Of a stretch of DNA of 64,000 nt, positions 1-64,000 are shown in pieces. The notes beneath the pieces were generated by a model, which was not told the origin of the DNA, made no database searches, and was given only the letters and a program-made list of their open reading frames with translations. The first letter of the stretch is position 1, and every line of letters begins with the position of its first letter. The position numbers were made by a program, and so were the translations under genes. Source of the DNA: an uncultured Flavobacterium sp. (GTDB lineage: Bacteria > Bacteroidota > Bacteroidia > Flavobacteriales > Flavobacteriaceae); assembly GCA_937773775.1 (NCBI GenBank), contig CALJVL010000019.1, forward strand, positions 40,862-104,861. Direction: 5' to 3'.

Positions 1-1821
1 AGTCAAAAATTCTCTTAGTGCATTGGCGCGGGCGCGGGTTGTATCTTTCTCGTTTCGAGTGGCTCTATAACTAGGACACATAGTACCACCTGCCGATGCT
101 GGTTTTCTACAATCACCAGAGCCATTGCATTTTTCGGCTGCGCGTAAAACCCCTAAACTATCTGAAAAGTCCTGAATGGTTTTAATATCTGGTTCGACTC
201 TTCCCGCTTCAAAACGAAGATTTTCATCCATTTTTAAAGCATTCACAATTTTTCCCATATTCAAAACTGAATGTGGATCGAAAGCTAACTTAATGCGCTT
301 CAACAATTCGTAGTTTTTGTCTCCAATCATAAAAGGCAAGAATTCTCCACGAACTATACCATCACCATGTTCTCCGCTTAGGGAACCTCTATATTTTTTT
401 ACCAAAACGGCCACTTCGGTAGCAATAGCCCTAAATTGATATAATCCCTCTTTTGTTTTTAGGTTCAAAATAGGTCGCAAATGGATTTCTCCGGCTCCAG
501 CGTGCGCATAATAAATAGCATCCTGACCGTGTTTTTTCATCATAGCAGAAAAGTCGGCAATATAATGGGGTAAATCACTCAATTCAACCGCCGTATCTTC
601 TATAGAATCGGCTGCCTTGTCATCGCCCACAATACTGCCCAAGAGACCGAGACCTGCTCTGCGCAATTCATTTATTTTATCAATGTCTGTACCATATATT
701 TTAGGTCGCGCATAGCCAAAATTATTGTTTTCGAGATCGGCTATCAAAGCATTCGCTTGCTTTTCAGCATCTTCCATACTTAGGTATGAAGCGACTTCCA
801 TCATAAGTACAGCCTTGGGATCACCTTGAATAAAGAATCGGTTTTTAGCTTGTTCTCTGTTGGTTTTTGTACAATTCAAAATGGTATCATCCATCATTTC
901 ACAAGTGTACAAATGATGTTTCATTGCGGTAATTACCGCTTCCAAACTTTCTTGGATACTATGAAAATGGGCTACTACCATCACATTATTTGTGGGCGGC
1001 AAATCATCCACTTTGAGAGTAACTTCAGTCGTAAAAGCCAAAGTACCCTCACTTCCACAAAGTAATTTCCCCACATTTATTGTAAGTTCATTTCCTGAAA
1101 ACAAATCTGATTTTAATAAAGTATCGACTGCATAACCGGTGTTTCTGCGGTGGATTTCAGGTTTTGGAAATTCTTTTTTAATTTCTTCTTGGGTAGCTAA
1201 CACTGAAAGTTCTTCGTATAGTTTCCTGTAAATAGAACTTTCTAAGCTATCTCCTTTTGTCTTTTCAACAAATTCAGTCGAAGTCAATTCCCCAAAAACA
1301 ACTTGGGAGCCGTCACTCAAAACGGCTTTTATCTCCACAATTTTATCTCTAGTAACTCCGTAGCGTATGGACGTAGTTCCGGATGAATTATTTCCTACCA
1401 TACCGCCTATCATGCAGCGGCTAGAAGTCGAGGTATTGGGGCCAAAAAACAAACCATAGGGCTTTAAATAGAGGTTCAACTCATCCCGAATTACTCCCGG
1501 CTGAACCGTAATTGTGCTTTCTTCTTTATTAAAGGAGACAATATTTGTAAAATGTTTAGACACATCGACTATGATTCCATCCCCCACAGTTTGACCCGCT
1601 AAGGACGTTCCTGCTGTTCTCGGGGTCAGCGAAGTTTTGTGCTTTTCGGCAAAATGGACCAACTTTACAATATCCTGATTCGTTTTGGGCAACGCTACTG
1701 CTAAAGGCATTATCCGGTATGCAGAAGCATCTGTCGCATAGAGGGTCTTATGAAGATCATCGTATAAAAGTGTTCCTTCTAATGATTCGGATAACTGCTT
1801 TAATTGATCAGAGTTGGGCAT
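1..1821 (-). CDS. FAD-binding plus Cys-rich (Fe-S) oxidoreductase, GlcD/D-lactate-dehydrogenase-like; first ~607 codons, continues past window start
   Basis: Absent from the ORF track because it is open at the window edge. The reverse complement from ATG (1821-1819) reads MPNSDQLKQLSESLEGTLLYDDLHKTLYATDASAYRIMPLAVALPKTNQDIVKLVHFAEKHKTSLTPRTAGTSLAGQTVGDG (FAD_binding_4-like). The same frame at nt 150-1 reads EKCNGSGDCRKPASAGGTMCPSYRATRNEKDTTRARANALREFL (Cys-cluster motif) with no stop. Confidence 0.8.
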   Translation of the reverse strand, partial: MPNSDQLKQLSESLEGTLLYDDLHKTLYATDASAYRIMPLAVALPKTNQDIVKLVHFAEKHKTSLTPRTAGTSLAGQTVGDGIIVDVSKHFTNIVSFNKEESTITVQPGVIRDELNLYLKPYGLFFGPNTSTSSRCMIGGMVGNNSSGTTSIRYGVTRDKIVEIKAVLSDGSQVVFGELTSTEFVEKTKGDSLESSIYRKLYEELSVLATQEEIKKEFPKPEIHRRNTGYAVDTLLKSDLFSGNELTINVGKLLCGSEGTLAFTTEVTLKVDDLPPTNNVMVVAHFHSIQESLEAVITAMKHHLYTCEMMDDTILNCTKTNREQAKNRFFIQGDPKAVLMMEVASYLSMEDAEKQANALIADLENNNFGYARPKIYGTDIDKINELRRAGLGLLGSIVGDDKAADSIEDTAVELSDLPHYIADFSAMMKKHGQDAIYYAHAGAGEIHLRPILNLKTKEGLYQFRAIATEVAVLVKKYRGSLSGEHGDGIVRGEFLPFMIGDKNYELLKRIKLAFDPHSVLNMGKIVNALKMDENLRFEAGRVEPDIKTIQDFSDSLGVLRAAEKCNGSGDCRKPASAGGTMCPSYRATRNEKDTTRARANALREFLT

Positions 1822-2099
1822 GGGTAATAAAATATTATTGAGTGTATTTAGAAAAACTGGCTTACAGTATCATTTGACAAATATAATTATATAGTACATC
1901 ACTATTTCATAATTGAAACAAGAAAGTATCACAAAAAAGCAGAGTCTTTTTTAACGTCTTTGAATTTTAGTAGGTAACGTTTCTCAACATATTCGGCAAA
2001 AAAATTATAATTATAAAGCATAGAAGAAGATTAATACTATTTTGTCTTTTAAACTTCGCTAAAAAAACTATTTTTGAATTCTATAAAAATGCAACAATA

Positions 2100-3677
2100 A
2101 TGAACCGAAACAAATCCATAGTACTACTACTTTCAATTTTTTTATTGCCGTTTTGTATTTTGACGGCACAAGAAAACGCTATGCATCCAAAAAGTGAATT
2201 CAGAGCTGTGTGGATTGCCACAGTTGTGAATATCGACTGGCCAAAAGCGGGCACTGATCCCATTGAAAAGCAGAAAGCGGATTTCATTGAAATTTTAGAT
2301 ACCTACAAAAAACTAAACTATAATGCCGTGATTGTCCAAATCAGAAGTGTAGGAGATGCTTTCTACCCTTCGCAACTGGCTCCATGGTCCAAGTACTTAA
2401 CGGGAAAAGAAGGACAGGCTCCGAGTCCGTATTATGACCCATTGGAATGGATGATTACAGAAACTCATGCCAGAGGTTTTGAATTTCATGCTTGGTTAAA
2501 CCCGTATCGGGCCACGATGGATTTAAACACAGCCGTTTTAAGTCCAACACATGATTTCTACAAGCATCCCGAATGGATGATTAAATATGGCGGGAAGTAT
2601 TACTACAACCCGGCTTTGACTGAGGTTCAAACGCATTTGATAGCGGTCGTTGACGAGGTGGTAAAAAATTATGATATTGATGCGATCCATTTTGATGATT
2701 ATTTCTATCCCTACAAAATAAAAGGAGAAGAGTTTGATGATTCAGAATCTTTCAAGAAATTTAGTGACGGAATGGGTCTGGCTGACTGGAGACGTCTAAA
2801 TGTCAATAATTTTGTAAAATATTGCTCCTATTCTATAAAAAAAATCAAGCCATGGGTTCAATTTGGCATTAGCCCGTTTGGGGTTTGGCGTAACAAATCC
2901 GTAGATCCAAAAGGCTCTGATACCAATTCTGGCCAAACCAATTACGATGATTTGTTTGCCGATCCAATGGCCTGGATGGAACACAGTTGGGTTGACTATA
3001 TACTGCCCCAATTGTACTGGAGTATGGATCATCGCACCGCTTCGTACACAAAGCTATTAAAATGGTGGGCTGAAAACTCAATAAATACTGCAGTCTATAT
3101 CGGAAACGGTAGCTATAAAATCAATACCGACTCTGACAAAAAGTGGCATATTCCTTCTGAAATACCAAACCAGATTGACATAACCCGATCCTACAACAAC
3201 ATTGGAGGAAACGCATTTTTCAGTGCTAAATCATTGTTCAACAGAAACAAAGCCGTCACTGAATTGCTTCTGGAAAACCAATACAAGTATCCGGCACTTC
3301 CTACTGTGGTTCCCAATTTTAGAAAAATAGTAATGGATGTACCTACAGTTTACAAAGTTTCTAATAGCAATGATTCTACAACCTACGCCATCAACTACCC
3401 TATAAAAAGCAAGGTCCGCTACGTTTTGGTCTATGCCGCCAAAAATTCCGCAAAAATGAACGTAAATGACCCAAGCCAAATTATTGACAAGATAGCTTTC
3501 AATGAAAAAAACGGCAAGATTTCTATCGTTATCAAAAATAATAATTCAGAAAAAAACACCAACTACGCTCTTTCATTTATCGATTTCTACGGCAATGAAA
3601 GTGAAGCTACTTTATTACAAACGACAGCAGAAACCAAAACACCCCAAAGTTTTTTAAATAATGGAAACAGACAATAG
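2100..3677 (+). CDS. GHL10/DUF187-type putative glycoside hydrolase lipoprotein (YngK/YddW-like)
   Basis: 525-aa ORF with a signal peptide (MNRNKSIVLLLSIFLLPFCILTAQ). FRAVWIATVVNIDWP and HAWLNPYR motifs are typical of this TIM-barrel family. It sits next to ampG and a GH3 gene. Confidence 0.6.
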   Translation: MNRNKSIVLLLSIFLLPFCILTAQENAMHPKSEFRAVWIATVVNIDWPKAGTDPIEKQKADFIEILDTYKKLNYNAVIVQIRSVGDAFYPSQLAPWSKYLTGKEGQAPSPYYDPLEWMITETHARGFEFHAWLNPYRATMDLNTAVLSPTHDFYKHPEWMIKYGGKYYYNPALTEVQTHLIAVVDEVVKNYDIDAIHFDDYFYPYKIKGEEFDDSESFKKFSDGMGLADWRRLNVNNFVKYCSYSIKKIKPWVQFGISPFGVWRNKSVDPKGSDTNSGQTNYDDLFADPMAWMEHSWVDYILPQLYWSMDHRTASYTKLLKWWAENSINTAVYIGNGSYKINTDSDKKWHIPSEIPNQIDITRSYNNIGGNAFFSAKSLFNRNKAVTELLLENQYKYPALPTVVPNFRKIVMDVPTVYKVSNSNDSTTYAINYPIKSKVRYVLVYAAKNSAKMNVNDPSQIIDKIAFNEKNGKISIVIKNNNSEKNTNYALSFIDFYGNESEATLLQTTAETKTPQSFLNNGNRQ

Positions 3678-4936
3678 ACCCTGGTACTGGATACCATTTT
3701 TAAACTTTGCCTCGGGCCTACCTTACGCTATTATCATTTCAGTTTCGGTAATCATGTACAAAAGTCTTGGAGTCAACAATGAAGATATTGGTGTTTATAC
3801 TAGCTTATTGTATCTTCCTTGGGTGATTAAACCCTTGTGGAGCCCTTTTATTGATCTATATTCGACCAAAAGAAAGTGGTTTTTAGCTATGCAGTTCGTA
3901 ATTTCGATTGCCTTTTTGGTAGTAGGGTTAAGCATTCCGATGAACAACTTTTTTATTATAAGTTTAGCTGTCTTTTGGGTTGCCGCTTTTGCATCGGCCT
4001 CCAATGATGTTGCGAGTGACGGTTTTTATATGTTGGCCTTAGAGAAAGAACAACAATCTTTTTTTCTGGGAATACGCAGTACCTTCTATCGCCTTTCCAT
4101 GCTTACCGGAAATGGTTTAATTGTAATCATAGGTGGTTATTTGGAACAAGAATATGGTGACAAACAGAAAGCATGGTCCTATACTATGATCATTGTTGGC
4201 TTCATAATGGCAGTGCTGACGGTCTACAATTACTTTTCTACCCCAAGGACGGAAACAAAAATTACCAACAAACAAACAGAATCGGGCCCAAAAGTGAGCT
4301 TTGGGGCTGTTTTCTCTAGTTTTTTTCCAAAAGAAACAGATTGGGCTGGCTCTGACATTTATCTTATTGTTCAGGTTGGGTGAATCCCAGCTCTTAAAAA
4401 TGCTTACTCCTTTTCTGATCGATAATCAAGATGTTGGAGGAATGGGTTTGACCACCCAGGATGTCGGGGTAATTTACGGTACCTTTGGTGTAATTTCATT
4501 AACGATAGGAGGAATCATTGGGGGAATTGTAATATCTCGAGACGGATTAGGAAAATGGATGTTACCAATGATTCTGGCTATGCACTTACCCATTGTTGGA
4601 TTCATATTACTTTCTCATTTTCATCCTGAATCAGTTTATTATGTATACGCGACCGTTATTGCGGAACAATTTGGCTATGGTTTTGGTTTTGCCGCCTTTA
4701 TGATGTATTTAATTTATATTGCTGATGGCGAGTCAAAGACCTCCCATTATTCCATTGCCACCGGATTTATGGCTTTAGGAATGATGCTCCCGGGAATGCT
4801 AAGCGGCTTTATTCAGGAGTACTTAGGTTACGGAAACTTCTTTGTTTGGGTATTTGTTGCTACTATCCCTGGGTTGATACTATCACGGTTCCTGATATTC
4901 CCGAAAGAATTTGGAAAAAAATCAGAAAAAAAGTAA
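3661..4936 (+). pseudogene. ampG: AmpG-family muropeptide MFS permease, split into two ORFs (3661-4383, 4301-4936) by a +1 frameshift in a T7 run
   Basis: The two overlapping ORFs are both multi-TM. The N-terminus PWYWIPFLNFASGLPYAII is AmpG-like. Deleting one T from T7 at 4320-4326 gives the continuous reading ...GAVFSSFFQKKQIGLALTFILLFRLGESQ... Confidence 0.8.
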
Positions 4937-5334
4937 TTGTGCCATTTAATAAAACTAAATATTTAATTTAGCTACCAAGTCACTTATTTTTTTAAAATCT
5001 GTGTAAAAAAAATGGAAGCAACCGCAACGCTATATTAATTTTAAATCTGTATTCTTGAGGTTGATATTTATCATAGCATAGTTTAGTCAGTGAAACTGCG
5101 ACAAAAAAAACAACATAAAGGAACGAGAATGACACGGATTCGCTATCACGAAAACGCAGATGAAACTGATTTTAAATTGTTTGCGCACAATATAAAAATG
5201 TATTTTTCTTTTGACACGGATGCGAAGATTTAAAAACAATATATATTCAAAGATTTTAAAAACCAGTACTTTTCCGCATCTTTACGGATTAAATCCGCTT
5301 CATCCGCGTTCCATTAGCTACAAAATCGAATAAA

Positions 5335-6933
5335 ATGACATTAGAACAAAAAATAGGTCAATTCTTTTTTCCAGCCGTTTTCATAAACGATACTGAAGAA
5401 AATATTCAGGCAATGGAACAACTCATTAGAGATTATAACATTGGCGGTCTTACGTTTTTTCATAGCAGAGCCAGTGCGGCAGCGAATTATGAAACCAAAA
5501 AGAATGTTATTTTTAATGATAATAGCTATCACCAACTGAAAGACCTGATTGTGCGATATCAAAATTGTGCATCCATTCCTTTGTTAATGAGTATTGATGC
5601 CGAGTGGGGACTGGCAATGCGTGTAGAAAAAACACCCCAATATCCGTATGCGGTTACGCTGGGGGCTCTACCGGACAGCGAATCCCATTTAGTTTACGAA
5701 CTTGGAAGACAAATAGGCTTAGACCTAAAATCAGCAGGGATTAATTATAATTTAGCACCATTGGCCGACATCAACAATAACCCTAATAATCCAGTTATCG
5801 GATATCGTTCTTTTGGTGAAAACAAGGAAAAAGTAGCCCGATTTGCCCTCGAATATTTAAGAGGAATGAGTGATGTGGGAGTTTTGGGCTGCTTAAAACA
5901 TTTTCCCGGTCACGGGAATACTAATGTGGACTCCCATTTGGGTTTGCCCGTTTTAGAAGAAAATCTGGAACAACTATTAGAAAACGAATTGTATCCCTTC
6001 ATCAAAGGAATTGAAAACAATGTCGACTCCATAATGATAGGACATCTAGCAGTTCCAGCTTTAAATGAAGGAAAAGACACCTCGGCTACCTTATCAAAAT
6101 CCGTAATTGAAGACCTTTTGCGAAAGCGATTAGGATATGACGGTCTAGTGATTTCAGATGCGCTGAATATGCATAGTGTTTCCCAACTGTTCGACAAAAA
6201 AGGAGAGTTGGAATGGGAAGCTTTCAATGCTGGTAATGACGTATTGTGCTTTGCGGAAAATGTGCGCGAAGGCATACAGGAAATTTTAAAAAATGCGAGT
6301 CCACTGCGCATTGAAGCCAGTTACTCCCGCTTGATGAAGTGCAAAAAGAAGGCAAATATACTGGACAACCATCAAACTAATCAGGTAGATCTGGATTTTG
6401 AAATGACATCACTTCTGAACATGAAATTAGCGCAGAGTAGCATAACGATGATTAAAGATACTGGCAATAGTGCTATGATTTTTGAGTCCTGCAACAAAGG
6501 AAAATTGGCACTACTGAGCCTTCACAAAAGTATAGATAATCCATTTTTTAATTCTCTAACAGCTGCATTAGAGGCACCATTATTTTCTGTTGACATAATA
6601 GCAAAACAAACCGTGACTTCGATAGAACAAAACCTTAGTTTATTTGATACTGTATTAATTGCTTTATACGTTCCGAAAGTAAAACCTACGAATAATTTTG
6701 AACTTATGCCCGAAGTTTTAGAAGTATTAGATTGTTTATTACAAGCAAAAAAATGTGTGCTCTATGTTTTTGGAAACCCATATGCATTACAGGCCTTACC
6801 TAATTTAAAGTTAGCTGCCGGAATTGTTCAAGTCTATCAAGATTTTATTGAATTTCAAGAGAATGCTGCGGCGCAATTACTAAACAATACTTTATGTGAA
6901 GGGAGTTTACCAGTTCATTTAAATGGAATTTAG
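5335..6933 (+). CDS. nagZ: Glycoside hydrolase family 3, beta-N-acetylhexosaminidase (NagZ-like) with C-terminal extension
   Basis: 532-aa ORF with GH3 N-terminal motifs (SIDAEWGLAMR, KHFPGHGNTNVDSH, ISDALNM). Confidence 0.75.
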   Translation: MTLEQKIGQFFFPAVFINDTEENIQAMEQLIRDYNIGGLTFFHSRASAAANYETKKNVIFNDNSYHQLKDLIVRYQNCASIPLLMSIDAEWGLAMRVEKTPQYPYAVTLGALPDSESHLVYELGRQIGLDLKSAGINYNLAPLADINNNPNNPVIGYRSFGENKEKVARFALEYLRGMSDVGVLGCLKHFPGHGNTNVDSHLGLPVLEENLEQLLENELYPFIKGIENNVDSIMIGHLAVPALNEGKDTSATLSKSVIEDLLRKRLGYDGLVISDALNMHSVSQLFDKKGELEWEAFNAGNDVLCFAENVREGIQEILKNASPLRIEASYSRLMKCKKKANILDNHQTNQVDLDFEMTSLLNMKLAQSSITMIKDTGNSAMIFESCNKGKLALLSLHKSIDNPFFNSLTAALEAPLFSVDIIAKQTVTSIEQNLSLFDTVLIALYVPKVKPTNNFELMPEVLEVLDCLLQAKKCVLYVFGNPYALQALPNLKLAAGIVQVYQDFIEFQENAAAQLLNNTLCEGSLPVHLNGI

Positions 6934-7168
6934 CAGTATTTAAAAAAACCTTTTCTCCTATTGTTTAAGAATGATTTTGCTTTAGTAAAGGGAAAACCAT
7001 TACAACTTAAATTGAAACCAACTCAAAATCAAATCCTAAGCTTCAAAAGGCTACATTATAAACTGATATTATTTTTCAAAACAGCAGCTGACAATAATTA
7101 ATCTCTAAAATATCACTTTAGGCTTTTAGCCAGTTTTTTATCTATATTGCGATCTCAAACGATATAGC

Positions 7169-8623
7169 ATGGACACCAATATAAAGAGAAACAAAGAATT
7201 ATCGATAACAGAAGCTTTGATTCCCGTCGTGGCACTTATAGCTATGTTAGGTTACAACGTTGCCGTTTATGGAGATGAGGCTTTGAGCGGCAGTAATCAA
7301 TTTGTTCTATTGTTAGGTGCCGCTGTTGCAGCAATTGTCGGTTTTTTCAATAAAGTCAGTTTCACTAAAATGATGGAAGAAGTAGCCGAAAACATTAAAT
7401 CAACGGTAGGCGCAATACTTATATTACTAATGGTTGGCGCATTGGCGGGAACCTGGTTAGTGAGCGGAATAATTCCTTCGATGATCTATTACGGATTGCA
7501 GATTTTAAGTCCTGCGATATTTTTACCAGCCACTTTGATTATCTGTTCGATAATTTCTATCGCCACAGGGAGTTCTTGGACAACAAGTGCCACCGTGGGG
7601 ATTGCCTTAATAGGTGTTGGGGGAGCACTGGGCTTCGATTTAGGAATGGTAGCCGGAGCAGTTATTTCTGGAGCCTATTTCGGAGACAAATTATCTCCGA
7701 TGTCAGACACGACGAATCTTGCCCCTGCTATGGCCGGTACCGATTTGTTTACTCACATCAGATATATGACCTTAACGACGATACCAACTTACCTTATCAC
7801 TCTGATTATATTCATATGTTTAGGCTTATCCGTTGAAATAAATGGAAATGTAGATATTGCTAGTCTTTTATCTGATATTGAAGCTTCATTCACGATTTCG
7901 CCATGGTTATTTTTGGTACCTGTAATCGTAATAGGCTTAATCATCAAAAAAACCGAACCCTTAATTGCACTTTTGGTGGGTACATTACTAGCTGCAATTT
8001 TTTCGATCATATTTCAACCACAAATAATCAATCAAATTGCTGGTGTAGAACAAATGACATTTGAATCTGGTTATAAAGCTGTGATGGATGCAATTACTGG
8101 TAAAGTAGTTATACAAACCGAAAACAAAACACTTGCTGATTTATTTACCTCTGGCGGAATGCAAAAAATGCTAGGAACTATTTGGCTAATTATTTGTGCA
8201 ATGGTTTTCGGAGGAATTATGGATGCAATTGGAGCTTTATCCAGAATAAGCCAGACTCTTTTAAAAATGGCACATACCACTTTTGGATTGTTTGCTTCAA
8301 CAGTGGGAAGCTGTATGGCTTTAAATATTACTGCTTCAGATCAATACTTAGCAATTGTGGTTCCTGGTAAAATGTTTGCTAAAGCCTACGAAGACAAGGG
8401 TCTTGCTCCCGAAAATTTAAGTAGAACATTAGAAGACGCGGGAACGGTAACTTCTGTATTGATTCCATGGAATACTTGCGGTGCCTATCAATCAGGCACA
8501 TTAGGAGTTTCAACAATTGATTATTTACCTTACGCCTTTTTTAACCTTATGAGTCCTTTTATGACGTTAATCTTCGCAGCATTCAACGTTAAAATAAGAC
8601 AATTAGTTACAGATAAAGAATAG
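7169..8623 (+). CDS. nhaC: Na+/H+ antiporter NhaC family
   Basis: 484-aa polytopic membrane ORF with typical NhaC-family sequence (GSSWTTSATVGIALIG, SPMSDTTNLAP). Confidence 0.8.
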   Translation: MDTNIKRNKELSITEALIPVVALIAMLGYNVAVYGDEALSGSNQFVLLLGAAVAAIVGFFNKVSFTKMMEEVAENIKSTVGAILILLMVGALAGTWLVSGIIPSMIYYGLQILSPAIFLPATLIICSIISIATGSSWTTSATVGIALIGVGGALGFDLGMVAGAVISGAYFGDKLSPMSDTTNLAPAMAGTDLFTHIRYMTLTTIPTYLITLIIFICLGLSVEINGNVDIASLLSDIEASFTISPWLFLVPVIVIGLIIKKTEPLIALLVGTLLAAIFSIIFQPQIINQIAGVEQMTFESGYKAVMDAITGKVVIQTENKTLADLFTSGGMQKMLGTIWLIICAMVFGGIMDAIGALSRISQTLLKMAHTTFGLFASTVGSCMALNITASDQYLAIVVPGKMFAKAYEDKGLAPENLSRTLEDAGTVTSVLIPWNTCGAYQSGTLGVSTIDYLPYAFFNLMSPFMTLIFAAFNVKIRQLVTDKE

Positions 8624-8770
8624 TAAGAAACCACATAAATAAAATAAACCATAATGTAAAACCATGACTTCATTTAGGTTATAGTTTTTTGTTTTATATC
8701 AATAATTAAAACTTATAATTAGATAAAAATTTATAATTGAAAATGAGATAAAATAGCCTCTCTTATTGTT

Positions 8771-8778
8771 TAACTTTG
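8771..8778 (+). promoter_or_regulatory. Candidate Bacteroidota -7 promoter element (TAACTTTG) upstream of the peroxiredoxin gene
   Basis: Matches the TAnnTTTG consensus 38 nt upstream of ATG 8816. No convincing -33 element was seen. Confidence 0.35.
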
Positions 8779-8815
8779 CAGCGTAATTGATAAACAAACA
8801 TTAAATAAAATTATT

Positions 8816-9454
8816 ATGTCATTAGTAGGAAAAAAATTCCCAAGTATTGCAGTTGACGCGATCTCAGAAATGGGAGACAACATGAAAATTAACATTTTTG
8901 AAGAAGCTACAAAAAACAACAAAAAAGTTCTTTTGTTTTGGTATCCAAAAGACTTTACCTTCGTTTGTCCTACAGAACTTCACGCTTTTCAAGCTGCATT
9001 ACCTGAATTTGAAAAAAGAAATACAATAGTTATTGGCGCTTCTTGTGATACAAATGAAGTTCACTTTGCTTGGTTAAATACTGCAAAAAACAATGGTGGT
9101 ATCGAAGGCGTTACTTACCCTATCCTTGCTGACACTAACAGAAACTTATCAAACATCTTAGGAATTCTTGATGTTGATTCAACTGAATATAGCGAAGAAA
9201 CGGATTCAATTATAATTGAAGGATCTAACGTTACTTTCAGAGCTACTTATTTGATTGATGAAACCGGGAAGATTTTCCACGAAAGTGTTAACGATATGCC
9301 ATTAGGACGTAACGTGAACGAATACTTACGTATGGTTGATGCTTATACTCATATTCAAGAAAAAGGAGAAGTATGTCCTGCAAACTGGGAAGCAGGAAAA
9401 GAAGCAATGAGTGCAGACAGAAAAAGTACAGCTGAATACTTAAGTTTAAACTAA
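8816..9454 (+). CDS. ahpC: Typical 2-Cys peroxiredoxin (AhpC/Prx1 type)
   Basis: 212 aa. Peroxidatic motif DFTFVCPTE and resolving-Cys motif GEVCPANW. Confidence 0.9.
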   Translation: MSLVGKKFPSIAVDAISEMGDNMKINIFEEATKNNKKVLLFWYPKDFTFVCPTELHAFQAALPEFEKRNTIVIGASCDTNEVHFAWLNTAKNNGGIEGVTYPILADTNRNLSNILGILDVDSTEYSEETDSIIIEGSNVTFRATYLIDETGKIFHESVNDMPLGRNVNEYLRMVDAYTHIQEKGEVCPANWEAGKEAMSADRKSTAEYLSLN

Positions 9455-9619
9455 TTTCTTAGAGTATAAAAGTTGCAAAGGCATTTAGCTTCAGATTTTT
9501 AATTTTGAAAATTAAGTCTTTTTTGTCAATTTCTTCGCAACTTTATCTCTTTAACCCTTTTTAAAAACCTTTGCAATTTTGTTCCCCTGAACCTTTGCAA
9601 CCAAAAAAAACAAAAACAA

Positions 9620-9928
9620 ATGTTAATAGATTTAACCGAAGATACTTTAGGTGATTTAATATCACAGAATGATAAGGTAGTTGTCCAATTTTCAGCATCT
9701 TGGTGCGGAAACTGTAGAATAATGAAACCAAAATTTAAAAGATTGGCTTCAGATAACGAAACAATTGCTTTTGTACTTATTGATGCTGAAAACTCTCCAG
9801 AATCAAGAAAATTGGCGAATGTAAGTAACCTACCTACTTTTGCCACTTTTGTGAATGGAAAATTGGTAAATGAGACGCAAACAAACAAGCAAGAAGTTCT
9901 AATTGAATTAGTGAGTGAAATTATTTAA
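9620..9928 (+). CDS. Thioredoxin-family protein
   Basis: 102 aa with a WCGNC active site in a thioredoxin-fold context. Confidence 0.85.
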   Translation: MLIDLTEDTLGDLISQNDKVVVQFSASWCGNCRIMKPKFKRLASDNETIAFVLIDAENSPESRKLANVSNLPTFATFVNGKLVNETQTNKQEVLIELVSEII

Positions 9929-10046
9929 TTTTCTTATTTCAAGTTTAATGTTGACCGAGTTTGCCAACAAGTTTAATTTTAAACTAAAAGCAACATGCCC
10001 AAGCAGCTAAAAACCTTAAACTTTTAAAACTTTAAACTAAAAAAAC

Positions 10047-10304
10047 ATGAAATTACCAGTAATTAAACACTTAACGCAATTCATAGAAGAAAACGACCAA
10101 GATTACATCATTGAAACAATAGATGTTCTGGAGGCGATGACTGAAATTCCTTCATTAAAAGATGAAGAATTAGATGTTATAGGAGAATTAATTTCTAATA
10201 TGTACGGCGCATTAGAGGTACATAAAATGGTCAAAAACGGAACAGATAAGAAAGAAGCGCTAAATACTTTTATGAAACGTGTTTTGAGTTCCATCGACAA
10301 ATAA
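10047..10304 (+). CDS. Small acidic hypothetical protein
   Basis: 85-aa ORF in the same direction as, and between, the trx-like gene and tpx. No motif recognised. Confidence 0.45.
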   Translation: MKLPVIKHLTQFIEENDQDYIIETIDVLEAMTEIPSLKDEELDVIGELISNMYGALEVHKMVKNGTDKKEALNTFMKRVLSSIDK

Positions 10305-10333
10305 AAAATAACTTATATTACAGTTCTAGAATA

Positions 10334-10364
10334 AACGCACTTAGAAATAGCTGCGTTTTTTTTT
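10334..10364 (+). terminator. Candidate intrinsic terminator
   Basis: AACGCA ... TGCGTT 6-bp stem followed by a T9 run, 30 nt after the stop at 10304. Confidence 0.45.
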
Positions 10365-10474
10365 GCGTCTAAAACGGATTAATTAAAAGTGAGTTGGTTT
10401 GCAATAGTTTGAGGCCAGTTCTAAAGTATCCAACTTATACAGAACTTTCAGGACTAAATCTTAAATAATTTTCA

Positions 10475-10482
10475 TACTTTTG
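10475..10482 (+). promoter_or_regulatory. Candidate -7 promoter element (TACTTTTG) upstream of tpx
   Basis: TAnnTTTG match 24 nt upstream of ATG 10506. Confidence 0.35.
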
Positions 10483-10505
10483 AACTTCAACAAAAAAAAC
10501 AAATT

Positions 10506-11003
10506 ATGGCTTCAATAACATTAGGAGGAAATCCAATAAATACATCAGGTGAATTACCAAAATTAGGTTCTCAACTGGCTGACTTTAAACTGGTACAAAA
10601 CGACCTTTCCATTGCTTCACTAAGCAATTTTGCGGGTAAGAAATTAATCTTAAACATATTTCCAAGTGTTGACACTGGAACTTGCGCTGCATCCGTTAGA
10701 AAATTTAATGAAAGTGCCGTGAATTTGGATAACACCGCAGTATTATGCATTTCAAGAGATTTACCTTTTGCACAAAAGCGCTTTTGCGGTGCTGAAGGAC
10801 TTGAAAACGTAGTTAACTTATCCGATTTTCAAGAAGGAGACTTCGGGAAAACAAATGGTTTGGAAATCGTCGATGGTCCCTTGGCCGGATTACATTCAAG
10901 AGTGCTTATTGTAGCAGATGCGAACGGAACAATTACCTATGTAGAGCAGGTGGCAGAAATTGCAGATGAACCAAATTATGAAGCTGCATTAGCTGCATTA
11001 TAA
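10506..11003 (+). CDS. tpx: Thiol peroxidase (atypical 2-Cys peroxiredoxin Tpx)
   Basis: 165 aa. PSVDTGTCA peroxidatic motif and LCISRDLPFAQKRFC resolving-Cys region. Confidence 0.9.
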   Translation: MASITLGGNPINTSGELPKLGSQLADFKLVQNDLSIASLSNFAGKKLILNIFPSVDTGTCAASVRKFNESAVNLDNTAVLCISRDLPFAQKRFCGAEGLENVVNLSDFQEGDFGKTNGLEIVDGPLAGLHSRVLIVADANGTITYVEQVAEIADEPNYEAALAAL

Positions 11004-11013
11004 CAGCAAATTA

Positions 11014-11388
11014 ATGGGATTTCAAAAAGATAATGCTTTTTTTACGGGAAGATTAAAAAGTGTATCCTTCGCTTTTAAAGGAGCTGTAAAATTAATCACT
11101 ACTGAACACAGCATAATGGTGCAATTTTCAATTGGAATTTTGTTGACCATTGGTGGTTTCTATTTTGGAATTACTACCACTGAGTGGCTTTTTCAAACGA
11201 TGGCTATTGGCTTAGTAATAAGCATTGAAGGACTGAACACCGCTGTAGAAAAAATAGCCGATTTTATTCATCCCAATTACGATGAAAAAATTGGCTTTAT
11301 AAAAGATATTGCCGCGGGAGCAGTTCTTTTTGCCGCTATAACTGCAGTAATTATAGGCTTAATCATTTACATTCCAAAACTTTCATAG
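11014..11388 (+). CDS. dgkA: Diacylglycerol kinase family membrane protein
   Basis: 124 aa with 3 TM segments. The EGLNTAVEKIADF motif is typical of DgkA. Confidence 0.75.
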   Translation: MGFQKDNAFFTGRLKSVSFAFKGAVKLITTEHSIMVQFSIGILLTIGGFYFGITTTEWLFQTMAIGLVISIEGLNTAVEKIADFIHPNYDEKIGFIKDIAAGAVLFAAITAVIIGLIIYIPKLS

Positions 11389-11407
11389 GTAATTAGCACA
11401 ATCAAGA

Positions 11408-13852
11408 ATGGCGAAAACAATAAAAAAGGAACCTTTAGACAAGAAAACAAATTCTAAAACTAAAGCAGAGAAATCTTGGGAAATAACAAAACAGCATAAA
11501 ATTGTTTTGGGGAGTCTTCTTATCTTATTTTCCGTCGCTTTATTGGTTGCGTTTATCTCCTTTTACATTCACGGACAAGCTGATCAAAGCGCCGTTGCCG
11601 AATTGACCGATAGAACCGAAACCGTTCAAAACTGGTTAGGCAAGTTTGGGGCCTTTCTGGCGGAAATCATCGTTTACAAAGGCTTTGGAATAGCTTCTTT
11701 CCTTTTTGTGCGATTGTTCTTCTTGACGGGACTCTTTCTTATTCTGGGAGTTTCTTCAAAAAAACTAAAAGGCATCTGGTTCTGGGATTTATTCGCTTTA
11801 ATAATCATATCTGTTTTATTCGGATTTTTTTCTACCTCATTACCAGAGTTAGGTGGTACTGTAGGTTATGAACTGAATTTGCTATTGCAGGATTATATCG
11901 GAAAAACAGGAACTTTACTGGTACTGCTTTTTGGACTCATTGTCTATCTGATGTTTAAAATCAAACTATCTCCGGAAAGAATCCAATCTTTTTTCGAAAA
12001 TACCAAAAATGAAATCAAATCAGATCTGGATTCAAATAAAAGCGGAAAAAGCCAAGCTTCCTACAATTTAGAGGAATTTGCAATAACCGAAGAAAAAGAA
12101 CTCGAAGATATTATTTTAAAGCCAAAAACTTCCCAATTTGAAGTTGACAGGGAATTGTTGAAGCCTACCATTTCAAAATCATCAGAAATCAACCTGACTC
12201 CAAGCCCCAAACCAACTGATAATCAAGTTACATCTGATGTTAACAACTCTAATGCTGCAGATAATTTTGTGATTCAAACTGCGCCAGAAGAGGAGATTAT
12301 TGAAGAGAATTTAGCATCTAGACTCGTTGCTGATTTTGGGCTATTTGATCCTACTTTGGATTTATCCAATTACAAATACCCCACAATTGATTTACTGAAA
12401 GACTATTCTACCGGTGGTATTACGATCAACCAAGAAGAACTCGAAGAAAATAAAAATAGGATTGTTGATACCCTTCGGAACTATAAAATTGAAATTGCAC
12501 AAATTAAAGCGACTGTTGGACCATCCGTAACCTTATATGAAATTGTCCCTGAAGCGGGAATACGCATTTCTAAAATCAAGAATCTTGAGGATGATATAGC
12601 CCTTTCGCTTTCGGCATTAGGGATCCGTATCATCGCCCCTATTCCAGGAAAAGGAACAATCGGAATCGAGGTTCCCAATAAGAACCCTTCGATGGTTTCT
12701 ATGAAAAGTGTTATCGGGTCAGCCAAGTTTCAAGAAGCTGAAATGGAACTGCCGATCGCTTTGGGGAAAACAATTTCGAATGAAACCTTTGTTGTCGATC
12801 TAGCTAAAATGCCCCATTTGTTGATGGCTGGAGCTACCGGTCAGGGGAAATCTGTTGGTCTAAACGCGGTTTTAACTTCTTTACTTTACAAGAAACACCC
12901 TGCAGAGGTTAAATTTGTTCTGGTTGATCCTAAAAAGGTAGAACTGACACTTTTCAATAAAATTGAAAGACATTATTTAGCCAAACTTCCTGATTCAGAG
13001 GATGCGATTCTTACTGATAATGCCAAGGTGGTAAATACCTTAAATTCGTTATGCATTGAAATGGACAACCGTTACTCGTTGTTGAAAGATGCGATGGTGC
13101 GAAACATAAAAGAATACAACGACAAGTTTAAAGCTCGCAAACTGAATCCGGACAATGGACACCGATTCTTGCCTTACATAGTGTTGGTTGTTGATGAGTT
13201 TGCAGATTTGATTATGACCGCTGGTAAAGAAGTGGAAGTTCCCATAGCGCGCTTAGCCCAATTGGCACGTGCCATAGGAATACATTTGATAATTGCGACA
13301 CAAAGACCTTCAGTCAACGTGATTACAGGTTTAATCAAAGCCAACTTCCCTGCTAGAATAGCCTTTAGGGTAACCTCAAAAATTGATTCTCGAACTATTT
13401 TGGATACCGCAGGCGCCGACCAATTAATAGGACGCGGTGATATGCTATATACCAATGGTAATGATGTAGTGCGTGTACAATGTGCTTTTATAGATACTCC
13501 AGAAGTTGAAAAGATTACTGATTTTATCGGTTCTCAAAAAGCATATGAAACTGCGTACGTGCTTCCCGAGTTTGTGGGAGAAGAAAGTGGCACTACTCTT
13601 GATACAGATATATCCGAAAGAGATACTTTGTTTAGAGAAGCAGCTGAGGTAATTGTTAACGCACAACAAGGTTCAGCATCATTGTTACAAAGAAAACTAA
13701 AATTAGGTTACAACAGAGCTGGTCGACTAATTGACCAACTTGAAGCAGCCGGAATTGTAGGACCTTTTGAAGGAAGCAAAGCACGTGGCGTAAACATCCA
13801 AGACATGAGTTCTCTTGATCAATTTTTTAAAAATGAACAAAACAATTTATAA
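11408..13852 (+). CDS. ftsK: DNA translocase FtsK
   Basis: 814 aa with N-terminal TM segments, Walker A GATGQGKSV, VVDEFADL Walker B, and a C-terminal gamma domain (SASLLQRKLKLGYNRAGRLIDQLE). Confidence 0.95.
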   Translation: MAKTIKKEPLDKKTNSKTKAEKSWEITKQHKIVLGSLLILFSVALLVAFISFYIHGQADQSAVAELTDRTETVQNWLGKFGAFLAEIIVYKGFGIASFLFVRLFFLTGLFLILGVSSKKLKGIWFWDLFALIIISVLFGFFSTSLPELGGTVGYELNLLLQDYIGKTGTLLVLLFGLIVYLMFKIKLSPERIQSFFENTKNEIKSDLDSNKSGKSQASYNLEEFAITEEKELEDIILKPKTSQFEVDRELLKPTISKSSEINLTPSPKPTDNQVTSDVNNSNAADNFVIQTAPEEEIIEENLASRLVADFGLFDPTLDLSNYKYPTIDLLKDYSTGGITINQEELEENKNRIVDTLRNYKIEIAQIKATVGPSVTLYEIVPEAGIRISKIKNLEDDIALSLSALGIRIIAPIPGKGTIGIEVPNKNPSMVSMKSVIGSAKFQEAEMELPIALGKTISNETFVVDLAKMPHLLMAGATGQGKSVGLNAVLTSLLYKKHPAEVKFVLVDPKKVELTLFNKIERHYLAKLPDSEDAILTDNAKVVNTLNSLCIEMDNRYSLLKDAMVRNIKEYNDKFKARKLNPDNGHRFLPYIVLVVDEFADLIMTAGKEVEVPIARLAQLARAIGIHLIIATQRPSVNVITGLIKANFPARIAFRVTSKIDSRTILDTAGADQLIGRGDMLYTNGNDVVRVQCAFIDTPEVEKITDFIGSQKAYETAYVLPEFVGEESGTTLDTDISERDTLFREAAEVIVNAQQGSASLLQRKLKLGYNRAGRLIDQLEAAGIVGPFEGSKARGVNIQDMSSLDQFFKNEQNNL

Positions 13853-13853
13853 T

Positions 13854-14495
13854 ATGAAAAAATTAATTCTAATTAGCTTTATTCTTCTTTTTAACTTTTC
13901 GACACAAGCACAAGATAAAAAGGCAAAAGCACTTTTAGATCAGGTAACTTCAAAAGTACGAAGCTATAACAATATAGTAATCGATTTTAAATACTCTTTG
14001 AACAACGCAAAGGAAAACATCAACCAAGACAGTAAAGGAAATGTTACTATGAAGGATGACCAATATGTCTTAAATTTTATGGGAATCACAAAAATTTTTG
14101 ATGGCAAGAAAACCTATACCATCGTGCCAGAAGATGAAGAAATATCAATATCACGCCTAAACGAAAAAGACGACAACGCAATTACCCCATCAAAAATGTT
14201 AACGTTTTTCAATAGCGGATACAAATATTCAATGGATATTCTGCAAGACGTAAGAGGAAGAAAAATACAATATATTAAATTGATTCCAACCAATGCCAAA
14301 GATCAAAGAAAAGAAATTCTCTTAGGTATTGATGTGCAAACCAAGCACATCTACAACTTAATAGAAATGGGAAAAAAAGGAACAAAAACCACTTTAACCG
14401 TTAATTCTTTTAAAACCAATCAGCCTTTGTCAAAAAATCAATTTACCTTTGCCGAGAGTAAATATCCAAATTACTACATCAATAAATTAGATTAA
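13854..14495 (+). CDS. LolA-like outer-membrane lipoprotein carrier protein
   Basis: The ORF track starts at 13815, inside ftsK. The ATG at 13854 gives MKKLILISFILLFNFSTQAQ (signal peptide) 2 nt after the ftsK stop. Size and position after ftsK are typical for lolA. Confidence 0.65.
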   Translation: MKKLILISFILLFNFSTQAQDKKAKALLDQVTSKVRSYNNIVIDFKYSLNNAKENINQDSKGNVTMKDDQYVLNFMGITKIFDGKKTYTIVPEDEEISISRLNEKDDNAITPSKMLTFFNSGYKYSMDILQDVRGRKIQYIKLIPTNAKDQRKEILLGIDVQTKHIYNLIEMGKKGTKTTLTVNSFKTNQPLSKNQFTFAESKYPNYYINKLD

Positions 14496-14503
14496 ATTAT
14501 TAG

Positions 14504-15946
14504 GTGAAAATTCTCGACAAATACTTATTAAAAACATTCCTGATCACATTTACTACTGTATTTGTAATCTTATTTTTTATATTCATACTTCAGACTGTCT
14601 GGCTATTTATAGCCGAACTAGCCGGTAAAGACCTGGATATGTCATTAATAATCAAGTTTTTACTGTTTTCGATGCCTCGAATAATCCCCTTGGTATTACC
14701 ACTATCCATTTTGTTAGCATCAATAATGACTTTCGGGAATCTAGCTGAAAACTATGAGTTTGCTGCCATGAAATCTTCTGGTATCTCTTTACAAAGAGCG
14801 ATGAGGGGTCTCACTGTATTTATATTGTTGCTAAGCATAGTGGCTTTCTTTTTTGCCAATAATGTAATCCCCTTTGCGGAATATAAGTTTATAAATTTTA
14901 GAAAAAATATTGCACAGGTCAAACCAGCCATGGCCATAACAGAAGGCCAGTTTAGCGATGTGGGACTTTACAACATAAAAGTGAATAAAAAATCGGGCGC
15001 TAACGGCAATATATTAACCGGTATTACCATTCATAAAAAATCTAACATAGGTGACGGAAGTAAGACCGTAATCAAAGCTAAAGATGGAGAACTGATCAGC
15101 AGTGAAGAATCAAGCATACTGCAATTAGTGCTAAATGATGGTAATTATTATGAAGACCTCGTTCCCAAGAAATATGAAGACCGCAATAAATTGCCCTTTG
15201 CAAAAAGCGCCTTCAAAAAATACACAATCAATATTGACTTATCTCAACTAAACAAGGTAGATATTGACGATCAGAATATTGATAACACCAATACTATGTT
15301 GACCGTAAATGAATTGAAATATACTCTCGATTCATTAGATAAAAATTTCAAAACAGAAATCATTTCATTTTCTGAAAACATAAATCTAAGGACCGGAATA
15401 CCACAAAATAATGTTTATACCGACAAACAACTTAAAAAAGCTCATAAAAAACTTCCTTCAAACATATTGTCATTATACACTACTGAACAAAAATCAGAAA
15501 TCTTAAAAATAGCAAGCAGTAATGTTACCAGCACAGGCTATTCTATTGACGCAACAAAAGTCAATCTAGACAACAAACAGAAAAATATCAACAATCATTT
15601 ACTGGCATTCTACGATAAGTTCGTAATCGCATTCGCTTGTTTTATGATGTTTTTTATAGGAGCCCCTCTAGGCGCCATTATCAGGAAAGGCGGACTTGGA
15701 CTACCCATTATTTTTGCTGTTCTAATATTCATTTCGTATCATTTCATAAACACTTTTGGAAAAAAAATAGCTCAAGAAAACGGTATATCCCCTTTTATGG
15801 GTTCATGGATGTCTTCTTTTATTTTGTCTCCATTAGCCATTCTGTTGACTTACAGAGCAACAAATGACATCGGATTAATAAATATGGAGGTTGTTTTAGC
15901 TCCAATTCAAAAAATATTCAAAAAATTATTTCCATCCAAAAAATAA
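14504..15946 (+). CDS. LptF/LptG (YjgP/YjgQ) family permease
   Basis: 480 aa with a GTG start. N-terminal and C-terminal TM bundles flank a large periplasmic insert. [12 protein letters not shown] is a typical family N-terminus. Confidence 0.75.
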
Positions 15947-15955
15947 AAAATTAGC

Positions 15956-17089
15956 ATGGTCACAAATAAAATACAACTTAACACGATTGAAGAAGCAATA
16001 GAAGACATTCGACAAGGGAAAATTATCATTGTTGTCGATGACGAGGATCGTGAAAACGAAGGAGATTTTTTGGCGGCAGCCGAGAAAGTAACACCCGAAA
16101 TGATCAACTTTATGGCAACTCACGGACGCGGATTAATTTGTGCACCATTGACGGAAAGCCGTTGTAAAGAATTAGGGCTACACGTAATGGTAACGAACAA
16201 TACCGACCCAATGGAAACTGCTTTTACAGTTTCCGTCGATCTAAGAGGTAATGGGGTAACCACCGGCATTTCTGCCTCTGACAGGGCCAAAACGGTATTG
16301 TCATTAGCACATACGGATACCAAACCACATGATTTAGCAAGACCTGGACATATATTCCCGTTAATTGCAAAACAAGGTGGTGTCCTCAGAAGAACCGGCC
16401 ATACCGAAGCAGCCATCGACTTTGCTCGTTTGGCAGGTTTCAAATCGGCAGGTGTTATCGTAGAAATAATGAATGAAGACGGTACCATGGCCCGTTTGCC
16501 TCAGTTGGCAAAAGTAGCTAAGAAATTCAATTTGAAATTGGTTTCTATAGAAGCTCTTGTAGCCTACAGAATGCAACATGACAGTCTGATTGTCAAGAAA
16601 GAAGATTACGACATAGAAACTCGTTTTGGGACTTTCCGCCTTAGAGCTTACGAACAAACTACCAACAAACAGATTCATATTGCTTTAACGAAAGGTACTT
16701 GGAATTTAGGCGATTCCGTTTTAACGAGAATCCATTCTTCACAAGTAAATAATGATTTATTAGGTACTTTGACCAATAATGCAGATAAACAATTGGACGA
16801 TATGTTTAAGGTCATTACCGCGCAAGGAAAAGGCGCGATAATCTTTATTAACCAAGACATGTTATCTGTAAATTTATTGAATCGTCTGGCTGAACTAAAA
16901 ATATTACAAGCAACAGGAGAAATAAAAGCACCAAAAATTAAGATTGATAGCAAGGACTTTGGAATTGGCGCTCAAATTCTTCATGATATAGATATTTCTA
17001 AGATTCGATTAGTATCTAATACTGAACAAGGAAAACGTGTCGGAATGATAGGATACGGCCTAGAAATCACAGAATACGTAACGTACTAA
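15956..17089 (+). CDS. ribBA: Bifunctional 3,4-dihydroxy-2-butanone-4-phosphate synthase / GTP cyclohydrolase II-like protein
   Basis: 377 aa. The DHBP synthase motifs [11 protein letters not shown] and [17 protein letters not shown] are followed by a RibA-like C-terminal domain. Confidence 0.9.
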
Positions 17090-17194
17090 TTACATTTATA
17101 TTTGTTTGTAAAAAATAAATCACTCATAAAGCGAAGAAAATGAAACAATTAAAAAGGGGACTGAAAAATAGCCAAACTTTTTATCTAAATTGTT

Positions 17195-17224
17195 TTTGTA
17201 AACCGAAAAAGGTGCTTATATTTG
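17195..17224 (+). promoter_or_regulatory. Candidate Bacteroidota sigma-A promoter for tRNA-Ser (-33 TTTG, -7 TATATTTG)
   Basis: TTTG at 17195-17198 and TATATTTG at 17217-17224, with an 18-nt spacer. The tRNA starts 31 nt downstream. Confidence 0.45.
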
Positions 17225-17254
17225 CACTCGCAATCAGCAAATGATTGTGCGACT

Positions 17255-17342
17255 GGAGAAATGGCAGAGCGGTCGAATGCGGCAGTCTTGAAAACTGTTG
17301 ACTGTTACAGGTCCGGGGGTTCGAATCCCTCTTTCTCCGCCA
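17255..17342 (+). tRNA. tRNA-Ser (anticodon UGA)
   Basis: Hand-folded. Acceptor GGAGAAA/TTTCTCC, anticodon arm GCAGT-CTTGAAA-ACTGT (anticodon TGA), long variable arm, T arm GGGGG-TTCGAAT-CCCTC, encoded CCA. Confidence 0.9.
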
Positions 17343-17372
17343 CATAAGGTTTCAAAAGAAACTTTACAAGTC

Positions 17373-17406
17373 AAAAGCCTTTAAATACTAGTATTTAAAG
17401 GCTTTT
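17373..17406 (+). terminator. Perfect palindrome / terminator after the tRNA
   Basis: AAAAGCCTTTAAATAC TAGT ATTTAAAGGCTTTTT, a 14-15 bp stem followed by a T run. Confidence 0.6.
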
Positions 17407-17452
17407 TCGTTTTTTGTAATGTGTCAAAAAACACCTATAGAATCAAAGAACA

Positions 17453-17539
17453 GTGACCCTATTGGTGACCCTATTTTATTTTCAGCTATTTTCGAGAAAA
17501 TAGGGTCACTAAATCGGAAGAATTCCCCGGGAATTCCCC
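17453..17539 (+). repeat. Cluster of short direct and inverted repeats between tRNA and integrase (candidate recombinase/accessory-factor binding sites)
   Basis: GTGACCCTATT at 17453 and 17465 (direct). AATAGGGTCAC at 17499 (inverted). GAATTCCCC at 17520 and 17531 (direct). Confidence 0.5.
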
Positions 17540-17603
17540 GCTATCACTAGCCACTCTCAAAGTTTTTAAATCAATTTGATTATTAATTTAAAAACAAGAA
17601 GTT

Positions 17604-18824
17604 ATGTTGAAAGTAATTTTTTATCTCAAAGCTGGAAAAGCTAACAAGAAGGGCGAATCTCCAATTTTTGCCCGCATCTCTTACAACCAACAGTCAATCA
17701 CAATGACTACTGGCAAATCAATTCTAAAAGAAAGGTGGAAGTTTACCAAAAACCTTCGAACGGTGCTTAGACTTGAAAAGGAAAAGGTGTTAAAACACAG
17801 TCTGGATCTTTTCCAATTGAATATCGAAAAGAAATTTAATGAGCTAACCAAGGTGACTTCTGATATTTCACTGGTACAGCTTAAAAATGAGTTTAACGGT
17901 AAAACCACTAGTCAAGTAAAAGGTTCAAGCATCGTAGAAATAATAGATAAGCACAATGCTTACTTTGAAAAAAAAGTAAACGCTGGAGAGCGCTCTAAAG
18001 CTTCCTTCAAAAAGTATGGACGTTCTAGGCAATTACTCGTCAACTTTATGAAACAGCAATACGGCGTCGAAGACCTTTCTTCAAATGAGATTTCCAGCGC
18101 TTTTGTTTATAATCTCGAATCATATCTAAAGTACGAAAGTAATTTTAAAGGAAAAGTAGGCATCAAAAATAACTCGATGGTAAAGTATATGAGAATGTAT
18201 AAAACTGCCTGTAATTACTGTATAAGAATGGGATTGATAGAGAAGAATCCATTTAATCTTTACGATGGAAAATTGAGTATCAAAGATGCTGTATTTTTAA
18301 CACAAAACGAATTAGATGGAATAGAGAATAAGAAATTTTCAGTGGAACGCTTGGAGCGTGTTAAGGATGTTTTCCTTTTTAGTTGCTACACTGGTTACGC
18401 CCCCATTGATGCCTCTAACCTTACGGAAAGTAATATATTTCAAGATAGTAGTGATGCACTTTGGATTATGACAAATAGGGCTAAAACAGCAATAAGAGCT
18501 AACGTCCCTATCCTTCCCCCTACCCTGAAGATTATTAATAAGTACAAACAGCTTCAAATTGGATTGATACCTAAGATATCCAATCAAAAAATGAATGCTT
18601 ATCTTAAAGAAATTGCTGATTTGTGTGGTATAACTAAAAATTTGACGTGGTATGTGGCCAGACATACGTTCGCAACTACGGTAACCTTAGGTAACGGTGT
18701 CAGGATAGAAAATGTTTCTTCAATGATGGGTCATACTAATATTAAACAGACACAGCATTATGCAAAAGTATTAGATGTAAACGTAATGGAAGACATGACC
18801 AAATTAAAGGTAAAATATATGTAA
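17604..18824 (+). CDS. int: Tyrosine site-specific integrase (Bacteroidota conjugative-transposon type)
   Basis: 406 aa with an N-terminal arm-binding-like domain. Catalytic-region motifs ARHTFATT and MMGHTNIKQTQHYAKV. Confidence 0.9.
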   Translation: MLKVIFYLKAGKANKKGESPIFARISYNQQSITMTTGKSILKERWKFTKNLRTVLRLEKEKVLKHSLDLFQLNIEKKFNELTKVTSDISLVQLKNEFNGKTTSQVKGSSIVEIIDKHNAYFEKKVNAGERSKASFKKYGRSRQLLVNFMKQQYGVEDLSSNEISSAFVYNLESYLKYESNFKGKVGIKNNSMVKYMRMYKTACNYCIRMGLIEKNPFNLYDGKLSIKDAVFLTQNELDGIENKKFSVERLERVKDVFLFSCYTGYAPIDASNLTESNIFQDSSDALWIMTNRAKTAIRANVPILPPTLKIINKYKQLQIGLIPKISNQKMNAYLKEIADLCGITKNLTWYVARHTFATTVTLGNGVRIENVSSMMGHTNIKQTQHYAKVLDVNVMEDMTKLKVKYM

Positions 18825-18875
18825 CTTCACTTTACTAAAGAAAATGTTCCATTTAAAATAACATATATGTTCAAT

Positions 18876-18909
18876 AAAAAAATGGATTCCTGTGGGAATC
18901 CATTTTTTT
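18876..18909. terminator. Bidirectional hairpin terminator between convergent int and HTH genes
   Basis: AAAAATGGATTCC TGTG GGAATCCATTTTTTT. Confidence 0.6.
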
Positions 18910-19015
18910 ATACATCAATTATAGAAATTCATCAAAAATTATTTTTCTTTATTTTTAACATCTAATAATTAACTAATTATTCTACCTAACTCTTTTTATT
19001 TTTGATATTATTAAT

Positions 19016-19306
19016 TCATTCTCCATTTTTATTGAGTAATTTTTCTATTTTACTTGCCTCATACAAAAATATATCACCGAGCTTTGTATATGGAAGCACA
19101 CCTGTTTGGCGGTATTTGATAATTGTGTTATTAGATAACCCGAATATTTTCTTTAAATCTTCATTCCTATAGTATCGTAACCTTGGCTTTACATCTTGAC
19201 CATTAATCTTAGAATCAATTTTTTCCAGTCGGGCTTGCAACGGCTCAAGCATATTTTTAATTGCTGACAAATATGCGAATATATTCGCTTTTCCTTCTTT
19301 AGACAT
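19016..19306 (-). CDS. Helix-turn-helix DNA-binding protein (excisionase/HTH_17-like)
   Basis: 96 aa. The C-terminal KKIFGLSNNTIIKYRQTGVLPYTKLGDIFLY matches excisionase-type HTH proteins of conjugative transposons. Confidence 0.55.
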   Translation of the reverse strand: MSKEGKANIFAYLSAIKNMLEPLQARLEKIDSKINGQDVKPRLRYYRNEDLKKIFGLSNNTIIKYRQTGVLPYTKLGDIFLYEASKIEKLLNKNGE

Positions 19307-19381
19307 GATCTATGAGTTTTTTATTAGTTAAAACAGAGAATGAAGATTAATGGGTTTTTCAAACATCTTTAGAGTAAATTA

Positions 19382-19819
19382 TTATTTAAATGCAATCTTT
19401 TCTCTTCGTTTTTGGAGTACTTCAATAATTTGATCTAGAAATTTCAATTGTTTATCCCCATATGTAAACCCCTTAGCTTCTGAAAATTGTTTACTTATTG
19501 TACCGATACTAACTTGATTGCCTAAATCTCCAAAATAGGTAAAATTTTCTTCAATAAATTCCTGCATTTTACTTCTATTCTGCTTTGAGTTTTTATCGTC
19601 AAAAAACAAAACATTCTCATCCATTAGGATGTAGAAGAGTTGTGCTAGTTCATTTTTATTATAATGAGAAGCACATTTATACTTTGTTACTTTCATTATA
19701 ACAGCCTCTCTATTTGTACTATTGGATAGCCTTAATCCTAGTAATGACTCGAATTGTTCTATCTTGGTGAATAGCACTCGTACCGAAACCGAAAGCTCGT
19801 TAACTGTTACTTTTTTCAT
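19382..19819 (-). CDS. Hypothetical protein (ICE-associated)
   Basis: The ORF track gives 19382-19927. The internal start MKKVTVNELS at 19819 avoids an 83-nt overlap with the upstream gene. No motif recognised. Confidence 0.4.
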   Translation of the reverse strand: MKKVTVNELSVSVRVLFTKIEQFESLLGLRLSNSTNREAVIMKVTKYKCASHYNKNELAQLFYILMDENVLFFDDKNSKQNRSKMQEFIEENFTYFGDLGNQVSIGTISKQFSEAKGFTYGDKQLKFLDQIIEVLQKRREKIAFK

Positions 19820-19844
19820 CTTGCTTTTATATTGAAATTCTGGG

Positions 19845-20144
19845 CTATAAACTAGGTACCGAACAGGAAAAATAAATCTTGCTTGCCTGATTTCTTTTAA
19901 AAGAGGGTTCGTACTTAATATAGCCATAATCGTTTAGCTCTCTTACACATTTATGATAAGTGCTTGATGCGGATATTTTTGCTATTCGCATAATTTCATA
20001 ACTAAAAACCTGTATAGGACTAGTAAAACCCCTATCCTCACTATATTTCAATAAAGCGGCATACACACCGATATGCGTAATACTGATACGGTAATCCTTT
20101 TCAATAGCTGAAAAGAAATCTGATAAGGGTTTTAGACTTTCCAT
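19845..20144 (-). CDS. Hypothetical protein, probable winged-helix DNA-binding protein
   Basis: 99 aa. THIGVYAALLKY...ISASSTYHKCVRELNDYGYIKYEPSF resembles small wHTH proteins common on Bacteroidota mobile elements. Confidence 0.4.
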   Translation of the reverse strand: MESLKPLSDFFSAIEKDYRISITHIGVYAALLKYSEDRGFTSPIQVFSYEIMRIAKISASSTYHKCVRELNDYGYIKYEPSFKRNQASKIYFSCSVPSL

Positions 20145-20150
20145 TATTTA

Positions 20151-20951
20151 TCACATTGAATTAGACTGCTTTTTTATTTTTTTTTTTGCCTTAGGTACGT
20201 CAGGCTCTTCACTATCGGTATTTGTCTCTCGTTTTTTACTGCCCTGTTTAACGGAAACCTTGTCGCCTTTTCTCTGTTTTTCTCCTTTAGACTCTCGATT
20301 ATCAATACGCTTCCTATTTGTATCGTACACATTGATTGTCTTGAACTGGGGATTGACTTCAACAAATTGCTTAACCTCGCTGCCATCCTTCAAAAATGTA
20401 GCAGATTGAAGATTTCCTTTTTTCAGAGAATCCATTAAATCCTCTTTGTATTTTGGAGTTTCTAATTCTTTTATAGGTAACTTACCTAGGGTAGCTTCAA
20501 GATCATACCCATAATTCTGATGATACTGGTTTAGCTTGAAGTTACCATTACTATCTGTTTGCTTAAAATCCATCTGCACCCAAGAATTATAAACCTGACC
20601 TTCTTTGTTGGTTAGTTCTTTATTGACTGCTCTTCCTTCCATTAGATTATACGCTTCTTTCATGGTAATATTACTCCCTTTATTAATATAGAAAGTCTGC
20701 TCCAGTGATTCTTTAGAATTGTCTTTCTGTACATCCATCTTGTAAGAATTAAAAAAAAACATCTCAGTCTGATCTGATTTTTTAAAACTTAATGTCGCTT
20801 TGGCACGATCTGTACCGTACAGCACTTCATGGTTTAATGTAAAATTAGAGGTTTGTTGTTGCATTTTCTCCTTCAATTCATTATCCAAACCTTCTCCAAA
20901 ACCAGTGTACTTAACCTGGTTACGCAAGTATTCAAAATTTTTTTCGTTCAT
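20151..20951 (-). CDS. Hypothetical protein with Lys-rich C-terminal tail (ICE-associated, downstream of traN)
   Basis: 266-aa ORF with no signal peptide. The basic tail is KGEKQRKGDKVSVKQGSKKRETNTDSEEPDVPKAKKKIKKQ. Confidence 0.4.
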   Translation of the reverse strand: MNEKNFEYLRNQVKYTGFGEGLDNELKEKMQQQTSNFTLNHEVLYGTDRAKATLSFKKSDQTEMFFFNSYKMDVQKDNSKESLEQTFYINKGSNITMKEAYNLMEGRAVNKELTNKEGQVYNSWVQMDFKQTDSNGNFKLNQYHQNYGYDLEATLGKLPIKELETPKYKEDLMDSLKKGNLQSATFLKDGSEVKQFVEVNPQFKTINVYDTNRKRIDNRESKGEKQRKGDKVSVKQGSKKRETNTDSEEPDVPKAKKKIKKQSNSM

Positions 20952-20977
20952 GATTCTTATATTTAAATGATTAATAG

Positions 20978-21823
20978 TTATAGTTTAGGTAGAACCGTAA
21001 GCCGCAAAAGCTTTGTGTTTTTAAGCTGTAGTTCAATGTGCCTGCCTCCATTTTTTTCCATTAGTTGGATTACTAAGTGTTTTTTATCTGGAATCGTAAA
21101 CTTAGGCAGAGCAAAAACAGTTGTTCCCTCAGATTCGCCATTAATTGTACTTAACTTATTGTGAATAAGTATTGGTACGATTTCTATTTCTTGCGATGCG
21201 GTTCGTTTTATCTTTCTGCTGTCGCGAATAAAAAATCGAAGCTGGTCTATATCATAATTGATTCTAGAACTGTTCACCACTCTTGTCCTGTAATAAAGGA
21301 CATCATCTCGTATATAGATTCCGTTTAATTGGAATTTAATCTCATACTTTTTTTTCATAGCACCAGCTATCTTATTCTTATGATAAAAAGCTAATTTGGA
21401 ATATTTAAGTAATTCCTCCTCGTTCCCGCTTTGCTCTGAAAAGTAAATTTCTGGACTTTTTGACTTTGCTTTGTCCACACTGAGATTTAATTGTGGTGAC
21501 TCCTCATCATAGTTTACCACAAACGAATACAGCTTTGCATCTGCTGTGATCACCGTAAGATTGGTCTGGATAAACCCCTGTTGTGCCGCTTTAATATGCA
21601 ATATATTTTCCATCCCTTTCGCCTTCTGGGTTAATACATCTTGACTTCCCTTGTCTACACTTTTAATGGCAAAAGGAAAAACTATAGTTGTTGTTTTTGA
21701 ATACCCAATATAGAGGGAATCTGACTCCATTTCTGTAAAATGATTGCTTTCCGTTTGCTGTGCAAAGGCTCCATTGGAAACAATCCATAAAAAACCCATA
21801 AGTAATACATTAATTTTTTTCAT
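20978..21823 (-). CDS. traN: Conjugative transposon protein TraN (DUF4138-like)
   Basis: 281 aa with a signal peptide. Position after traM and the sequence style (IKSVDKGSQDVL, LRFFIRD) are typical of TraN. Confidence 0.75.
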   Translation of the reverse strand: MKKINVLLMGFLWIVSNGAFAQQTESNHFTEMESDSLYIGYSKTTTIVFPFAIKSVDKGSQDVLTQKAKGMENILHIKAAQQGFIQTNLTVITADAKLYSFVVNYDEESPQLNLSVDKAKSKSPEIYFSEQSGNEEELLKYSKLAFYHKNKIAGAMKKKYEIKFQLNGIYIRDDVLYYRTRVVNSSRINYDIDQLRFFIRDSRKIKRTASQEIEIVPILIHNKLSTINGESEGTTVFALPKFTIPDKKHLVIQLMEKNGGRHIELQLKNTKLLRLTVLPKL

Positions 21824-21834
21824 GTTTTTAGTTT

Positions 21835-23145
21835 TTAGTTTGAATCACTTTCTTTTTGGTTGTCATCGAGAAGTAATACTTGATAACCGGCTTTTAAAAC
21901 CACTTTAACCAATTTTACTTTCTTGCTTAGCAGGCTTTTTGCCGCCTCTATTCCTGCTCCCGCAGCCTTTGCACCCCAAGAGTCATCAAGACTCCCCATT
22001 CCTATGTTCTGCATGGAGCGATCAGCAGTTGTTTTAGCAACATCTCGATTAATAGTACCAGGGATGTAAATCCCATCCAATCCGTCCATATCGTAAACAG
22101 AAAGTGCTACTGGATACAAAGAACTATTGTACCTAAGACTATTTATTTTGATAGTCAGTCGCTCCCCTTTTAAAGACGCTATACCAAACAAAAAGTTGTC
22201 TTTTGGTATCTCAACACCATTAATATAAATAGCACTAGTAAGCCTTAATTTTACAGTAGCCCCATTAACTATCGTTTGCGTTTCATGAATAACAGCCGGT
22301 ACTGTGTTTTGAACATCATCAGTACTTCCATTTTCATCCAAAGAATAAAATCCATTACGCTTGGATTGGCTATCAATTAAAAGATGATTTTTGGGCATGC
22401 TTTGTAATGACGAAGCTATCTCTTCCATCGATTTGGAGCTGATCGTAAATACTTGTCCCCGGTTTTCTTTCGAAACTTTTCTAAGTCTTTCCTGAACTCT
22501 ATCAGGATGCTGAATATCAAGTATGTTTTCAAGCATTCCGCTAAGTTGTTTCAATTCAGGGTCTTCATTTTCTTTCTGCTCATTCATAGTACTCCTCATT
22601 TGTCCTAACCTATCAATGTCGTCGGAATGTATTTCTGATGTATTTGATTTTGCATTTTTACTCAAACCTTGATTTTGATCTGTCATGATAGTTGGGCTAT
22701 TTATGGCCTTTTGTAGCGCTTCAAGCTTTTTACGAACCTTTTCTTCGTTTAAATCTCGATACATAGCTGTATTTAATCCGCTGTGCCCATCGTTCTGCCT
22801 ACTTCCTTTAAAAGTCGTATCCTTAGTAATTTCTGCTGTAGCCCCCTGAAAAGATTGCCTTAGATAATTCGGATCATTTTTAATGAGTTCTTCCAACTTT
22901 GCTGAATCAATTGCAGCTTGTTCATAGTAATTCATCTTATCCAAGAACAGTCCATCTTTCAGGTTTGCATCAGGAAGCTTGGTATTAAAGCCTTTTTTTT
23001 CTGCTGTTTCTAAAGTGGAGGCCTTCATTTCACCACCTCCTAGTATCCAAAACAGACCTGTAATAAAAGGCAGTACTAAGAGCGGGAGTACTAGAAGCAT
23101 CTTGCGCTGTCTTTGCATTTTTAGTGATTCGGTTTTTCGTTCCAT
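21835..23145 (-). CDS. traM: Conjugative transposon protein TraM
   Basis: 436 aa with an N-terminal TM segment, a Gln/Asn-rich linker, and a C-terminal domain with YDMDGLDGIYIPG. Confidence 0.75.
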   Translation of the reverse strand: MERKTESLKMQRQRKMLLVLPLLVLPFITGLFWILGGGEMKASTLETAEKKGFNTKLPDANLKDGLFLDKMNYYEQAAIDSAKLEELIKNDPNYLRQSFQGATAEITKDTTFKGSRQNDGHSGLNTAMYRDLNEEKVRKKLEALQKAINSPTIMTDQNQGLSKNAKSNTSEIHSDDIDRLGQMRSTMNEQKENEDPELKQLSGMLENILDIQHPDRVQERLRKVSKENRGQVFTISSKSMEEIASSLQSMPKNHLLIDSQSKRNGFYSLDENGSTDDVQNTVPAVIHETQTIVNGATVKLRLTSAIYINGVEIPKDNFLFGIASLKGERLTIKINSLRYNSSLYPVALSVYDMDGLDGIYIPGTINRDVAKTTADRSMQNIGMGSLDDSWGAKAAGAGIEAAKSLLSKKVKLVKVVLKAGYQVLLLDDNQKESDSN

Positions 23146-23149
23146 ATTA

Positions 23150-23653
23150 TTAATTTTTAAATTGTGAGCGATAATAATTCTCTACCATGATAAGGCTATC
23201 CAGAAGTGCAGGGCGGTATTGCAGGATGCTGTCCTGTACTCTTTTTCCCGTGGAACTGCGTCCCAAACTATCCATATATATCTGGAAACGGACAATTCTT
23301 TCTAATTCACTTTTGCTTAATGATTTATTAAGTTGATTTTGTTTAGAGTCGAATACCACTCTATTTGTGGGTCTGCTGATCGGACTGACCTCTATGCTCT
23401 TCGAATTTTTTCCATTGAGACCATTCACAATCAGATAAACATTGCCAGAAACTGTAAATACTACAAAACAAAATAGTATTACAATCCAACTTTTAGTGGA
23501 TAAATGTGCCGTCTTCTGTTCCAGCCACAGAACGCATTTGTGCTGTAGCCAAAGATTAACTTTATCGAATCGTTGGAATAAATAGCGCTCTTTACACTTC
23601 ACTTTTTTAGCACCATTTTTGCTCTTTCTTTTAAATGTGAATTTCATAATCAA
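23150..23653 (-). CDS. Small membrane protein at the traL position
   Basis: 167 aa with one TM segment, lying between traK and traM. Assigned by position only. Confidence 0.4.
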   Translation of the reverse strand: MIMKFTFKRKSKNGAKKVKCKERYLFQRFDKVNLWLQHKCVLWLEQKTAHLSTKSWIVILFCFVVFTVSGNVYLIVNGLNGKNSKSIEVSPISRPTNRVVFDSKQNQLNKSLSKSELERIVRFQIYMDSLGRSSTGKRVQDSILQYRPALLDSLIMVENYYRSQFKN

Positions 23654-23660
23654 TTCTTTT

Positions 23661-24281
23661 TTATTTTCTGTTCTTTGTACTTAAATCTCGATTCTCAATA
23701 GTGCTCCAGCGCTCAATTAAAAAACCATGTGGATTGTTGTCACTTCGGGATACATTTCGAAGATTCCCCTCTGTTATTAGACTTCGACGAGCAATACTTG
23801 TGGGTCTTATTATATTTTGGGAAGCATAGCAGCGGAACCGATAGGGATAGGCATTAATGTCAATTGTTACGCTATCCACAACGATGGTTTGGCTAACATT
23901 ACCTGATATGATACCAGAATAATAACCGTTTTCCTTTAAATCATCATACACTCTTTTTGCACTGTCATCCGCTAGGTAAAGCGCCTTGGTAACATTAATT
24001 TTAATCACTTTATCATCAGGGTCTAGACTAAAAAAAAGCGTATGAAATGTCTTTACATGATCTTTTGCTTCAACTGGAATATTTTCGTTTCTATTAGATG
24101 AAAAGGCTTCCAATGCTTTTCCATTGGCGAGTATATATACCTTATCCTGCATTTGAGAAACTAGACTAAAACTTTTGTAAAGAGCAAAGCAACAGAGGAT
24201 AACACATCCACTTACAACTAGCATAGTGAAGCTCCGAACATATCGAAAAGCCGTGTCAATATTTTTCATTCTACTAAACAT
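23661..24281 (-). CDS. traK: Conjugative transposon protein TraK
   Basis: 206 aa. The N-terminal MKNIDTAFRYVRSF plus a TM segment is typical of TraK. Confidence 0.8.
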   Translation of the reverse strand: MFSRMKNIDTAFRYVRSFTMLVVSGCVILCCFALYKSFSLVSQMQDKVYILANGKALEAFSSNRNENIPVEAKDHVKTFHTLFFSLDPDDKVIKINVTKALYLADDSAKRVYDDLKENGYYSGIISGNVSQTIVVDSVTIDINAYPYRFRCYASQNIIRPTSIARRSLITEGNLRNVSRSDNNPHGFLIERWSTIENRDLSTKNRK

Positions 24282-24299
24282 GATATTTCAATTTATTGA

Positions 24300-25496
24300 T
24301 TAAGAATTACCTTTTAATTTATCCCCCATATAGCCTTCCTTATCTTTGAAATAAGGAGTTGAACTACTAGATCCCGACATACTTTGAGACATACGTCCTG
24401 CCGCATTACCCATAGCATCTGCCATCATACCAGTACCCGTAGAAACACTACTTAGTGCAGAATTTGTAGAATTACTGAAGATCGTAGTTACCTTTTGACT
24501 CAATGCTCCACCACCACCCGCATGGACTATATAATTGGCTACTGAGGGAACCGTAAAATAGCCGACAATCCCTATAATCATAAACACTAAATACGCCATA
24601 TCGGTTCTGCTAAAGAAAGTATCTCCGTAATCATTTACTTGGGCGATGTCCAATTGTAACATCTTCTCCTGTATTTTTCCGATGATGCTACCGAAAATAT
24701 TAGCAACAGGAAGCCACAGATAAATATTGATGTATCGCGCCAGCCAAACCGTCAAAGTATGTTGAAATCCATCAAAAACAGCGATCCCAAAGACTAAAGG
24801 TCCAAGTATGGAAAGTACTACAAGTTGAAAAGTACGCAGGGTATCGATACACAATGAAGCTGCTTCAAACAAAACCCTTAATACTTCACTCATCCATTCT
24901 TTAACCGAATTGCGAAAATTAAACGATGCCTTTGCCATGGCAAATTTGACATCGTTGCCTATCCCCTCAATCATTCCTTCGCTATCCCGATTTGCATTGT
25001 CATGTGTATATTTATACCATCTGTCCTGATCACCACTTCCTGATTCACCAACATACATCTGCCAGGAGTTAGTGCTTTTAATGGCTTCTTCTTTCTTTTG
25101 AAGCAATAACTCAATAGCCTTATTAGAACCTTCCACCATAGAAGCAGTCGCTGTAACGGTAGGCTTCATTACTCCGTTGATCAAATCCAAGACCGAAGGG
25201 AAAATCATAATACAGAAACCGATTGCAAAAGGCCGCAGGAGCGGATAAAAATCTATCGGTTCTGCACTGGCAATATGCCGCCATACTCTTGAGCCGATAT
25301 ACCAAATAGCTGCAAAGCCAGCTATGCCCTGTCCTACTCCCAGTAAATTGTTACACAAAGGCATCATTTCATCATAGAGCTGATTTAGAACTCCATGTAA
25401 ACTGTTCATGTCGGACGCTATACTTTGCGCTTGACTCCCAAAGGGCAATACAATTCCTAGGGCTGTAAATAATACTCCCTTGCTTCTCTTTGCCAT
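24300..25496 (-). CDS. traJ: Conjugative transposon protein TraJ (polytopic membrane)
   Basis: 398 aa. The AEPIDFYPLLRPFAIGFCIMIFP motif and multiple TM segments match TraJ. Confidence 0.75.
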   Translation of the reverse strand: MAKRSKGVLFTALGIVLPFGSQAQSIASDMNSLHGVLNQLYDEMMPLCNNLLGVGQGIAGFAAIWYIGSRVWRHIASAEPIDFYPLLRPFAIGFCIMIFPSVLDLINGVMKPTVTATASMVEGSNKAIELLLQKKEEAIKSTNSWQMYVGESGSGDQDRWYKYTHDNANRDSEGMIEGIGNDVKFAMAKASFNFRNSVKEWMSEVLRVLFEAASLCIDTLRTFQLVVLSILGPLVFGIAVFDGFQHTLTVWLARYINIYLWLPVANIFGSIIGKIQEKMLQLDIAQVNDYGDTFFSRTDMAYLVFMIIGIVGYFTVPSVANYIVHAGGGGALSQKVTTIFSNSTNSALSSVSTGTGMMADAMGNAAGRMSQSMSGSSSSTPYFKDKEGYMGDKLKGNS

Positions 25497-25508
25497 CTTT
25501 ATTTTTAT

Positions 25509-26144
25509 TTAGTTATTTGTATTATAAATACTATGCATTACACGCACATCATTACGTTCTTTTGCACGCTGGATCGCTAATACTGCAGCGTTGTTATTAA
25601 AACTTCTAAGAAATAAAAGTTTGTCCTGCATATCAGCATAAATCTTGTCAATTGCTGTGAGTCTTTCCTCATCGGTCATTCTTAATGTATTGGCGGTTAT
25701 AACCGTTGCCAATTCGTCCAAATTCCTCAAGCTCTGATTTAGTAGATTATTATATACCCTTGAGCAATAGGCTATTTCAGTAGGACTGAAATTTCCACTA
25801 TTTCTGAAACCTTCAAATGCGGACTTGTATTCTTTTACCAAAAGCAATTGATATTTCACAATATCACCGACCCTTCTATAGTTGCGTACTGTGGGACTTA
25901 CTTGCATTAAGGCATCAAGGAATGTTTCATGAAGGCTAAAATTACCCTTAGACAATTCTTTAATTGTGTTATAACCACCACTCAGGATTTGATATCCCTT
26001 TTTCATATCTGTAAGAATCTGCTTGAATTGTGCTAACTTTTCAATGTTCAGTAGCAACTGTTGCATTTCCTGTGATTGGGCTGTAAGCCGAGTTGGAAAA
26101 AATAAGCCCAGCAAAAGAATCCCAATAATTAGTGTCTTTTTCAT
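25509..26144 (-). CDS. Secreted helical protein, paralogue 3 of 3 (traH/traI position)
   Basis: 211 aa with a signal peptide. It shares KGY..L..G..TI....G.F.LH and LRMTDEERL..I...Y with the two upstream ORFs. Confidence 0.5.
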   Translation of the reverse strand: MKKTLIIGILLLGLFFPTRLTAQSQEMQQLLLNIEKLAQFKQILTDMKKGYQILSGGYNTIKELSKGNFSLHETFLDALMQVSPTVRNYRRVGDIVKYQLLLVKEYKSAFEGFRNSGNFSPTEIAYCSRVYNNLLNQSLRNLDELATVITANTLRMTDEERLTAIDKIYADMQDKLLFLRSFNNNAAVLAIQRAKERNDVRVMHSIYNTNN

Positions 26145-26770
26145 TAGAAATTGGTATTAATGCCACGCAAGTCACGGCTGGTTTTCAGATCTTTCTTTTC
26201 TTTGGCTTTTGACAACACCATTAATCTTGTTTCCTTAGTAAAAATTTCACCAAAACTGTAATTCTCCAACATATTCAGGTACAAGACATCAATGCGTTTC
26301 ATTCGCTCCTCTTCTTTCATTTCAAGTTGACCATCCGTTACTATGGTTAAGAGTTCTTCTAAATTTCCGTCACAATTCTCAAGTAGACGATCCACTACTC
26401 GTTTGATATAAGCTATTTCATCCCCATGAAAGAGATCATCCCATTGCACTTGTCTAATAATGAAACTGGAACTTTTGATGATTCTCAGTTGAAGAGCTAT
26501 AATCTCGGCCACCTTTGAATATTCTTTAATTTTCGGATTGACTGTTTTTAGCGAATTGAAGTAATCGGAGTGAAGATTAAATTCTCCTCGTTTGAAATCA
26601 CCAATTGTCGTTAGTCCCTTTTTGACAACCGAATATCCTTTTTGTGCATAATCAACATAGACCTTTAAGGCAGCGATTTGCTGCAACAATACTTTTCTTT
26701 GCTTTGGCTGTCCATTAATATCATTGTTCATCAATGCCGTAAATAGTAAAAACAGAAATAACTTTTTCAT
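26144..26770 (-). CDS. Secreted helical protein, paralogue 2 of 3 (traH/traI position)
   Basis: 208 aa with a signal peptide. Its stop overlaps the next gene's start. Shows clear paralogy to 25509-26144. Confidence 0.5.
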   Translation of the reverse strand: MKKLFLFLLFTALMNNDINGQPKQRKVLLQQIAALKVYVDYAQKGYSVVKKGLTTIGDFKRGEFNLHSDYFNSLKTVNPKIKEYSKVAEIIALQLRIIKSSSFIIRQVQWDDLFHGDEIAYIKRVVDRLLENCDGNLEELLTIVTDGQLEMKEEERMKRIDVLYLNMLENYSFGEIFTKETRLMVLSKAKEKKDLKTSRDLRGINTNF

Positions 26771-26782
26771 AGCTTTATTATT

Positions 26783-27472
26783 TTAGTACGGAATTCCGTA
26801 AAATTTCTTAATAGCGTCTACGTCATGCTTCGTTTTAGCTCTTTGCAGACTGAGCTGCCTATTTTGCCTATTGAATAGTCTAAGGTCATCATAGTTACCC
26901 TCAATCTGATCAGCGGCAGTATTAATGATTTCCAATCTTTTGGCATCACTCATTTGGATCGTAAAAGAATCCAGAATCAGAAAAATGTGGTCTATGTTTT
27001 TTAGGCTCTCGTTTAATATACCCGAATACACTTTGTGCATATACTCCAATTCTGCCACATTAAAATGTGGGTCTTGTCTAATGAGGTTCCAAGCTCTTTC
27101 ATATTCATCCACTAGCTGTACTTGTTTCTGCGTAATATCCCTAATGCGCTGGTAATAACTAATTATTGATTTGACTTTCATTAGCTCCTCGTAGTAATTC
27201 TTATACAAGTCTTTTTGCTTCTGTGTCCACTGAGAGATCTCTCCTAGTTTTAGTTTGGAAAGCGTATTCTCCAGTTTTTTGTGTGCATTTTGAAGCCAGA
27301 TAGTTTCATTTTGCAACCGCTGTATTCGCAAGTCTATCGCCAAAATCACTTTTTTAATTACGGCAGTTATCACTCCAACTATAGGCAAAGCAACGACTGC
27401 TGCAGGCCTTGCAGGACTACTGACCAGCAGTAGACAAAGCAAACACAAGCTTATTTTTCTCTTTGTTTTCAT
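26783..27472 (-). CDS. Secreted helical protein, paralogue 1 of 3 (traH/traI position)
   Basis: 229 aa with a signal peptide. The C-terminal half aligns with paralogue 3 (ELEYMHKVYSGILNESLKNID vs EIAYCSRVYNNLLNQSLRNLD; LQRAKTKHDV vs IQRAKERNDV). Confidence 0.5.
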   Translation of the reverse strand: MKTKRKISLCLLCLLLVSSPARPAAVVALPIVGVITAVIKKVILAIDLRIQRLQNETIWLQNAHKKLENTLSKLKLGEISQWTQKQKDLYKNYYEELMKVKSIISYYQRIRDITQKQVQLVDEYERAWNLIRQDPHFNVAELEYMHKVYSGILNESLKNIDHIFLILDSFTIQMSDAKRLEIINTAADQIEGNYDDLRLFNRQNRQLSLQRAKTKHDVDAIKKFYGIPY

Positions 27473-27527
27473 AATGCATTTAATTTAGGTTTATCTTCTC
27501 CTCTATTAGAGCGTTATAGTCTCTTTT

Positions 27528-30014
27528 TCATCCTTTTGCTTCCTCTCGCAAGTCAGCAGCCAATGCAGCAATTCCCTTTTGAATATTACCTCCAAACATT
27601 TTTGTATAGGCTTGGACTTTTAGCTTTTCCGTTTCTTCAGTAGTATATGCGAGATATTCTTCTAGGGACACTTCGGTTCGGTAGACTTTGGAAAGCACTC
27701 CACCCAAGGAAATAAAAACTTCCTTGTATTTCTTATCGGGATCATTGGCTTTATTTACCGATAATACCAATGCTTTTTCTTTTTCTGTGAGTCCCAATAG
27801 TTCTTGAATTTGCTCAAATTTGTTTTGATATTTACTTTGATCTAGTAATATCTTGCAGTCGCTATTATTGATGATAGCCTGCTTCACTACTGGTGAAGAT
27901 ATTATGTCTTCCACTTCTTGGGTAACCACGATTGCCTCTCCAAAAAATTTCCGAACAGTCTTAAATAAATACTTAATGTATTCAGCCATACCTTCCTTAG
28001 CAATAGCCTTCCATGCTTCCTCAATTAATATCATTTTACGAACTCCTTTTAGCTTCCGCATTTTACTAATAAACAGCTCCATTATGATAATGGTAACCAC
28101 TGGAAAAAGTATCGGATGATCCTTAATATTGTCTAATTCGAAAACGATAAATCGCTCTTGTAACAAGTCTAAATTTTCTGTTGCATTGAGCAGATAGTCG
28201 AACTCCCCACCTTTGTAATACGGACGCAATACGTAGAGAAAATTATTCACATCAAAGTCCTTTTCTTTGACCTTGTCCTCTTCCAATATTTTTACAAAAT
28301 CTTCTTTTAAAAAGTCATAGAAGGTGTTAAAGCTGGGAAACAGCTGCGAATTGAAAGCCAGCTTCTCATAATACAATTGTAAAGCATTCGATAAGGCTAC
28401 ATATTCAATGCGATTAAAGGTCTCATCGTCTTTTTTCCAAAGCGCCAATAGCAAGGTTTTAATACTTTCTTTTTTCTCTGTATCCAAAGTATCCCCCTCA
28501 CTGATGTAAAACGGGTTGAACTTGATCGGATTCTTTTCATCATACGTAAAATAGTACCCTTCTACCATATCACACAATCCTTTGTAACTATGCCCTACAT
28601 CTACAAGTACTACATGAGTTCCTTGCTCGTAATAGCTTCTGACCATATGGTTCGTAAAAAAAGATTTTCCACTTCCTGAAGGTCCAAGAATAAACTTATT
28701 GCGATTGGTACAAATACCCATCTTTACTGGTTCATCGCTGATATCAACATGTACAGGCTTTCCTGTCAAACGATCACCTAGTCGGATTCCAGTGGGGCTT
28801 AGCGAAGAACGATAACCTGTTTCCAGATTCAGAAAGCAACTTGCTTGCTCCACGAACGTATCAAAGCTATCGTTCATCGGAAAATCAGCTGCATTTCCTG
28901 GAATCCCCGCCCAATAAATCTGGGCAGCTCCTACCGTTTCCTGTTTTGCAGCTGCATCCATTTGCACTAAAGCCGAAGAAACTTTGTTTTTAATCCCTTT
29001 CAATTCTTCTTTTCGATCGCTCCAAACCAATACGTTAAAATGTGCTTTAACAGGCAACCGTTGTTGACTAATCGCTTCATTAAGAAAATCATTTGTAGCG
29101 TCACGAGCAATTAAGTTCTCTCTGCTATAAGCCGATAAAGATTGTAAGCGTAACCTTTTACTTTCTAATTTCTGCAAAGTCTTTTGAAAATCCTCTATAA
29201 AAATATACTGATTGTAAATGTGATTACAAGAAAGCAGCTGACCCAATGTTGAGGCAAAACCAATACTGAATTTGGTCCTGTCGGTTGAATACCGGTCATA
29301 ATTAATTCTCGAACCGCAAAGTGCAGGTAAATCAGCTGCATCCCCTAAAGTATATACCTGGCAATGTTTGTCTCCGACCTGTAAACCTTCGTTGAAAGCA
29401 ATGTCATTAAATACAAAGGAATCTGGTTTCTCAGACAAGCAGCAATAGCGTTCTATAACTCCAATTTTTCTGCTCTGACTACGTAACTCATCATTGCCCA
29501 AACGCTGCAGTTTTACAAAGCCACTGTCCTCCAATATTCGTTTGAATTGCCCTGTACTATCGATAAAATCTTGACGTAGACTCTCCTTTAATGTTTCTTC
29601 AGGTACGATTGAAGGCCTAATTAAATTAGAAAATAAGGAACTGGACGTCTTTCTTCCCGCTGGTTTTTTAGTCAAAAAAATGTAACATGAATGATCTAAA
29701 AAAGGACGCTCATTAAAGAATCGTTCACTGCAACGACTAAGAAAACTATGGTCATCATTTTCAAACTGGGGTTGATGCTTACTATCAATAAACCAGTCTT
29801 GCTTGTGAAAAACGCTAAATTTCGGCAATAGCTTTAAGGCCTTCACCCACGCTTGGTGAAATGCCTCATACTCCTGATCAGATAGCGTAAATATTTCTGG
29901 TAGTTCTGCTTTGAATACTACAGTAACATCCCCTTGTTTGGATAGAATACAATCGTGTTCAACATCCATTATCGGCAAAATAGCCTCCATCGTCTTTTCC
30001 ATCATCATCTCCAT
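27528..30014 (-). CDS. traG: TraG-family conjugative transposon ATPase (VirB4-like)
   Basis: 828 aa. The N-terminus LPIMDVEHDCILSKQGDVTVVFKAELPEIFTLS is typical of CTn TraG. Walker A is GPSGSGKSFF. Confidence 0.9.
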   Translation of the reverse strand: MEMMMEKTMEAILPIMDVEHDCILSKQGDVTVVFKAELPEIFTLSDQEYEAFHQAWVKALKLLPKFSVFHKQDWFIDSKHQPQFENDDHSFLSRCSERFFNERPFLDHSCYIFLTKKPAGRKTSSSLFSNLIRPSIVPEETLKESLRQDFIDSTGQFKRILEDSGFVKLQRLGNDELRSQSRKIGVIERYCCLSEKPDSFVFNDIAFNEGLQVGDKHCQVYTLGDAADLPALCGSRINYDRYSTDRTKFSIGFASTLGQLLSCNHIYNQYIFIEDFQKTLQKLESKRLRLQSLSAYSRENLIARDATNDFLNEAISQQRLPVKAHFNVLVWSDRKEELKGIKNKVSSALVQMDAAAKQETVGAAQIYWAGIPGNAADFPMNDSFDTFVEQASCFLNLETGYRSSLSPTGIRLGDRLTGKPVHVDISDEPVKMGICTNRNKFILGPSGSGKSFFTNHMVRSYYEQGTHVVLVDVGHSYKGLCDMVEGYYFTYDEKNPIKFNPFYISEGDTLDTEKKESIKTLLLALWKKDDETFNRIEYVALSNALQLYYEKLAFNSQLFPSFNTFYDFLKEDFVKILEEDKVKEKDFDVNNFLYVLRPYYKGGEFDYLLNATENLDLLQERFIVFELDNIKDHPILFPVVTIIIMELFISKMRKLKGVRKMILIEEAWKAIAKEGMAEYIKYLFKTVRKFFGEAIVVTQEVEDIISSPVVKQAIINNSDCKILLDQSKYQNKFEQIQELLGLTEKEKALVLSVNKANDPDKKYKEVFISLGGVLSKVYRTEVSLEEYLAYTTEETEKLKVQAYTKMFGGNIQKGIAALAADLREEAKG

Positions 30015-30038
30015 TTAACTGTCTCTTCATTCCGTTCG

Positions 30039-30359
30039 CTATAGTTTTCGCATTTTGAAAACGCTTCTACTTTGGGTCTTGATTGCTTTAGGTAATTGTC
30101 TTTTCGCTAACTCTTTCATCATCCCAAACTCTCCGTACTTGTGACTCATTTTATAAATCTTTACAACCATCACGGTTCCTCCAATACATATAATTCCGAG
30201 GGAAATATACGAGGGGAATCCGACTATATACATGATGGAAAAAAGGATCATTAATACTACTACACCCGCTCCAAAATACCAGATGTATTGTGCTTTCAAC
30301 CCTTTGAATTCGATACTTTTATTGATTCCTTTGTTAATATGATATACCGTATTTGCCAT
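30039..30359 (-). CDS. traF: Conjugative transposon protein TraF (DUF4133-like)
   Basis: 106 aa. YHINKGINKSIEFKGLKAQYIWYF followed by TM segments. Confidence 0.7.
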   Translation of the reverse strand: MANTVYHINKGINKSIEFKGLKAQYIWYFGAGVVVLMILFSIMYIVGFPSYISLGIICIGGTVMVVKIYKMSHKYGEFGMMKELAKRQLPKAIKTQSRSVFKMRKL

Positions 30360-30371
30360 ATTTATAGAGTA

Positions 30372-30710
30372 TTAAACCCCAAAAAAGGATTTTATTACGG
30401 TGGCAACTACAACTAGAAAAACGCAGCTACCAAACCAGGCCGCCGCTACTTTTCCTGTATCAGGATCACCGGCATTCCATTTCTGATATACCTTTACCGC
30501 GCCAATCAGTCCAAGTAATGCGCCAATGGCATACATCAATTGAGTGCCTGCATCAAAATAACTCCGTACTTTTTGGTTCGCTTCATTGATTCCCGCAAGC
30601 CCATCTTGCCCATATCCTTGATAACTGAATACTAACAATACCACAATACAAACACCGATAATTCTATTTTGTCGGTTCTCTCTTTTTAAATTCCAGATGC
30701 ACTTCTTCAT
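30372..30710 (-). CDS. traE: Conjugative transposon protein TraE (DUF4134-like, pilin-like)
   Basis: 112 aa. LMYAIGALLGLIGAVKVYQKWNAGDPDTGKVAAAWFGSCVFLVVV. Confidence 0.7.
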   Translation of the reverse strand: MKKCIWNLKRENRQNRIIGVCIVVLLVFSYQGYGQDGLAGINEANQKVRSYFDAGTQLMYAIGALLGLIGAVKVYQKWNAGDPDTGKVAAAWFGSCVFLVVVATVIKSFFGV

Positions 30711-30846
30711 AATTCCTTGTTTTAAAGTTCAAATCATTAAAAATTAATGCAGAGCATGCCACTGTCTCAATTTCTCATTCCTGTCACATTAAGCCATACT
30801 GCACTGAAACGGACAGGGGCAATTCCTCCACAATCTTTTATTATTG

Positions 30847-31326
30847 TTATTCATTTTCTTTCAATAATTCTTCTACCTCTATCTGACTTAAACTTATAAA
30901 ATCTAGTTTATTGCATTCTGAGATTATCAGCTCACTGACTACAGATCTAAATGGGGAGTTTTTAATAGATGGATACTCACAAAGAAGCAAACTGAGATAA
31001 CCCTGAAACTCTTTTTTGACTAATTTTCTTTGAGTTGCCTCTTCTACAACATTTTTCAATCTTTCTAAAAAAGCATCTACATCAAGTATAGATTCTTCCG
31101 GCCCTCCAAATGATGGCTGCAAGGAAGTGTTATTAATAGCCTGCGACTGAACTACATCATAACGAATTTCTAAATCCTTAACCCTGCGATTCTGAAGTTT
31201 CCACTTTCCTTTCACAATTTCTTTGATCACTACAAAATAAAATCGCAATCCAATAAATAAATACCAACTTACTAATAGCAATACAATCACAACGATGTAA
31301 TTGCCCCATGAAATGTTTGTAAACAT
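30847..31326 (-). CDS. Hypothetical single-pass membrane protein upstream of traE
   Basis: 159 aa with an N-terminal TM segment. No motif recognised. Confidence 0.4.
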   Translation of the reverse strand: MFTNISWGNYIVVIVLLLVSWYLFIGLRFYFVVIKEIVKGKWKLQNRRVKDLEIRYDVVQSQAINNTSLQPSFGGPEESILDVDAFLERLKNVVEEATQRKLVKKEFQGYLSLLLCEYPSIKNSPFRSVVSELIISECNKLDFISLSQIEVEELLKENE

Positions 31327-31505
31327 AGCTTCAAAATTAAATGTTCAACTTCCTCTTTTTCTTTCCATCGAACACTAAAAAAATAAATGTTTGATTTCAT
31401 AAGTCAAAAGAACAATTAGTTAACTTTATTCACAAGTACAACTTTAACTTGTACCCTTTAGTACCCCTGATAAACAGACCATATAACACGCTTTATACAC
31501 GGGAT

Positions 31506-32741
31506 TTAATAGCTATTTATTTTTGTGATCATCTTCTCTAACGTCCGAATTGCTACTACTTTATCACGGTCTTCTGCATTGTATGACTTACTTCTCACAG
31601 ATTGATAGGAAAGCTCTTTTTTAAAAGGAGTAGATAAATAAGGAACAATACTTTTAAATACCTGACTCATAGAGCGGGCTTTTACCACCCGAGATTCATC
31701 TGCAGCTCTCAAAATAAGAGCGATCTGATCGCACGACAAATCACACTCCATTTTAAAATTGGATTCCATTGCCGTTATGCTACTTTTAGGTGCTGAGTCA
31801 AGTACCTCTTCCTCTCTAGATTTTATTTGTTGCTCCAAGTAGCGAATTTCATGCTGAAACCACGTTAATAAAACCTCTTTCAAATTCGGTACTTGCGGGT
31901 CAAACATTCTTTTGGGTTTACAATTGAGTTGCCCAAATTCCTTGTAAATACGTAAAATAGTGGCAAACCTATCTCCAAGTGTAGGATAGTGATCGAGTTG
32001 ATTTAGTATCTTATTTTTCAAGTAAGCACTGTATTCCTGGCAATTGAAATTAAAGCTTATCAATATTTCATCTGCTACAGAATATATAGTACTTTTAACA
32101 ATTGGTAGTGCATCACTAGCTAGCGCATTCAACAGTTCCTTTCTATACACTATTTCCCTGTAGGTACTTTTATGCGTGTACTCAGATGTCACTTTTTGGT
32201 AAAGTTTTGCAATTACAATTTGTAAAGGTTCTTCTGTACTAGAAGGATCATTAGAGATATTTTTTTTAAAAACTTCTAGTTTGGACAGAATTTCTCTTTT
32301 GGAGACTATTTGATAGGTGATGGGAACACGCTCATCCAAACTAAGGTACTTGTAAAAACGGTTTTCAACAAAAGATAACAATTCCTCTAACACAGCAATA
32401 ACTGTAGTCCCGATATTACGAAGATGGGGTTCTCTAAAATATTCATGTTGCTGGTTTTCAATGCTACAATCTAAAAGGTAAATAAAACTGGAATGGTAGT
32501 TTCGAACCAAATACCGAAATTGTCTCCTTTTTCGAATAGAAAAAATTTCTTCCTTAATCTGGATCTGGATCCTACGAGATTCTTTTAAAATATGGGCAAC
32601 GAGTTCCTTGCTTTCAGCAATGGTTATGGATTGTAGTGCTCCACTCCTTGCATTAAGTTCCTGTACTATTAAACAATCGAACCATTCTAAGGTGTATTTT
32701 GTTTGCATCATAGAATTGTTTTTATTGGTTTTGAAAAACAA
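31506..32741 (-). CDS. Hypothetical protein, possibly an RteC-like regulator
   Basis: 411-aa cytoplasmic ORF. The C-terminal segment (LSCDQIALILRAADESRVVKARSMSQVFKSIVPYLSTPFKKELSYQSVRSKSYNAEDRDK) resembles my recollection of RteC-type C-termini. Not verified. Confidence 0.3.
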   Translation of the reverse strand: MFFKTNKNNSMMQTKYTLEWFDCLIVQELNARSGALQSITIAESKELVAHILKESRRIQIQIKEEIFSIRKRRQFRYLVRNYHSSFIYLLDCSIENQQHEYFREPHLRNIGTTVIAVLEELLSFVENRFYKYLSLDERVPITYQIVSKREILSKLEVFKKNISNDPSSTEEPLQIVIAKLYQKVTSEYTHKSTYREIVYRKELLNALASDALPIVKSTIYSVADEILISFNFNCQEYSAYLKNKILNQLDHYPTLGDRFATILRIYKEFGQLNCKPKRMFDPQVPNLKEVLLTWFQHEIRYLEQQIKSREEEVLDSAPKSSITAMESNFKMECDLSCDQIALILRAADESRVVKARSMSQVFKSIVPYLSTPFKKELSYQSVRSKSYNAEDRDKVVAIRTLEKMITKINSY

Positions 32742-32762
32742 TTGATTAGGGGAGAAATAGAT

Positions 32763-33065
32763 CTACTTGCGTAAACTACTTCGGTAGACCGTCGGTGATT
32801 TTCCAACATGCTTTTTAAAAAAGGTACTAAAAGCGGAAGGACAGTTGAATCCCAAATATTCTGACAAGAAATTTATTGTAATTTGGTCGTCTTCAAGTGC
32901 ATTTTTTGCCTCCATGATAAGGGTTTCTTCAAGGATTATTTTTACTGATTTCCCTGTAGTATGTTTAACCACCTTATTCAGATGCCCAGAGGTTACATAT
33001 AAAACACCTGCGTAAAATTTTACGCTGTGCTGCTCTTTAAAATGTATGGCGAGAATATCCATGAA
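32763..33065 (-). pseudogene. AraC-family HTH domain only (N-terminally truncated regulator remnant)
   Basis: The ORF runs 32763-33209, but AraC-like sequence covers only the last ~100 aa (HFKEQHSVKFYAGVLYVTSGHLNKVVK...LGFNCPSAFSTFFKKHVGKSPTVYR). No ligand-binding domain is present. The upstream part overlaps another gene remnant. Confidence 0.55.
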
Positions 33066-33267
33066 TCTGATAGTAGTCCGACAGCCAAATACCATATTTT
33101 TTCCCAACTTCATCGTAAGGATTAGCATCATTTGCTGGACCCAATTTTTTCGATACTCCTGCTTGAACAGAAACACTGCTAGCTTCTTCAACTGTATTTC
33201 CATATTCATCCGTAGAGCAGGAAATCATTACTTAAACAACAAGCAAACCTAAAAATAAATTTTTCAT
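33037..33267 (-). pseudogene. Small lipoprotein gene remnant with an in-frame TAA in the signal peptide
   Basis: The minus-strand reading from ATG 33267 is MKNLFLGLLVV*VMISCSTDEYGNTVEE...NPYDEVGKKYGIWLSDYYQ. The stop codon lies at 33234-33232. The lipobox-like MISC is intact. Confidence 0.45.
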
Positions 33268-33601
33268 AATTATAAGTTATAAAATGTGACTGAGAATAAT
33301 TTCTCTGTTCATTTACCCGGGTAAGCAGAACCTTTATTTAGCACGATGCTAAACTTTTTGCTTTTGAATTCGAAACAAATCTATATGCTCTAAAGTCCCT
33401 GTGCAACACTATAGTGGTGGGTTTTCACGATAATAACTATGGATTTTCACGAAATCCATACAGTTTTTTTCGAACCAATAAAACACTATTTATCAGCATA
33501 TTATAGTATTTTTGAAATACAATTTATTGAAAAGATTCCAGTATCTATATCTTAATACACAAGGAGTGTTTCGCAACTACCCCGAATTTAATTGATTTAC
33601 T

Positions 33602-35272
33602 ATGAAGCCATTTTTTATATTAATGTTATTTGTACCGCTGTGGATACAATCTCAGAATACCTCGTTCAAAGTTCCAGACTCCATTCAAAATAAAGATTTT
33701 GATTATTTGGAAGACCGAATAGATCAGTTTAAAAATGACAGTACCAGAGCTGCCATATACTTATTTACCTATATCAAAAAAGCGAAAAGGGAACACAACT
33801 GGCAGGAGCTTAAAAACGGTTATCAAAACTTAATGCACATGTCCCCTTCATCAATGCGGATAATTTACGCTGATAGCATGGTATATGCAGCAAAAAAGAC
33901 AAAAGATAATGCTGCAATAGGTAGTGCGTTCTTAACCAAAGGAATAGTTTTGTTTTCCAATAAGAAATACAAAGAGGCATTAGATGACTATCTGATTGCT
34001 AACGAATATATAGCTAAAACAAATGATCAATACCTCATTTATAAAGTAAAATACAACATTGCTCAGCTGAAGAACAGCATGGGGTTTTACGACGAAGCCA
34101 TTTCTTTATTGAGAGAATGTGTAAACTACTATAAAAAGAATCATGACAGAGCATATCTGAATTCACTCCATTCTTTGGGACTGTCTTATAATAAAGTGGG
34201 GAATTACGGCTTGTGCTCCATAACTAACGAGGAAGGAGTCAAAGAAAGTGAAAAGCGTGCTAGTCCAGAAATGACCGTTTATTTTCAGCACTCAGAAGGT
34301 GTGAACCAATATTTTCTAAATAATTACCAAAAGGCTATTGATAATTTAAAAAGTACAATGCTTGAAATAGAAAGTAATAATGATTTTGCCAATGAGGCTG
34401 TAGGGAATTTTTATATTGGGAAAAGCTATTGGGAACTTAAAAAATATGAAACTGCAATCCCTTATTTTAAAGAAGTGGACCAGATTTTAAACAGCAAACA
34501 ATTTATAAGAAGAGATTTATTAGAAACTTTTGTATTATTAATTAACTACTACAAAACAAAGAAAGAGGACAAGCTACATTTGTATTATATAGACCAACTA
34601 CTTAAAGCAGATCATTTGCTGCTTGAAACTAACAGTTACCTGGTCTCCAAAGTGAGCAAGGAATATGATAATAAGAACATTTTAATTGAAAAACAAAAAT
34701 TAGAGTCACAAGTAAATGGACAAAAATCCAACAACTTAATTTTCATCGTCCTTGCAACACTAATATTCTTAACTCTTCTTTTCGTAAGCTATCGCAACTT
34801 TAAAATCAAAAGTACCTACAAAACAAATTATGACGCACTGATGAATAAAATCGCCCAGCCTATAAAAGAAATCACCACAATGCAACATGCTGGAATCGAT
34901 GATATTAATGCTGCAGCGGTTACTGAATTAATTAGGCAATTAGAAAAATGGGAACAAGGAAAGAAGTTCCTAGATAAAGAAATAACCTTAGTAAAACTAG
35001 CCGCTACTTTTAACTCCAATACTAAATATCTTTCTCTTGTTGTTTACCATCACCGCCATAAGAAGTTTGTTACCTACGTCAATGACTTGAAAATTGACTA
35101 TCTGATCAACGCTCTTAAAGAAAGTAAACTTCTACAACAGTATACAAATAAAGCACTGGCCGAAGAAATCGGCTTTAGTTCTACCCAACGTTTTGCGAAT
35201 GCTTTTAAAGCAAGAGCCAATATGCCTGCAGCTTTCTATATAGCACAACTTAAAAAAGAAGAAAAAAAATAG
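33602..35272 (+). CDS. TPR-repeat, single-TM, C-terminal AraC-type HTH regulator
   Basis: 556 aa with a signal peptide, TPR-like repeats, a TM segment (LIFIVLATLIFLTLLFV), and a C-terminal ALAEEIGFSSTQRFANAFKARANMPAAFY. Confidence 0.6.
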   Translation: MKPFFILMLFVPLWIQSQNTSFKVPDSIQNKDFDYLEDRIDQFKNDSTRAAIYLFTYIKKAKREHNWQELKNGYQNLMHMSPSSMRIIYADSMVYAAKKTKDNAAIGSAFLTKGIVLFSNKKYKEALDDYLIANEYIAKTNDQYLIYKVKYNIAQLKNSMGFYDEAISLLRECVNYYKKNHDRAYLNSLHSLGLSYNKVGNYGLCSITNEEGVKESEKRASPEMTVYFQHSEGVNQYFLNNYQKAIDNLKSTMLEIESNNDFANEAVGNFYIGKSYWELKKYETAIPYFKEVDQILNSKQFIRRDLLETFVLLINYYKTKKEDKLHLYYIDQLLKADHLLLETNSYLVSKVSKEYDNKNILIEKQKLESQVNGQKSNNLIFIVLATLIFLTLLFVSYRNFKIKSTYKTNYDALMNKIAQPIKEITTMQHAGIDDINAAAVTELIRQLEKWEQGKKFLDKEITLVKLAATFNSNTKYLSLVVYHHRHKKFVTYVNDLKIDYLINALKESKLLQQYTNKALAEEIGFSSTQRFANAFKARANMPAAFYIAQLKKEEKK

Positions 35273-35369
35273 TAACGTAAACAAGTTATCAACTCAAATT
35301 TTACACTCTACGTCGTCTAACGAGAGCATAAATTACTATTTTTACCTCTTAAATTTATAAAAAAATATC

Positions 35370-35546
35370 ATGAAAGATTTAATCGAAAAAATCAACGCAG
35401 AATTTGAAACATTTAAAACCGAATCTGAATCACTAACTGAAAAAGGTGTTAAAGCAGCTGGAGCAAGAGCTCGTAAAGTAACTCTAGAGCTAGAGAAACT
35501 ATTAAAAGAGTTTAGAAAAGTCTCTGTACAAGAATCAAAAAAATAA
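35370..35546 (+). CDS. Histone H1-like small basic protein (58 aa; below the ORF-track cutoff)
   Basis: Hand translation gives MKDLIEKINAEFETFKTESESLTEKGVKAAGARARKVTLELEKLLKEFRKVSVQESKK. A strong hairpin terminator follows. Confidence 0.6.
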   Translation: MKDLIEKINAEFETFKTESESLTEKGVKAAGARARKVTLELEKLLKEFRKVSVQESKK

Positions 35547-35560
35547 TATTTTCCTAAAAA

Positions 35561-35594
35561 AACCTCGTTTAAATCTTTTTAAACGAGGTTTTTA
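35561..35594 (+). terminator. Intrinsic terminator
   Basis: AACCTCGTTTAAA TCTTT TTAAACGAGGTT followed by TTT. Confidence 0.7.
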
Positions 35595-35689
35595 GGTTTA
35601 TCATGCCAATTAAATTTTTAAAGTCCTAGTTCAAAAACTACCAGCAACACTTTTTATATTTTTGTGGTACATAATACTATATAGAAAGC

Positions 35690-36677
35690 TTATCCTTTCA
35701 TCAATTGTTTTAAACGTCCTTGGTAAGACTGCCAATAATTTCTTTTCGTAGCATCGTTAAGGAAAGAAGCAGCTACCATTTTTTCTACCAGTTCTGACTG
35801 TGATAACATTAACTCCATGATATCATTAAAGTTTTTTTTCACTGATCCCTATCTGCTCAGCAAGGACAAAGAATTGTTGCCTTATCTTTCCTTGAGCTAA
35901 ATTTTTAGGCAATAGTCCATCATCCAACGCAAATTCTTTATCTTCAATGTGAATACGGCTATTCAACAGGTCGTATGCTGGACTTAGTCTATAATCTCCC
36001 ATAGCGGTTTCAAGCAAAGAAAAGTTTTTAAAGTGGGCATCTCCATTTGAAAATAGGTAATTGAACACCAATATTTTTAATAGCTTTGGTGCTTCCGGCT
36101 TATATGCAGGTAAATATTGCTTCATTAATTGAAATAACTCTAAATAGCTTCCTAAATACTTATAATGTTCTCCATAGGTTTGTGGTGTCCTTCCTGCCAA
36201 AGAGGCAAAATCATCTTGAGCCAGTTTTGTGCCGTCTTCTTTTACATCAAACCGTTTGGTTATGTAAGCAGGAGAACCATTCTTAAAAAATATTAATGCA
36301 TTTTCGGCTGTTTCTATTCCATAGACTTGACGGGCAATTTGCATAGTTAAATGCTCATTAGCGGGCATTTGGTCTAGTTTTTTACCCGCACCGGGAATGG
36401 GTTTCAGAATATAAGTACCAGGTTCTCCTTCATTAATAAGCCTTAACTTGTTTTTTTCAAGCACTACAGAAAATTTTTCCTGCACTCCTGAAATTGACAT
36501 ACGCTTGCGGTTTTCTTCAAAAAGTGCAGCTGCTTCAGGATTCGATGCCGGAGAATCGTAAGGCAATACGTGATTTACCTTTTTACCATGAAACACTCTG
36601 TTCAAACAGGTTCTACTATACGTATCAAAACCTTCAGCTAATGTACCCGGACAATATTTTATTTCAGGTAGACTCAT
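35690..36677 (-). pseudogene. HipA C-terminal-type Ser/Thr kinase toxin (HipT-like). As sequenced, the last ~50 codons are out of frame because of an A8 run.
   Basis: The ORF 35826-36677 has SISGVQEKFS (Gly-rich loop) and GDAHFKNFS (catalytic loop). Removing one base from the T8 run at 35832-35839 (A8 on the coding strand) continues it as ...GISEKNFNDIMELMLSQSELVEKMVAASFLNDATKRNYWQSYQGRLKQLMKG*, ending at 35690. Confidence 0.75.
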
Positions 36678-37003
36678 AACTCTTTTATTTTAATAACTCT
36701 AACAGCACCGATGCTGTCATTTTTTGCAGTAATCATCAGTAGTCCAAAATAATCGTCTCGATCAATTCTATTGTACTTACACACAACTTGTTTGTTAGGT
36801 CCCTCTGGTAGCATATTATAAAAAAATGGAAATAAGAATTCTGAATGAAACTCTTGTTCCTTTTTAGGCAAAGTAAGACTGATTCCTGGCTTAGTACGGT
36901 CTGCTGTCCAAGAATCACTATAGCGGAATGTAAATGATCCATTATCGTGTTGTGTCAATACACCCGCTTCTTCGTCCTTAAATAGTATTTTTGCTTTTCT
37001 CAT
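36674..37003 (-). CDS. HipA N-terminal-subdomain protein (HipS-like)
   Basis: 109 aa. EAGVLTQ...FTFRYSDSW...PFFYNMLPEGPNK...DSIGAVRV matches the HipA_N/coupling domain. It has 4-nt overlaps with both neighbours. Confidence 0.75.
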   Translation of the reverse strand: MRKAKILFKDEEAGVLTQHDNGSFTFRYSDSWTADRTKPGISLTLPKKEQEFHSEFLFPFFYNMLPEGPNKQVVCKYNRIDRDDYFGLLMITAKNDSIGAVRVIKIKEL

Positions 37004-37218
37004 TCGTTACGGGATAGATTTTTAACTTGAAGAACGACTTCCATACCTAGAACGTCTGCTAACTTTGATAAAGTAAGTAGCGTAGGATTTCCTTTTCCAC
37101 TTTCAAACTGTTTTAGTGTTCTTAAGCCAACACCCGATAGTTCTGCCAAGGTTTCCTGCGTGACCTGGAGTTCCTCCCTACGCTCTTTTATAGACTTTAT
37201 GATTTTCTCGAAGTGCAT
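37000..37218 (-). CDS. XRE-family HTH protein (HipB-like)
   Basis: The start at MHFEKIIKSIKERREELQVTQETLAELSGVGLRTLKQFESGKGNPTL is preferred over the ORF-track start at 37251. Confidence 0.75.
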   Translation of the reverse strand: MHFEKIIKSIKERREELQVTQETLAELSGVGLRTLKQFESGKGNPTLLTLSKLADVLGMEVVLQVKNLSRNE

Positions 37219-37330
37219 TATATAGCTCTTTTTTATACAAATATATAACAAATAACACTAATTACACAAAAAAGAGCGTTATAAAGCACTAATTTGTGTT
37301 TTTTATAATTTTTAGCATTAAAATTCATCG

Positions 37331-37354
37331 TATAGTGCATTTAATAGCACTATA
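37331..37354. promoter_or_regulatory. Candidate operator palindrome upstream of the hipB-like gene
   Basis: TATAGTGC-N8-GCACTATA, with perfect 8-bp arms. Related half-sites (GCACTAAT, ACACTAAT) occur at 37286 and 37254. Confidence 0.4.
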
Positions 37355-37625
37355 TAATTGACTGTATTTGCTAATTGTTTGTTCTTTGTACCATATTCTT
37401 ACTTATAGTATCAGTCCTAAAAAATGCTACCCCCATTTCCCTTACCCCTATCTAACATACAACCGTGTTTCAAACCCTGATTTATCATGTCCTATTTTAT
37501 TTCATACCATCAGAATATCTTGCAAACAGTAGAAAATTTCATGTCACAGCATATTAACTGAAAAATAATTTAATTACGACTCAACTTTTTCTTGAATCAT
37601 CAGTATAACCATAAAGCAAATAGTT

Positions 37626-37808
37626 ATGATAACAATTACAACACAAATTTTAATTTTCATTCCAGCGATAATTATCCTACTGTGGATGATGCCTGATAAA
37701 AAAATCAAAGTAATCTTTGGAGAAATTAGAAAAACACTCCAGATATTACCTATCTCTAAAATTGCTCAAGCCATGATCAGTTGGTCAAAGAAGAAAATTG
37801 ATCCCTAA
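37626..37808 (+). CDS. Possible small membrane protein
   Basis: 60-aa ORF with one hydrophobic helix. No other support. Confidence 0.2.
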   Translation: MITITTQILIFIPAIIILLWMMPDKKIKVIFGEIRKTLQILPISKIAQAMISWSKKKIDP

Positions 37809-37979
37809 AATGCAATACTCCCTAGAGTAAAATTATATAAATCAGTCATTGTAAAACAAGCAAAGAGATTACCTGTAACTAAAGTATTTTGATCGTTGTG
37901 TTGAAAAAGCGTTTTGGATATCTTGGAAATAACATTGGCATTTATAGGCTTATTGATAAAGGAACCTATTCACTAGTAG

Positions 37980-38183
37980 TTATTGCGTATTCTTTTTTAA
38001 AGCGTTTACCAGCTTCTTATTGCGTTTGTCTGCTCTACCATTTTGTAAAGAAATAACGGCCCAAATCGCTGCTGGAATCCAGCCAATGACCGTAATCTGT
38101 AGAATTAAACAAATTATAGATGTGATTATTCTTCCTCTCAGAAAAAAGGAAATAAAGGGAAAGAAAATAGCAATTAATGTCAT
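37980..38183 (-). CDS. Small two-TM membrane protein (YqaE/Pmp3-like)
   Basis: 67 aa with two hydrophobic helices. The GWIPAAIWA motif is reminiscent of the Pmp3/YqaE family. Confidence 0.4.
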   Translation of the reverse strand: MTLIAIFFPFISFFLRGRIITSIICLILQITVIGWIPAAIWAVISLQNGRADKRNKKLVNALKKNTQ

Positions 38184-38350
38184 ACTTATAATTTTAGAAT
38201 TATTCTTTAAATAGAATGCTGTATCACATATAAGTCATTATAAAAGTGTACAAAATCACTGTTAATGATAGTATTCCGATACCTATTTCCAAGAAAGAAC
38301 CTTTAGTAAAGTCCGATAATTGACGATTTAAAGTTAACAATTAGTCTATA

Positions 38351-38405
38351 AACGCTTTCATTAGTTACAGCTAGTTGTTGCATTGCCCGCGATTTAATAG
38401 TATAT
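38351..38405 (-). repeat. Degenerate copy of the inter-cassette element (possible distal end of the array)
   Basis: AACGCTTTCATTAGTTACAGCTAGTTGTTGC resembles the CTTTCATTGTT...TAGCTGTTAGTGGC tail of the element at 39389-39530, but its ends do not pair with 39379-39391. Confidence 0.3.
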
Positions 38406-38443
38406 TAACATTTAGTCCGGTAGTTATGATACGACTAATCTAA

Positions 38444-39373
38444 TTACCAATCTTCATACAAAAAACTTCCAATCTCTTTTGCTATTGAATGTTTTAGCTT
38501 AGCCATATATTCTAGACTAATACCTGGCAAAATCGCTTCTATTTCATTTAGTCTTAAATTATGGTTAACGAGTTTCTCACCATTTTCAAATTTATCGGTC
38601 ACAATTAGAGAAATAGATTGCTTTGTGCTTGAATCAATAGCAGATAGACCATTTTTGTTAAAATGTAAATCTTCTAAAGTTAGAATTAAAGCATTTGGCA
38701 AATCTTTTGATTCTTTGATTTCTTTATTGCCAGTAATAGGAATAAATACCCAAAGAGATTTACCTAGGTTTTGCATTATCCCCGTTGTATCGGGTCTTGC
38801 TGAACAAATTAGAATTTTTTTATTCCCATCATCTAAAATGAATAAACCATTTAATAAATGCTCAGATTGCTGTAAAAGAATTTTATGCTGATTTTCTTTT
38901 TCGTGAATTGTTGTAACTTCAAGAAACAAGGAATTAATCATATTTAGATTGTGCTTCAGGGCATTTATAAGTGTAACCCCCATAAGAACTCCTGCTTCTC
39001 TATGTGCGAACCTATTTCTCCATTCTTTGGCATCTAACCACTGTTGATGTAAATGTTTAGAACAATATTTTTCCAGACGATTAAGTTTAGAATGTAAACT
39101 TTCAAATCCTTCTTTCTTTTTAAGCCCTACAACTTCAAGTTTTAGTGTAACGCTTGCTTCAAATATTCGAGTCGATTTTGAAAATGCTTCATCCAGTAAA
39201 GCATAATGAAAATAACTATAAAACAGAAGCCTTTCAACAAGTTTATAATCATCCACAATTTCTTCTGGTACTAAACAATGGAATTTTCCTTTCAACACAA
39301 ATTTCTCGATAAAATCTGTTTCCGACTTCACATCAAAACTTTTCCAAATATTATCAGGTTGAAGATAATTCAT
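38444..39373 (-). CDS. Hypothetical protein with a HEPN-like R-x4-H motif (Abi-like?)
   Basis: 309 aa. It has WRNRFAHRE (RNxxAH, as in HEPN/Abi_2-type proteins) in a helical N-terminal half. The C-terminal half is unassigned. Confidence 0.4.
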   Translation of the reverse strand: MNYLQPDNIWKSFDVKSETDFIEKFVLKGKFHCLVPEEIVDDYKLVERLLFYSYFHYALLDEAFSKSTRIFEASVTLKLEVVGLKKKEGFESLHSKLNRLEKYCSKHLHQQWLDAKEWRNRFAHREAGVLMGVTLINALKHNLNMINSLFLEVTTIHEKENQHKILLQQSEHLLNGLFILDDGNKKILICSARPDTTGIMQNLGKSLWVFIPITGNKEIKESKDLPNALILTLEDLHFNKNGLSAIDSSTKQSISLIVTDKFENGEKLVNHNLRLNEIEAILPGISLEYMAKLKHSIAKEIGSFLYEDW

Positions 39374-39378
39374 CTTTT

Positions 39379-39536
39379 GTATTATATTAACATCCGTTTG
39401 TATAAAATATCTAAACGAACTATGTTTTTATTAATTTAAAAAGTAAATATATAGGACTTAAACTACCTCCAGCTCATTTCAACACACCTTTCATTGTTTG
39501 TGCTGCGAACGCAACGAAACTCTAGCTGTTAGTGGC
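39379..39536 (-). repeat. attC-like inter-cassette element (142 bp from AAC to GTT)
   Basis: AAC at 39389-39391 and GTT at 39528-39530. It is alignable with the element at 40211-40352 (shared TTATTAATT..AAGTAAATATA..TTAAACT.CCTC..TTCATTGTT..TAGCTGTT). Confidence 0.55.
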
Positions 39537-39551
39537 CGTTTTTCTTGGCGG

Positions 39552-40151
39552 TCAGTTAGTTTTTTTTATTAGAATTCCTTTGTCCACACTTTCGTTTAGT
39601 AAATTCTCTGCATAATTCCAAATTACAGACGAACCGTTTTTAATTGCTTTTTTCTTCTCATAAACTTTTTGATACGGCACATTAAATTCCGTCCAAGTTC
39701 CACCATGATCTGAAGTGTTTTGCAATAGTGGTTCAAATCTATCCATTGATTTTGAAAATTTTGCTTCGTCCGTACTACCTTCTTCAAATTCTTCCCAAAT
39801 TGCTATAAGTTCTTCGGCTTGTTCTGATGGTAAAAGTCCAAATATTCGCTTTGCGGCAATAAGTTCTTCTTCGGTATTTGTATGACTTTTTGTAGAATCG
39901 TAAATAAAAGTGTCACCCGCATCAATTTCCACGATATCGTGGATTAAAACCATTTTCAAAACTTTAAGTACGTCTATCGGTTTGTCCGAATGTTCTGCCA
40001 ATACAATTGTCATCATTGCTAAATGCCAACTATGTTCTGCATCATTTTCGTGTCTATCGCTGTTAAATAGTTTAGTTTTGCGTTGAATGTATTTCAACTT
40101 GTCTATCTCTTTTATGAAGCTTACTTGTTTTAATAAATTGTCTGTCTGCAT
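39552..40151 (-). CDS. HD-domain phosphohydrolase (YfbR-like 5'-deoxynucleotidase family)
   Basis: 199 aa with the motifs ENDAEHSWHLAMM and LIHDIVEIDAGD. Confidence 0.75.
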   Translation of the reverse strand: MQTDNLLKQVSFIKEIDKLKYIQRKTKLFNSDRHENDAEHSWHLAMMTIVLAEHSDKPIDVLKVLKMVLIHDIVEIDAGDTFIYDSTKSHTNTEEELIAAKRIFGLLPSEQAEELIAIWEEFEEGSTDEAKFSKSMDRFEPLLQNTSDHGGTWTEFNVPYQKVYEKKKAIKNGSSVIWNYAENLLNESVDKGILIKKTN

Positions 40152-40204
40152 ATTTCTATAATTATTGAAAGAATTTTACTGTCCGTATAATGTCGTTTAA
40201 AATT

Positions 40205-40363
40205 GCCACTAACGTCAGTTCGCATAAAAACCTTAAAACGATCTTTATTTTATTAATTAGGAAGTAAATATACAGAAATTAAACTGCCTCTAGTTTCCGT
40301 TCAACGCAGGCTTCATTGTTGGCTTTTCAAGCCCAACGAAGCCTTAGCTGTTGTAGGCAGTGC
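40205..40363 (-). repeat. attC-like inter-cassette element (142 bp from AAC to GTT)
   Basis: GCCACTAAC at 40205 is the exact reverse complement of GTTAGTGGC at 39528. There is a local hairpin AGGCTTCATTGTTGGC / GCCCAACGAAGCCT at 40308-40344. It ends GTTGTAGGCAGTGC at 40350. Confidence 0.55.
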
Positions 40364-40364
40364 T

Positions 40365-41264
40365 TTATTTGGATGATTTAAACTTCTTAATATTCGAAGC
40401 TTTCTGTTTTATCCATTGAATTGAAATAGCAACAGTTTCTGTAATATCCCCGGAAGAAGTATTGTGTCCTAATTTAGAAAACAAAGTATATTCGCAAGGT
40501 TTACCTTGAGCTTTCAATGTATTTAATTGCTCCATACACAACTTTACTGGAATCTGTATATCTTTCTCGCCAAAAAGCCAAAGTCCCGGAATTGAAAGAG
40601 TATTCAGAGAATTTTTTGGGTCAGTCGCCACGAATTGATACCTGTCTGGGTCATTTTTAGTATGTTCACGAGCATCTGCTTCTGTATGATTTTCCCAAAA
40701 ATTATTGTTGCCGTTAGTATAAAACTGAAATCGAAGTTGTTCTAGAGTTGTAATTGTAGGGCAACTAAATAAAACCATAAATTCTATTTGTGGATTTTTG
40801 CTTGCAGCAATTGGGATTATCCATCCTGCTTGACTGAAGCCAACTAATCCAATTGGTATTTTTTTATCTTTCAAATAGGTTCGAAATGTGTTTACTGCTG
40901 AACTTGCATCGTGAGATAATAAATTAAGATTAGTAGTGTCAATATTATTAGTACCAACAGATGGCCCTACATATACACCGCCCGATTCCCCAACTCCTCG
41001 TTTATCATATGTCAATACAGCAATACCTTCTTTGGCAAGACGTATTGCGAAGTCCATTTCTCTTTTTACAGGATCAGACCCGTGAACAATTACAACTGCT
41101 GCAACTGTTTTTTTAGGCGTTAAAATTGAGCCTGCAAGAGTGACGCCCTGACTTTCAAACTTTACATCTTGAGTAACAAAGTCGGCCGATTGACAAAATA
41201 CCATATCTGGTAAAGTGATTAATAATAACCAAAGAAATAAGTTCGAAAAAAAGCTAATGTTCAT
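40365..41264 (-). CDS. Secreted alpha/beta hydrolase
   Basis: 299 aa with a signal peptide, a nucleophile elbow GFSQAG, and a C-terminal LGHN histidine region. Confidence 0.7.
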   Translation of the reverse strand: MNISFFSNLFLWLLLITLPDMVFCQSADFVTQDVKFESQGVTLAGSILTPKKTVAAVVIVHGSDPVKREMDFAIRLAKEGIAVLTYDKRGVGESGGVYVGPSVGTNNIDTTNLNLLSHDASSAVNTFRTYLKDKKIPIGLVGFSQAGWIIPIAASKNPQIEFMVLFSCPTITTLEQLRFQFYTNGNNNFWENHTEADAREHTKNDPDRYQFVATDPKNSLNTLSIPGLWLFGEKDIQIPVKLCMEQLNTLKAQGKPCEYTLFSKLGHNTSSGDITETVAISIQWIKQKASNIKKFKSSK

Positions 41265-41304
41265 TTTGGTTTAATATAAAAAAAGTTTTGAATGGTCTGC
41301 GTTA

Positions 41305-41716
41305 GCATTGTCTACAACGTCAGTCTGTGAAAAAACCAGCGTTTTATTACGAACAAATATAACAAAATACTCGTGTAAAAAGAAGATTATTCTTATTTTA
41401 AAGAATGCAACACATCACCGTAATTCCCACCAACAATTGCCTTTTTCAAGTTTAGAAAAAGCAATACTTCCAGACTATCAAGTTCATTTTATAGACCCTT
41501 TTGTAGAATATATAGATTTCTCTACACTTAATTTTGCTATAAAAGCTCTAAAGACAGAAGCTCGCCCGGGTTTTAACTACCCAGTATTTCTTACGATCAA
41601 TAAATAGAACTATCATAACAGAGAATACTATTTCTTATCATTGAGATTATTTGATTAATTGATTTTGTCTTGAGGGCACAAGCGAAACGCTTGCGCCAGC
41701 AGGGGCTATGCACTAC
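41305..41716 (-). repeat. attC-like element disrupted by a truncated IS copy
   Basis: GCATTGTCTACAAC at 41305 pairs 12/14 with GTTGTAGGCAGTGC at 40350. The IS left end begins at 41321. The residual element tail (...GCGAAACGCTTGCGCCAGCAGGGGCTATGCACTAC) ends at 41716. Confidence 0.45.
41321..41607 (+). pseudogene. Truncated, frameshifted 5' fragment of an IS1182/IS5-like element (left IR plus about the first 70 transposase codons)
   Basis: CAGTCTGTGAAAAAACC is identical to the IRL of the intact copy at 48013. ORF 41308-41607 contains ...LPFSSLEKAILPDYQVHFIDPFVEYIDFSTLNF..EARPGF, compared with transposase LFFSSLEDTILPENPVRFIDAFVEALSLQTLGF..EGRPSF. Confidence 0.75.
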
Positions 41717-43874
41717 AAATACGGTAATATGAATTTAGTTTTTTGTTATAGTCAAAATTATACATTTTTATATATCTAATAAATGAAGTTTTGGGAAGTG
41801 AACTTTCTTCAAATTTACCTGCTAACTCTTCGGAATTAGTAATCCATGCATTTACATAGACTGCCATAGGAAGGTTTGGAATAGGTGTTGGCATCCATGT
41901 TTTTCTGACATGGATAATTTCATTGTCAACATACCATCTAATCTCATGATATTCCCACTCTATCCTATAATCGTGAAAATCTTCAGAGGCATCAAAACCT
42001 AAGTCTATTAATACTGGAGTACCTCTTAATCCAAAATTATATTTCGTATTTATGATACCAGGATTATAATAAACATTTAATAATATTTTAGTTGTATCAT
42101 GTCCTAAAAATTCAATGTCAATTTCTTGCCAAGGGTCATTTCTATGCAAGAAAAAAGCAGAAACAATACCTTCTCCTTTTATAGGCTTCATTGAAATTTC
42201 AAAACTGCCATAGATATATTTTTCTATAGAAACTATTGATGAAGATGAATATTTTTTGTCTCCTTGAACACTATTAGTTATTTCTAATTGAAATCCAGAA
42301 TCTAATTCATTAGATAGACTGAAATTTTCTTTTGAAAATTGAGATTGATTTGAAGGAAAAGTGTCTTCTAAAATGCCCCAAAAATTAACATCAAATTCTT
42401 CAAAGTAATCTATTCTATTTTCAACGTGTTTAGCAATTGGTATTATTTCATTTTTATTAAAATCATATGGTAAGTATTTTTTAATGTTTTCAATAGGTAG
42501 TACCCAAGGGTTAACATCATGTTCCAAATATTTGGAATCATTAGGAATACTTATTTGTATTACTTTTTCATTTATTTCGGTATTTATTTTTAGTATATTG
42601 TCACTATCAAGATCCCAATTTTTGATTTTAAGTAACTTTGAAATCTCCTTTGTAATATTTCTTTTAGGATTAACGCAAAATATATTTTTATCGATATATA
42701 AAGAGCAGGCTTGAGGAACTGAATCAGTATCCTTTGAAAGAATAATGATTATAACATTTGGATAAAAACTTATTAATGGTGGTATCATTTCAATTAATGA
42801 ATTAAACCCAATATATGCATCAAATAGTAATGGTTCTTTTTTATCAATCAAGTTCATTATGTGAACTAATTCTCTATCAGCTTTCATGAAATGAGTTCGA
42901 TAACTATTTAAACTTAATAGTATTTCAAGTTTCAAAAGATTTGATTTATTAGAACTTAAATCAAACATAAAAACAGGGTTACGACCTTTCAATTTATCTA
43001 AATCAATAAATGTTTTGTTAGATTTAACACCTATTTGCGATAAAATTGGAAGTATAGAATAATTATTATCTGAGGTTATAAAAAGTTTTTGACTAATTAT
43101 TGAGTCATTACATGTATAAACATCGAGCTCGTTAAATTTATGATTAATCCATAGGTCAACAGGGCCAGTTATTGGAAGTTTTTCTTGGAGTTTTCTTGCT
43201 CCTTTATTTGATAAGATATATCCTGAGAACCACCATATACCTCTATTAGGTATGGAAAGATTATTTGAAATTTTTGTTATGTCTGGGGTGTGTTCAACTT
43301 TTTTATACGAAAGATAAATAATGTCAAATTCAATTTTAGACTCAACAATTTCTTTCCATAATGAGTTTAATTTATTTGAGAATTTATTTTCAAAATAAAT
43401 ATCATCCTCCAAAATAAGTCCGCTATGTATATTTTCATCTATAATTTTATCCCAAATAGAAAGGTGGGATAATGCGACAGCGATTTCTTGTTTTGTAAGT
43501 TCAATAATTATTTCTTTTTCTCGAATAATATTTAATAATTCTGGATTTGGATCTACAAAATATTGGTCTTCTAATGTATAAGAAGAGTTGATTTTATTTG
43601 TCTTTATTGAATGATTTTTCGCATCAATAGCTGAGAATCTTTCTGTAAAACTTAGAAGGGTGTTTTTATTCGGAATCTTAATTTTCGTCAGTTCTTCTTG
43701 AATTAATCTCCATCTTTCTTTTTGCCTGTCAAGATTGATAATAAAAACCTTATTAATTTGATTTTCACCCTCACCAAATGTGTTTAATTTTTCTTGTTTT
43801 ATTAAAAATCTTAATATTTTTTTTAACCTATATTTTAGAAATAGAAAGTTACGATTGCCAGTTATTATATTCAT
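41706..43874 (-). CDS. Multidomain protein: GT25-like glycosyltransferase (N-terminus), unassigned middle region, GH16/concanavalin-like domain (C-terminus)
   Basis: 722 aa with no signal peptide. The N-terminus has VFIINLDRQKERW...LSHLSIWDKII...LILEDDIYF (GT25 style). The C-terminus has WQEIDIEFLG (GH16 ExDxE catalytic motif) and YRIEWEYHEIRWYVD. Confidence 0.6.
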   Translation of the reverse strand: MNIITGNRNFLFLKYRLKKILRFLIKQEKLNTFGEGENQINKVFIINLDRQKERWRLIQEELTKIKIPNKNTLLSFTERFSAIDAKNHSIKTNKINSSYTLEDQYFVDPNPELLNIIREKEIIIELTKQEIAVALSHLSIWDKIIDENIHSGLILEDDIYFENKFSNKLNSLWKEIVESKIEFDIIYLSYKKVEHTPDITKISNNLSIPNRGIWWFSGYILSNKGARKLQEKLPITGPVDLWINHKFNELDVYTCNDSIISQKLFITSDNNYSILPILSQIGVKSNKTFIDLDKLKGRNPVFMFDLSSNKSNLLKLEILLSLNSYRTHFMKADRELVHIMNLIDKKEPLLFDAYIGFNSLIEMIPPLISFYPNVIIIILSKDTDSVPQACSLYIDKNIFCVNPKRNITKEISKLLKIKNWDLDSDNILKINTEINEKVIQISIPNDSKYLEHDVNPWVLPIENIKKYLPYDFNKNEIIPIAKHVENRIDYFEEFDVNFWGILEDTFPSNQSQFSKENFSLSNELDSGFQLEITNSVQGDKKYSSSSIVSIEKYIYGSFEISMKPIKGEGIVSAFFLHRNDPWQEIDIEFLGHDTTKILLNVYYNPGIINTKYNFGLRGTPVLIDLGFDASEDFHDYRIEWEYHEIRWYVDNEIIHVRKTWMPTPIPNLPMAVYVNAWITNSEELAGKFEESSLPKTSFIRYIKMYNFDYNKKLNSYYRICSA

Positions 43875-43879
43875 ATTAA

Positions 43880-44695
43880 TTATTCCTTAAACCATTTGTT
43901 TTCATTTCCATTGTAGAGTCGCCAATTTCGATTGTCATACCGATAACTTAATGCCCAGACGCTTGTTGATATTGAATTCCAGTCGTCAATATACTCTACA
44001 TCATTCCCACCATTTATCAAATAATTAACCAAGGACGCACTAAGGTTTCCTGGCCCTGTAGTTGCTTGAATATCAAATATGTTTTCATTACTTACTAACT
44101 TATCAGTTGCTCTTTTAAGAGCAATAGCAATCAAGTGATGATTAGGAGGTGATATGATTGGATTATTATTGAAGTAATAGATATTTGTTTCGTCATATGG
44201 GCAATGTAAGAAATCTTTATTATCAACCATTTTTTCTTCTTTTAAGGAATAGCAGAGAGGTTGAATTTTAATGTTATTATTCTCAAATAGGAAATCAATT
44301 TCAGTATTTAAAATCAATTCATCTGAATCAGCATAAAATCCACCAGATACATATAAGTAACATAGTCTAAAATAATCACATCTCATTGCTGGGTGATGAC
44401 ATTTTAAATAGGAGTCTATATGTTCTTTTTTTAGATGTTTTTTTATAAAACATTTAGCAGATTCGTCATCAAAAAAATCAAACCTAAATCCTTTTTTTAT
44501 TAGGACTTTCCAACTTTCGATACATTCTAAAACATCCTTTGGTATCTCTTTTGACGAGTGCCAATATTGCATTATTACCTTAGGAATAGGAACCTTATTA
44601 GCTGTTATGATATTTTCTTTTTGTAGAAAATCATAAATGAATTTTGAACGAGCATCATCATCTTCAACTATTGACTGGGTATTTTTTTTATTCAT
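43880..44695 (-). CDS. GT32-like (DXD) glycosyltransferase
   Basis: 271 aa with no signal peptide. IPKVIMQYWHS...RCDYFRLCYLYVSGGFYADSDE is typical of the Gly_transf_sug/OCH1-type family. Confidence 0.6.
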   Translation of the reverse strand: MNKKNTQSIVEDDDARSKFIYDFLQKENIITANKVPIPKVIMQYWHSSKEIPKDVLECIESWKVLIKKGFRFDFFDDESAKCFIKKHLKKEHIDSYLKCHHPAMRCDYFRLCYLYVSGGFYADSDELILNTEIDFLFENNNIKIQPLCYSLKEEKMVDNKDFLHCPYDETNIYYFNNNPIISPPNHHLIAIALKRATDKLVSNENIFDIQATTGPGNLSASLVNYLINGGNDVEYIDDWNSISTSVWALSYRYDNRNWRLYNGNENKWFKE

Positions 44696-44789
44696 TTACA
44701 CTTATTGGTTATTACACATAATTGCATTATTTAAATAAAATCTAACTGCTAATATTTTAATTATTTTCAACTACGTCATTTAGGCACAA

Positions 44790-44923
44790 GTAGCATATAA
44801 CGATTTGCTGCTTTGAGATAGTGTGTGGTTCGTAACCTTTCAATTTTCGGCTTTGCAGAAAATTGATGCGAAACGATAATTCCACTAAATTCCAGCTAGC
44901 TCAAAGCTGTTATGCCTTCGTGC
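44790..44923 (-). repeat. attC-like inter-cassette element (113 bp from AAC to GTT), uninterrupted
   Basis: AAC at 44799-44801 and GTT at 44909-44911. The arms GCTTTGAGATAG (44810) and CTAGCTCAAAGC (44896) pair 11/12. The central hairpin TCAATTTTC (44840) / GAAAATTGA (44858) pairs 9/9. Confidence 0.6.
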
Positions 44924-44931
44924 TTTTTTTT

Positions 44932-46737
44932 CTATTTATACCATTCTTTTTTTAACTCTTCAAAATTCATTTCTTTCCATTCATTTTTCCATAATTCCCA
45001 ATATGGTATATCGTTTGATGAAGGCTGTGGACTACATCTGTCTATTGTGACGATTGAAGGCAAAATTATAGATTCGCCCACTAATAATGCGTCACCTTGT
45101 TTTAACGATGTCATTTTCTCAATTAATGAACCCAAAGAATCAGGTAATAATTTTTTAACATAACTTTGATCCACAGGATTTGTTAATCTCATCGCTATAA
45201 AATTGTTACATTGTGAAAAAATTGTTTCTGAGATCTCAGATGGTCTTTGGCTCGCAAGCATTAAAGTTACTCCGTATTTTCTTCCTTCTTTAGCAATCCG
45301 TTCGATAGACTTTTTAGATGAACGATACTTCACAAGTTCACTATTTGGAACGTATTTGTGAGCTTCTTCATAGACGAGTAGAATAGGGACATCATTATTG
45401 ATTTTTTCTAATGGATTTGTAGTACATCTCAGTCGTTTATAGAAATAGCCATGTTCAAAAATTAGTCTTGAAATTAAAGAAACGGTAATACTTAAAACTT
45501 CAAAAGGAACACCACTTAAATCAATAACAGTTATGTTTGATTTACTATCTGTTTTATAGCCTAAAAGATTTTTTAAAGTTTCCTCAAATGAAATTCCTTT
45601 AGCATCAGGACCAAATAAAAATGATAGTCGGTCTTGATTGATTTTCTCTTGAAACCTAACAAAAAACTTATCTAGTGTTCCTTCAGCATAATCTCCTTTA
45701 GTTATATTTTGATTTTTTGTTGGATGAAACTGAAATTCTTTTTCAAAATATTTAGATAGTTTTTCCTCTTCACTTAATAACACACCTGTATCAACAGTTG
45801 TACTGCTATCAGTGCAAGTATATGAGCCATCAATCAGCATATATCTGTTTGATGATTTTGAATTTTTTGTTTCATTTTTTAAGTTATACAATGCATTTTG
45901 AATTTCTGTAACATCAAAAAATAAAGGTGTGTCATAAAATACTTTAACATGTCCGGGGTTATGTTTCTTTTTATTTTCTGTAACCAATTTTCTAAAAACA
46001 GAAGATTGATTGTAATTATCTCTTTCACCTGTGTCCAAAAGAATTTCTTCAAGTTCTTCACTATTTAATAACCAATATGGTAACGCCAGATTCGTAATAT
46101 CTATGAAATTAGCATTTGGGAATGCAGATTTGTATTCTGAATGAATGTCAAAAATAATTACGTGTGAATTATTCAATGAAAAACTACCATCTTTTTCCGA
46201 TACAGCTTTTTGAATAATTGACGATAGTGTATGAGATTTACCAGAACCAGTTGAACCCACAATCGCAATATGTTTGTTGAAAAACTTATTTCCATTAACG
46301 GGTACTTTTACTGTAGGATTAGATGAAAGAGAAGAGAAGGTAAAACTCTCTTTTTCCTCTATTGATTCTTCATATATTTTTTTTATTTCATCAATTGTTG
46401 CAGGAAAAACACTTTTCGGCGGAATTGCAAGAGAATCACCTCCTCTTTCAAATTTACCATTCCTTAAAACTCCGAGAGGAAATGCTTCTATAATATGTTC
46501 TCTTACGTGTTTTATATCTCCATTTTCATCTTTTACGTCTCGAATTGAAATTTGAAAATTTTCAATAATTGCAATTAAACTTGCATTTTCGCTATCTTCA
46601 ATTTTTAAATATGAACCTACTTTCAATGTTTCATCAACATTTTTAAATATTTCCAAATCCTTTACTGTTATTTTAACCTTATCAGGAAACACTGCTATTA
46701 CTTGAGCATTTGGCTCTGTTGAATTTTCTGTACTCAT
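44932..46737 (-). CDS. HerA-like (DUF87/FtsK-HerA superfamily) ATPase of a DUF4297-HerA defence pair
   Basis: 601 aa with Walker A VGSTGSGKSHT and Walker B-like PILLVYEEAHKY. Its start overlaps the upstream gene's stop by 4 nt. Confidence 0.8.
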   Translation of the reverse strand: MSTENSTEPNAQVIAVFPDKVKITVKDLEIFKNVDETLKVGSYLKIEDSENASLIAIIENFQISIRDVKDENGDIKHVREHIIEAFPLGVLRNGKFERGGDSLAIPPKSVFPATIDEIKKIYEESIEEKESFTFSSLSSNPTVKVPVNGNKFFNKHIAIVGSTGSGKSHTLSSIIQKAVSEKDGSFSLNNSHVIIFDIHSEYKSAFPNANFIDITNLALPYWLLNSEELEEILLDTGERDNYNQSSVFRKLVTENKKKHNPGHVKVFYDTPLFFDVTEIQNALYNLKNETKNSKSSNRYMLIDGSYTCTDSSTTVDTGVLLSEEEKLSKYFEKEFQFHPTKNQNITKGDYAEGTLDKFFVRFQEKINQDRLSFLFGPDAKGISFEETLKNLLGYKTDSKSNITVIDLSGVPFEVLSITVSLISRLIFEHGYFYKRLRCTTNPLEKINNDVPILLVYEEAHKYVPNSELVKYRSSKKSIERIAKEGRKYGVTLMLASQRPSEISETIFSQCNNFIAMRLTNPVDQSYVKKLLPDSLGSLIEKMTSLKQGDALLVGESIILPSIVTIDRCSPQPSSNDIPYWELWKNEWKEMNFEELKKEWYK

Positions 46738-47966
46738 ACTATATTTTTAATAATATTTAGGTTTTCTACTTGAATTTTAACCTCTTTAACTGAACTTGAA
46801 CTATAATCAAAAAATATATTGTTCAAATAAAATTGATAAATTTCAGAACGTCTTCCAGTTATAGCTAGTGTTTCATCTAAGAAATCTATCTTATTTAGGA
46901 ATTTAAGTTTGATTGGATTAGAAAGGGCTGGTTTTTTTATTATCGATTTTGAATTAAAATTGGCTCCTTCAAAATCAAAACCATCAGAAATTATGATTTC
47001 ATCGTCTGTTAAGTCTTTTTTTAATTCTATTAATTCTAAATTATCAATTCCATGGATGTATATATAAGGGCAAAATGGAGTAGGTTGATTTATAATTTTT
47101 GCATAATTTTTAATTACTAAATTTAAGAGAGTTTTTAGATCACTTCTTGAATAGGATCTTGGATCTATTTCAAATAAGAAAAATCGTTCTTTAAATAATA
47201 TGTTCACGTTGCTAAAATATTCCTTTCTTAAATTAGAATAATGTGCTTTTTCTCCCTTTATTACCACATACCATTCATTAAATAATATTTTTGAATTATT
47301 TACACGTTTAAGAAACTCTCCTTTAGTAATGTTTCTATTTGATTGATTTGAGTCTTTTGAAATATCTCTTATAACTCTTAAAGCGCTGTTGTAAAAATAA
47401 AATTCAGATGTAAAGTCAGTACAGGTAAAGACCGTCTTAAATAGACTGATAATTTCTTTAAATTGTTTTTCAAATTCAAAAGCATGGATATCAATCTCAA
47501 GTAATCCGATGAATTCATTTAATTCGGCATCATTAAGTGTAAGCTCGTTATGATGAAGATGTTTTACTTTAGTTGGTACACTATTAATTTTTTCAGTTCG
47601 AGTATAAGTTAAAAAGTGGTCTTTAAGATTTTGTATATTTAAAGGTAATGACAATTTGGAATGACCTGATTTGTAGTAGCCTCTTAATTTGTATTTAATA
47701 GAAACTTGATTTCCTAATTTTACTTCTTTAAAATGATTTAGCATTAATCTGATTGGTTCAGCTATTACTGAGTGGTTGTATTCAGTTTTTTCATAGTACT
47801 TACATTGAATTGCTGTTGTTTCTGTAGCAGTCTTAATATCAATATCTTCTATCCCTTCAACTAAAATAGATTCGCTGTCATTTGATAGATTTAATAAAGA
47901 AAAAATTGAATAATCAAATTGATAAAAGTATCCTCGAATTGTGTCAATTGCTGTTCTGTCTGCCAT
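46734..47966 (-). CDS. DUF4297-like (Cap4-type PD-(D/E)xK nuclease N-domain) partner of HerA
   Basis: 410 aa. The N-terminal TIRGYFYQFDYSIFSLL...ILVEGIEDIDIK...TAIQCKYY fits the DUF4297 pattern (GY.YQ ... E..ED.D ... Q.K). Confidence 0.65.
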   Translation of the reverse strand: MADRTAIDTIRGYFYQFDYSIFSLLNLSNDSESILVEGIEDIDIKTATETTAIQCKYYEKTEYNHSVIAEPIRLMLNHFKEVKLGNQVSIKYKLRGYYKSGHSKLSLPLNIQNLKDHFLTYTRTEKINSVPTKVKHLHHNELTLNDAELNEFIGLLEIDIHAFEFEKQFKEIISLFKTVFTCTDFTSEFYFYNSALRVIRDISKDSNQSNRNITKGEFLKRVNNSKILFNEWYVVIKGEKAHYSNLRKEYFSNVNILFKERFFLFEIDPRSYSRSDLKTLLNLVIKNYAKIINQPTPFCPYIYIHGIDNLELIELKKDLTDDEIIISDGFDFEGANFNSKSIIKKPALSNPIKLKFLNKIDFLDETLAITGRRSEIYQFYLNNIFFDYSSSSVKEVKIQVENLNIIKNIV

Positions 47967-47996
47967 TTTATTTTATCGTGTTTGTTGTCATTCGTA

Positions 47997-48012
47997 GCAT
48001 GAGGCATAACGT
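47997..48012 (-). repeat. Left stub of an attC-like element split by the IS
   Basis: In GCATGAGGCATAACGT, AGGCATAAC (48002) is the exact reverse complement of GTTATGCCT (44909). Confidence 0.55.
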
Positions 48013-49732
48013 CAGTCTGTGAAAAAACCGTCGTTATGTTCTTTCAAATATAATGTATATTTCGAATATTAAAGCAAGAAAAGTTGTATATTTAATGATG
48101 CAACACATCACAGGAACTCCTCGCAATCAGCTATTTTTTTCTAGTTTAGAAGACACTATTTTACCGGAAAACCCCGTTCGTTTTATCGATGCTTTTGTCG
48201 AAGCATTGTCATTACAAACTTTAGGTTTTTCTGTTCAAACCATTAAAGGGGAAGGTCGCCCTAGCTTTGATACTAAAATCTTTCTTAAAATCTATTTGTA
48301 TGGTTATCTAAATGGGCTGCGTAGCTCAAGAAAGCTAGAAAAGGAGTGCGCTCGCAATAACGAATTGCAATGGCTTTTATGTGCAATCATACCCAACTAC
48401 CATAGTATATCCGACTTTAGAAAACAAAATCCATTGGGATTAAAAAAACTCTTTAAACTCTTTGTTTCTTTCCTTAAAGATGCTGACCTAATTGGCTGTG
48501 AAATCATCGCTATTGACGGCACAAAAAGCAGAGCGCACAACAGTAAGAAAGCAAACTTCAACCAAAAGAAAATAGAGAGACACTTAGCGTATATTGAAGA
48601 GCGAACCCAAGAATATCTTGCCGAATTGGCTAAGAATGATCTACAGGATAATAGCATTGCAATCACAAAGATTGCAGAAAAAATAGAACGATTAAAAAAG
48701 AATAAAATACGCTACGAACTTCTAGAAGACAAACTAAAAGAGAGTGGACAACCCCAAATAAGTACCACCGATCAAGATGCGAGAGCCCTTTTAGTTCAAG
48801 GAGTAGTAGTTGAGATAAGCTATAATATCCAAGCAGCAGTGGATAATAAGCATAATTTAGTTGTGGCTACTCACACCATAAATCGGAACGATCTTAACGC
48901 CTTAGGAGCTATCGCTTTGGAAGCAAAGGAAAATTTGGGACTAGATACTTTTACTGTTTTGGTGGATAAAGGCTACCATAATGGAAGGGAAATCGCCCAA
49001 TGCATAAACCATAACATCAGCACCATTGTAGCGCATCCTACGCCAGGAACAAGCAAAGAAAGCGTTACGCAACCCGATTACTTGGTAGCCAAATTTAAAT
49101 ACGATGCAGAAAACGACAGCTATACGTGTCCCCAAGGAGAAACTTTAAAAACTACAGGAAGGTGGCATAAAAAAAGTGGGCGAACAGAGCAAAGTAGTTA
49201 TCAATTTAAAAAATACCGAACCCCAGCCTGCCGGGAATGTCTTGTAAAACATCTTTGTACTGCTAGACCAGCAGGGCGGGAAATCGATCGGAGCCAGTAC
49301 GCGCAAGCTGTTGAAGAAAACAACAAACGCTATCAGGAAAACCCACAATTATACCGAACACGACAAGAGATAAACGAACATATATTCGGTACTATAAAAA
49401 GACAATGGGGTTATAATCACACTAATTTAACGGGACTAGAAAAAGTAAACGGAGAACACAGCTTAATTATGCTGGTTTATAACATCAAACGCAGTATCAA
49501 TATACTGGGCGTTCCTGATCTGATTGCCAAACTCAAAAAATGGAACACACCTTACAGAGTACAAGTCTTGCTTTTGCTAAAAACGGAGTATTTAAAGCGA
49601 ACTAACGCCCTTGATTATTATCTAATGAAATTAGTAGCCTAAAAAAAGAGCCTTCTTAAAAGGCTTTATTTGACTTGTAGAACAGGAAAATTGAAGCTTT
49701 TTAATGGAAAAAGGAGGTTTTTTCACAGCCTG
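48013..49732 (+). mobile_element. Intact IS1182/IS5-like insertion sequence (1720 bp) with 17-bp terminal inverted repeats and a 4-bp ACGT duplication
   Basis: IRL CAGTCTGTGAAAAAACC (48013-48029) and IRR GGTTTTTTCACAGCCTG (49716-49732) match 16/17. ACGT flanks both ends (48009-48012 and 49733-49736). Confidence 0.8.
48095..49642 (+). CDS. IS1182/IS5-like DDE transposase
   Basis: The start at MMQHITGTPRNQLFF is preferred. It has a DUF772-like N-terminus (LEDTILPENPVRFIDAFVE), a Cys cluster (YTCPQGE...ACRECLVKHLC) and a C-terminal FGTIKRQWGYNHTNLTGLEKVNGEHSLIMLVYNIKR. Confidence 0.8.
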   Translation: MMQHITGTPRNQLFFSSLEDTILPENPVRFIDAFVEALSLQTLGFSVQTIKGEGRPSFDTKIFLKIYLYGYLNGLRSSRKLEKECARNNELQWLLCAIIPNYHSISDFRKQNPLGLKKLFKLFVSFLKDADLIGCEIIAIDGTKSRAHNSKKANFNQKKIERHLAYIEERTQEYLAELAKNDLQDNSIAITKIAEKIERLKKNKIRYELLEDKLKESGQPQISTTDQDARALLVQGVVVEISYNIQAAVDNKHNLVVATHTINRNDLNALGAIALEAKENLGLDTFTVLVDKGYHNGREIAQCINHNISTIVAHPTPGTSKESVTQPDYLVAKFKYDAENDSYTCPQGETLKTTGRWHKKSGRTEQSSYQFKKYRTPACRECLVKHLCTARPAGREIDRSQYAQAVEENNKRYQENPQLYRTRQEINEHIFGTIKRQWGYNHTNLTGLEKVNGEHSLIMLVYNIKRSINILGVPDLIAKLKKWNTPYRVQVLLLLKTEYLKRTNALDYYLMKLVA

Positions 49733-49858
49733 ACGTTATGCTGCTTTGAGATGGCTGGAAAATCGTAACCGTTCAATTTTCGGCTTAACGTAAACTTGCT
49801 GCGAAACGGTAATTCCACTAAATTCCAGCTATATCAAAACAGCGGTTGGCAACTGTGC
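49733..49858 (-). repeat. Right part of the attC-like element split by the IS (about 116 bp once the IS and one ACGT are removed)
   Basis: TATGCTGCTTTGAGATGGCTGG ... CCAGCTATATCAAAACAGCGGTT. It is homologous to the 44799-44911 element and ends GTTGGCAACTGTGC at 49845. Confidence 0.55.
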
Positions 49859-49870
49859 TTTCATATATAT

Positions 49871-51043
49871 TTATTCAAATTTCAATTCTTTCCTAAATCT
49901 GATTTTTTCTTCAATATCTTTTCTTGTATAATTTTTAAACTGGTCTATTAATTTTGGTAAAAAATTTTCGAAATTTGGATATTTTTCTCGATTGTTTTCA
50001 TATTCCTCCAATAGTTTTTCCGCATCTGGGATTAGTATAAAACCTTTGTCAACAACATTATCTTTACGCATTTCTTCCAAGTCTTTAATGTCTAATTTTT
50101 TGGAGATCCGTATTGATGCCACTCGCACCATATGTTCATTTACAAAACCCCACCAATGTCCATAACTCTGTTTTTCCATTATTGAATCAAGTTCAGGGAC
50201 AAATAGTGAATCGGTTTGGTTTATTCTTTCTTGATATTTTTTTTGCTCAATAATTGGTGTTATAAATGAATGGCAAAATTCATGGGCAACCAAATCACGA
50301 TAATAAGCATCCGAACCTTTTCCCGAATAACCAAATTCTTTGTAATCTGTTAAATTTTCGTTCCAATGAATATCACTTGCAGGTGATATAATTTGATATA
50401 ATATTTTACCCTTTCCAGTTCCAACATTTGCACCAAAGCCCATGCCAAAAGGGGAAATGGGAATAATTATTAGATTGTAATGAGGATTAGATTGCCCAAA
50501 ATACGTTTCCATTATTGGGATTAAATTTTTGTCTAAATGTGATGTCGCTTCTACTATTGCTCCTTGATAAAATTGGTGGTATTTTTTTAAGAAGCCCTCG
50601 ACATTAGCTGTATCATAAAAGTGTTTTAAAACTTTTAGATAAGCTTTTAACTCTGGCTCGTTTTTTTTCCAATATGGATTAAGTCCATACTTTAAATTCG
50701 TTTTGGGAAGTTCATTCGAATAAAGTAATCCTTGAAGTATTAAATCACCAGTCATAGATGTCTCCGCTAAGATTTCTTGTGTATTTTTAACGGCAACATC
50801 ATTTTTGAAATTTTTAAAATATTCCCTTGCTGCATAAATCAATGGTTTTGCTTTGTAGTCAGCTTTTCTATATTTAAATAATGGGTCGCTATCGGATAAT
50901 GACCTTAATATCATAAAAGTCTCTATTGTTTTATTAGTAACGACTTCTATTTCTTTCTGTTCTACATTATTTCTTTCTGTTTTTTTGTTTTGACCATAAG
51001 AAAGAAGTGAAAAAGTAAATAATAAAAAATATAATTTGTTCAT
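49871..51043 (-). CDS. Secreted HExxH protein, putative zinc metallopeptidase
   Basis: 390 aa with signal peptide MNKLYFLLFTFSLLSYGQ. LVAHEFCHSF is the only recognisable motif. Confidence 0.5.
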   Translation of the reverse strand: MNKLYFLLFTFSLLSYGQNKKTERNNVEQKEIEVVTNKTIETFMILRSLSDSDPLFKYRKADYKAKPLIYAAREYFKNFKNDVAVKNTQEILAETSMTGDLILQGLLYSNELPKTNLKYGLNPYWKKNEPELKAYLKVLKHFYDTANVEGFLKKYHQFYQGAIVEATSHLDKNLIPIMETYFGQSNPHYNLIIIPISPFGMGFGANVGTGKGKILYQIISPASDIHWNENLTDYKEFGYSGKGSDAYYRDLVAHEFCHSFITPIIEQKKYQERINQTDSLFVPELDSIMEKQSYGHWWGFVNEHMVRVASIRISKKLDIKDLEEMRKDNVVDKGFILIPDAEKLLEEYENNREKYPNFENFLPKLIDQFKNYTRKDIEEKIRFRKELKFE

Positions 51044-51059
51044 TCGGATAGATTTTTTT

Positions 51060-51073
51060 GCATTGTTGCCAAC
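51060..51073 (-). repeat. Proximal boundary of the first cassette
   Basis: GCATTGTTGCCAAC pairs 12/14 with GTTGGCAACTGTGC at 49845. The sequence beyond it (51074-51603) is unlike the other inter-cassette elements. Confidence 0.5.
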
Positions 51074-51560
51074 TAATATATAACATCAAGAAGTAAAGTT
51101 TTTTTTTAAGTTTTACCATAAATTAAGCTATATATCCTAGTTCGTAAATAAAGGCTTTTTTAACTATTGTTACAATACCCACTTTTAGTGATATTGACAA
51201 AAATGTAATAAGTAAAAGTATTCCGTAATAATTTTAATTCGTAGCGGGCTTTCACGAAAATAAAACTCATAAAAATGCCCTCAATAAGTGTCTAACTTTT
51301 TGGGGCAGTCTATCCTAGCATCTTTTATTATTTCTTTCGTCTATCCTTCCAACTATAATTAAAATGCCTATTTCTTAAACGCTCATATAACCTTCCTCTC
51401 AGATAAAGACCTAAAACCTATATTACAATTAACCCTTTAATTTCATACCACTTCATTGGCTGTATTCTTAAATTAAAAGAATGCAATAAATGATTTTGTA
51501 TTTTAGTATGCTATGCAATTCAGGAATTTAGATATGCAATATGAGAGCATTAATAAAAAT

Positions 51561-51587
51561 AAAAAAGATGCCTAGGCATCTTTTTTT
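51561..51587. terminator. Bidirectional hairpin terminator
   Basis: AAAAAAGATGCC TA GGCATCTTTTTTT, 17 nt past the stop of the XRE gene. Confidence 0.65.
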
Positions 51588-51603
51588 ATTATTTTATAAA
51601 AAG

Positions 51604-51846
51604 TTACTCAAATAACATTCTAATATCTACTTTTAAAGCTGTAGCAATTTTCATAAGAGTTTTAACCGTTGGATTACTTTCTCCCCTCTCTATTCTACCA
51701 ACTTGATTCTCGGATAAACCAATTTCTATAGCTAACTTGGATTGAGAAAAATCTGTTGTTTCTTCTCTAATCCTTCTTATGGTAGCACCAAGGGTAACCA
51801 GTACCTTATATTGTTCATCTTTTATCACTGTATAAAATTCCGTCAT
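51604..51846 (-). CDS. XRE-family helix-turn-helix transcriptional regulator
   Basis: 80 aa. SQSKLAIEIGLSENQVGRIERGESNPTVKTLMKIATAL. Confidence 0.8.
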   Translation of the reverse strand: MTEFYTVIKDEQYKVLVTLGATIRRIREETTDFSQSKLAIEIGLSENQVGRIERGESNPTVKTLMKIATALKVDIRMLFE

Positions 51847-52384
51847 AAAAAATTATTAATTCCACACATATATGTGTGTTTGTTATATTTTTTTATTATA
51901 TTTGCTAATGAATACATACATTTGCGTTTCTTCAATTAAAATATTTGAAGCATTCGCTTTGAATTTCGTCTTAGAAAACTGGTAATTTTAAAAGGAACGA
52001 AATGATAAGTAAGATGCTCACGTCCCATGGCGTGGGCTCACTTATTGTTCCCGGGTATACCAGTACCTCTAAGGCAGTAAGCTGAGTTCCATGCCATTTT
52101 TTATGCCTAATATTTAGGCACTACTCAACTTCCATTCTTAGCACTGCCTCATCCTTTAACAGTCTCGCATTGATCCTTACTGTTTAACCGTATAAACTTT
52201 CGCTTGCCTATGATTTAAAAAAAGAATTCTATTAAATGTCTGTGCTGTATTCTTCATTATTTTGAATTAGTAAAAATCCAGTACTGGCTATTAAAGCAAA
52301 AAAATGGCCCTCTAACTCTTCTTGGCGGTTGACTAGAGGACCATTGCTAACAAAACTAACGTTTCCATTAACTAACCCAATATT

Positions 52385-55300
52385 ATGAAAAATAATTCAT
52401 TTTACAAGGGGAGATTGGCTTTTTGGTACCTGATTGTTTTCGGGTTCCTAATCTCCTACACCCCTGCTTTATCAAACACGGCACTTCCGTCCTTACCCTC
52501 TTCCATCCAACAAAACCAAATAAGTGGGATCATCACTGATGGTAAAGGCCCTTTAGCTGGTGTGACCATAACTATAAAAGGGCAACAAAAAACTACTATC
52601 TCTGACTTTGATGGGGAATTTACGATCACGGTATCTCCCAACGATATGCTTATTTTTAGTTTTATGGGTTACAAAACCCTAACTATTCCTGTTGCTGGCC
52701 GTACTATAATTAATATTGAAATGCATCAAGATGCGACTTCACTACAGGAGGTCAAAATCAATGCAGGCTACTATTCCGTAAAAGAAAGTGAACGCACGGG
52801 AAGTATTGCGAAAATCACGGCAAAGGATATTGAAAAACAACCTGTGACTAATCCGTTAGCAGCCATGCAAGGACGCATGTCTGGCGTGAATATTACCCAA
52901 GCCACAGGGGTGCCTGGTGGGGGATTTGATATTCAAATTAGAGGAATTAATAGCATCCGTACCGAGGGCAATTCACCGCTATACATAGTGGATGGTGTAC
53001 CTTACAGCTCGCAATCACTGGGTTTCAGTTCCGCTTCTTCAGGAATACTTGCGGGTACTACTAGTCCATTAAATGGTATCAATCCAACTGACTTAGAAAG
53101 TATTGAAGTACTCAAAGATGCAGATGCAACCGCAATTTATGGGTCTCGTGGGGCTAATGGTGTGGTCCTGATCACTACCAAAAAAGGCAAAGCAGGAAAG
53201 ACAAAGTTCAACTTAAATGCTTACAGTAGCTTTGGAACACTAACTCGTACCCTAGACTTAATGGATACGGACCAATACTTGTCTATGCGCCGTGAAGCTT
53301 TCTCAAATGATGGGATCACAACTTATCCTAGTTATGCCTATGATGTCAATGGAAAATGGGATCAAACAAGGTATACCAATTGGCAAAAAGAACTAATTGG
53401 AGGGACTGCAACAACCAATAATCTACAGGCTAGCTTATCTGGAGGCAGTTCTGGAACCCAATACTTAATAAGCGGTACTATGCACAAGGAAACCACCGTT
53501 TTTCCGGGAGATGCAAAGTACGGTAAAGGGGCGGTACATACCAGCCTGACTCACAGTACTGAAGACGGTCGTTTCAAAATAAACTTTTCAGCAAATTATA
53601 CTGCTGATAAAAACATACTTCCCCCATCTGACTTTACCTACAAGGCAGCGATTCTGGCTCCTAATGCACCCGCTTTGTATGATGCAAACGGAAATCTCAA
53701 CTGGGAAAATAATTCCTGGACCAACCCTCTAGCTACCTTAGACGGAAGATATACTGCTACTACCGCTGCGCTAATTGCCAATACATTGCTATCCTATCAA
53801 ATTTTAGAGGGTTTAGAATTAAAAACGAGCCTGAGTTACACCGATAACCGAGTACAGGAAAGTCGCATCAATCCATCTACAATGTATAATCCTGCGTTTG
53901 GAATTGGTAGTGAACGCTCTACTCTCTACCTCAACAATGCATCAAGCCATTCATGGACAATGGAACCACAACTAAATTGGCTAAAAAAAATAGGTGAAAG
54001 CGAGATCAATATCCTTGCAGGAGCTACTTTTCAGGATCAAAAATCCAGTCAGTTAGCACAAACAGGCTCAGGATTTCCCAGTAACGGTTTGATTTATAAT
54101 CTTGCAGCTGCATCGCGCTTAAACATTTCAAGCAACTCCTTTTCTGAATACAAATACCAAGCTTTTTTTGGTCGAATTAATTTCAATTATAAAAGTAAAT
54201 ACATTCTCAATGCAACGGGCAGACGCGATGGTTCCAGCCGATTTGGACCTGGTAATCGCTTTGCCAATTTTGCCGCTGTTGGTGCCGCTTGGGTATTCTC
54301 AAAAGAATCCTTCCTTGATACTAATACCTTTCTTAGCTTTGGAAAACTTAGAGCTAGCTATGGGACCTCTGGAAACGATCAAATTGGCGATTACCAGTTC
54401 TTAGACACCTATGATGTTACAGGAAACAATTACAATGGTGTCATTGGGCTCCAGCCTTCAAGACTATTCAATCCTAATTTTGCTTGGGAAACGAATAAAA
54501 AATTAGAAATTGCTATAGAATTAGGATTTGTCAACGATCGTGTTTTTTTAAGTACAGCGTATTACCGCAACCGATCTTCTAACCAATTAGTAGGTATCCC
54601 ATTGGCGGGTACTACAGGGTTTCCCTCTTTACAAGCCAATCTTAATGCAACAGTTCAGAATTCGGGATTAGAACTAGAATTGCGAGTAGAACCATTCCGT
54701 TCTAAAAATTTTAATTGGACTTCGAATTTCAATCTGAGTCTTCCCAAAAACAAGTTGTTGGAATTTCCTAATCTAGAAAGTTCCCCCTATGCTAATAGAT
54801 ACCTCATTGGGCAATCTATCAGTATTCAAAAAGTATATCACTATACAGGAATCAATCCACAAACCGGACTATATTCTTTCGAAGATTATGATAATGATGG
54901 ACAGATTAGTAGCCCCAACGATCAGCAATGGATTGAAGACACTGCTCCCAACTGGTTTGGAGGTTTTGCTAATCAATTAAGCTATAAAAATTGGTCCATG
55001 GATTTCTTATTCCAATTTGTAAAACAAAAAGCAAGAAATTATTTGTACAACACTTCTTGGGCTGGAGATATGGTCAATCAACCTATAGCTATAGGAAACC
55101 ATTGGCCAGTGGATGGATCAAACTCTCAAACGCAATTGTATACTACTGGCGAAAACGGAGAAGCGCTCGATGCTTGGTCTTCTTATAGCAATAGTAGTGC
55201 AACAATCAGTGATGCCTCGTACATCCGTTTAAAAAGTGTTAGTCTATCGTACACCGTTCCTACCAAAGGATCGGCTATCAATACGGCTAGAGTGTATTTA

Positions 55301-55417
55301 CAGGCACAAAATCTATTGACTTTTACGAACTACAAAGGAGCAGATCCTGAAAACCAATCTTCCTTTTTCATAGCACCATTGCGTCAAATCTCATTGGGTG
55401 TACAACTGGGTTTATAA
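52385..55417 (+). CDS. susC: SusC/RagA-family TonB-dependent outer-membrane transporter
   Basis: 1010 aa with an N-terminal CarboxypepD_reg-like domain (ISGIITDGKGPLAGVTITIKG), a plug (IEVLKDADATAIYGSRGANGVVLITTKKG) and a C-terminal beta-barrel. Confidence 0.9.
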   Translation: MKNNSFYKGRLAFWYLIVFGFLISYTPALSNTALPSLPSSIQQNQISGIITDGKGPLAGVTITIKGQQKTTISDFDGEFTITVSPNDMLIFSFMGYKTLTIPVAGRTIINIEMHQDATSLQEVKINAGYYSVKESERTGSIAKITAKDIEKQPVTNPLAAMQGRMSGVNITQATGVPGGGFDIQIRGINSIRTEGNSPLYIVDGVPYSSQSLGFSSASSGILAGTTSPLNGINPTDLESIEVLKDADATAIYGSRGANGVVLITTKKGKAGKTKFNLNAYSSFGTLTRTLDLMDTDQYLSMRREAFSNDGITTYPSYAYDVNGKWDQTRYTNWQKELIGGTATTNNLQASLSGGSSGTQYLISGTMHKETTVFPGDAKYGKGAVHTSLTHSTEDGRFKINFSANYTADKNILPPSDFTYKAAILAPNAPALYDANGNLNWENNSWTNPLATLDGRYTATTAALIANTLLSYQILEGLELKTSLSYTDNRVQESRINPSTMYNPAFGIGSERSTLYLNNASSHSWTMEPQLNWLKKIGESEINILAGATFQDQKSSQLAQTGSGFPSNGLIYNLAAASRLNISSNSFSEYKYQAFFGRINFNYKSKYILNATGRRDGSSRFGPGNRFANFAAVGAAWVFSKESFLDTNTFLSFGKLRASYGTSGNDQIGDYQFLDTYDVTGNNYNGVIGLQPSRLFNPNFAWETNKKLEIAIELGFVNDRVFLSTAYYRNRSSNQLVGIPLAGTTGFPSLQANLNATVQNSGLELELRVEPFRSKNFNWTSNFNLSLPKNKLLEFPNLESSPYANRYLIGQSISIQKVYHYTGINPQTGLYSFEDYDNDGQISSPNDQQWIEDTAPNWFGGFANQLSYKNWSMDFLFQFVKQKARNYLYNTSWAGDMVNQPIAIGNHWPVDGSNSQTQLYTTGENGEALDAWSSYSNSSATISDASYIRLKSVSLSYTVPTKGSAINTARVYLQAQNLLTFTNYKGADPENQSSFFIAPLRQISLGVQLGL

Positions 55418-55433
55418 CATAAAAATTGACAAG

Positions 55434-56831
55434 ATGAAATATTACAGACAAATACAAGTTGGATTAATAGCTGCTTTAATAGTTATTACATGCCTTTGGC
55501 TTTTTAGTTGCGATAGTTTTACTGAAACGGATCTCCCGAAGACGCAACTAATCAAAACTGCCGTTTTTCAAGATGTAAAAACAGCTACAGCAGCTCTTTC
55601 CGACTGCTATGCTCAAATGCGAGATTACAGCATGATTTCAGGGAATTCTGATGGACTTTCCAGTCTGTTAGGAAATTATGCGGATGAATTAACCTACTAT
55701 GGAGTTAGTGACTCTCCCTTGCAAAACTTTTATAATCATACACTACTACCTTCCAATAGTGGGGTTTCCGTTTTATGGAATTCTAGCTTCAATCAAATTT
55801 ACGCTGCAAACGCTATCGTAGAAGGTGTAGATAATTCAACAGCGATTACAGGAGATAATCGAAACCGCTTGAAGGGAGAAGCACTGTTTATCCGTGCTTT
55901 TACACATTTTAATTTGGTGAACTTGTTTGGAGATATTCCCTATATCTCCAGTACCGATTATAAAACAAACACTATGATTTCAAAGCAGACCCAAGCAGAC
56001 GTCTACAACCAAATTATAGCAGACTTACTAGAAGCAAAAGAGCTATTACCCGAAACGTATACTTCCACTCAACGAATCCGCCCCAATAAATACACCGTTT
56101 CTGCCTTACTGGCTAGAGTATTTTTATATACGGAAAACTGGCAGTTGGCAGAGAATGAATCGAATGCAATTATTAATAAAACAGCTTTTTATCAGTGGCA
56201 GGATAATTTGGATTTAGTTTTCTTGAAAGACAGTCCTTCCACGATTTGGCAATTGCACCCTGGTGTAGCGGGCTTAAATACAATGGAAGGCCGAACTTTT
56301 ATTTTTACTAGTGCGCAGCCAAATATTGAAGCTATAAGTCCAGAATTATTCCATGCCTTTGAAGCTGGAGATCAAAGAAAAAATCAGTGGTTGGGTAGTG
56401 TGAATGATGGAACGGACACGTATTATTTCCCTTTTAAATACAAGCTTGATACGAATTCAGGAACATCTCAGGAGTACTCCATCATTTTTAGATTAGAAGA
56501 GCAATACTTAATTCGAGCTGAAGCTAGAATACATCTAGGAAAACTAGCTGAAGCAAAAAATGATATCAATAAGATAAGACAAAGAGCAACTTTAGCAAAT
56601 ACGACTGCTAGTACTTCAGAGGAACTATCACAAGCTGTCTTACAAGAACGAAGAGTGGAATTGTTTACTGAATTTGGGCACCGTTGGTTTGACTTAAAAC
56701 GTACTGGAAAAGCGGATACTATTTTGAGTGTAATTAAATCTGCATGGAAAGATAGAGATAATTTACTTCCGCTTCCTGCGTCTGAACTGCTTGCAAATAG
56801 CCATTTATTACCTCAAAATCAAGGATACTAA
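55434..56831 (+). CDS. susD: SusD/RagB-family nutrient-binding lipoprotein
   Basis: The start at MKYYRQIQVGLIAALIVITCLWLFSCDSF (lipobox) is preferred over 55398. The RRVELFTEFGHRWFDLKR motif is present. Confidence 0.85.
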   Translation: MKYYRQIQVGLIAALIVITCLWLFSCDSFTETDLPKTQLIKTAVFQDVKTATAALSDCYAQMRDYSMISGNSDGLSSLLGNYADELTYYGVSDSPLQNFYNHTLLPSNSGVSVLWNSSFNQIYAANAIVEGVDNSTAITGDNRNRLKGEALFIRAFTHFNLVNLFGDIPYISSTDYKTNTMISKQTQADVYNQIIADLLEAKELLPETYTSTQRIRPNKYTVSALLARVFLYTENWQLAENESNAIINKTAFYQWQDNLDLVFLKDSPSTIWQLHPGVAGLNTMEGRTFIFTSAQPNIEAISPELFHAFEAGDQRKNQWLGSVNDGTDTYYFPFKYKLDTNSGTSQEYSIIFRLEEQYLIRAEARIHLGKLAEAKNDINKIRQRATLANTTASTSEELSQAVLQERRVELFTEFGHRWFDLKRTGKADTILSVIKSAWKDRDNLLPLPASELLANSHLLPQNQGY

Positions 56832-56834
56832 ATT

Positions 56835-59474
56835 ATGAAAGACACTATCTTATTAATAAAAAAACATACAATCTTACTTCTTTTTTTATTGGGATCCGTA
56901 ACTATTTGGGGACAGATTTCAGTAAAAAGAAGCGTTTCTCCTTCTGATTACAGCCAATGGAGTACGCTTAACTCCGAGAAATTAGCTGCTGATGGCAAAT
57001 GGGTAAGCTATAAGCTGGCCTATGATTCAGGCAAGGATACTGTTTTTGTACAGCAAACAACGGGCAGTAAAAAATACATTTTTCCTTCAGCAACAGATGA
57101 AAATTTCAGTCGAGATGGAAAATGGTGGGTCGCAATAGTACCCGAAAAAGGACTTGGTATATTGAGTTTAAAAACCGGGAAATGTCAATGGACGGAGGAT
57201 GTGATTTCCTATGAATTTCTGGGAAATGGTGCATATGTGGCTTTTCTTAAAAAAACAGGACTGGAACAGGAACTCGATATTTTGAATTTGGCAACCGGAC
57301 AAAAATATAGTGCAAAAGACATTGCGGAATATAGTTTTAATGCCAGTGGGAAAATCGCGGCATTTATAACAAAGCAAGAAAACGCCGTACAATTAATTTG
57401 GCTTGATGATCACTTCCGCACTTCGAAAATCATGCAGCCTTCCGACAATCGGTTTAAAAACCTAATTTGGAATAAAGACGCAAATTCACTGGCATTTCTA
57501 CAGGAACTCCCGCAGGATAAGTACCAAGGAACCAATCACAAACTGTATTTCGTGAATCATATGGATACCACTCCCAAACTGCATATTCTGGATCCCTTAC
57601 TTGCTGAAGAGATCCTTAAGGGGCTGCGAATTGTAACGCCATCGGCCAGAAAGTCCATTGAAATGGCAACGGATGGCAAAAAGGTTTTCTTTTATACAAC
57701 CACTCCGAAATTACAGACCAAGGAGAAGGAAATCGTACAGGTATGGGACGGTGCAACACCATGGACCTACCCTAGCCAAAAGAATTCAGAAAGCTGGCAA
57801 TACAATTCCAAAATGGTAGTGTGGTGGCCCGAGGAAAACAAGTTGTTTAAGATAGGAATCGATGCATTTCTAAAAACGCAACTATTAGCAGATGGAAATT
57901 ATGCTTTAAACCATAATCCGCTGCAATATGAACCACAGTATGAATTTGCCAGCCCTGTTGATTACGTACTAATAGACGTACGTACTGGAAAAAGTAAAAA
58001 AATATTGAAAAAACAGATTCGAAAATATGATTTTATCAAGGGTTCCGGATCCGGAAATTTTATCAACTATTTTAAAGAAAAGCATTGGTGGGTTTATAAT
58101 AGTAAGGAGGATAGCCATATCAATCTGACATTATTTCTAGGAATACCCATAGATGAGGTAGATTATGATTGCGGGGGTACTGCCCCCCCTTACGGAAGCC
58201 CTGGATGGTCAGCGGATGAAAAATACCTGATTGTTTATGATCAATATGATATTTGGCTACTGTCTGCCGATGGAAAATCACAAAAAAGAATAACACACGG
58301 TCGTGAAAAACACATTCGATACCGGATTGCTGAGGACAGCTATACGGATTCACTGTTGCTAGGAAATGCTGTTTTGACTGGGAATCAATTTGATCTCTCT
58401 AAAGGAGTATTGATCGAAGCATTTGGCGATGACAAATCTTCAGGCTATTATTATTGGCATCCAGAAAGAAACATAAAAAAAATGGTGTATCAGGATCGAA
58501 TGATAGATCACTTGATAAAGGCAGAACAATCCTCAAGCTATATATACAGAGAACAGTCTTTTAAACTATCCCCAAGATTGATGTTTAAGACTGAGAAAGA
58601 GAAACAGCCAAAAATTTTGATACAAACCAACCTACAGCAGAACCATTTTGATTGGGGGCATAACGAACTGATTTCGTATACCGATTCCAGAGGGACTCCA
58701 CTGCAGGGAGTATTGTACTATCCGTCCAATTTTCAAAAAGGAAAAAAGTATCCCATGATTGTACATATTTACGAAAAGCAATCACACATACTATATCATT
58801 ATTTCAATCCAGCAGAAAATGCAACGGATGCTTTTCCTCGGACGAATTACACTTTGGATGGTTATCTCGTCTTATATCCTGATATAGCGTATGAAGTAGG
58901 TGAACCTGGTAAATCAGCAACGGATTGTGTGATAGCAGCAGTAAAAGTAGTGACAGCAAAAGGAATCGTAGAAGAGCGACACATCGGATTGACGGGGGCT
59001 TCATTTGGTGGTTATGAAACAGGCTATATTGTGTCGCAAACCAATATTTTTGCGGCAGCGGTAGCAGGTTGCCCACTTACCGACTTTGTAAGCCAATACC
59101 TTAGTCTGGATGATAACTGGGGACTTCCAAGGATGTGGAGATACGAATCGCAGCAACAACGCATGGGAGTATCCCTTTTTGAAGATTATCAGGGATACAT
59201 TGAGAACTCAACTGTAGCACAAGCTGTAAAAATTAACACCCCTTTATTAATATGGTCTGGCCTGGAGGATACAATGGTAAGTTGGACGCAAGGACTCGAA
59301 CTGCATTTAGCCTTGCGTAGGCTGCAAAAGCCAAACCAATTTTTAGTATACCCAGGAGAAAACCACTCCTTTTTAAAACGGGAGACAAAAAATGACTTGA
59401 CACAGCGTACCAAAGAATGGTTCGATCATTATCTTAAGGAGAAACCCTTTAAAGATGATTTGAGTAGTAATTAA
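56835..59474 (+). CDS. S9-family serine peptidase (prolyl oligopeptidase/DPP-type) with an N-terminal beta-propeller
   Basis: 879 aa with a signal peptide. The nucleophile motif is GLTGASFGGYETGY, with a C-terminal YPGENHSF histidine region. Confidence 0.8.
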   Translation: MKDTILLIKKHTILLLFLLGSVTIWGQISVKRSVSPSDYSQWSTLNSEKLAADGKWVSYKLAYDSGKDTVFVQQTTGSKKYIFPSATDENFSRDGKWWVAIVPEKGLGILSLKTGKCQWTEDVISYEFLGNGAYVAFLKKTGLEQELDILNLATGQKYSAKDIAEYSFNASGKIAAFITKQENAVQLIWLDDHFRTSKIMQPSDNRFKNLIWNKDANSLAFLQELPQDKYQGTNHKLYFVNHMDTTPKLHILDPLLAEEILKGLRIVTPSARKSIEMATDGKKVFFYTTTPKLQTKEKEIVQVWDGATPWTYPSQKNSESWQYNSKMVVWWPEENKLFKIGIDAFLKTQLLADGNYALNHNPLQYEPQYEFASPVDYVLIDVRTGKSKKILKKQIRKYDFIKGSGSGNFINYFKEKHWWVYNSKEDSHINLTLFLGIPIDEVDYDCGGTAPPYGSPGWSADEKYLIVYDQYDIWLLSADGKSQKRITHGREKHIRYRIAEDSYTDSLLLGNAVLTGNQFDLSKGVLIEAFGDDKSSGYYYWHPERNIKKMVYQDRMIDHLIKAEQSSSYIYREQSFKLSPRLMFKTEKEKQPKILIQTNLQQNHFDWGHNELISYTDSRGTPLQGVLYYPSNFQKGKKYPMIVHIYEKQSHILYHYFNPAENATDAFPRTNYTLDGYLVLYPDIAYEVGEPGKSATDCVIAAVKVVTAKGIVEERHIGLTGASFGGYETGYIVSQTNIFAAAVAGCPLTDFVSQYLSLDDNWGLPRMWRYESQQQRMGVSLFEDYQGYIENSTVAQAVKINTPLLIWSGLEDTMVSWTQGLELHLALRRLQKPNQFLVYPGENHSFLKRETKNDLTQRTKEWFDHYLKEKPFKDDLSSN

Positions 59475-59478
59475 AAAC

Positions 59479-59512
59479 AACAATGCTGGATTTTAAAAAA
59501 ATCCAGCATTGT
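59479..59512. terminator. Bidirectional hairpin terminator between convergent genes
   Basis: ACAATGCTGGATTT TAAAAA AATCCAGCATTGT. Confidence 0.65.
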
Positions 59513-59544
59513 ATTACCAATAAATACTGGCTTAAGAACGGTTA

Positions 59545-59808
59545 CTAAATTTTTTTAAATAGCGCATCCGGACAATAAGTTCCAGCAGCATTCAGACGAT
59601 AAAGCTGCTGACCACTAGAGGTACACATTTGCGCATTAGGAACTGTGGAACACTTTACGTTTGTTTGTTCACAGGAAGCAGGGAGATGTCCATTAACATC
59701 AATTGTGCTACTCAAATTAGAACTTGAAACATTGTTAGCGAAAGCTCCCGCAATCGCAAAAACAACTACTGCAATGGGAAATCCCATTTTTGAAAAATTT
59801 GTTTTCAT
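59545..59808 (-). CDS. Small secreted four-Cys protein
   Basis: The internal start MKTNFSKMGFPIAVVVFAIAGAFA (signal peptide) is preferred over 59910. The mature part has 4 Cys (ASCEQTNVKCSTVPNAQMCTSSG...GTYCPDALF). Confidence 0.5.
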   Translation of the reverse strand: MKTNFSKMGFPIAVVVFAIAGAFANNVSSSNLSSTIDVNGHLPASCEQTNVKCSTVPNAQMCTSSGQQLYRLNAAGTYCPDALFKKI

Positions 59809-59906
59809 AATACTAAAATTAAAAGTTAATGATCTACTCTTTTTTACAGGTTTTCGATCGAGATCCTGATACTGCGCAGTATATTTTAATTCCTTTTTAA
59901 TAAAGA

Positions 59907-61440
59907 TCAAGGTGTATGTAAAATCTTAAATCCCCTTGGTTCATAAGCATTAGTCCGTATCTTATATGTAACGATAGAATGATCGTATAGGGCTACAAAA
60001 ACATCCTCAACTATCCTAAAATCAGTCATTTTTTGATTTAAAAGATTAGGAACATAAAAACTAAATAAATAGGTATTTTTCATAAAATCATAGACATCAA
60101 TTATGGATGATTTATCCCACATCTCTTCCGTTTCATAACGCCCCATTAGACCGGCATGAACAAAAAGATAATTACCAAAAGTTGCTGTTCTTTTATTTAC
60201 TATGATAGGTGGAGCGCTTAGCTTACTTTGATTTTTTGAATAAATAGTAGTTACTTTAATTTGCGCTCGACTGATTGTATCTATAGTATGGCCTTGAATT
60301 ACTAAATTTAAGCTATCATCACATACGAGATACTCATTACGATAATAGTAAGTATACAGAACCTTTTTTAATTGCTCATTATATATTAAATTACCATCGG
60401 TATCAAAAATACCATCAATTTGCTTTTCCAATAGCTGCGATGCTAATCTCACTTTAATCGTATCCGTAATTGTTATAGTTCCTAAAACATTTTCATGATT
60501 TTTACTGCTTATGGAACTAATAGAAAAAGACTCCTTATTTAGTGGCTCTCCTTTTACAAAATAAACTTTATTGTGCATCCATAAATTAGCTTTCCAATCG
60601 GTAAGACTACCTCTAAAAATGCAAGGAACGGTACCGTCCATCAAATAAAAATACGGGGATTGGACACATACTTGTACAGAACGAAAAGGAAGGTTAGATT
60701 TGGAAAGTCTTATAACATAACTTTTTTTCGTTTGTAACCCAATGTCGATTACTATGACATGAAGAGGTGCCTCATAATTGCCTAGATAAACTTTGTTCTT
60801 CTCGATTCCGGCAATATAGAAGGGACGGATGTTTTAAATCTAATTCATTAATTTTTGTAATTGGATGATGAGGAAAACGACGAATAAAGTTATTGCGATG
60901 ATGAGTAATATCTTCCGATAATAAAAAAATTATCACGACAACAGCAATACTGCTCAATAAGATGATAGAGACCGTTCCAAAAGTTCTATTATAATGATTC
61001 TTAGAAGCAACATTTTTTGGATTAAATAGTAACAGCATTATACCCGTAAATGCCAGTAGCACGAATAAAATATTAAACACCAAATGCTCAGTCCAATCTA
61101 AATTTTCAAGTATTCCTCCACAAGAGCAAGGAATAGAAGAACTATAATTCAAGATAATGATAATGTATGTAGTAAACATAATCATTAGGCTAAAAGCTGC
61201 AAATAGCCCTACTAACCGATATCTTGGAATAAGCAACAATAAGGCTATGAGTAGTTCCACAAGTGGTACGCCCCAAGAAACCGATCCTGCAAAAGCACTT
61301 AGTAATGGTGACTGTCCCAGTTGCACTTGAAAGTTCTCAAAATCCAATATTTTACTCACTGCAGCATAAACAAAAAGCAGTATATACAACAGACAAATTA
61401 CCTCTAATATTCCCTTCTTTATTGCTGCACTTACTTTCAT
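59907..61440 (-). pseudogene. MauE/DoxX-like membrane domain fused to a C-terminal soluble (beta-propeller-like?) domain, split by a frameshift as sequenced
   Basis: ORFs 60772-61440 (4-5 TM, MauE-like, with a CSCG motif) and 59907-60644. Removing one base from the GGG run at 60822-60824 gives ...DLKHPSFYIAGIEKNKVYLGNYEAPLHVIVIDIG...YFYLMDGTVPCIFRG... as one continuous frame. Confidence 0.5.
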
Positions 61441-61694
61441 ATCTGTTCTTTTATTGGATTAAACCGAATGAATTCTAAATGTTCACAACTTTGAAGTTTC
61501 TCTGGATTTGGATTTAAAAGATTCAAAGTATTTCCGATTATTTAAAACAATCATTCTTAAATACTTACCAAAATTACAGCCGTTTTTTTGGAAACATGGT
61601 TTGAAAATCAAGCCAAAATATTTGAAAATAAAGCCATTTTTCGAATAATGAATGGAAACAACAATTACTCTTAGAACCAAAGATGATTAAAACC

Positions 61695-61737
61695 AAAGAA
61701 TGCCAAATAAACAAGATTAGTTTACTTGGCATTCTTT
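61695..61737 (-). terminator. Candidate hairpin terminator
   Basis: AAAGAATGCCAA ... TTGGCATTCTTT (12-bp stem), 24 nt beyond the stop of the 61761-62054 gene. Confidence 0.4.
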
Positions 61738-61760
61738 TAGTTTCTATTTAATAATCCATT

Positions 61761-62054
61761 CTACTTCGTGGTTCCACTCAACGCATTTAGTTTTTCACTT
61801 AGTTCTATCAGCCCAGCTTTTAAGAGACACTCCCCTCCTAACGACCTCAACTCTTCCAAATTTTCTTCTGGAACACTTGTCAATAAGTTTGATGCTTTAT
61901 CATCTACTTTAGCCAATAATCCACGTTCAATAACATGGTTTAATAACAATACATTTTTACGGGAGATTTTCAAATCAATCTTCACCAGCTCATTCATACC
62001 AGGGATACTAAGGATCGTATCAAAAACCTGGGCTACTTCATTTGTTGTCAGCAT
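61761..62054 (-). CDS. Hypothetical protein (mobile-element associated)
   Basis: 97-aa ORF divergent from the primase-like gene. No motif recognised. Confidence 0.4.
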   Translation of the reverse strand: MLTTNEVAQVFDTILSIPGMNELVKIDLKISRKNVLLLNHVIERGLLAKVDDKASNLLTSVPEENLEELRSLGGECLLKAGLIELSEKLNALSGTTK

Positions 62055-62200
62055 AATCTTCTCGTTTTAAATTAGTAATTCATTACTCCAAAAATAAGAA
62101 GCTTGCTTCAATTTATCCTAGTCAAAATATGATGAGGATTGGACAAAGGATTTAGCTTTTTTACTTTAGTAAGCGGAATCTGAATTATGAACCTGATAAA

Positions 62201-63113
62201 ATGTATGTTATGAATTTCAGCAACGATAGCTTTTCGATAAAGCAAGCCAAAGCAATAGATTTAGTTAATTACTTAAAGTCGTTGGGTTTTGAACCCAAAA
62301 AAAATCAGGCGCGATGACTACTGGTACCTATCTCCATTGAGAGATGAAAAAGAAGCTTCCTTTAAAATTAATCGCAGATTAAATCGTTGGTATGACCACG
62401 GCCTTGGCAAAGGCGGAAACTTGGTCGATTTTTGTATCGAATTTTACAAGTGTAGCATTCCTGAATTACTAAACAACTTAAGTGGAAATCTTTCTCTTCA
62501 ACAGTCAATAGTTTATCCCATAGAAAATAGTGTTCAACAAGAACCTAAAATTAAAATTATAGAAGTGACTACGCTTACTTCTTATCCGCTATTACGCTAT
62601 CTCGAACAGCGTACTATTCCAGTTGCAATTGCACAACAGTTTTGCAATGAAGTTCACTACAATTTAAATGATAAGTCGTACTACGGAATTGGTTTCAAAA
62701 ATGATTTGGGCGGCTATGAAATTCGCAACCCTTATTTCAAAACAACAGCTTCGCCTAAGGGAATAACCACCTGTGAAAATGGTAGTAATGAGGTAGTTGT
62801 TTTTGAAGGCTTTTTTGACTATTTATCCTTTAAAGCGATGACCAAAAACCTTCCTGAAAACAGTCAGAATTTTGTCATTTTAAACTCTGTTTCTTTTTTC
62901 GAAAGAGCACGTCCTTTTATGGAAAAACATGAATCCATTCGGCTTTATCTTGACCGGGATGAAACGGGACAAAGCTATACGAAGCGTGCACTTTCTCTGA
63001 GTACAAAATACAAAGATGAAAGCAACCTCTATCAAAACTATAATGACCTCAACGACTGGGCAATGAATTTTGGAAAATCAAAGAAAATTAATTTACGGCA
63101 AAAAAATAGCTAG
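62201..63113 (+). pseudogene. Toprim-domain / DNA-primase-like protein of the mobilisation module, frameshifted in an A8 run as sequenced
   Basis: The upstream frame M(YVM)NFSNDSFSIKQAKAIDLVNYLKSLGFEPKK stops just after A8 at 62297-62304. Removing one A joins it to IRRDDYWYLSPLRDEKEASFKINRRLNRWYDHGLGKGGNLVDF (ORF 62289-63113). Confidence 0.65.
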
Positions 63114-63227
63114 TTCCTACTCCAATCTTCACTGTAAATCATAACTATTCTACATACCACCAAAAAAACGACTTCAATAATCAATGCCATTATAATTAGC
63201 TAAAAGATTGCCACGTTCCTGCAATCG

Positions 63228-63290
63228 GCAAGATGTCCGGTTGTTAAACAACCGAATCTTGCTGCCCATTCACTCGGAACTCGTGGGCAG
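63228..63290 (+). other. Candidate oriT: inverted repeats just upstream of the mobilisation genes
   Basis: GCAAGATGTCCGGTTGTT / AACAACCGAATCTTGC (63228-63262), then CTGCCCA / TGGGCAG (63262-63290). Confidence 0.35.
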
Positions 63291-63336
63291 TGAGACTGAA
63301 AAGACAAAAAGAGTTCAGTAATGAATAAAATGAGAG

Positions 63337-63729
63337 ATGATGGAAAGAGAAAATTCAAAAAGAACACGTATTGTCGGTTTACGATTTACGCCAGAAGAGT
63401 ATGCAAAAATTGAACGCAAATGGAAAACCAGTACCTGCAGGAAGCTGAGTGACTACATTCGCAAACACCTATTCAACAAACCTATTACTACTAATTACCG
63501 TAACCAATCCCTAGACGATTTTATGGCAGAAATGATGCGTCTAAGAGGAGAACTGAACGCTATTGGAAACAACTTTAATCAGGCTGTAAAAAAGTTACAT
63601 ACTCTGAATCAGATTTCCGATTTTAAGCACTGGCTCATCAGTTATGAGTTGGAGAAAAAAATACTTTTTAATAAGGTGGATGAAATAAAAAAACAGATTC
63701 AAAAAATAGCAGAATCATGGTTGCAATAA
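63337..63729 (+). CDS. mobA: Mobilisation accessory protein (MobA of Bacteroides nomenclature / MobC-type relaxosome protein)
   Basis: 130 aa. The VGLRFTPEEYAKIE motif and GNNFNQAVKKLH are typical. Its stop overlaps the relaxase start. Confidence 0.7.
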   Translation: MMERENSKRTRIVGLRFTPEEYAKIERKWKTSTCRKLSDYIRKHLFNKPITTNYRNQSLDDFMAEMMRLRGELNAIGNNFNQAVKKLHTLNQISDFKHWLISYELEKKILFNKVDEIKKQIQKIAESWLQ

Positions 63730-64000
63730 TCAAAACGGGACATTCCATCCATCGGATTTTAAACTATAATGAAAACAAAGTGCAGCAAGGTGTAGCGGAC
63801 TGTATTGGAGCTGGAAATTACCCAGTCGATTTTGAAAAAATGGTCTTTACAATGAAACTAAACCGCTTTTTGAAACAGGCTGATTTAAATGAAAATGTAA
63901 AACGAAACAGTGTGCATATTTCGCTCAATTTTGATGTGACGGAAAAGGGAATTTCAAAAGAGAAACTGATGGAAATAGCAGATACCTATATGGAGAAAAT
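63717..64000 (+). CDS. mobB: Relaxase/mobilisation nuclease (MobB of Bacteroides nomenclature), N-terminal 94 codons; runs off window end
   Basis: Hand translation from ATG 63717 gives MVAIIKTGHSIHRILNYNENKVQQGVADCIGAGNYP...NSVHISLNFDVTEKGISKEKLMEIADTYMEK, a typical relaxase N-terminus. Confidence 0.8.
   Translation, partial: MVAIIKTGHSIHRILNYNENKVQQGVADCIGAGNYPVDFEKMVFTMKLNRFLKQADLNENVKRNSVHISLNFDVTEKGISKEKLMEIADTYMEK

Follow-up and report, generated by a model that had tools for sequence, protein, structure and literature searches.

The stretch from 39.39 to 51.07 kb of the window (that is, the whole 64-kb piece of metagenome contig that was analysed) is very probably a five-cassette array of a Flavobacteriaceae integron-like system that here lacks its recombinase. 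The first-pass annotation had proposed that each unit had existed as a circle, closed at its own recombination site, and had been inserted, in an integron-like manner, by a crossover at G/TT; this proposal is supported by the arrays of relatives, by covariation in the sites, by a recombinase gene and an attI-like site heading related arrays, and by a DUF4932 cassette whose homology between loci breaks at the crossover point.

The array comprises five minus-strand units set between elements of the form AAC...GTT, and we define a cassette as one or more ORFs plus the element downstream on the coding strand. Eight ORFs lie on the minus strand between 38444 and 51043, as the first-pass annotation had read them, and an insertion sequence (IS) transposase lies on the plus strand (48053-49642); the AT-richness of the units was likewise borne out (G+C of 0.28-0.35 in the cassettes versus 0.36-0.37 in the flanks). 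Read along the gene strand (minus), the array starts at 51071-51082 with the junction TATATATTAG|TT, which is similar to the attI-like core found in related recombinase platforms. Cassette 1 (48010-51072), whose first bases are the TT at 51072, carries a DUF4932 ORF (49871-51043; Pfam, 1.2e-32) and a downstream type-1 site, E5 (48008-49847), that is split by a plus-strand IS1182-family element (48011-49734) sitting between its AAC and GTT. Cassette 2 (44801-48009) encodes DUF4297 (46734-47966; 4.7e-166) and HerA (44932-46737; 3.1e-294), a known defence pair called by PADLOC, and ends in the intact type-1 site E4 (44799-44911). In cassette 3 (41318-44800), a glycosyltransferase (43880-44695) and a GT25-GH16 fusion (41706-43874; both Pfam) precede a decayed element, E3 (41316-41705). 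An alpha/beta hydrolase (40365-41264; Hydrolase_4 in Pfam) followed by the composite junction E2 (40211-40352) makes up cassette 4 (40213-41317), and an HD-domain phosphohydrolase (39552-40151; HD_3 in Pfam, 3.5e-54) followed by the composite junction E1 (39389-39530) makes up cassette 5, the last (39391-40212). A sixth unit had been counted around the 309-aa minus-strand ORF at 38444-39373. This ORF belongs to the distal flank (38401-39393) and is no regular cassette: we looked there for an inverted partner and an element and found neither, nor did we find relatives of the ORF, and it has on both sides an 11-nt direct repeat (TATATTAACAT; 38401-38411 and 39383-39393) that occurs at those two places only (0.16 expected per strand). 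The suggestion that the cargo is enriched for defence was not supported, given that PADLOC matched two of the eight proteins, both parts of the single DUF4297-HerA system.

If cassettes insert as circles closed by end pairing, with exchange at the GTT/AAC triplets, complementary ends are left on each inserted cassette, and such ends are what we observe. For the five predicted unit boundaries, the 6 nt just inside the unit ends are complementary in a unit-specific manner, with 6/6 matches three times and 5/6 once. For comparison, when the 6 nt after each GTT were paired with the 6 nt before each AAC lying 0.5-3.5 kb downstream throughout the window, perfect complementarity was found in 33 of 57,612 pairs (5.7e-4). 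Beyond these 6 nt, the DUF4932 unit matches in 12/14 positions (9/9 for its ends GTTGGCAAC and GTTGCCAAC), the DUF4297-HerA unit in 9/9 (GTTATGCCT and AGGCATAAC), the HD unit in 9/9 and the hydrolase unit in 12/14 (5/6 within the N6); the glycosyltransferase unit (cassette 3) reaches only 8/12. Where complementarity extends past 9 bp it has a conserved pattern (that is, 9 bp, two mismatches, then TGCT/AGCA or TTTT/AAAA). The cassettes of relatives behave in the same way: 51 of 77 match 6/6, versus 1.9% for shuffled partners, and a further 10 match 5/6. The end complementarity noticed at first pass is thus above chance, and the strings quoted for it were all found at their positions with correct match counts.

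The type-1 elements E4 and E5 (the latter with the IS removed) are 81% identical, and each folds into a single long, imperfect hairpin (z = -4.2 when taken within the array) that becomes more pronounced after joining each cassette's own two ends (z = -6.4 for E4 and -5.9 for E5). Both are recognized by the family model R1, on the plus strand only (72 bits for E4 and 84.5 bits for E5). In 668 kb of Flavobacteriaceae DNA, R1 yielded 172 matches of ~115-140 nt, grouped into one-directional arrays with ORFs antisense to the elements (the longest ORF was antisense in 72 of 83 cassettes, and the median cassette length was 894 bp). At the proximal end of these arrays no site precedes the first ORF, and the distal end closes with a site. 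Family members start ...N6-AAC and end GTT-N6..., with AAC and GTT nearly invariant, and have in common a stem of ~20 bp with covariation at 20 of 22 pairs; compensatory changes were found in 17 of 19 stem pairs among 41 elements. Across 150 elements, 95% of cells were paired and the covariation score was 0.707, versus 0.196 for shuffled and 0.07-0.12 for slid alignments. The stem contains one C.A mismatch and one G.T pair, such that each strand carries one of each, and the distance from core triplet to stem is, by eye, 5-6 nt on one side and 1 nt on the other. The family therefore shows an attC-like trait, namely AAC/GTT-bounded imperfect hairpins with a covarying stem.

In related chromosomes the complete platform has the order 347-aa recombinase, attI-like site and cassettes, all on one strand. 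The recombinase gene lies immediately upstream of arrays at loci L023, L034, L042, L053, L030 and L054; among loci picked by the recombinase protein alone, L085 and L086 carry at least seven sites and L083 and L084 one site. L081 has the recombinase with a truncated attI and no array, and L020 has a 39%-identical relative on the opposite strand with no clear junction seen. On the basis of this adjacency, the enzyme is likely to serve the arrays. The attI-like site is conserved, follows directly on the recombinase stop codon, has the form IR1-spacer-IR2-TATATAC(A/T)AG|TT and ends exactly at G|TT, after which the cassette-specific N6 begins; different genomes have in common just the recombinase-attI segment and the IS, and their cassettes differ. 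In the window, the motif TATATA[CT][AT]AGTT occurs once, at the array start, where the core-like junction agrees with the L085 core at 9 of the 11 nt that precede the crossover; upstream of this point there are neither inverted-repeat arms nor a recombinase gene. The earlier reading that the window holds no integrase is correct for the array-type recombinase, of which there is none in these 64 kb; a CTnDOT-type integrase is, by contrast, encoded at 17604-18824.

Movement of single cassettes can be read from two cases, which bear out the first-pass expectation that units vary individually among relatives. The DUF4932 cassette recurs at L087 with 94.6% identity over 1270 nt, and the homology, whose exact start is the G of GTT, extends ~50 nt into the downstream site; at L087 this cassette is preceded by the site of another cassette rather than by an attI-like core. 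Homologues of the hydrolase (87-89% amino-acid identity) are found in the arrays of L034 and L042; at L034 the gene is the seventh cassette of a recombinase-bearing array and is followed by the same terminal hairpin as in the window. The same cassette in different arrays, with a break at the crossover point for DUF4932, is an integron trait.

Given these likenesses, we considered whether the array is an ordinary integron remnant (that is, a CALIN, with canonical attC sites moved by a classical IntI encoded elsewhere). The AAC/GTT triplets and the purine and pyrimidine adjacent to them (GTTR/YAAC) match those of integrons, as do the imperfect hairpins, the order of ORF then site and the one-way arrays. 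A CALIN would show at least two sites called by the attC model and no integrase nearby; what the window has is two sites called by R1, a model built for this family, and no array-type recombinase. The sites had been described as long and non-canonical; their length (113-142 nt) is in fact within the range of attC, and it is their spacing (5-6 versus 1 nt) that departs from attC, the canonical plan of which has R and L boxes, extrahelical bases and a roughly symmetric unpaired spacer in the centre. The recombinase at the head of related arrays, although closest to XerA and IntI and intact in its catalytic residues (R-K-H-R-H-Y), scores below the cut-offs of both TIGR02249 (200.3 versus 265) and PRK15417 (127.4 versus 435) and has an extra N-terminal domain of ~75 aa. 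Its alignment to VchIntIA/IntI4 (PDB 2a3v) falls into two blocks with 18 residues where IntI has 60, so that the IntI-specific (I2) insertion is missing; its structure model is poor (mean pLDDT 61, with long stretches of the catalytic domain below 50). As it lacks this insertion, the array-linked enzyme of the relatives is not an IntI, contrary to the first-pass annotation, which had looked to a tyrosine recombinase carrying the insertion. Bacteroidota are listed among integron-bearing phyla in one review (PMC8618304); however, a RefSeq-wide IntegronFinder survey recorded one Bacteroidetes integron, in Salinibacter (PMC9024848), and the phylum is cited elsewhere as a clade found without integrons (10.1101/2024.07.02.601686), from which it seems that these arrays escape the attC model. 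We therefore regard a classical integron remnant as very unlikely.

The remaining elements of the window are explained by IS damage to such sites. The element within E5 belongs to the IS1182 family (NF033551 of NCBIfam, 322.5 bits, cut-off 270) and has 26-nt terminal inverted repeats that are 96% complementary. Among 73 copies of its relatives, 69 have AAC on the left, 65 lie within an R1-detected element and 72 share one orientation at AAC|GTT. An IS91-family element (HUH Y2, with a tyrosine recombinase partner) is located after the terminal GTT. The two families parasitise these sites specifically. E3, which gave no R1 match, carries an IS1182-like fragment directly after its AAC (41316-41508; 69% identical to the left end of the IS). 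E1 and E2, the type-2 pair, form a true 142-nt repeat, as first described, and are not a second kind of site as then supposed: their first 19 nt resemble an IS1182 end, the hairpin they contain is the one at the terminus of an IS91-family element (in E1, 39476-39530 is homologous to the 3' end of that family), and type 2 is a junction decayed by insertions of both families. The stable hairpins expected at first pass are accordingly present in the type-1 elements and lacking end to end in type 2, in which E2 folds only in its last ~55 nt and E1 does not fold above shuffled sequences. Two of the five sites are intact in sequence (one of them IS-split) and three are decayed by IS1182- and IS91-family elements.

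With IS-derived sequence in three of five junctions, the boundaries might themselves be ends left behind by IS1182- and IS91-family elements that moved adjacent genes. IS91-family elements can mobilise flanking DNA, and the presence of two type-2 composites behind two different genes is unexplained by recombination alone. Against this, the type-1 elements are the target and not the ends of the IS: uninterrupted copies are common, IS copies lie inside them at one fixed position, and the IS ends have no sequence in common with the type-1 stem. In addition, neither DDE nor HUH transposition yields complementary unit ends or an attI junction, and we consider an IS by-product very unlikely.

Structured palindromes of ~115-140 nt that are intergenic, abundant in a genus and targeted by IS, as REPs are, could also be ordinary intergenic repeats (REP/BIME-like sequences, MITEs or terminators) with coincidental or repeat-borne end complementarity, but this is hardly credible. 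The complementary 6-mers are unit-specific and pair across a whole gene rather than within one element, the change of cassette context breaks at GTT, the arrays showed no HUH RAYT-type gene, and the elements occur only in one-way arrays beside a recombinase and an attI-like site. The scatter characteristic of REP/BIME-type repeats is absent: R1 copies in the 64 kb and at the loci of relatives form one-strand arrays, a scan of the window with R1 gave no matches besides E4 and E5, and neither type-1 nor type-2 copies exist elsewhere in the 64 kb, so that the cassette reading withstood the check for scattered repeats over this span. An Rfam search returned a tRNA match only. Double-strand site-specific integration (that is, tandem accretion by the integrase of a conjugative element, or Xer/dif modules as in Acinetobacter plasmids) could appeal to the CTnDOT-type integrase and tra genes of the window and to the Xer-like recombinase of relatives, yet it has next to no standing, given that the junctions have only GTT in common and no direct-repeat core, that inverted complementary unit ends are separated by a covarying hairpin of >100 nt, that no alternating 28-bp XerC/XerD-type sites were seen and that the units are not bounded by a repeat of the tRNA-Ser end.

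Returning to the recombinase-less cassette array, we suggest, by analogy with integrons and from the scars left in the sequence, that a free cassette would be circular, with its two ends pairing to close its site, that the tyrosine recombinase would exchange strands at the GTT/AAC triplet, and that the partner would be either the attI-like site beside the recombinase gene or another cassette site. As the recombinase is absent and three sites are decayed by IS, the array is probably a largely frozen block of cargo beside or inside a CTnDOT-like conjugative element; current activity is doubtful given that decay, and cassettes 1 and 2, judged by their sites, could still be mobilised if recombinase were supplied in trans. 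A position inside the conjugative element is plausible; the right end of that element was not found.

For the family as a whole, we put at about even the chances of a broader reading: that the Flavobacteriaceae possess a widespread, undescribed integron-type gene-capture system, the recombinase of which never gained, or lost, the I2 domain of IntI and apparently works on folded hairpin sites, and which either arose independently or survives from an early stage of the integron; the system would have site-specific IS parasites of its own, and copies of it would ride on conjugative elements. A full-text search of a limited literature collection found no prior description of such an Xer-type cassette system, and a Flavobacteriaceae system that combines folded sites of its own with a simpler, Xer-type recombinase appears not to have been described before. 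Two published accounts hold that IntI integrases gained single-strand recombination when they acquired the I2 helix (PMC7790495, PMC4792948). If the broader reading is true, an I2-less, Xer-like cassette system would challenge both that view and the view of Bacteroidota as nearly integron-free, and would allow the evolution of structure-specific recombination to be tested on a case from nature. The integron finders now in use would then be overlooking an entire class, and a large hidden pool of mobile cassettes, defence systems included, would exist in a family relevant to the environment and to aquaculture. The window shows that such arrays can be in or beside a conjugative element, a route for their spread.

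Compared with IntI-based integrons, the system described here has the same cassette plan (ORFs plus a downstream folded site), the same AAC/GTT core triplets with cassette-specific complementary ends, one-way arrays of unrelated and mostly unknown genes (with a median cassette here of ~0.9 kb), an array head formed by an att site with the gene of a tyrosine recombinase next to it, array content that differs completely between related genomes, and recombinase-less arrays on mobile DNA. It differs in that its recombinase has no I2 insertion, falls below both NCBIfam cut-offs and has an extra N-terminal domain; in that recombinase gene and cassettes share one orientation; in that the site forms one long stem whose spacers are unequal (5-6 versus 1 nt); and in that the hosts are Flavobacteriaceae, in which integrons are reported to be essentially absent. 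In Treponema denticola-type integrons, the integrase gene is co-oriented with and upstream of the cassettes, an arrangement shared by the recombinase gene here; in that type, however, the integrase is an IntI bearing the extra domain, and attC models call the sites, whereas no IntI with the additional domain is encoded in the window.

The parasites of the sites also have counterparts. IS1111-attC elements insert into cassette recombination sites at a fixed position and in a fixed orientation. Group IIC-attC introns do likewise (PMC3001079). The IS1182-family elements at AAC|GTT share the fixed position and orientation, whereas the parasites here are a DDE element (IS1182) and an HUH Y2 element (IS91, with a tyrosine recombinase) and the target is another family of sites. 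As for recombination without I2, Xer recombinases act on folded single-stranded DNA of the CTX phage, and in the pdif modules of Acinetobacter plasmids Xer sites bound mobile gene modules. Xer-type tyrosine recombinases without the I2 insertion are common to those systems and this one; those sites, however, mimic the 28-bp dif and use the housekeeping XerC/D, whereas the system described here has a dedicated gene for its recombinase, together with an attI-like site and arrays of hairpin sites of >100 nt, and in the window the boundaries, unlike those of pdif modules, are elements of 113-142 nt that all face in one orientation.

Between 38444 and 51043 the minus strand of the window carries eight ORFs and the plus strand a single IS transposase. 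According to Pfam and PADLOC, the ORFs encode an unknown 309-aa protein, an HD_3 phosphohydrolase, an alpha/beta hydrolase, a GT25-GH16 fusion, a DXD glycosyltransferase, HerA, DUF4297 and DUF4932, with DUF4297+HerA as the only known defence system among them; an Rfam scan of the window matched tRNA-Ser alone. In exact-protein look-ups, the HD and DUF4932 proteins matched only in ENA ERZ8135773 contig_46 (the source) and in small contigs from one run; the window corresponds, in reverse complement, to a portion of this 107.5-kb source contig. The array lies between a HipA module (toxin genes at 35826-37003 with an adjoining small HTH gene) and a small Xre-like gene (51604-51846), and SusC/SusD genes follow from 52385. 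Within 17255-37300, a CTnDOT-like conjugative element adjoins the tRNA-Ser gene (17255-17342), with a CTnDOT-type tyrosine integrase (17604-18824), conjugation genes (19-33 kb, with TraG at 27528-30014) and the HipA module. As its right boundary was not located (the tRNA-Ser 3' end and the stretch that follows it were each searched for as a repeat, with nothing above chance), a position of the array inside this element is unproven.

The complementary end sequences quoted in the first-pass annotation were all found where it had placed them, with correct match counts, and its proposal of unit-specific complementarity holds beyond chance: the five predicted boundaries give 6/6 matches three times and 5/6 once over the six nucleotides inside the cassette ends (N6), against a rate of 5.7e-4 for perfect 6-nt matches among all GTT...AAC pairs in the window that lie 0.5-3.5 kb apart. 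The pairing extends in a fixed pattern of 9 bp, 2 mismatches and 3-4 further pairs. The type-1 elements (that is, the AAC/GTT hairpin sites E4, at 44799-44911, and E5, at 48008-49847) form a pair with 81% identity, both fold into long hairpins, and no further copy exists within the 64 kb. When a cassette's own two ends are joined circle-wise, the whole site, including the end box, forms one hairpin (z = -6.4 and -5.9). R1, a covariance model of the type-1 family, matched only E5 (84.5 bits) and E4 (72 bits) in the window, with the plus strand scoring far above the minus strand. The motif TATATA[CT][AT]AGTT has a single occurrence in the window, at 51071-51082, exactly where the first cassette (DUF4932) begins, and neither inverted repeats nor a recombinase gene were found upstream of it. 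For the 309-aa ORF in the distal flank, which found no relatives in a metagenome search, we suggest an insertion at a site centred on GTT and lacking a hairpin element; just beyond the last cassette site, this ORF is flanked by an 11-nt direct repeat, TATATTAACAT, present in the window only at 38401-38411 and 39383-39393.

The insert at 48011-49734, which splits E5, is an IS1182-family element, and its relatives in species-representative genomes come nearly all from Flavobacterium, Chryseobacterium and related genera. Of 73 distinct copies, AAC stands to the left of 69, and GTT, GTC or GGT to the right of 71; 65 lie inside a type-1 element detected by R1, at the same position as the IS in the window, and 72 share one orientation. 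Given this near-absolute specificity for the AAC/GTT gap, the IS is a dedicated parasite of the site family. Its relatives served as a probe that yielded a large sample of type-1 elements from other genomes. In one MAG (JAUCBW010000001.1, 0.89-1.15 Mb; loci L056-L066), 10 of the 11 fetched IS copies are spread over ~260 kb, each within a cassette site, and the sites are longer (~200 nt); the stretch may hold either one very large array or a number of separate ones.

An alignment of 41 type-1 elements has a ~19-bp stem with compensatory changes at 17 pairs. With 150 elements, 95% of cells are paired and the covariation score is 0.707, compared with 0.196 for shuffles and 0.07-0.12 for slid partners; this alignment was fitted to the model, which does not affect the slid control. 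R1 detected 172 copies in 668 kb, arranged in arrays at a spacing of ~0.5-3 kb and almost all on the same strand, and in 72 of 83 cassettes, whose median length is 894 bp, the longest ORF runs antisense to the model strand. A strand call from the conserved G.T pair was abandoned because the stem also has a conserved C.A, and each strand carries one of each. For 77 distinct cassettes, each between consecutive elements, N6 after the left GTT and N6 before the right AAC were complementary at 6/6 positions in 51 cases and at 5/6 in 10, compared with 6/6 in 1.9% for shuffled partners. The complementary sequences vary between cassettes; such cassette-specific ends are the scar to be expected if circles, each closed via its own site, had been opened at GTT. 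Viral contigs scanned for exact patterns of type-1 and type-2 elements gave no match.

At several of the loci fetched for comparison (L023, L034, L042, L053, L030 and L054), a 347-aa tyrosine recombinase gene immediately precedes the first cassette and shares its strand. Directly after its stop codon stands a conserved attI-like site made up of an inverted repeat, a spacer, a second inverted repeat, TATATAC(A/T)AGTT (divided between AG and TT) and a cassette-specific N6. Of three further loci picked via the recombinase protein alone, F. omnivorum has at least seven sites right after the recombinase and F. galactosidilyticum has one; the F. algoritolerans recombinase locus has no array site and a truncated attI, and is a cassette-less platform, possibly disrupted by a prophage. 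There (L081 11044-11110), the attI-like site is cut after the first inverted repeat and phage-like genes follow on the other strand. A locus with a 39%-identical recombinase on the opposite strand (L020) gave no clear junction and was excluded. In L023, the recombinase is directly preceded by genes for a LexA-like repressor (HTH and peptidase S24) and a Y-family DNA polymerase (10156-12208). This pair, absent from the other platforms examined, suggests a possible regulation by stress or the SOS response, which integrons also show.

The recombinase matches Phage_integrase and Phage_int_SAM_4 in Pfam and retains the catalytic R, K, H, R, H and Y. Against NCBIfam it reached the cut-off of neither XerA / "integron integrase" (209.6 bits; cut-off 220), TIGR02249 integron integrase (200.3; 265) nor PRK15417 (127.4; 435). 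It aligns continuously with XerA (PDB 5hxy) but in two blocks with VchIntIA (PDB 2a3v), with 18 residues in place of the 60 of IntI, and the IntI-specific insertion is therefore missing. In public records it goes under XerD, integrase or tyrosine recombinase; the name integron integrase is never used. The AlphaFold model is confident only for the N-terminal ~60 residues (a beta-beta-alpha-beta-beta-alpha domain) and the SAM-like domain and, being poor overall (mean pLDDT 61), is unfit for a fold search.

What different genomes have in common is limited to the recombinase-attI segment and the IS; the cassettes all differ, and no shared cassette was found among 84 cassettes of different genomes, so that the pairing of genes with elements had to be settled via array ends and a JGI metagenome contig (L087). 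At the proximal end of arrays no element precedes the first ORF, and the distal end closes with an element; it follows that an element goes with the ORF that precedes it on the coding strand. In L087 the DUF4932 cassette recurs with 94.6% identity over 1270 nt. Homology to the window begins exactly at the G of GTT, preceded by an attI-core-like sequence in the window versus another cassette's type-1 site in L087, and extends downstream ~50 nt into the cassette's own site. Homologues of the hydrolase cassette occur in L034 and L042 (87-89% amino-acid identity), and in F. petrolei (L034) the hydrolase is the seventh cassette in an array that begins with the recombinase. These two recurrences are evidence for mobility of the window's cassettes.

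The sites of the window differ in state. E4 is intact and E5 is split by the IS; E3 (41316-41705) has an IS1182-like fragment directly after AAC and no stem recognisable by R1; E1 (39389-39530) and E2 (40211-40352), the type-2 pair of the first-pass annotation, are three-part composites of AAC plus 19 nt resembling an IS1182 end, ~65 nt without relatives and a 53-nt hairpin. Two of the five sites are thus intact in sequence and three are decayed. The fragment in E3 is a truncated, diverged second IS1182-like copy (41316-41610; 69% identical to the IS left end over 41316-41508) with a 99-aa ORF remnant at 41308-41607; as it is inserted into another site, at the equivalent AAC position, the two insertions are independent. 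Relatives of the left 88 nt of E1/E2 were sought in all fetched loci and none were found.

The 53-nt hairpin leads to a second parasite, an IS91-family element that encodes a 286-aa Xer/IntI-like tyrosine recombinase and a Y2 HUH transposase and is located exactly after the terminal GTT of type-1 sites (L013 7780-10165 and 10908-13293; also L055, L031, L079 and L044). Its 3' end is this hairpin, found in nine other places and covarying with the element lineage, and is followed by CTAGCTGTT, which mimics the type-1 site's own end. A group II intron reading of this 3' end was dismissed on account of the ORFs, which encode a tyrosine recombinase and an IS91 Y2 transposase; Rfam gave no match on the unit. 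Type 2 was also considered as a second, short canonical attC, as its last 55 nt resemble R''-L''-L'-R', and this was rejected because all nine other hairpin copies are IS91-family 3' ends that covary with lineage. The type-2 hairpins of the window are remnants of the IS91-family terminal hairpin. A third type of insert, starting with TGTGTGCCCTGCATGAGCAGGACACAC, takes the place of the GTT end at several sites and is followed by a repeated 75-aa ORF (L046 ~5170; L048 ~350 and ~4420; L054 ~7720, MAG OZ253527.1).

Within Bacteroidetes, an IntegronFinder 2.0 survey recorded only In0 (integrase without cassettes) and one Salinibacter integron (PMC9024848); Bacteroidota are cited, in a 2024 study, among clades without integrons found (10.1101/2024.07.02.601686), and are named by one review among integron-bearing phyla (PMC8618304). 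A full-text search of one literature library returned no description of arrays such as these. The present system appears to work like an integron, with which it shares folded AAC/GTT-core sites, a tyrosine recombinase gene with an adjoining attI, and arrays in which unrelated cassettes all point one way. Unlike in IntI integrons, its recombinase is without the defining protein feature and its sites differ in spacing; by that feature, the system is not an IntI integron. IS1111-attC elements are a parallel for site-specific IS parasitism. The parasitism of sites by IS seen here likewise parallels that of group IIC-attC introns (PMC3001079).
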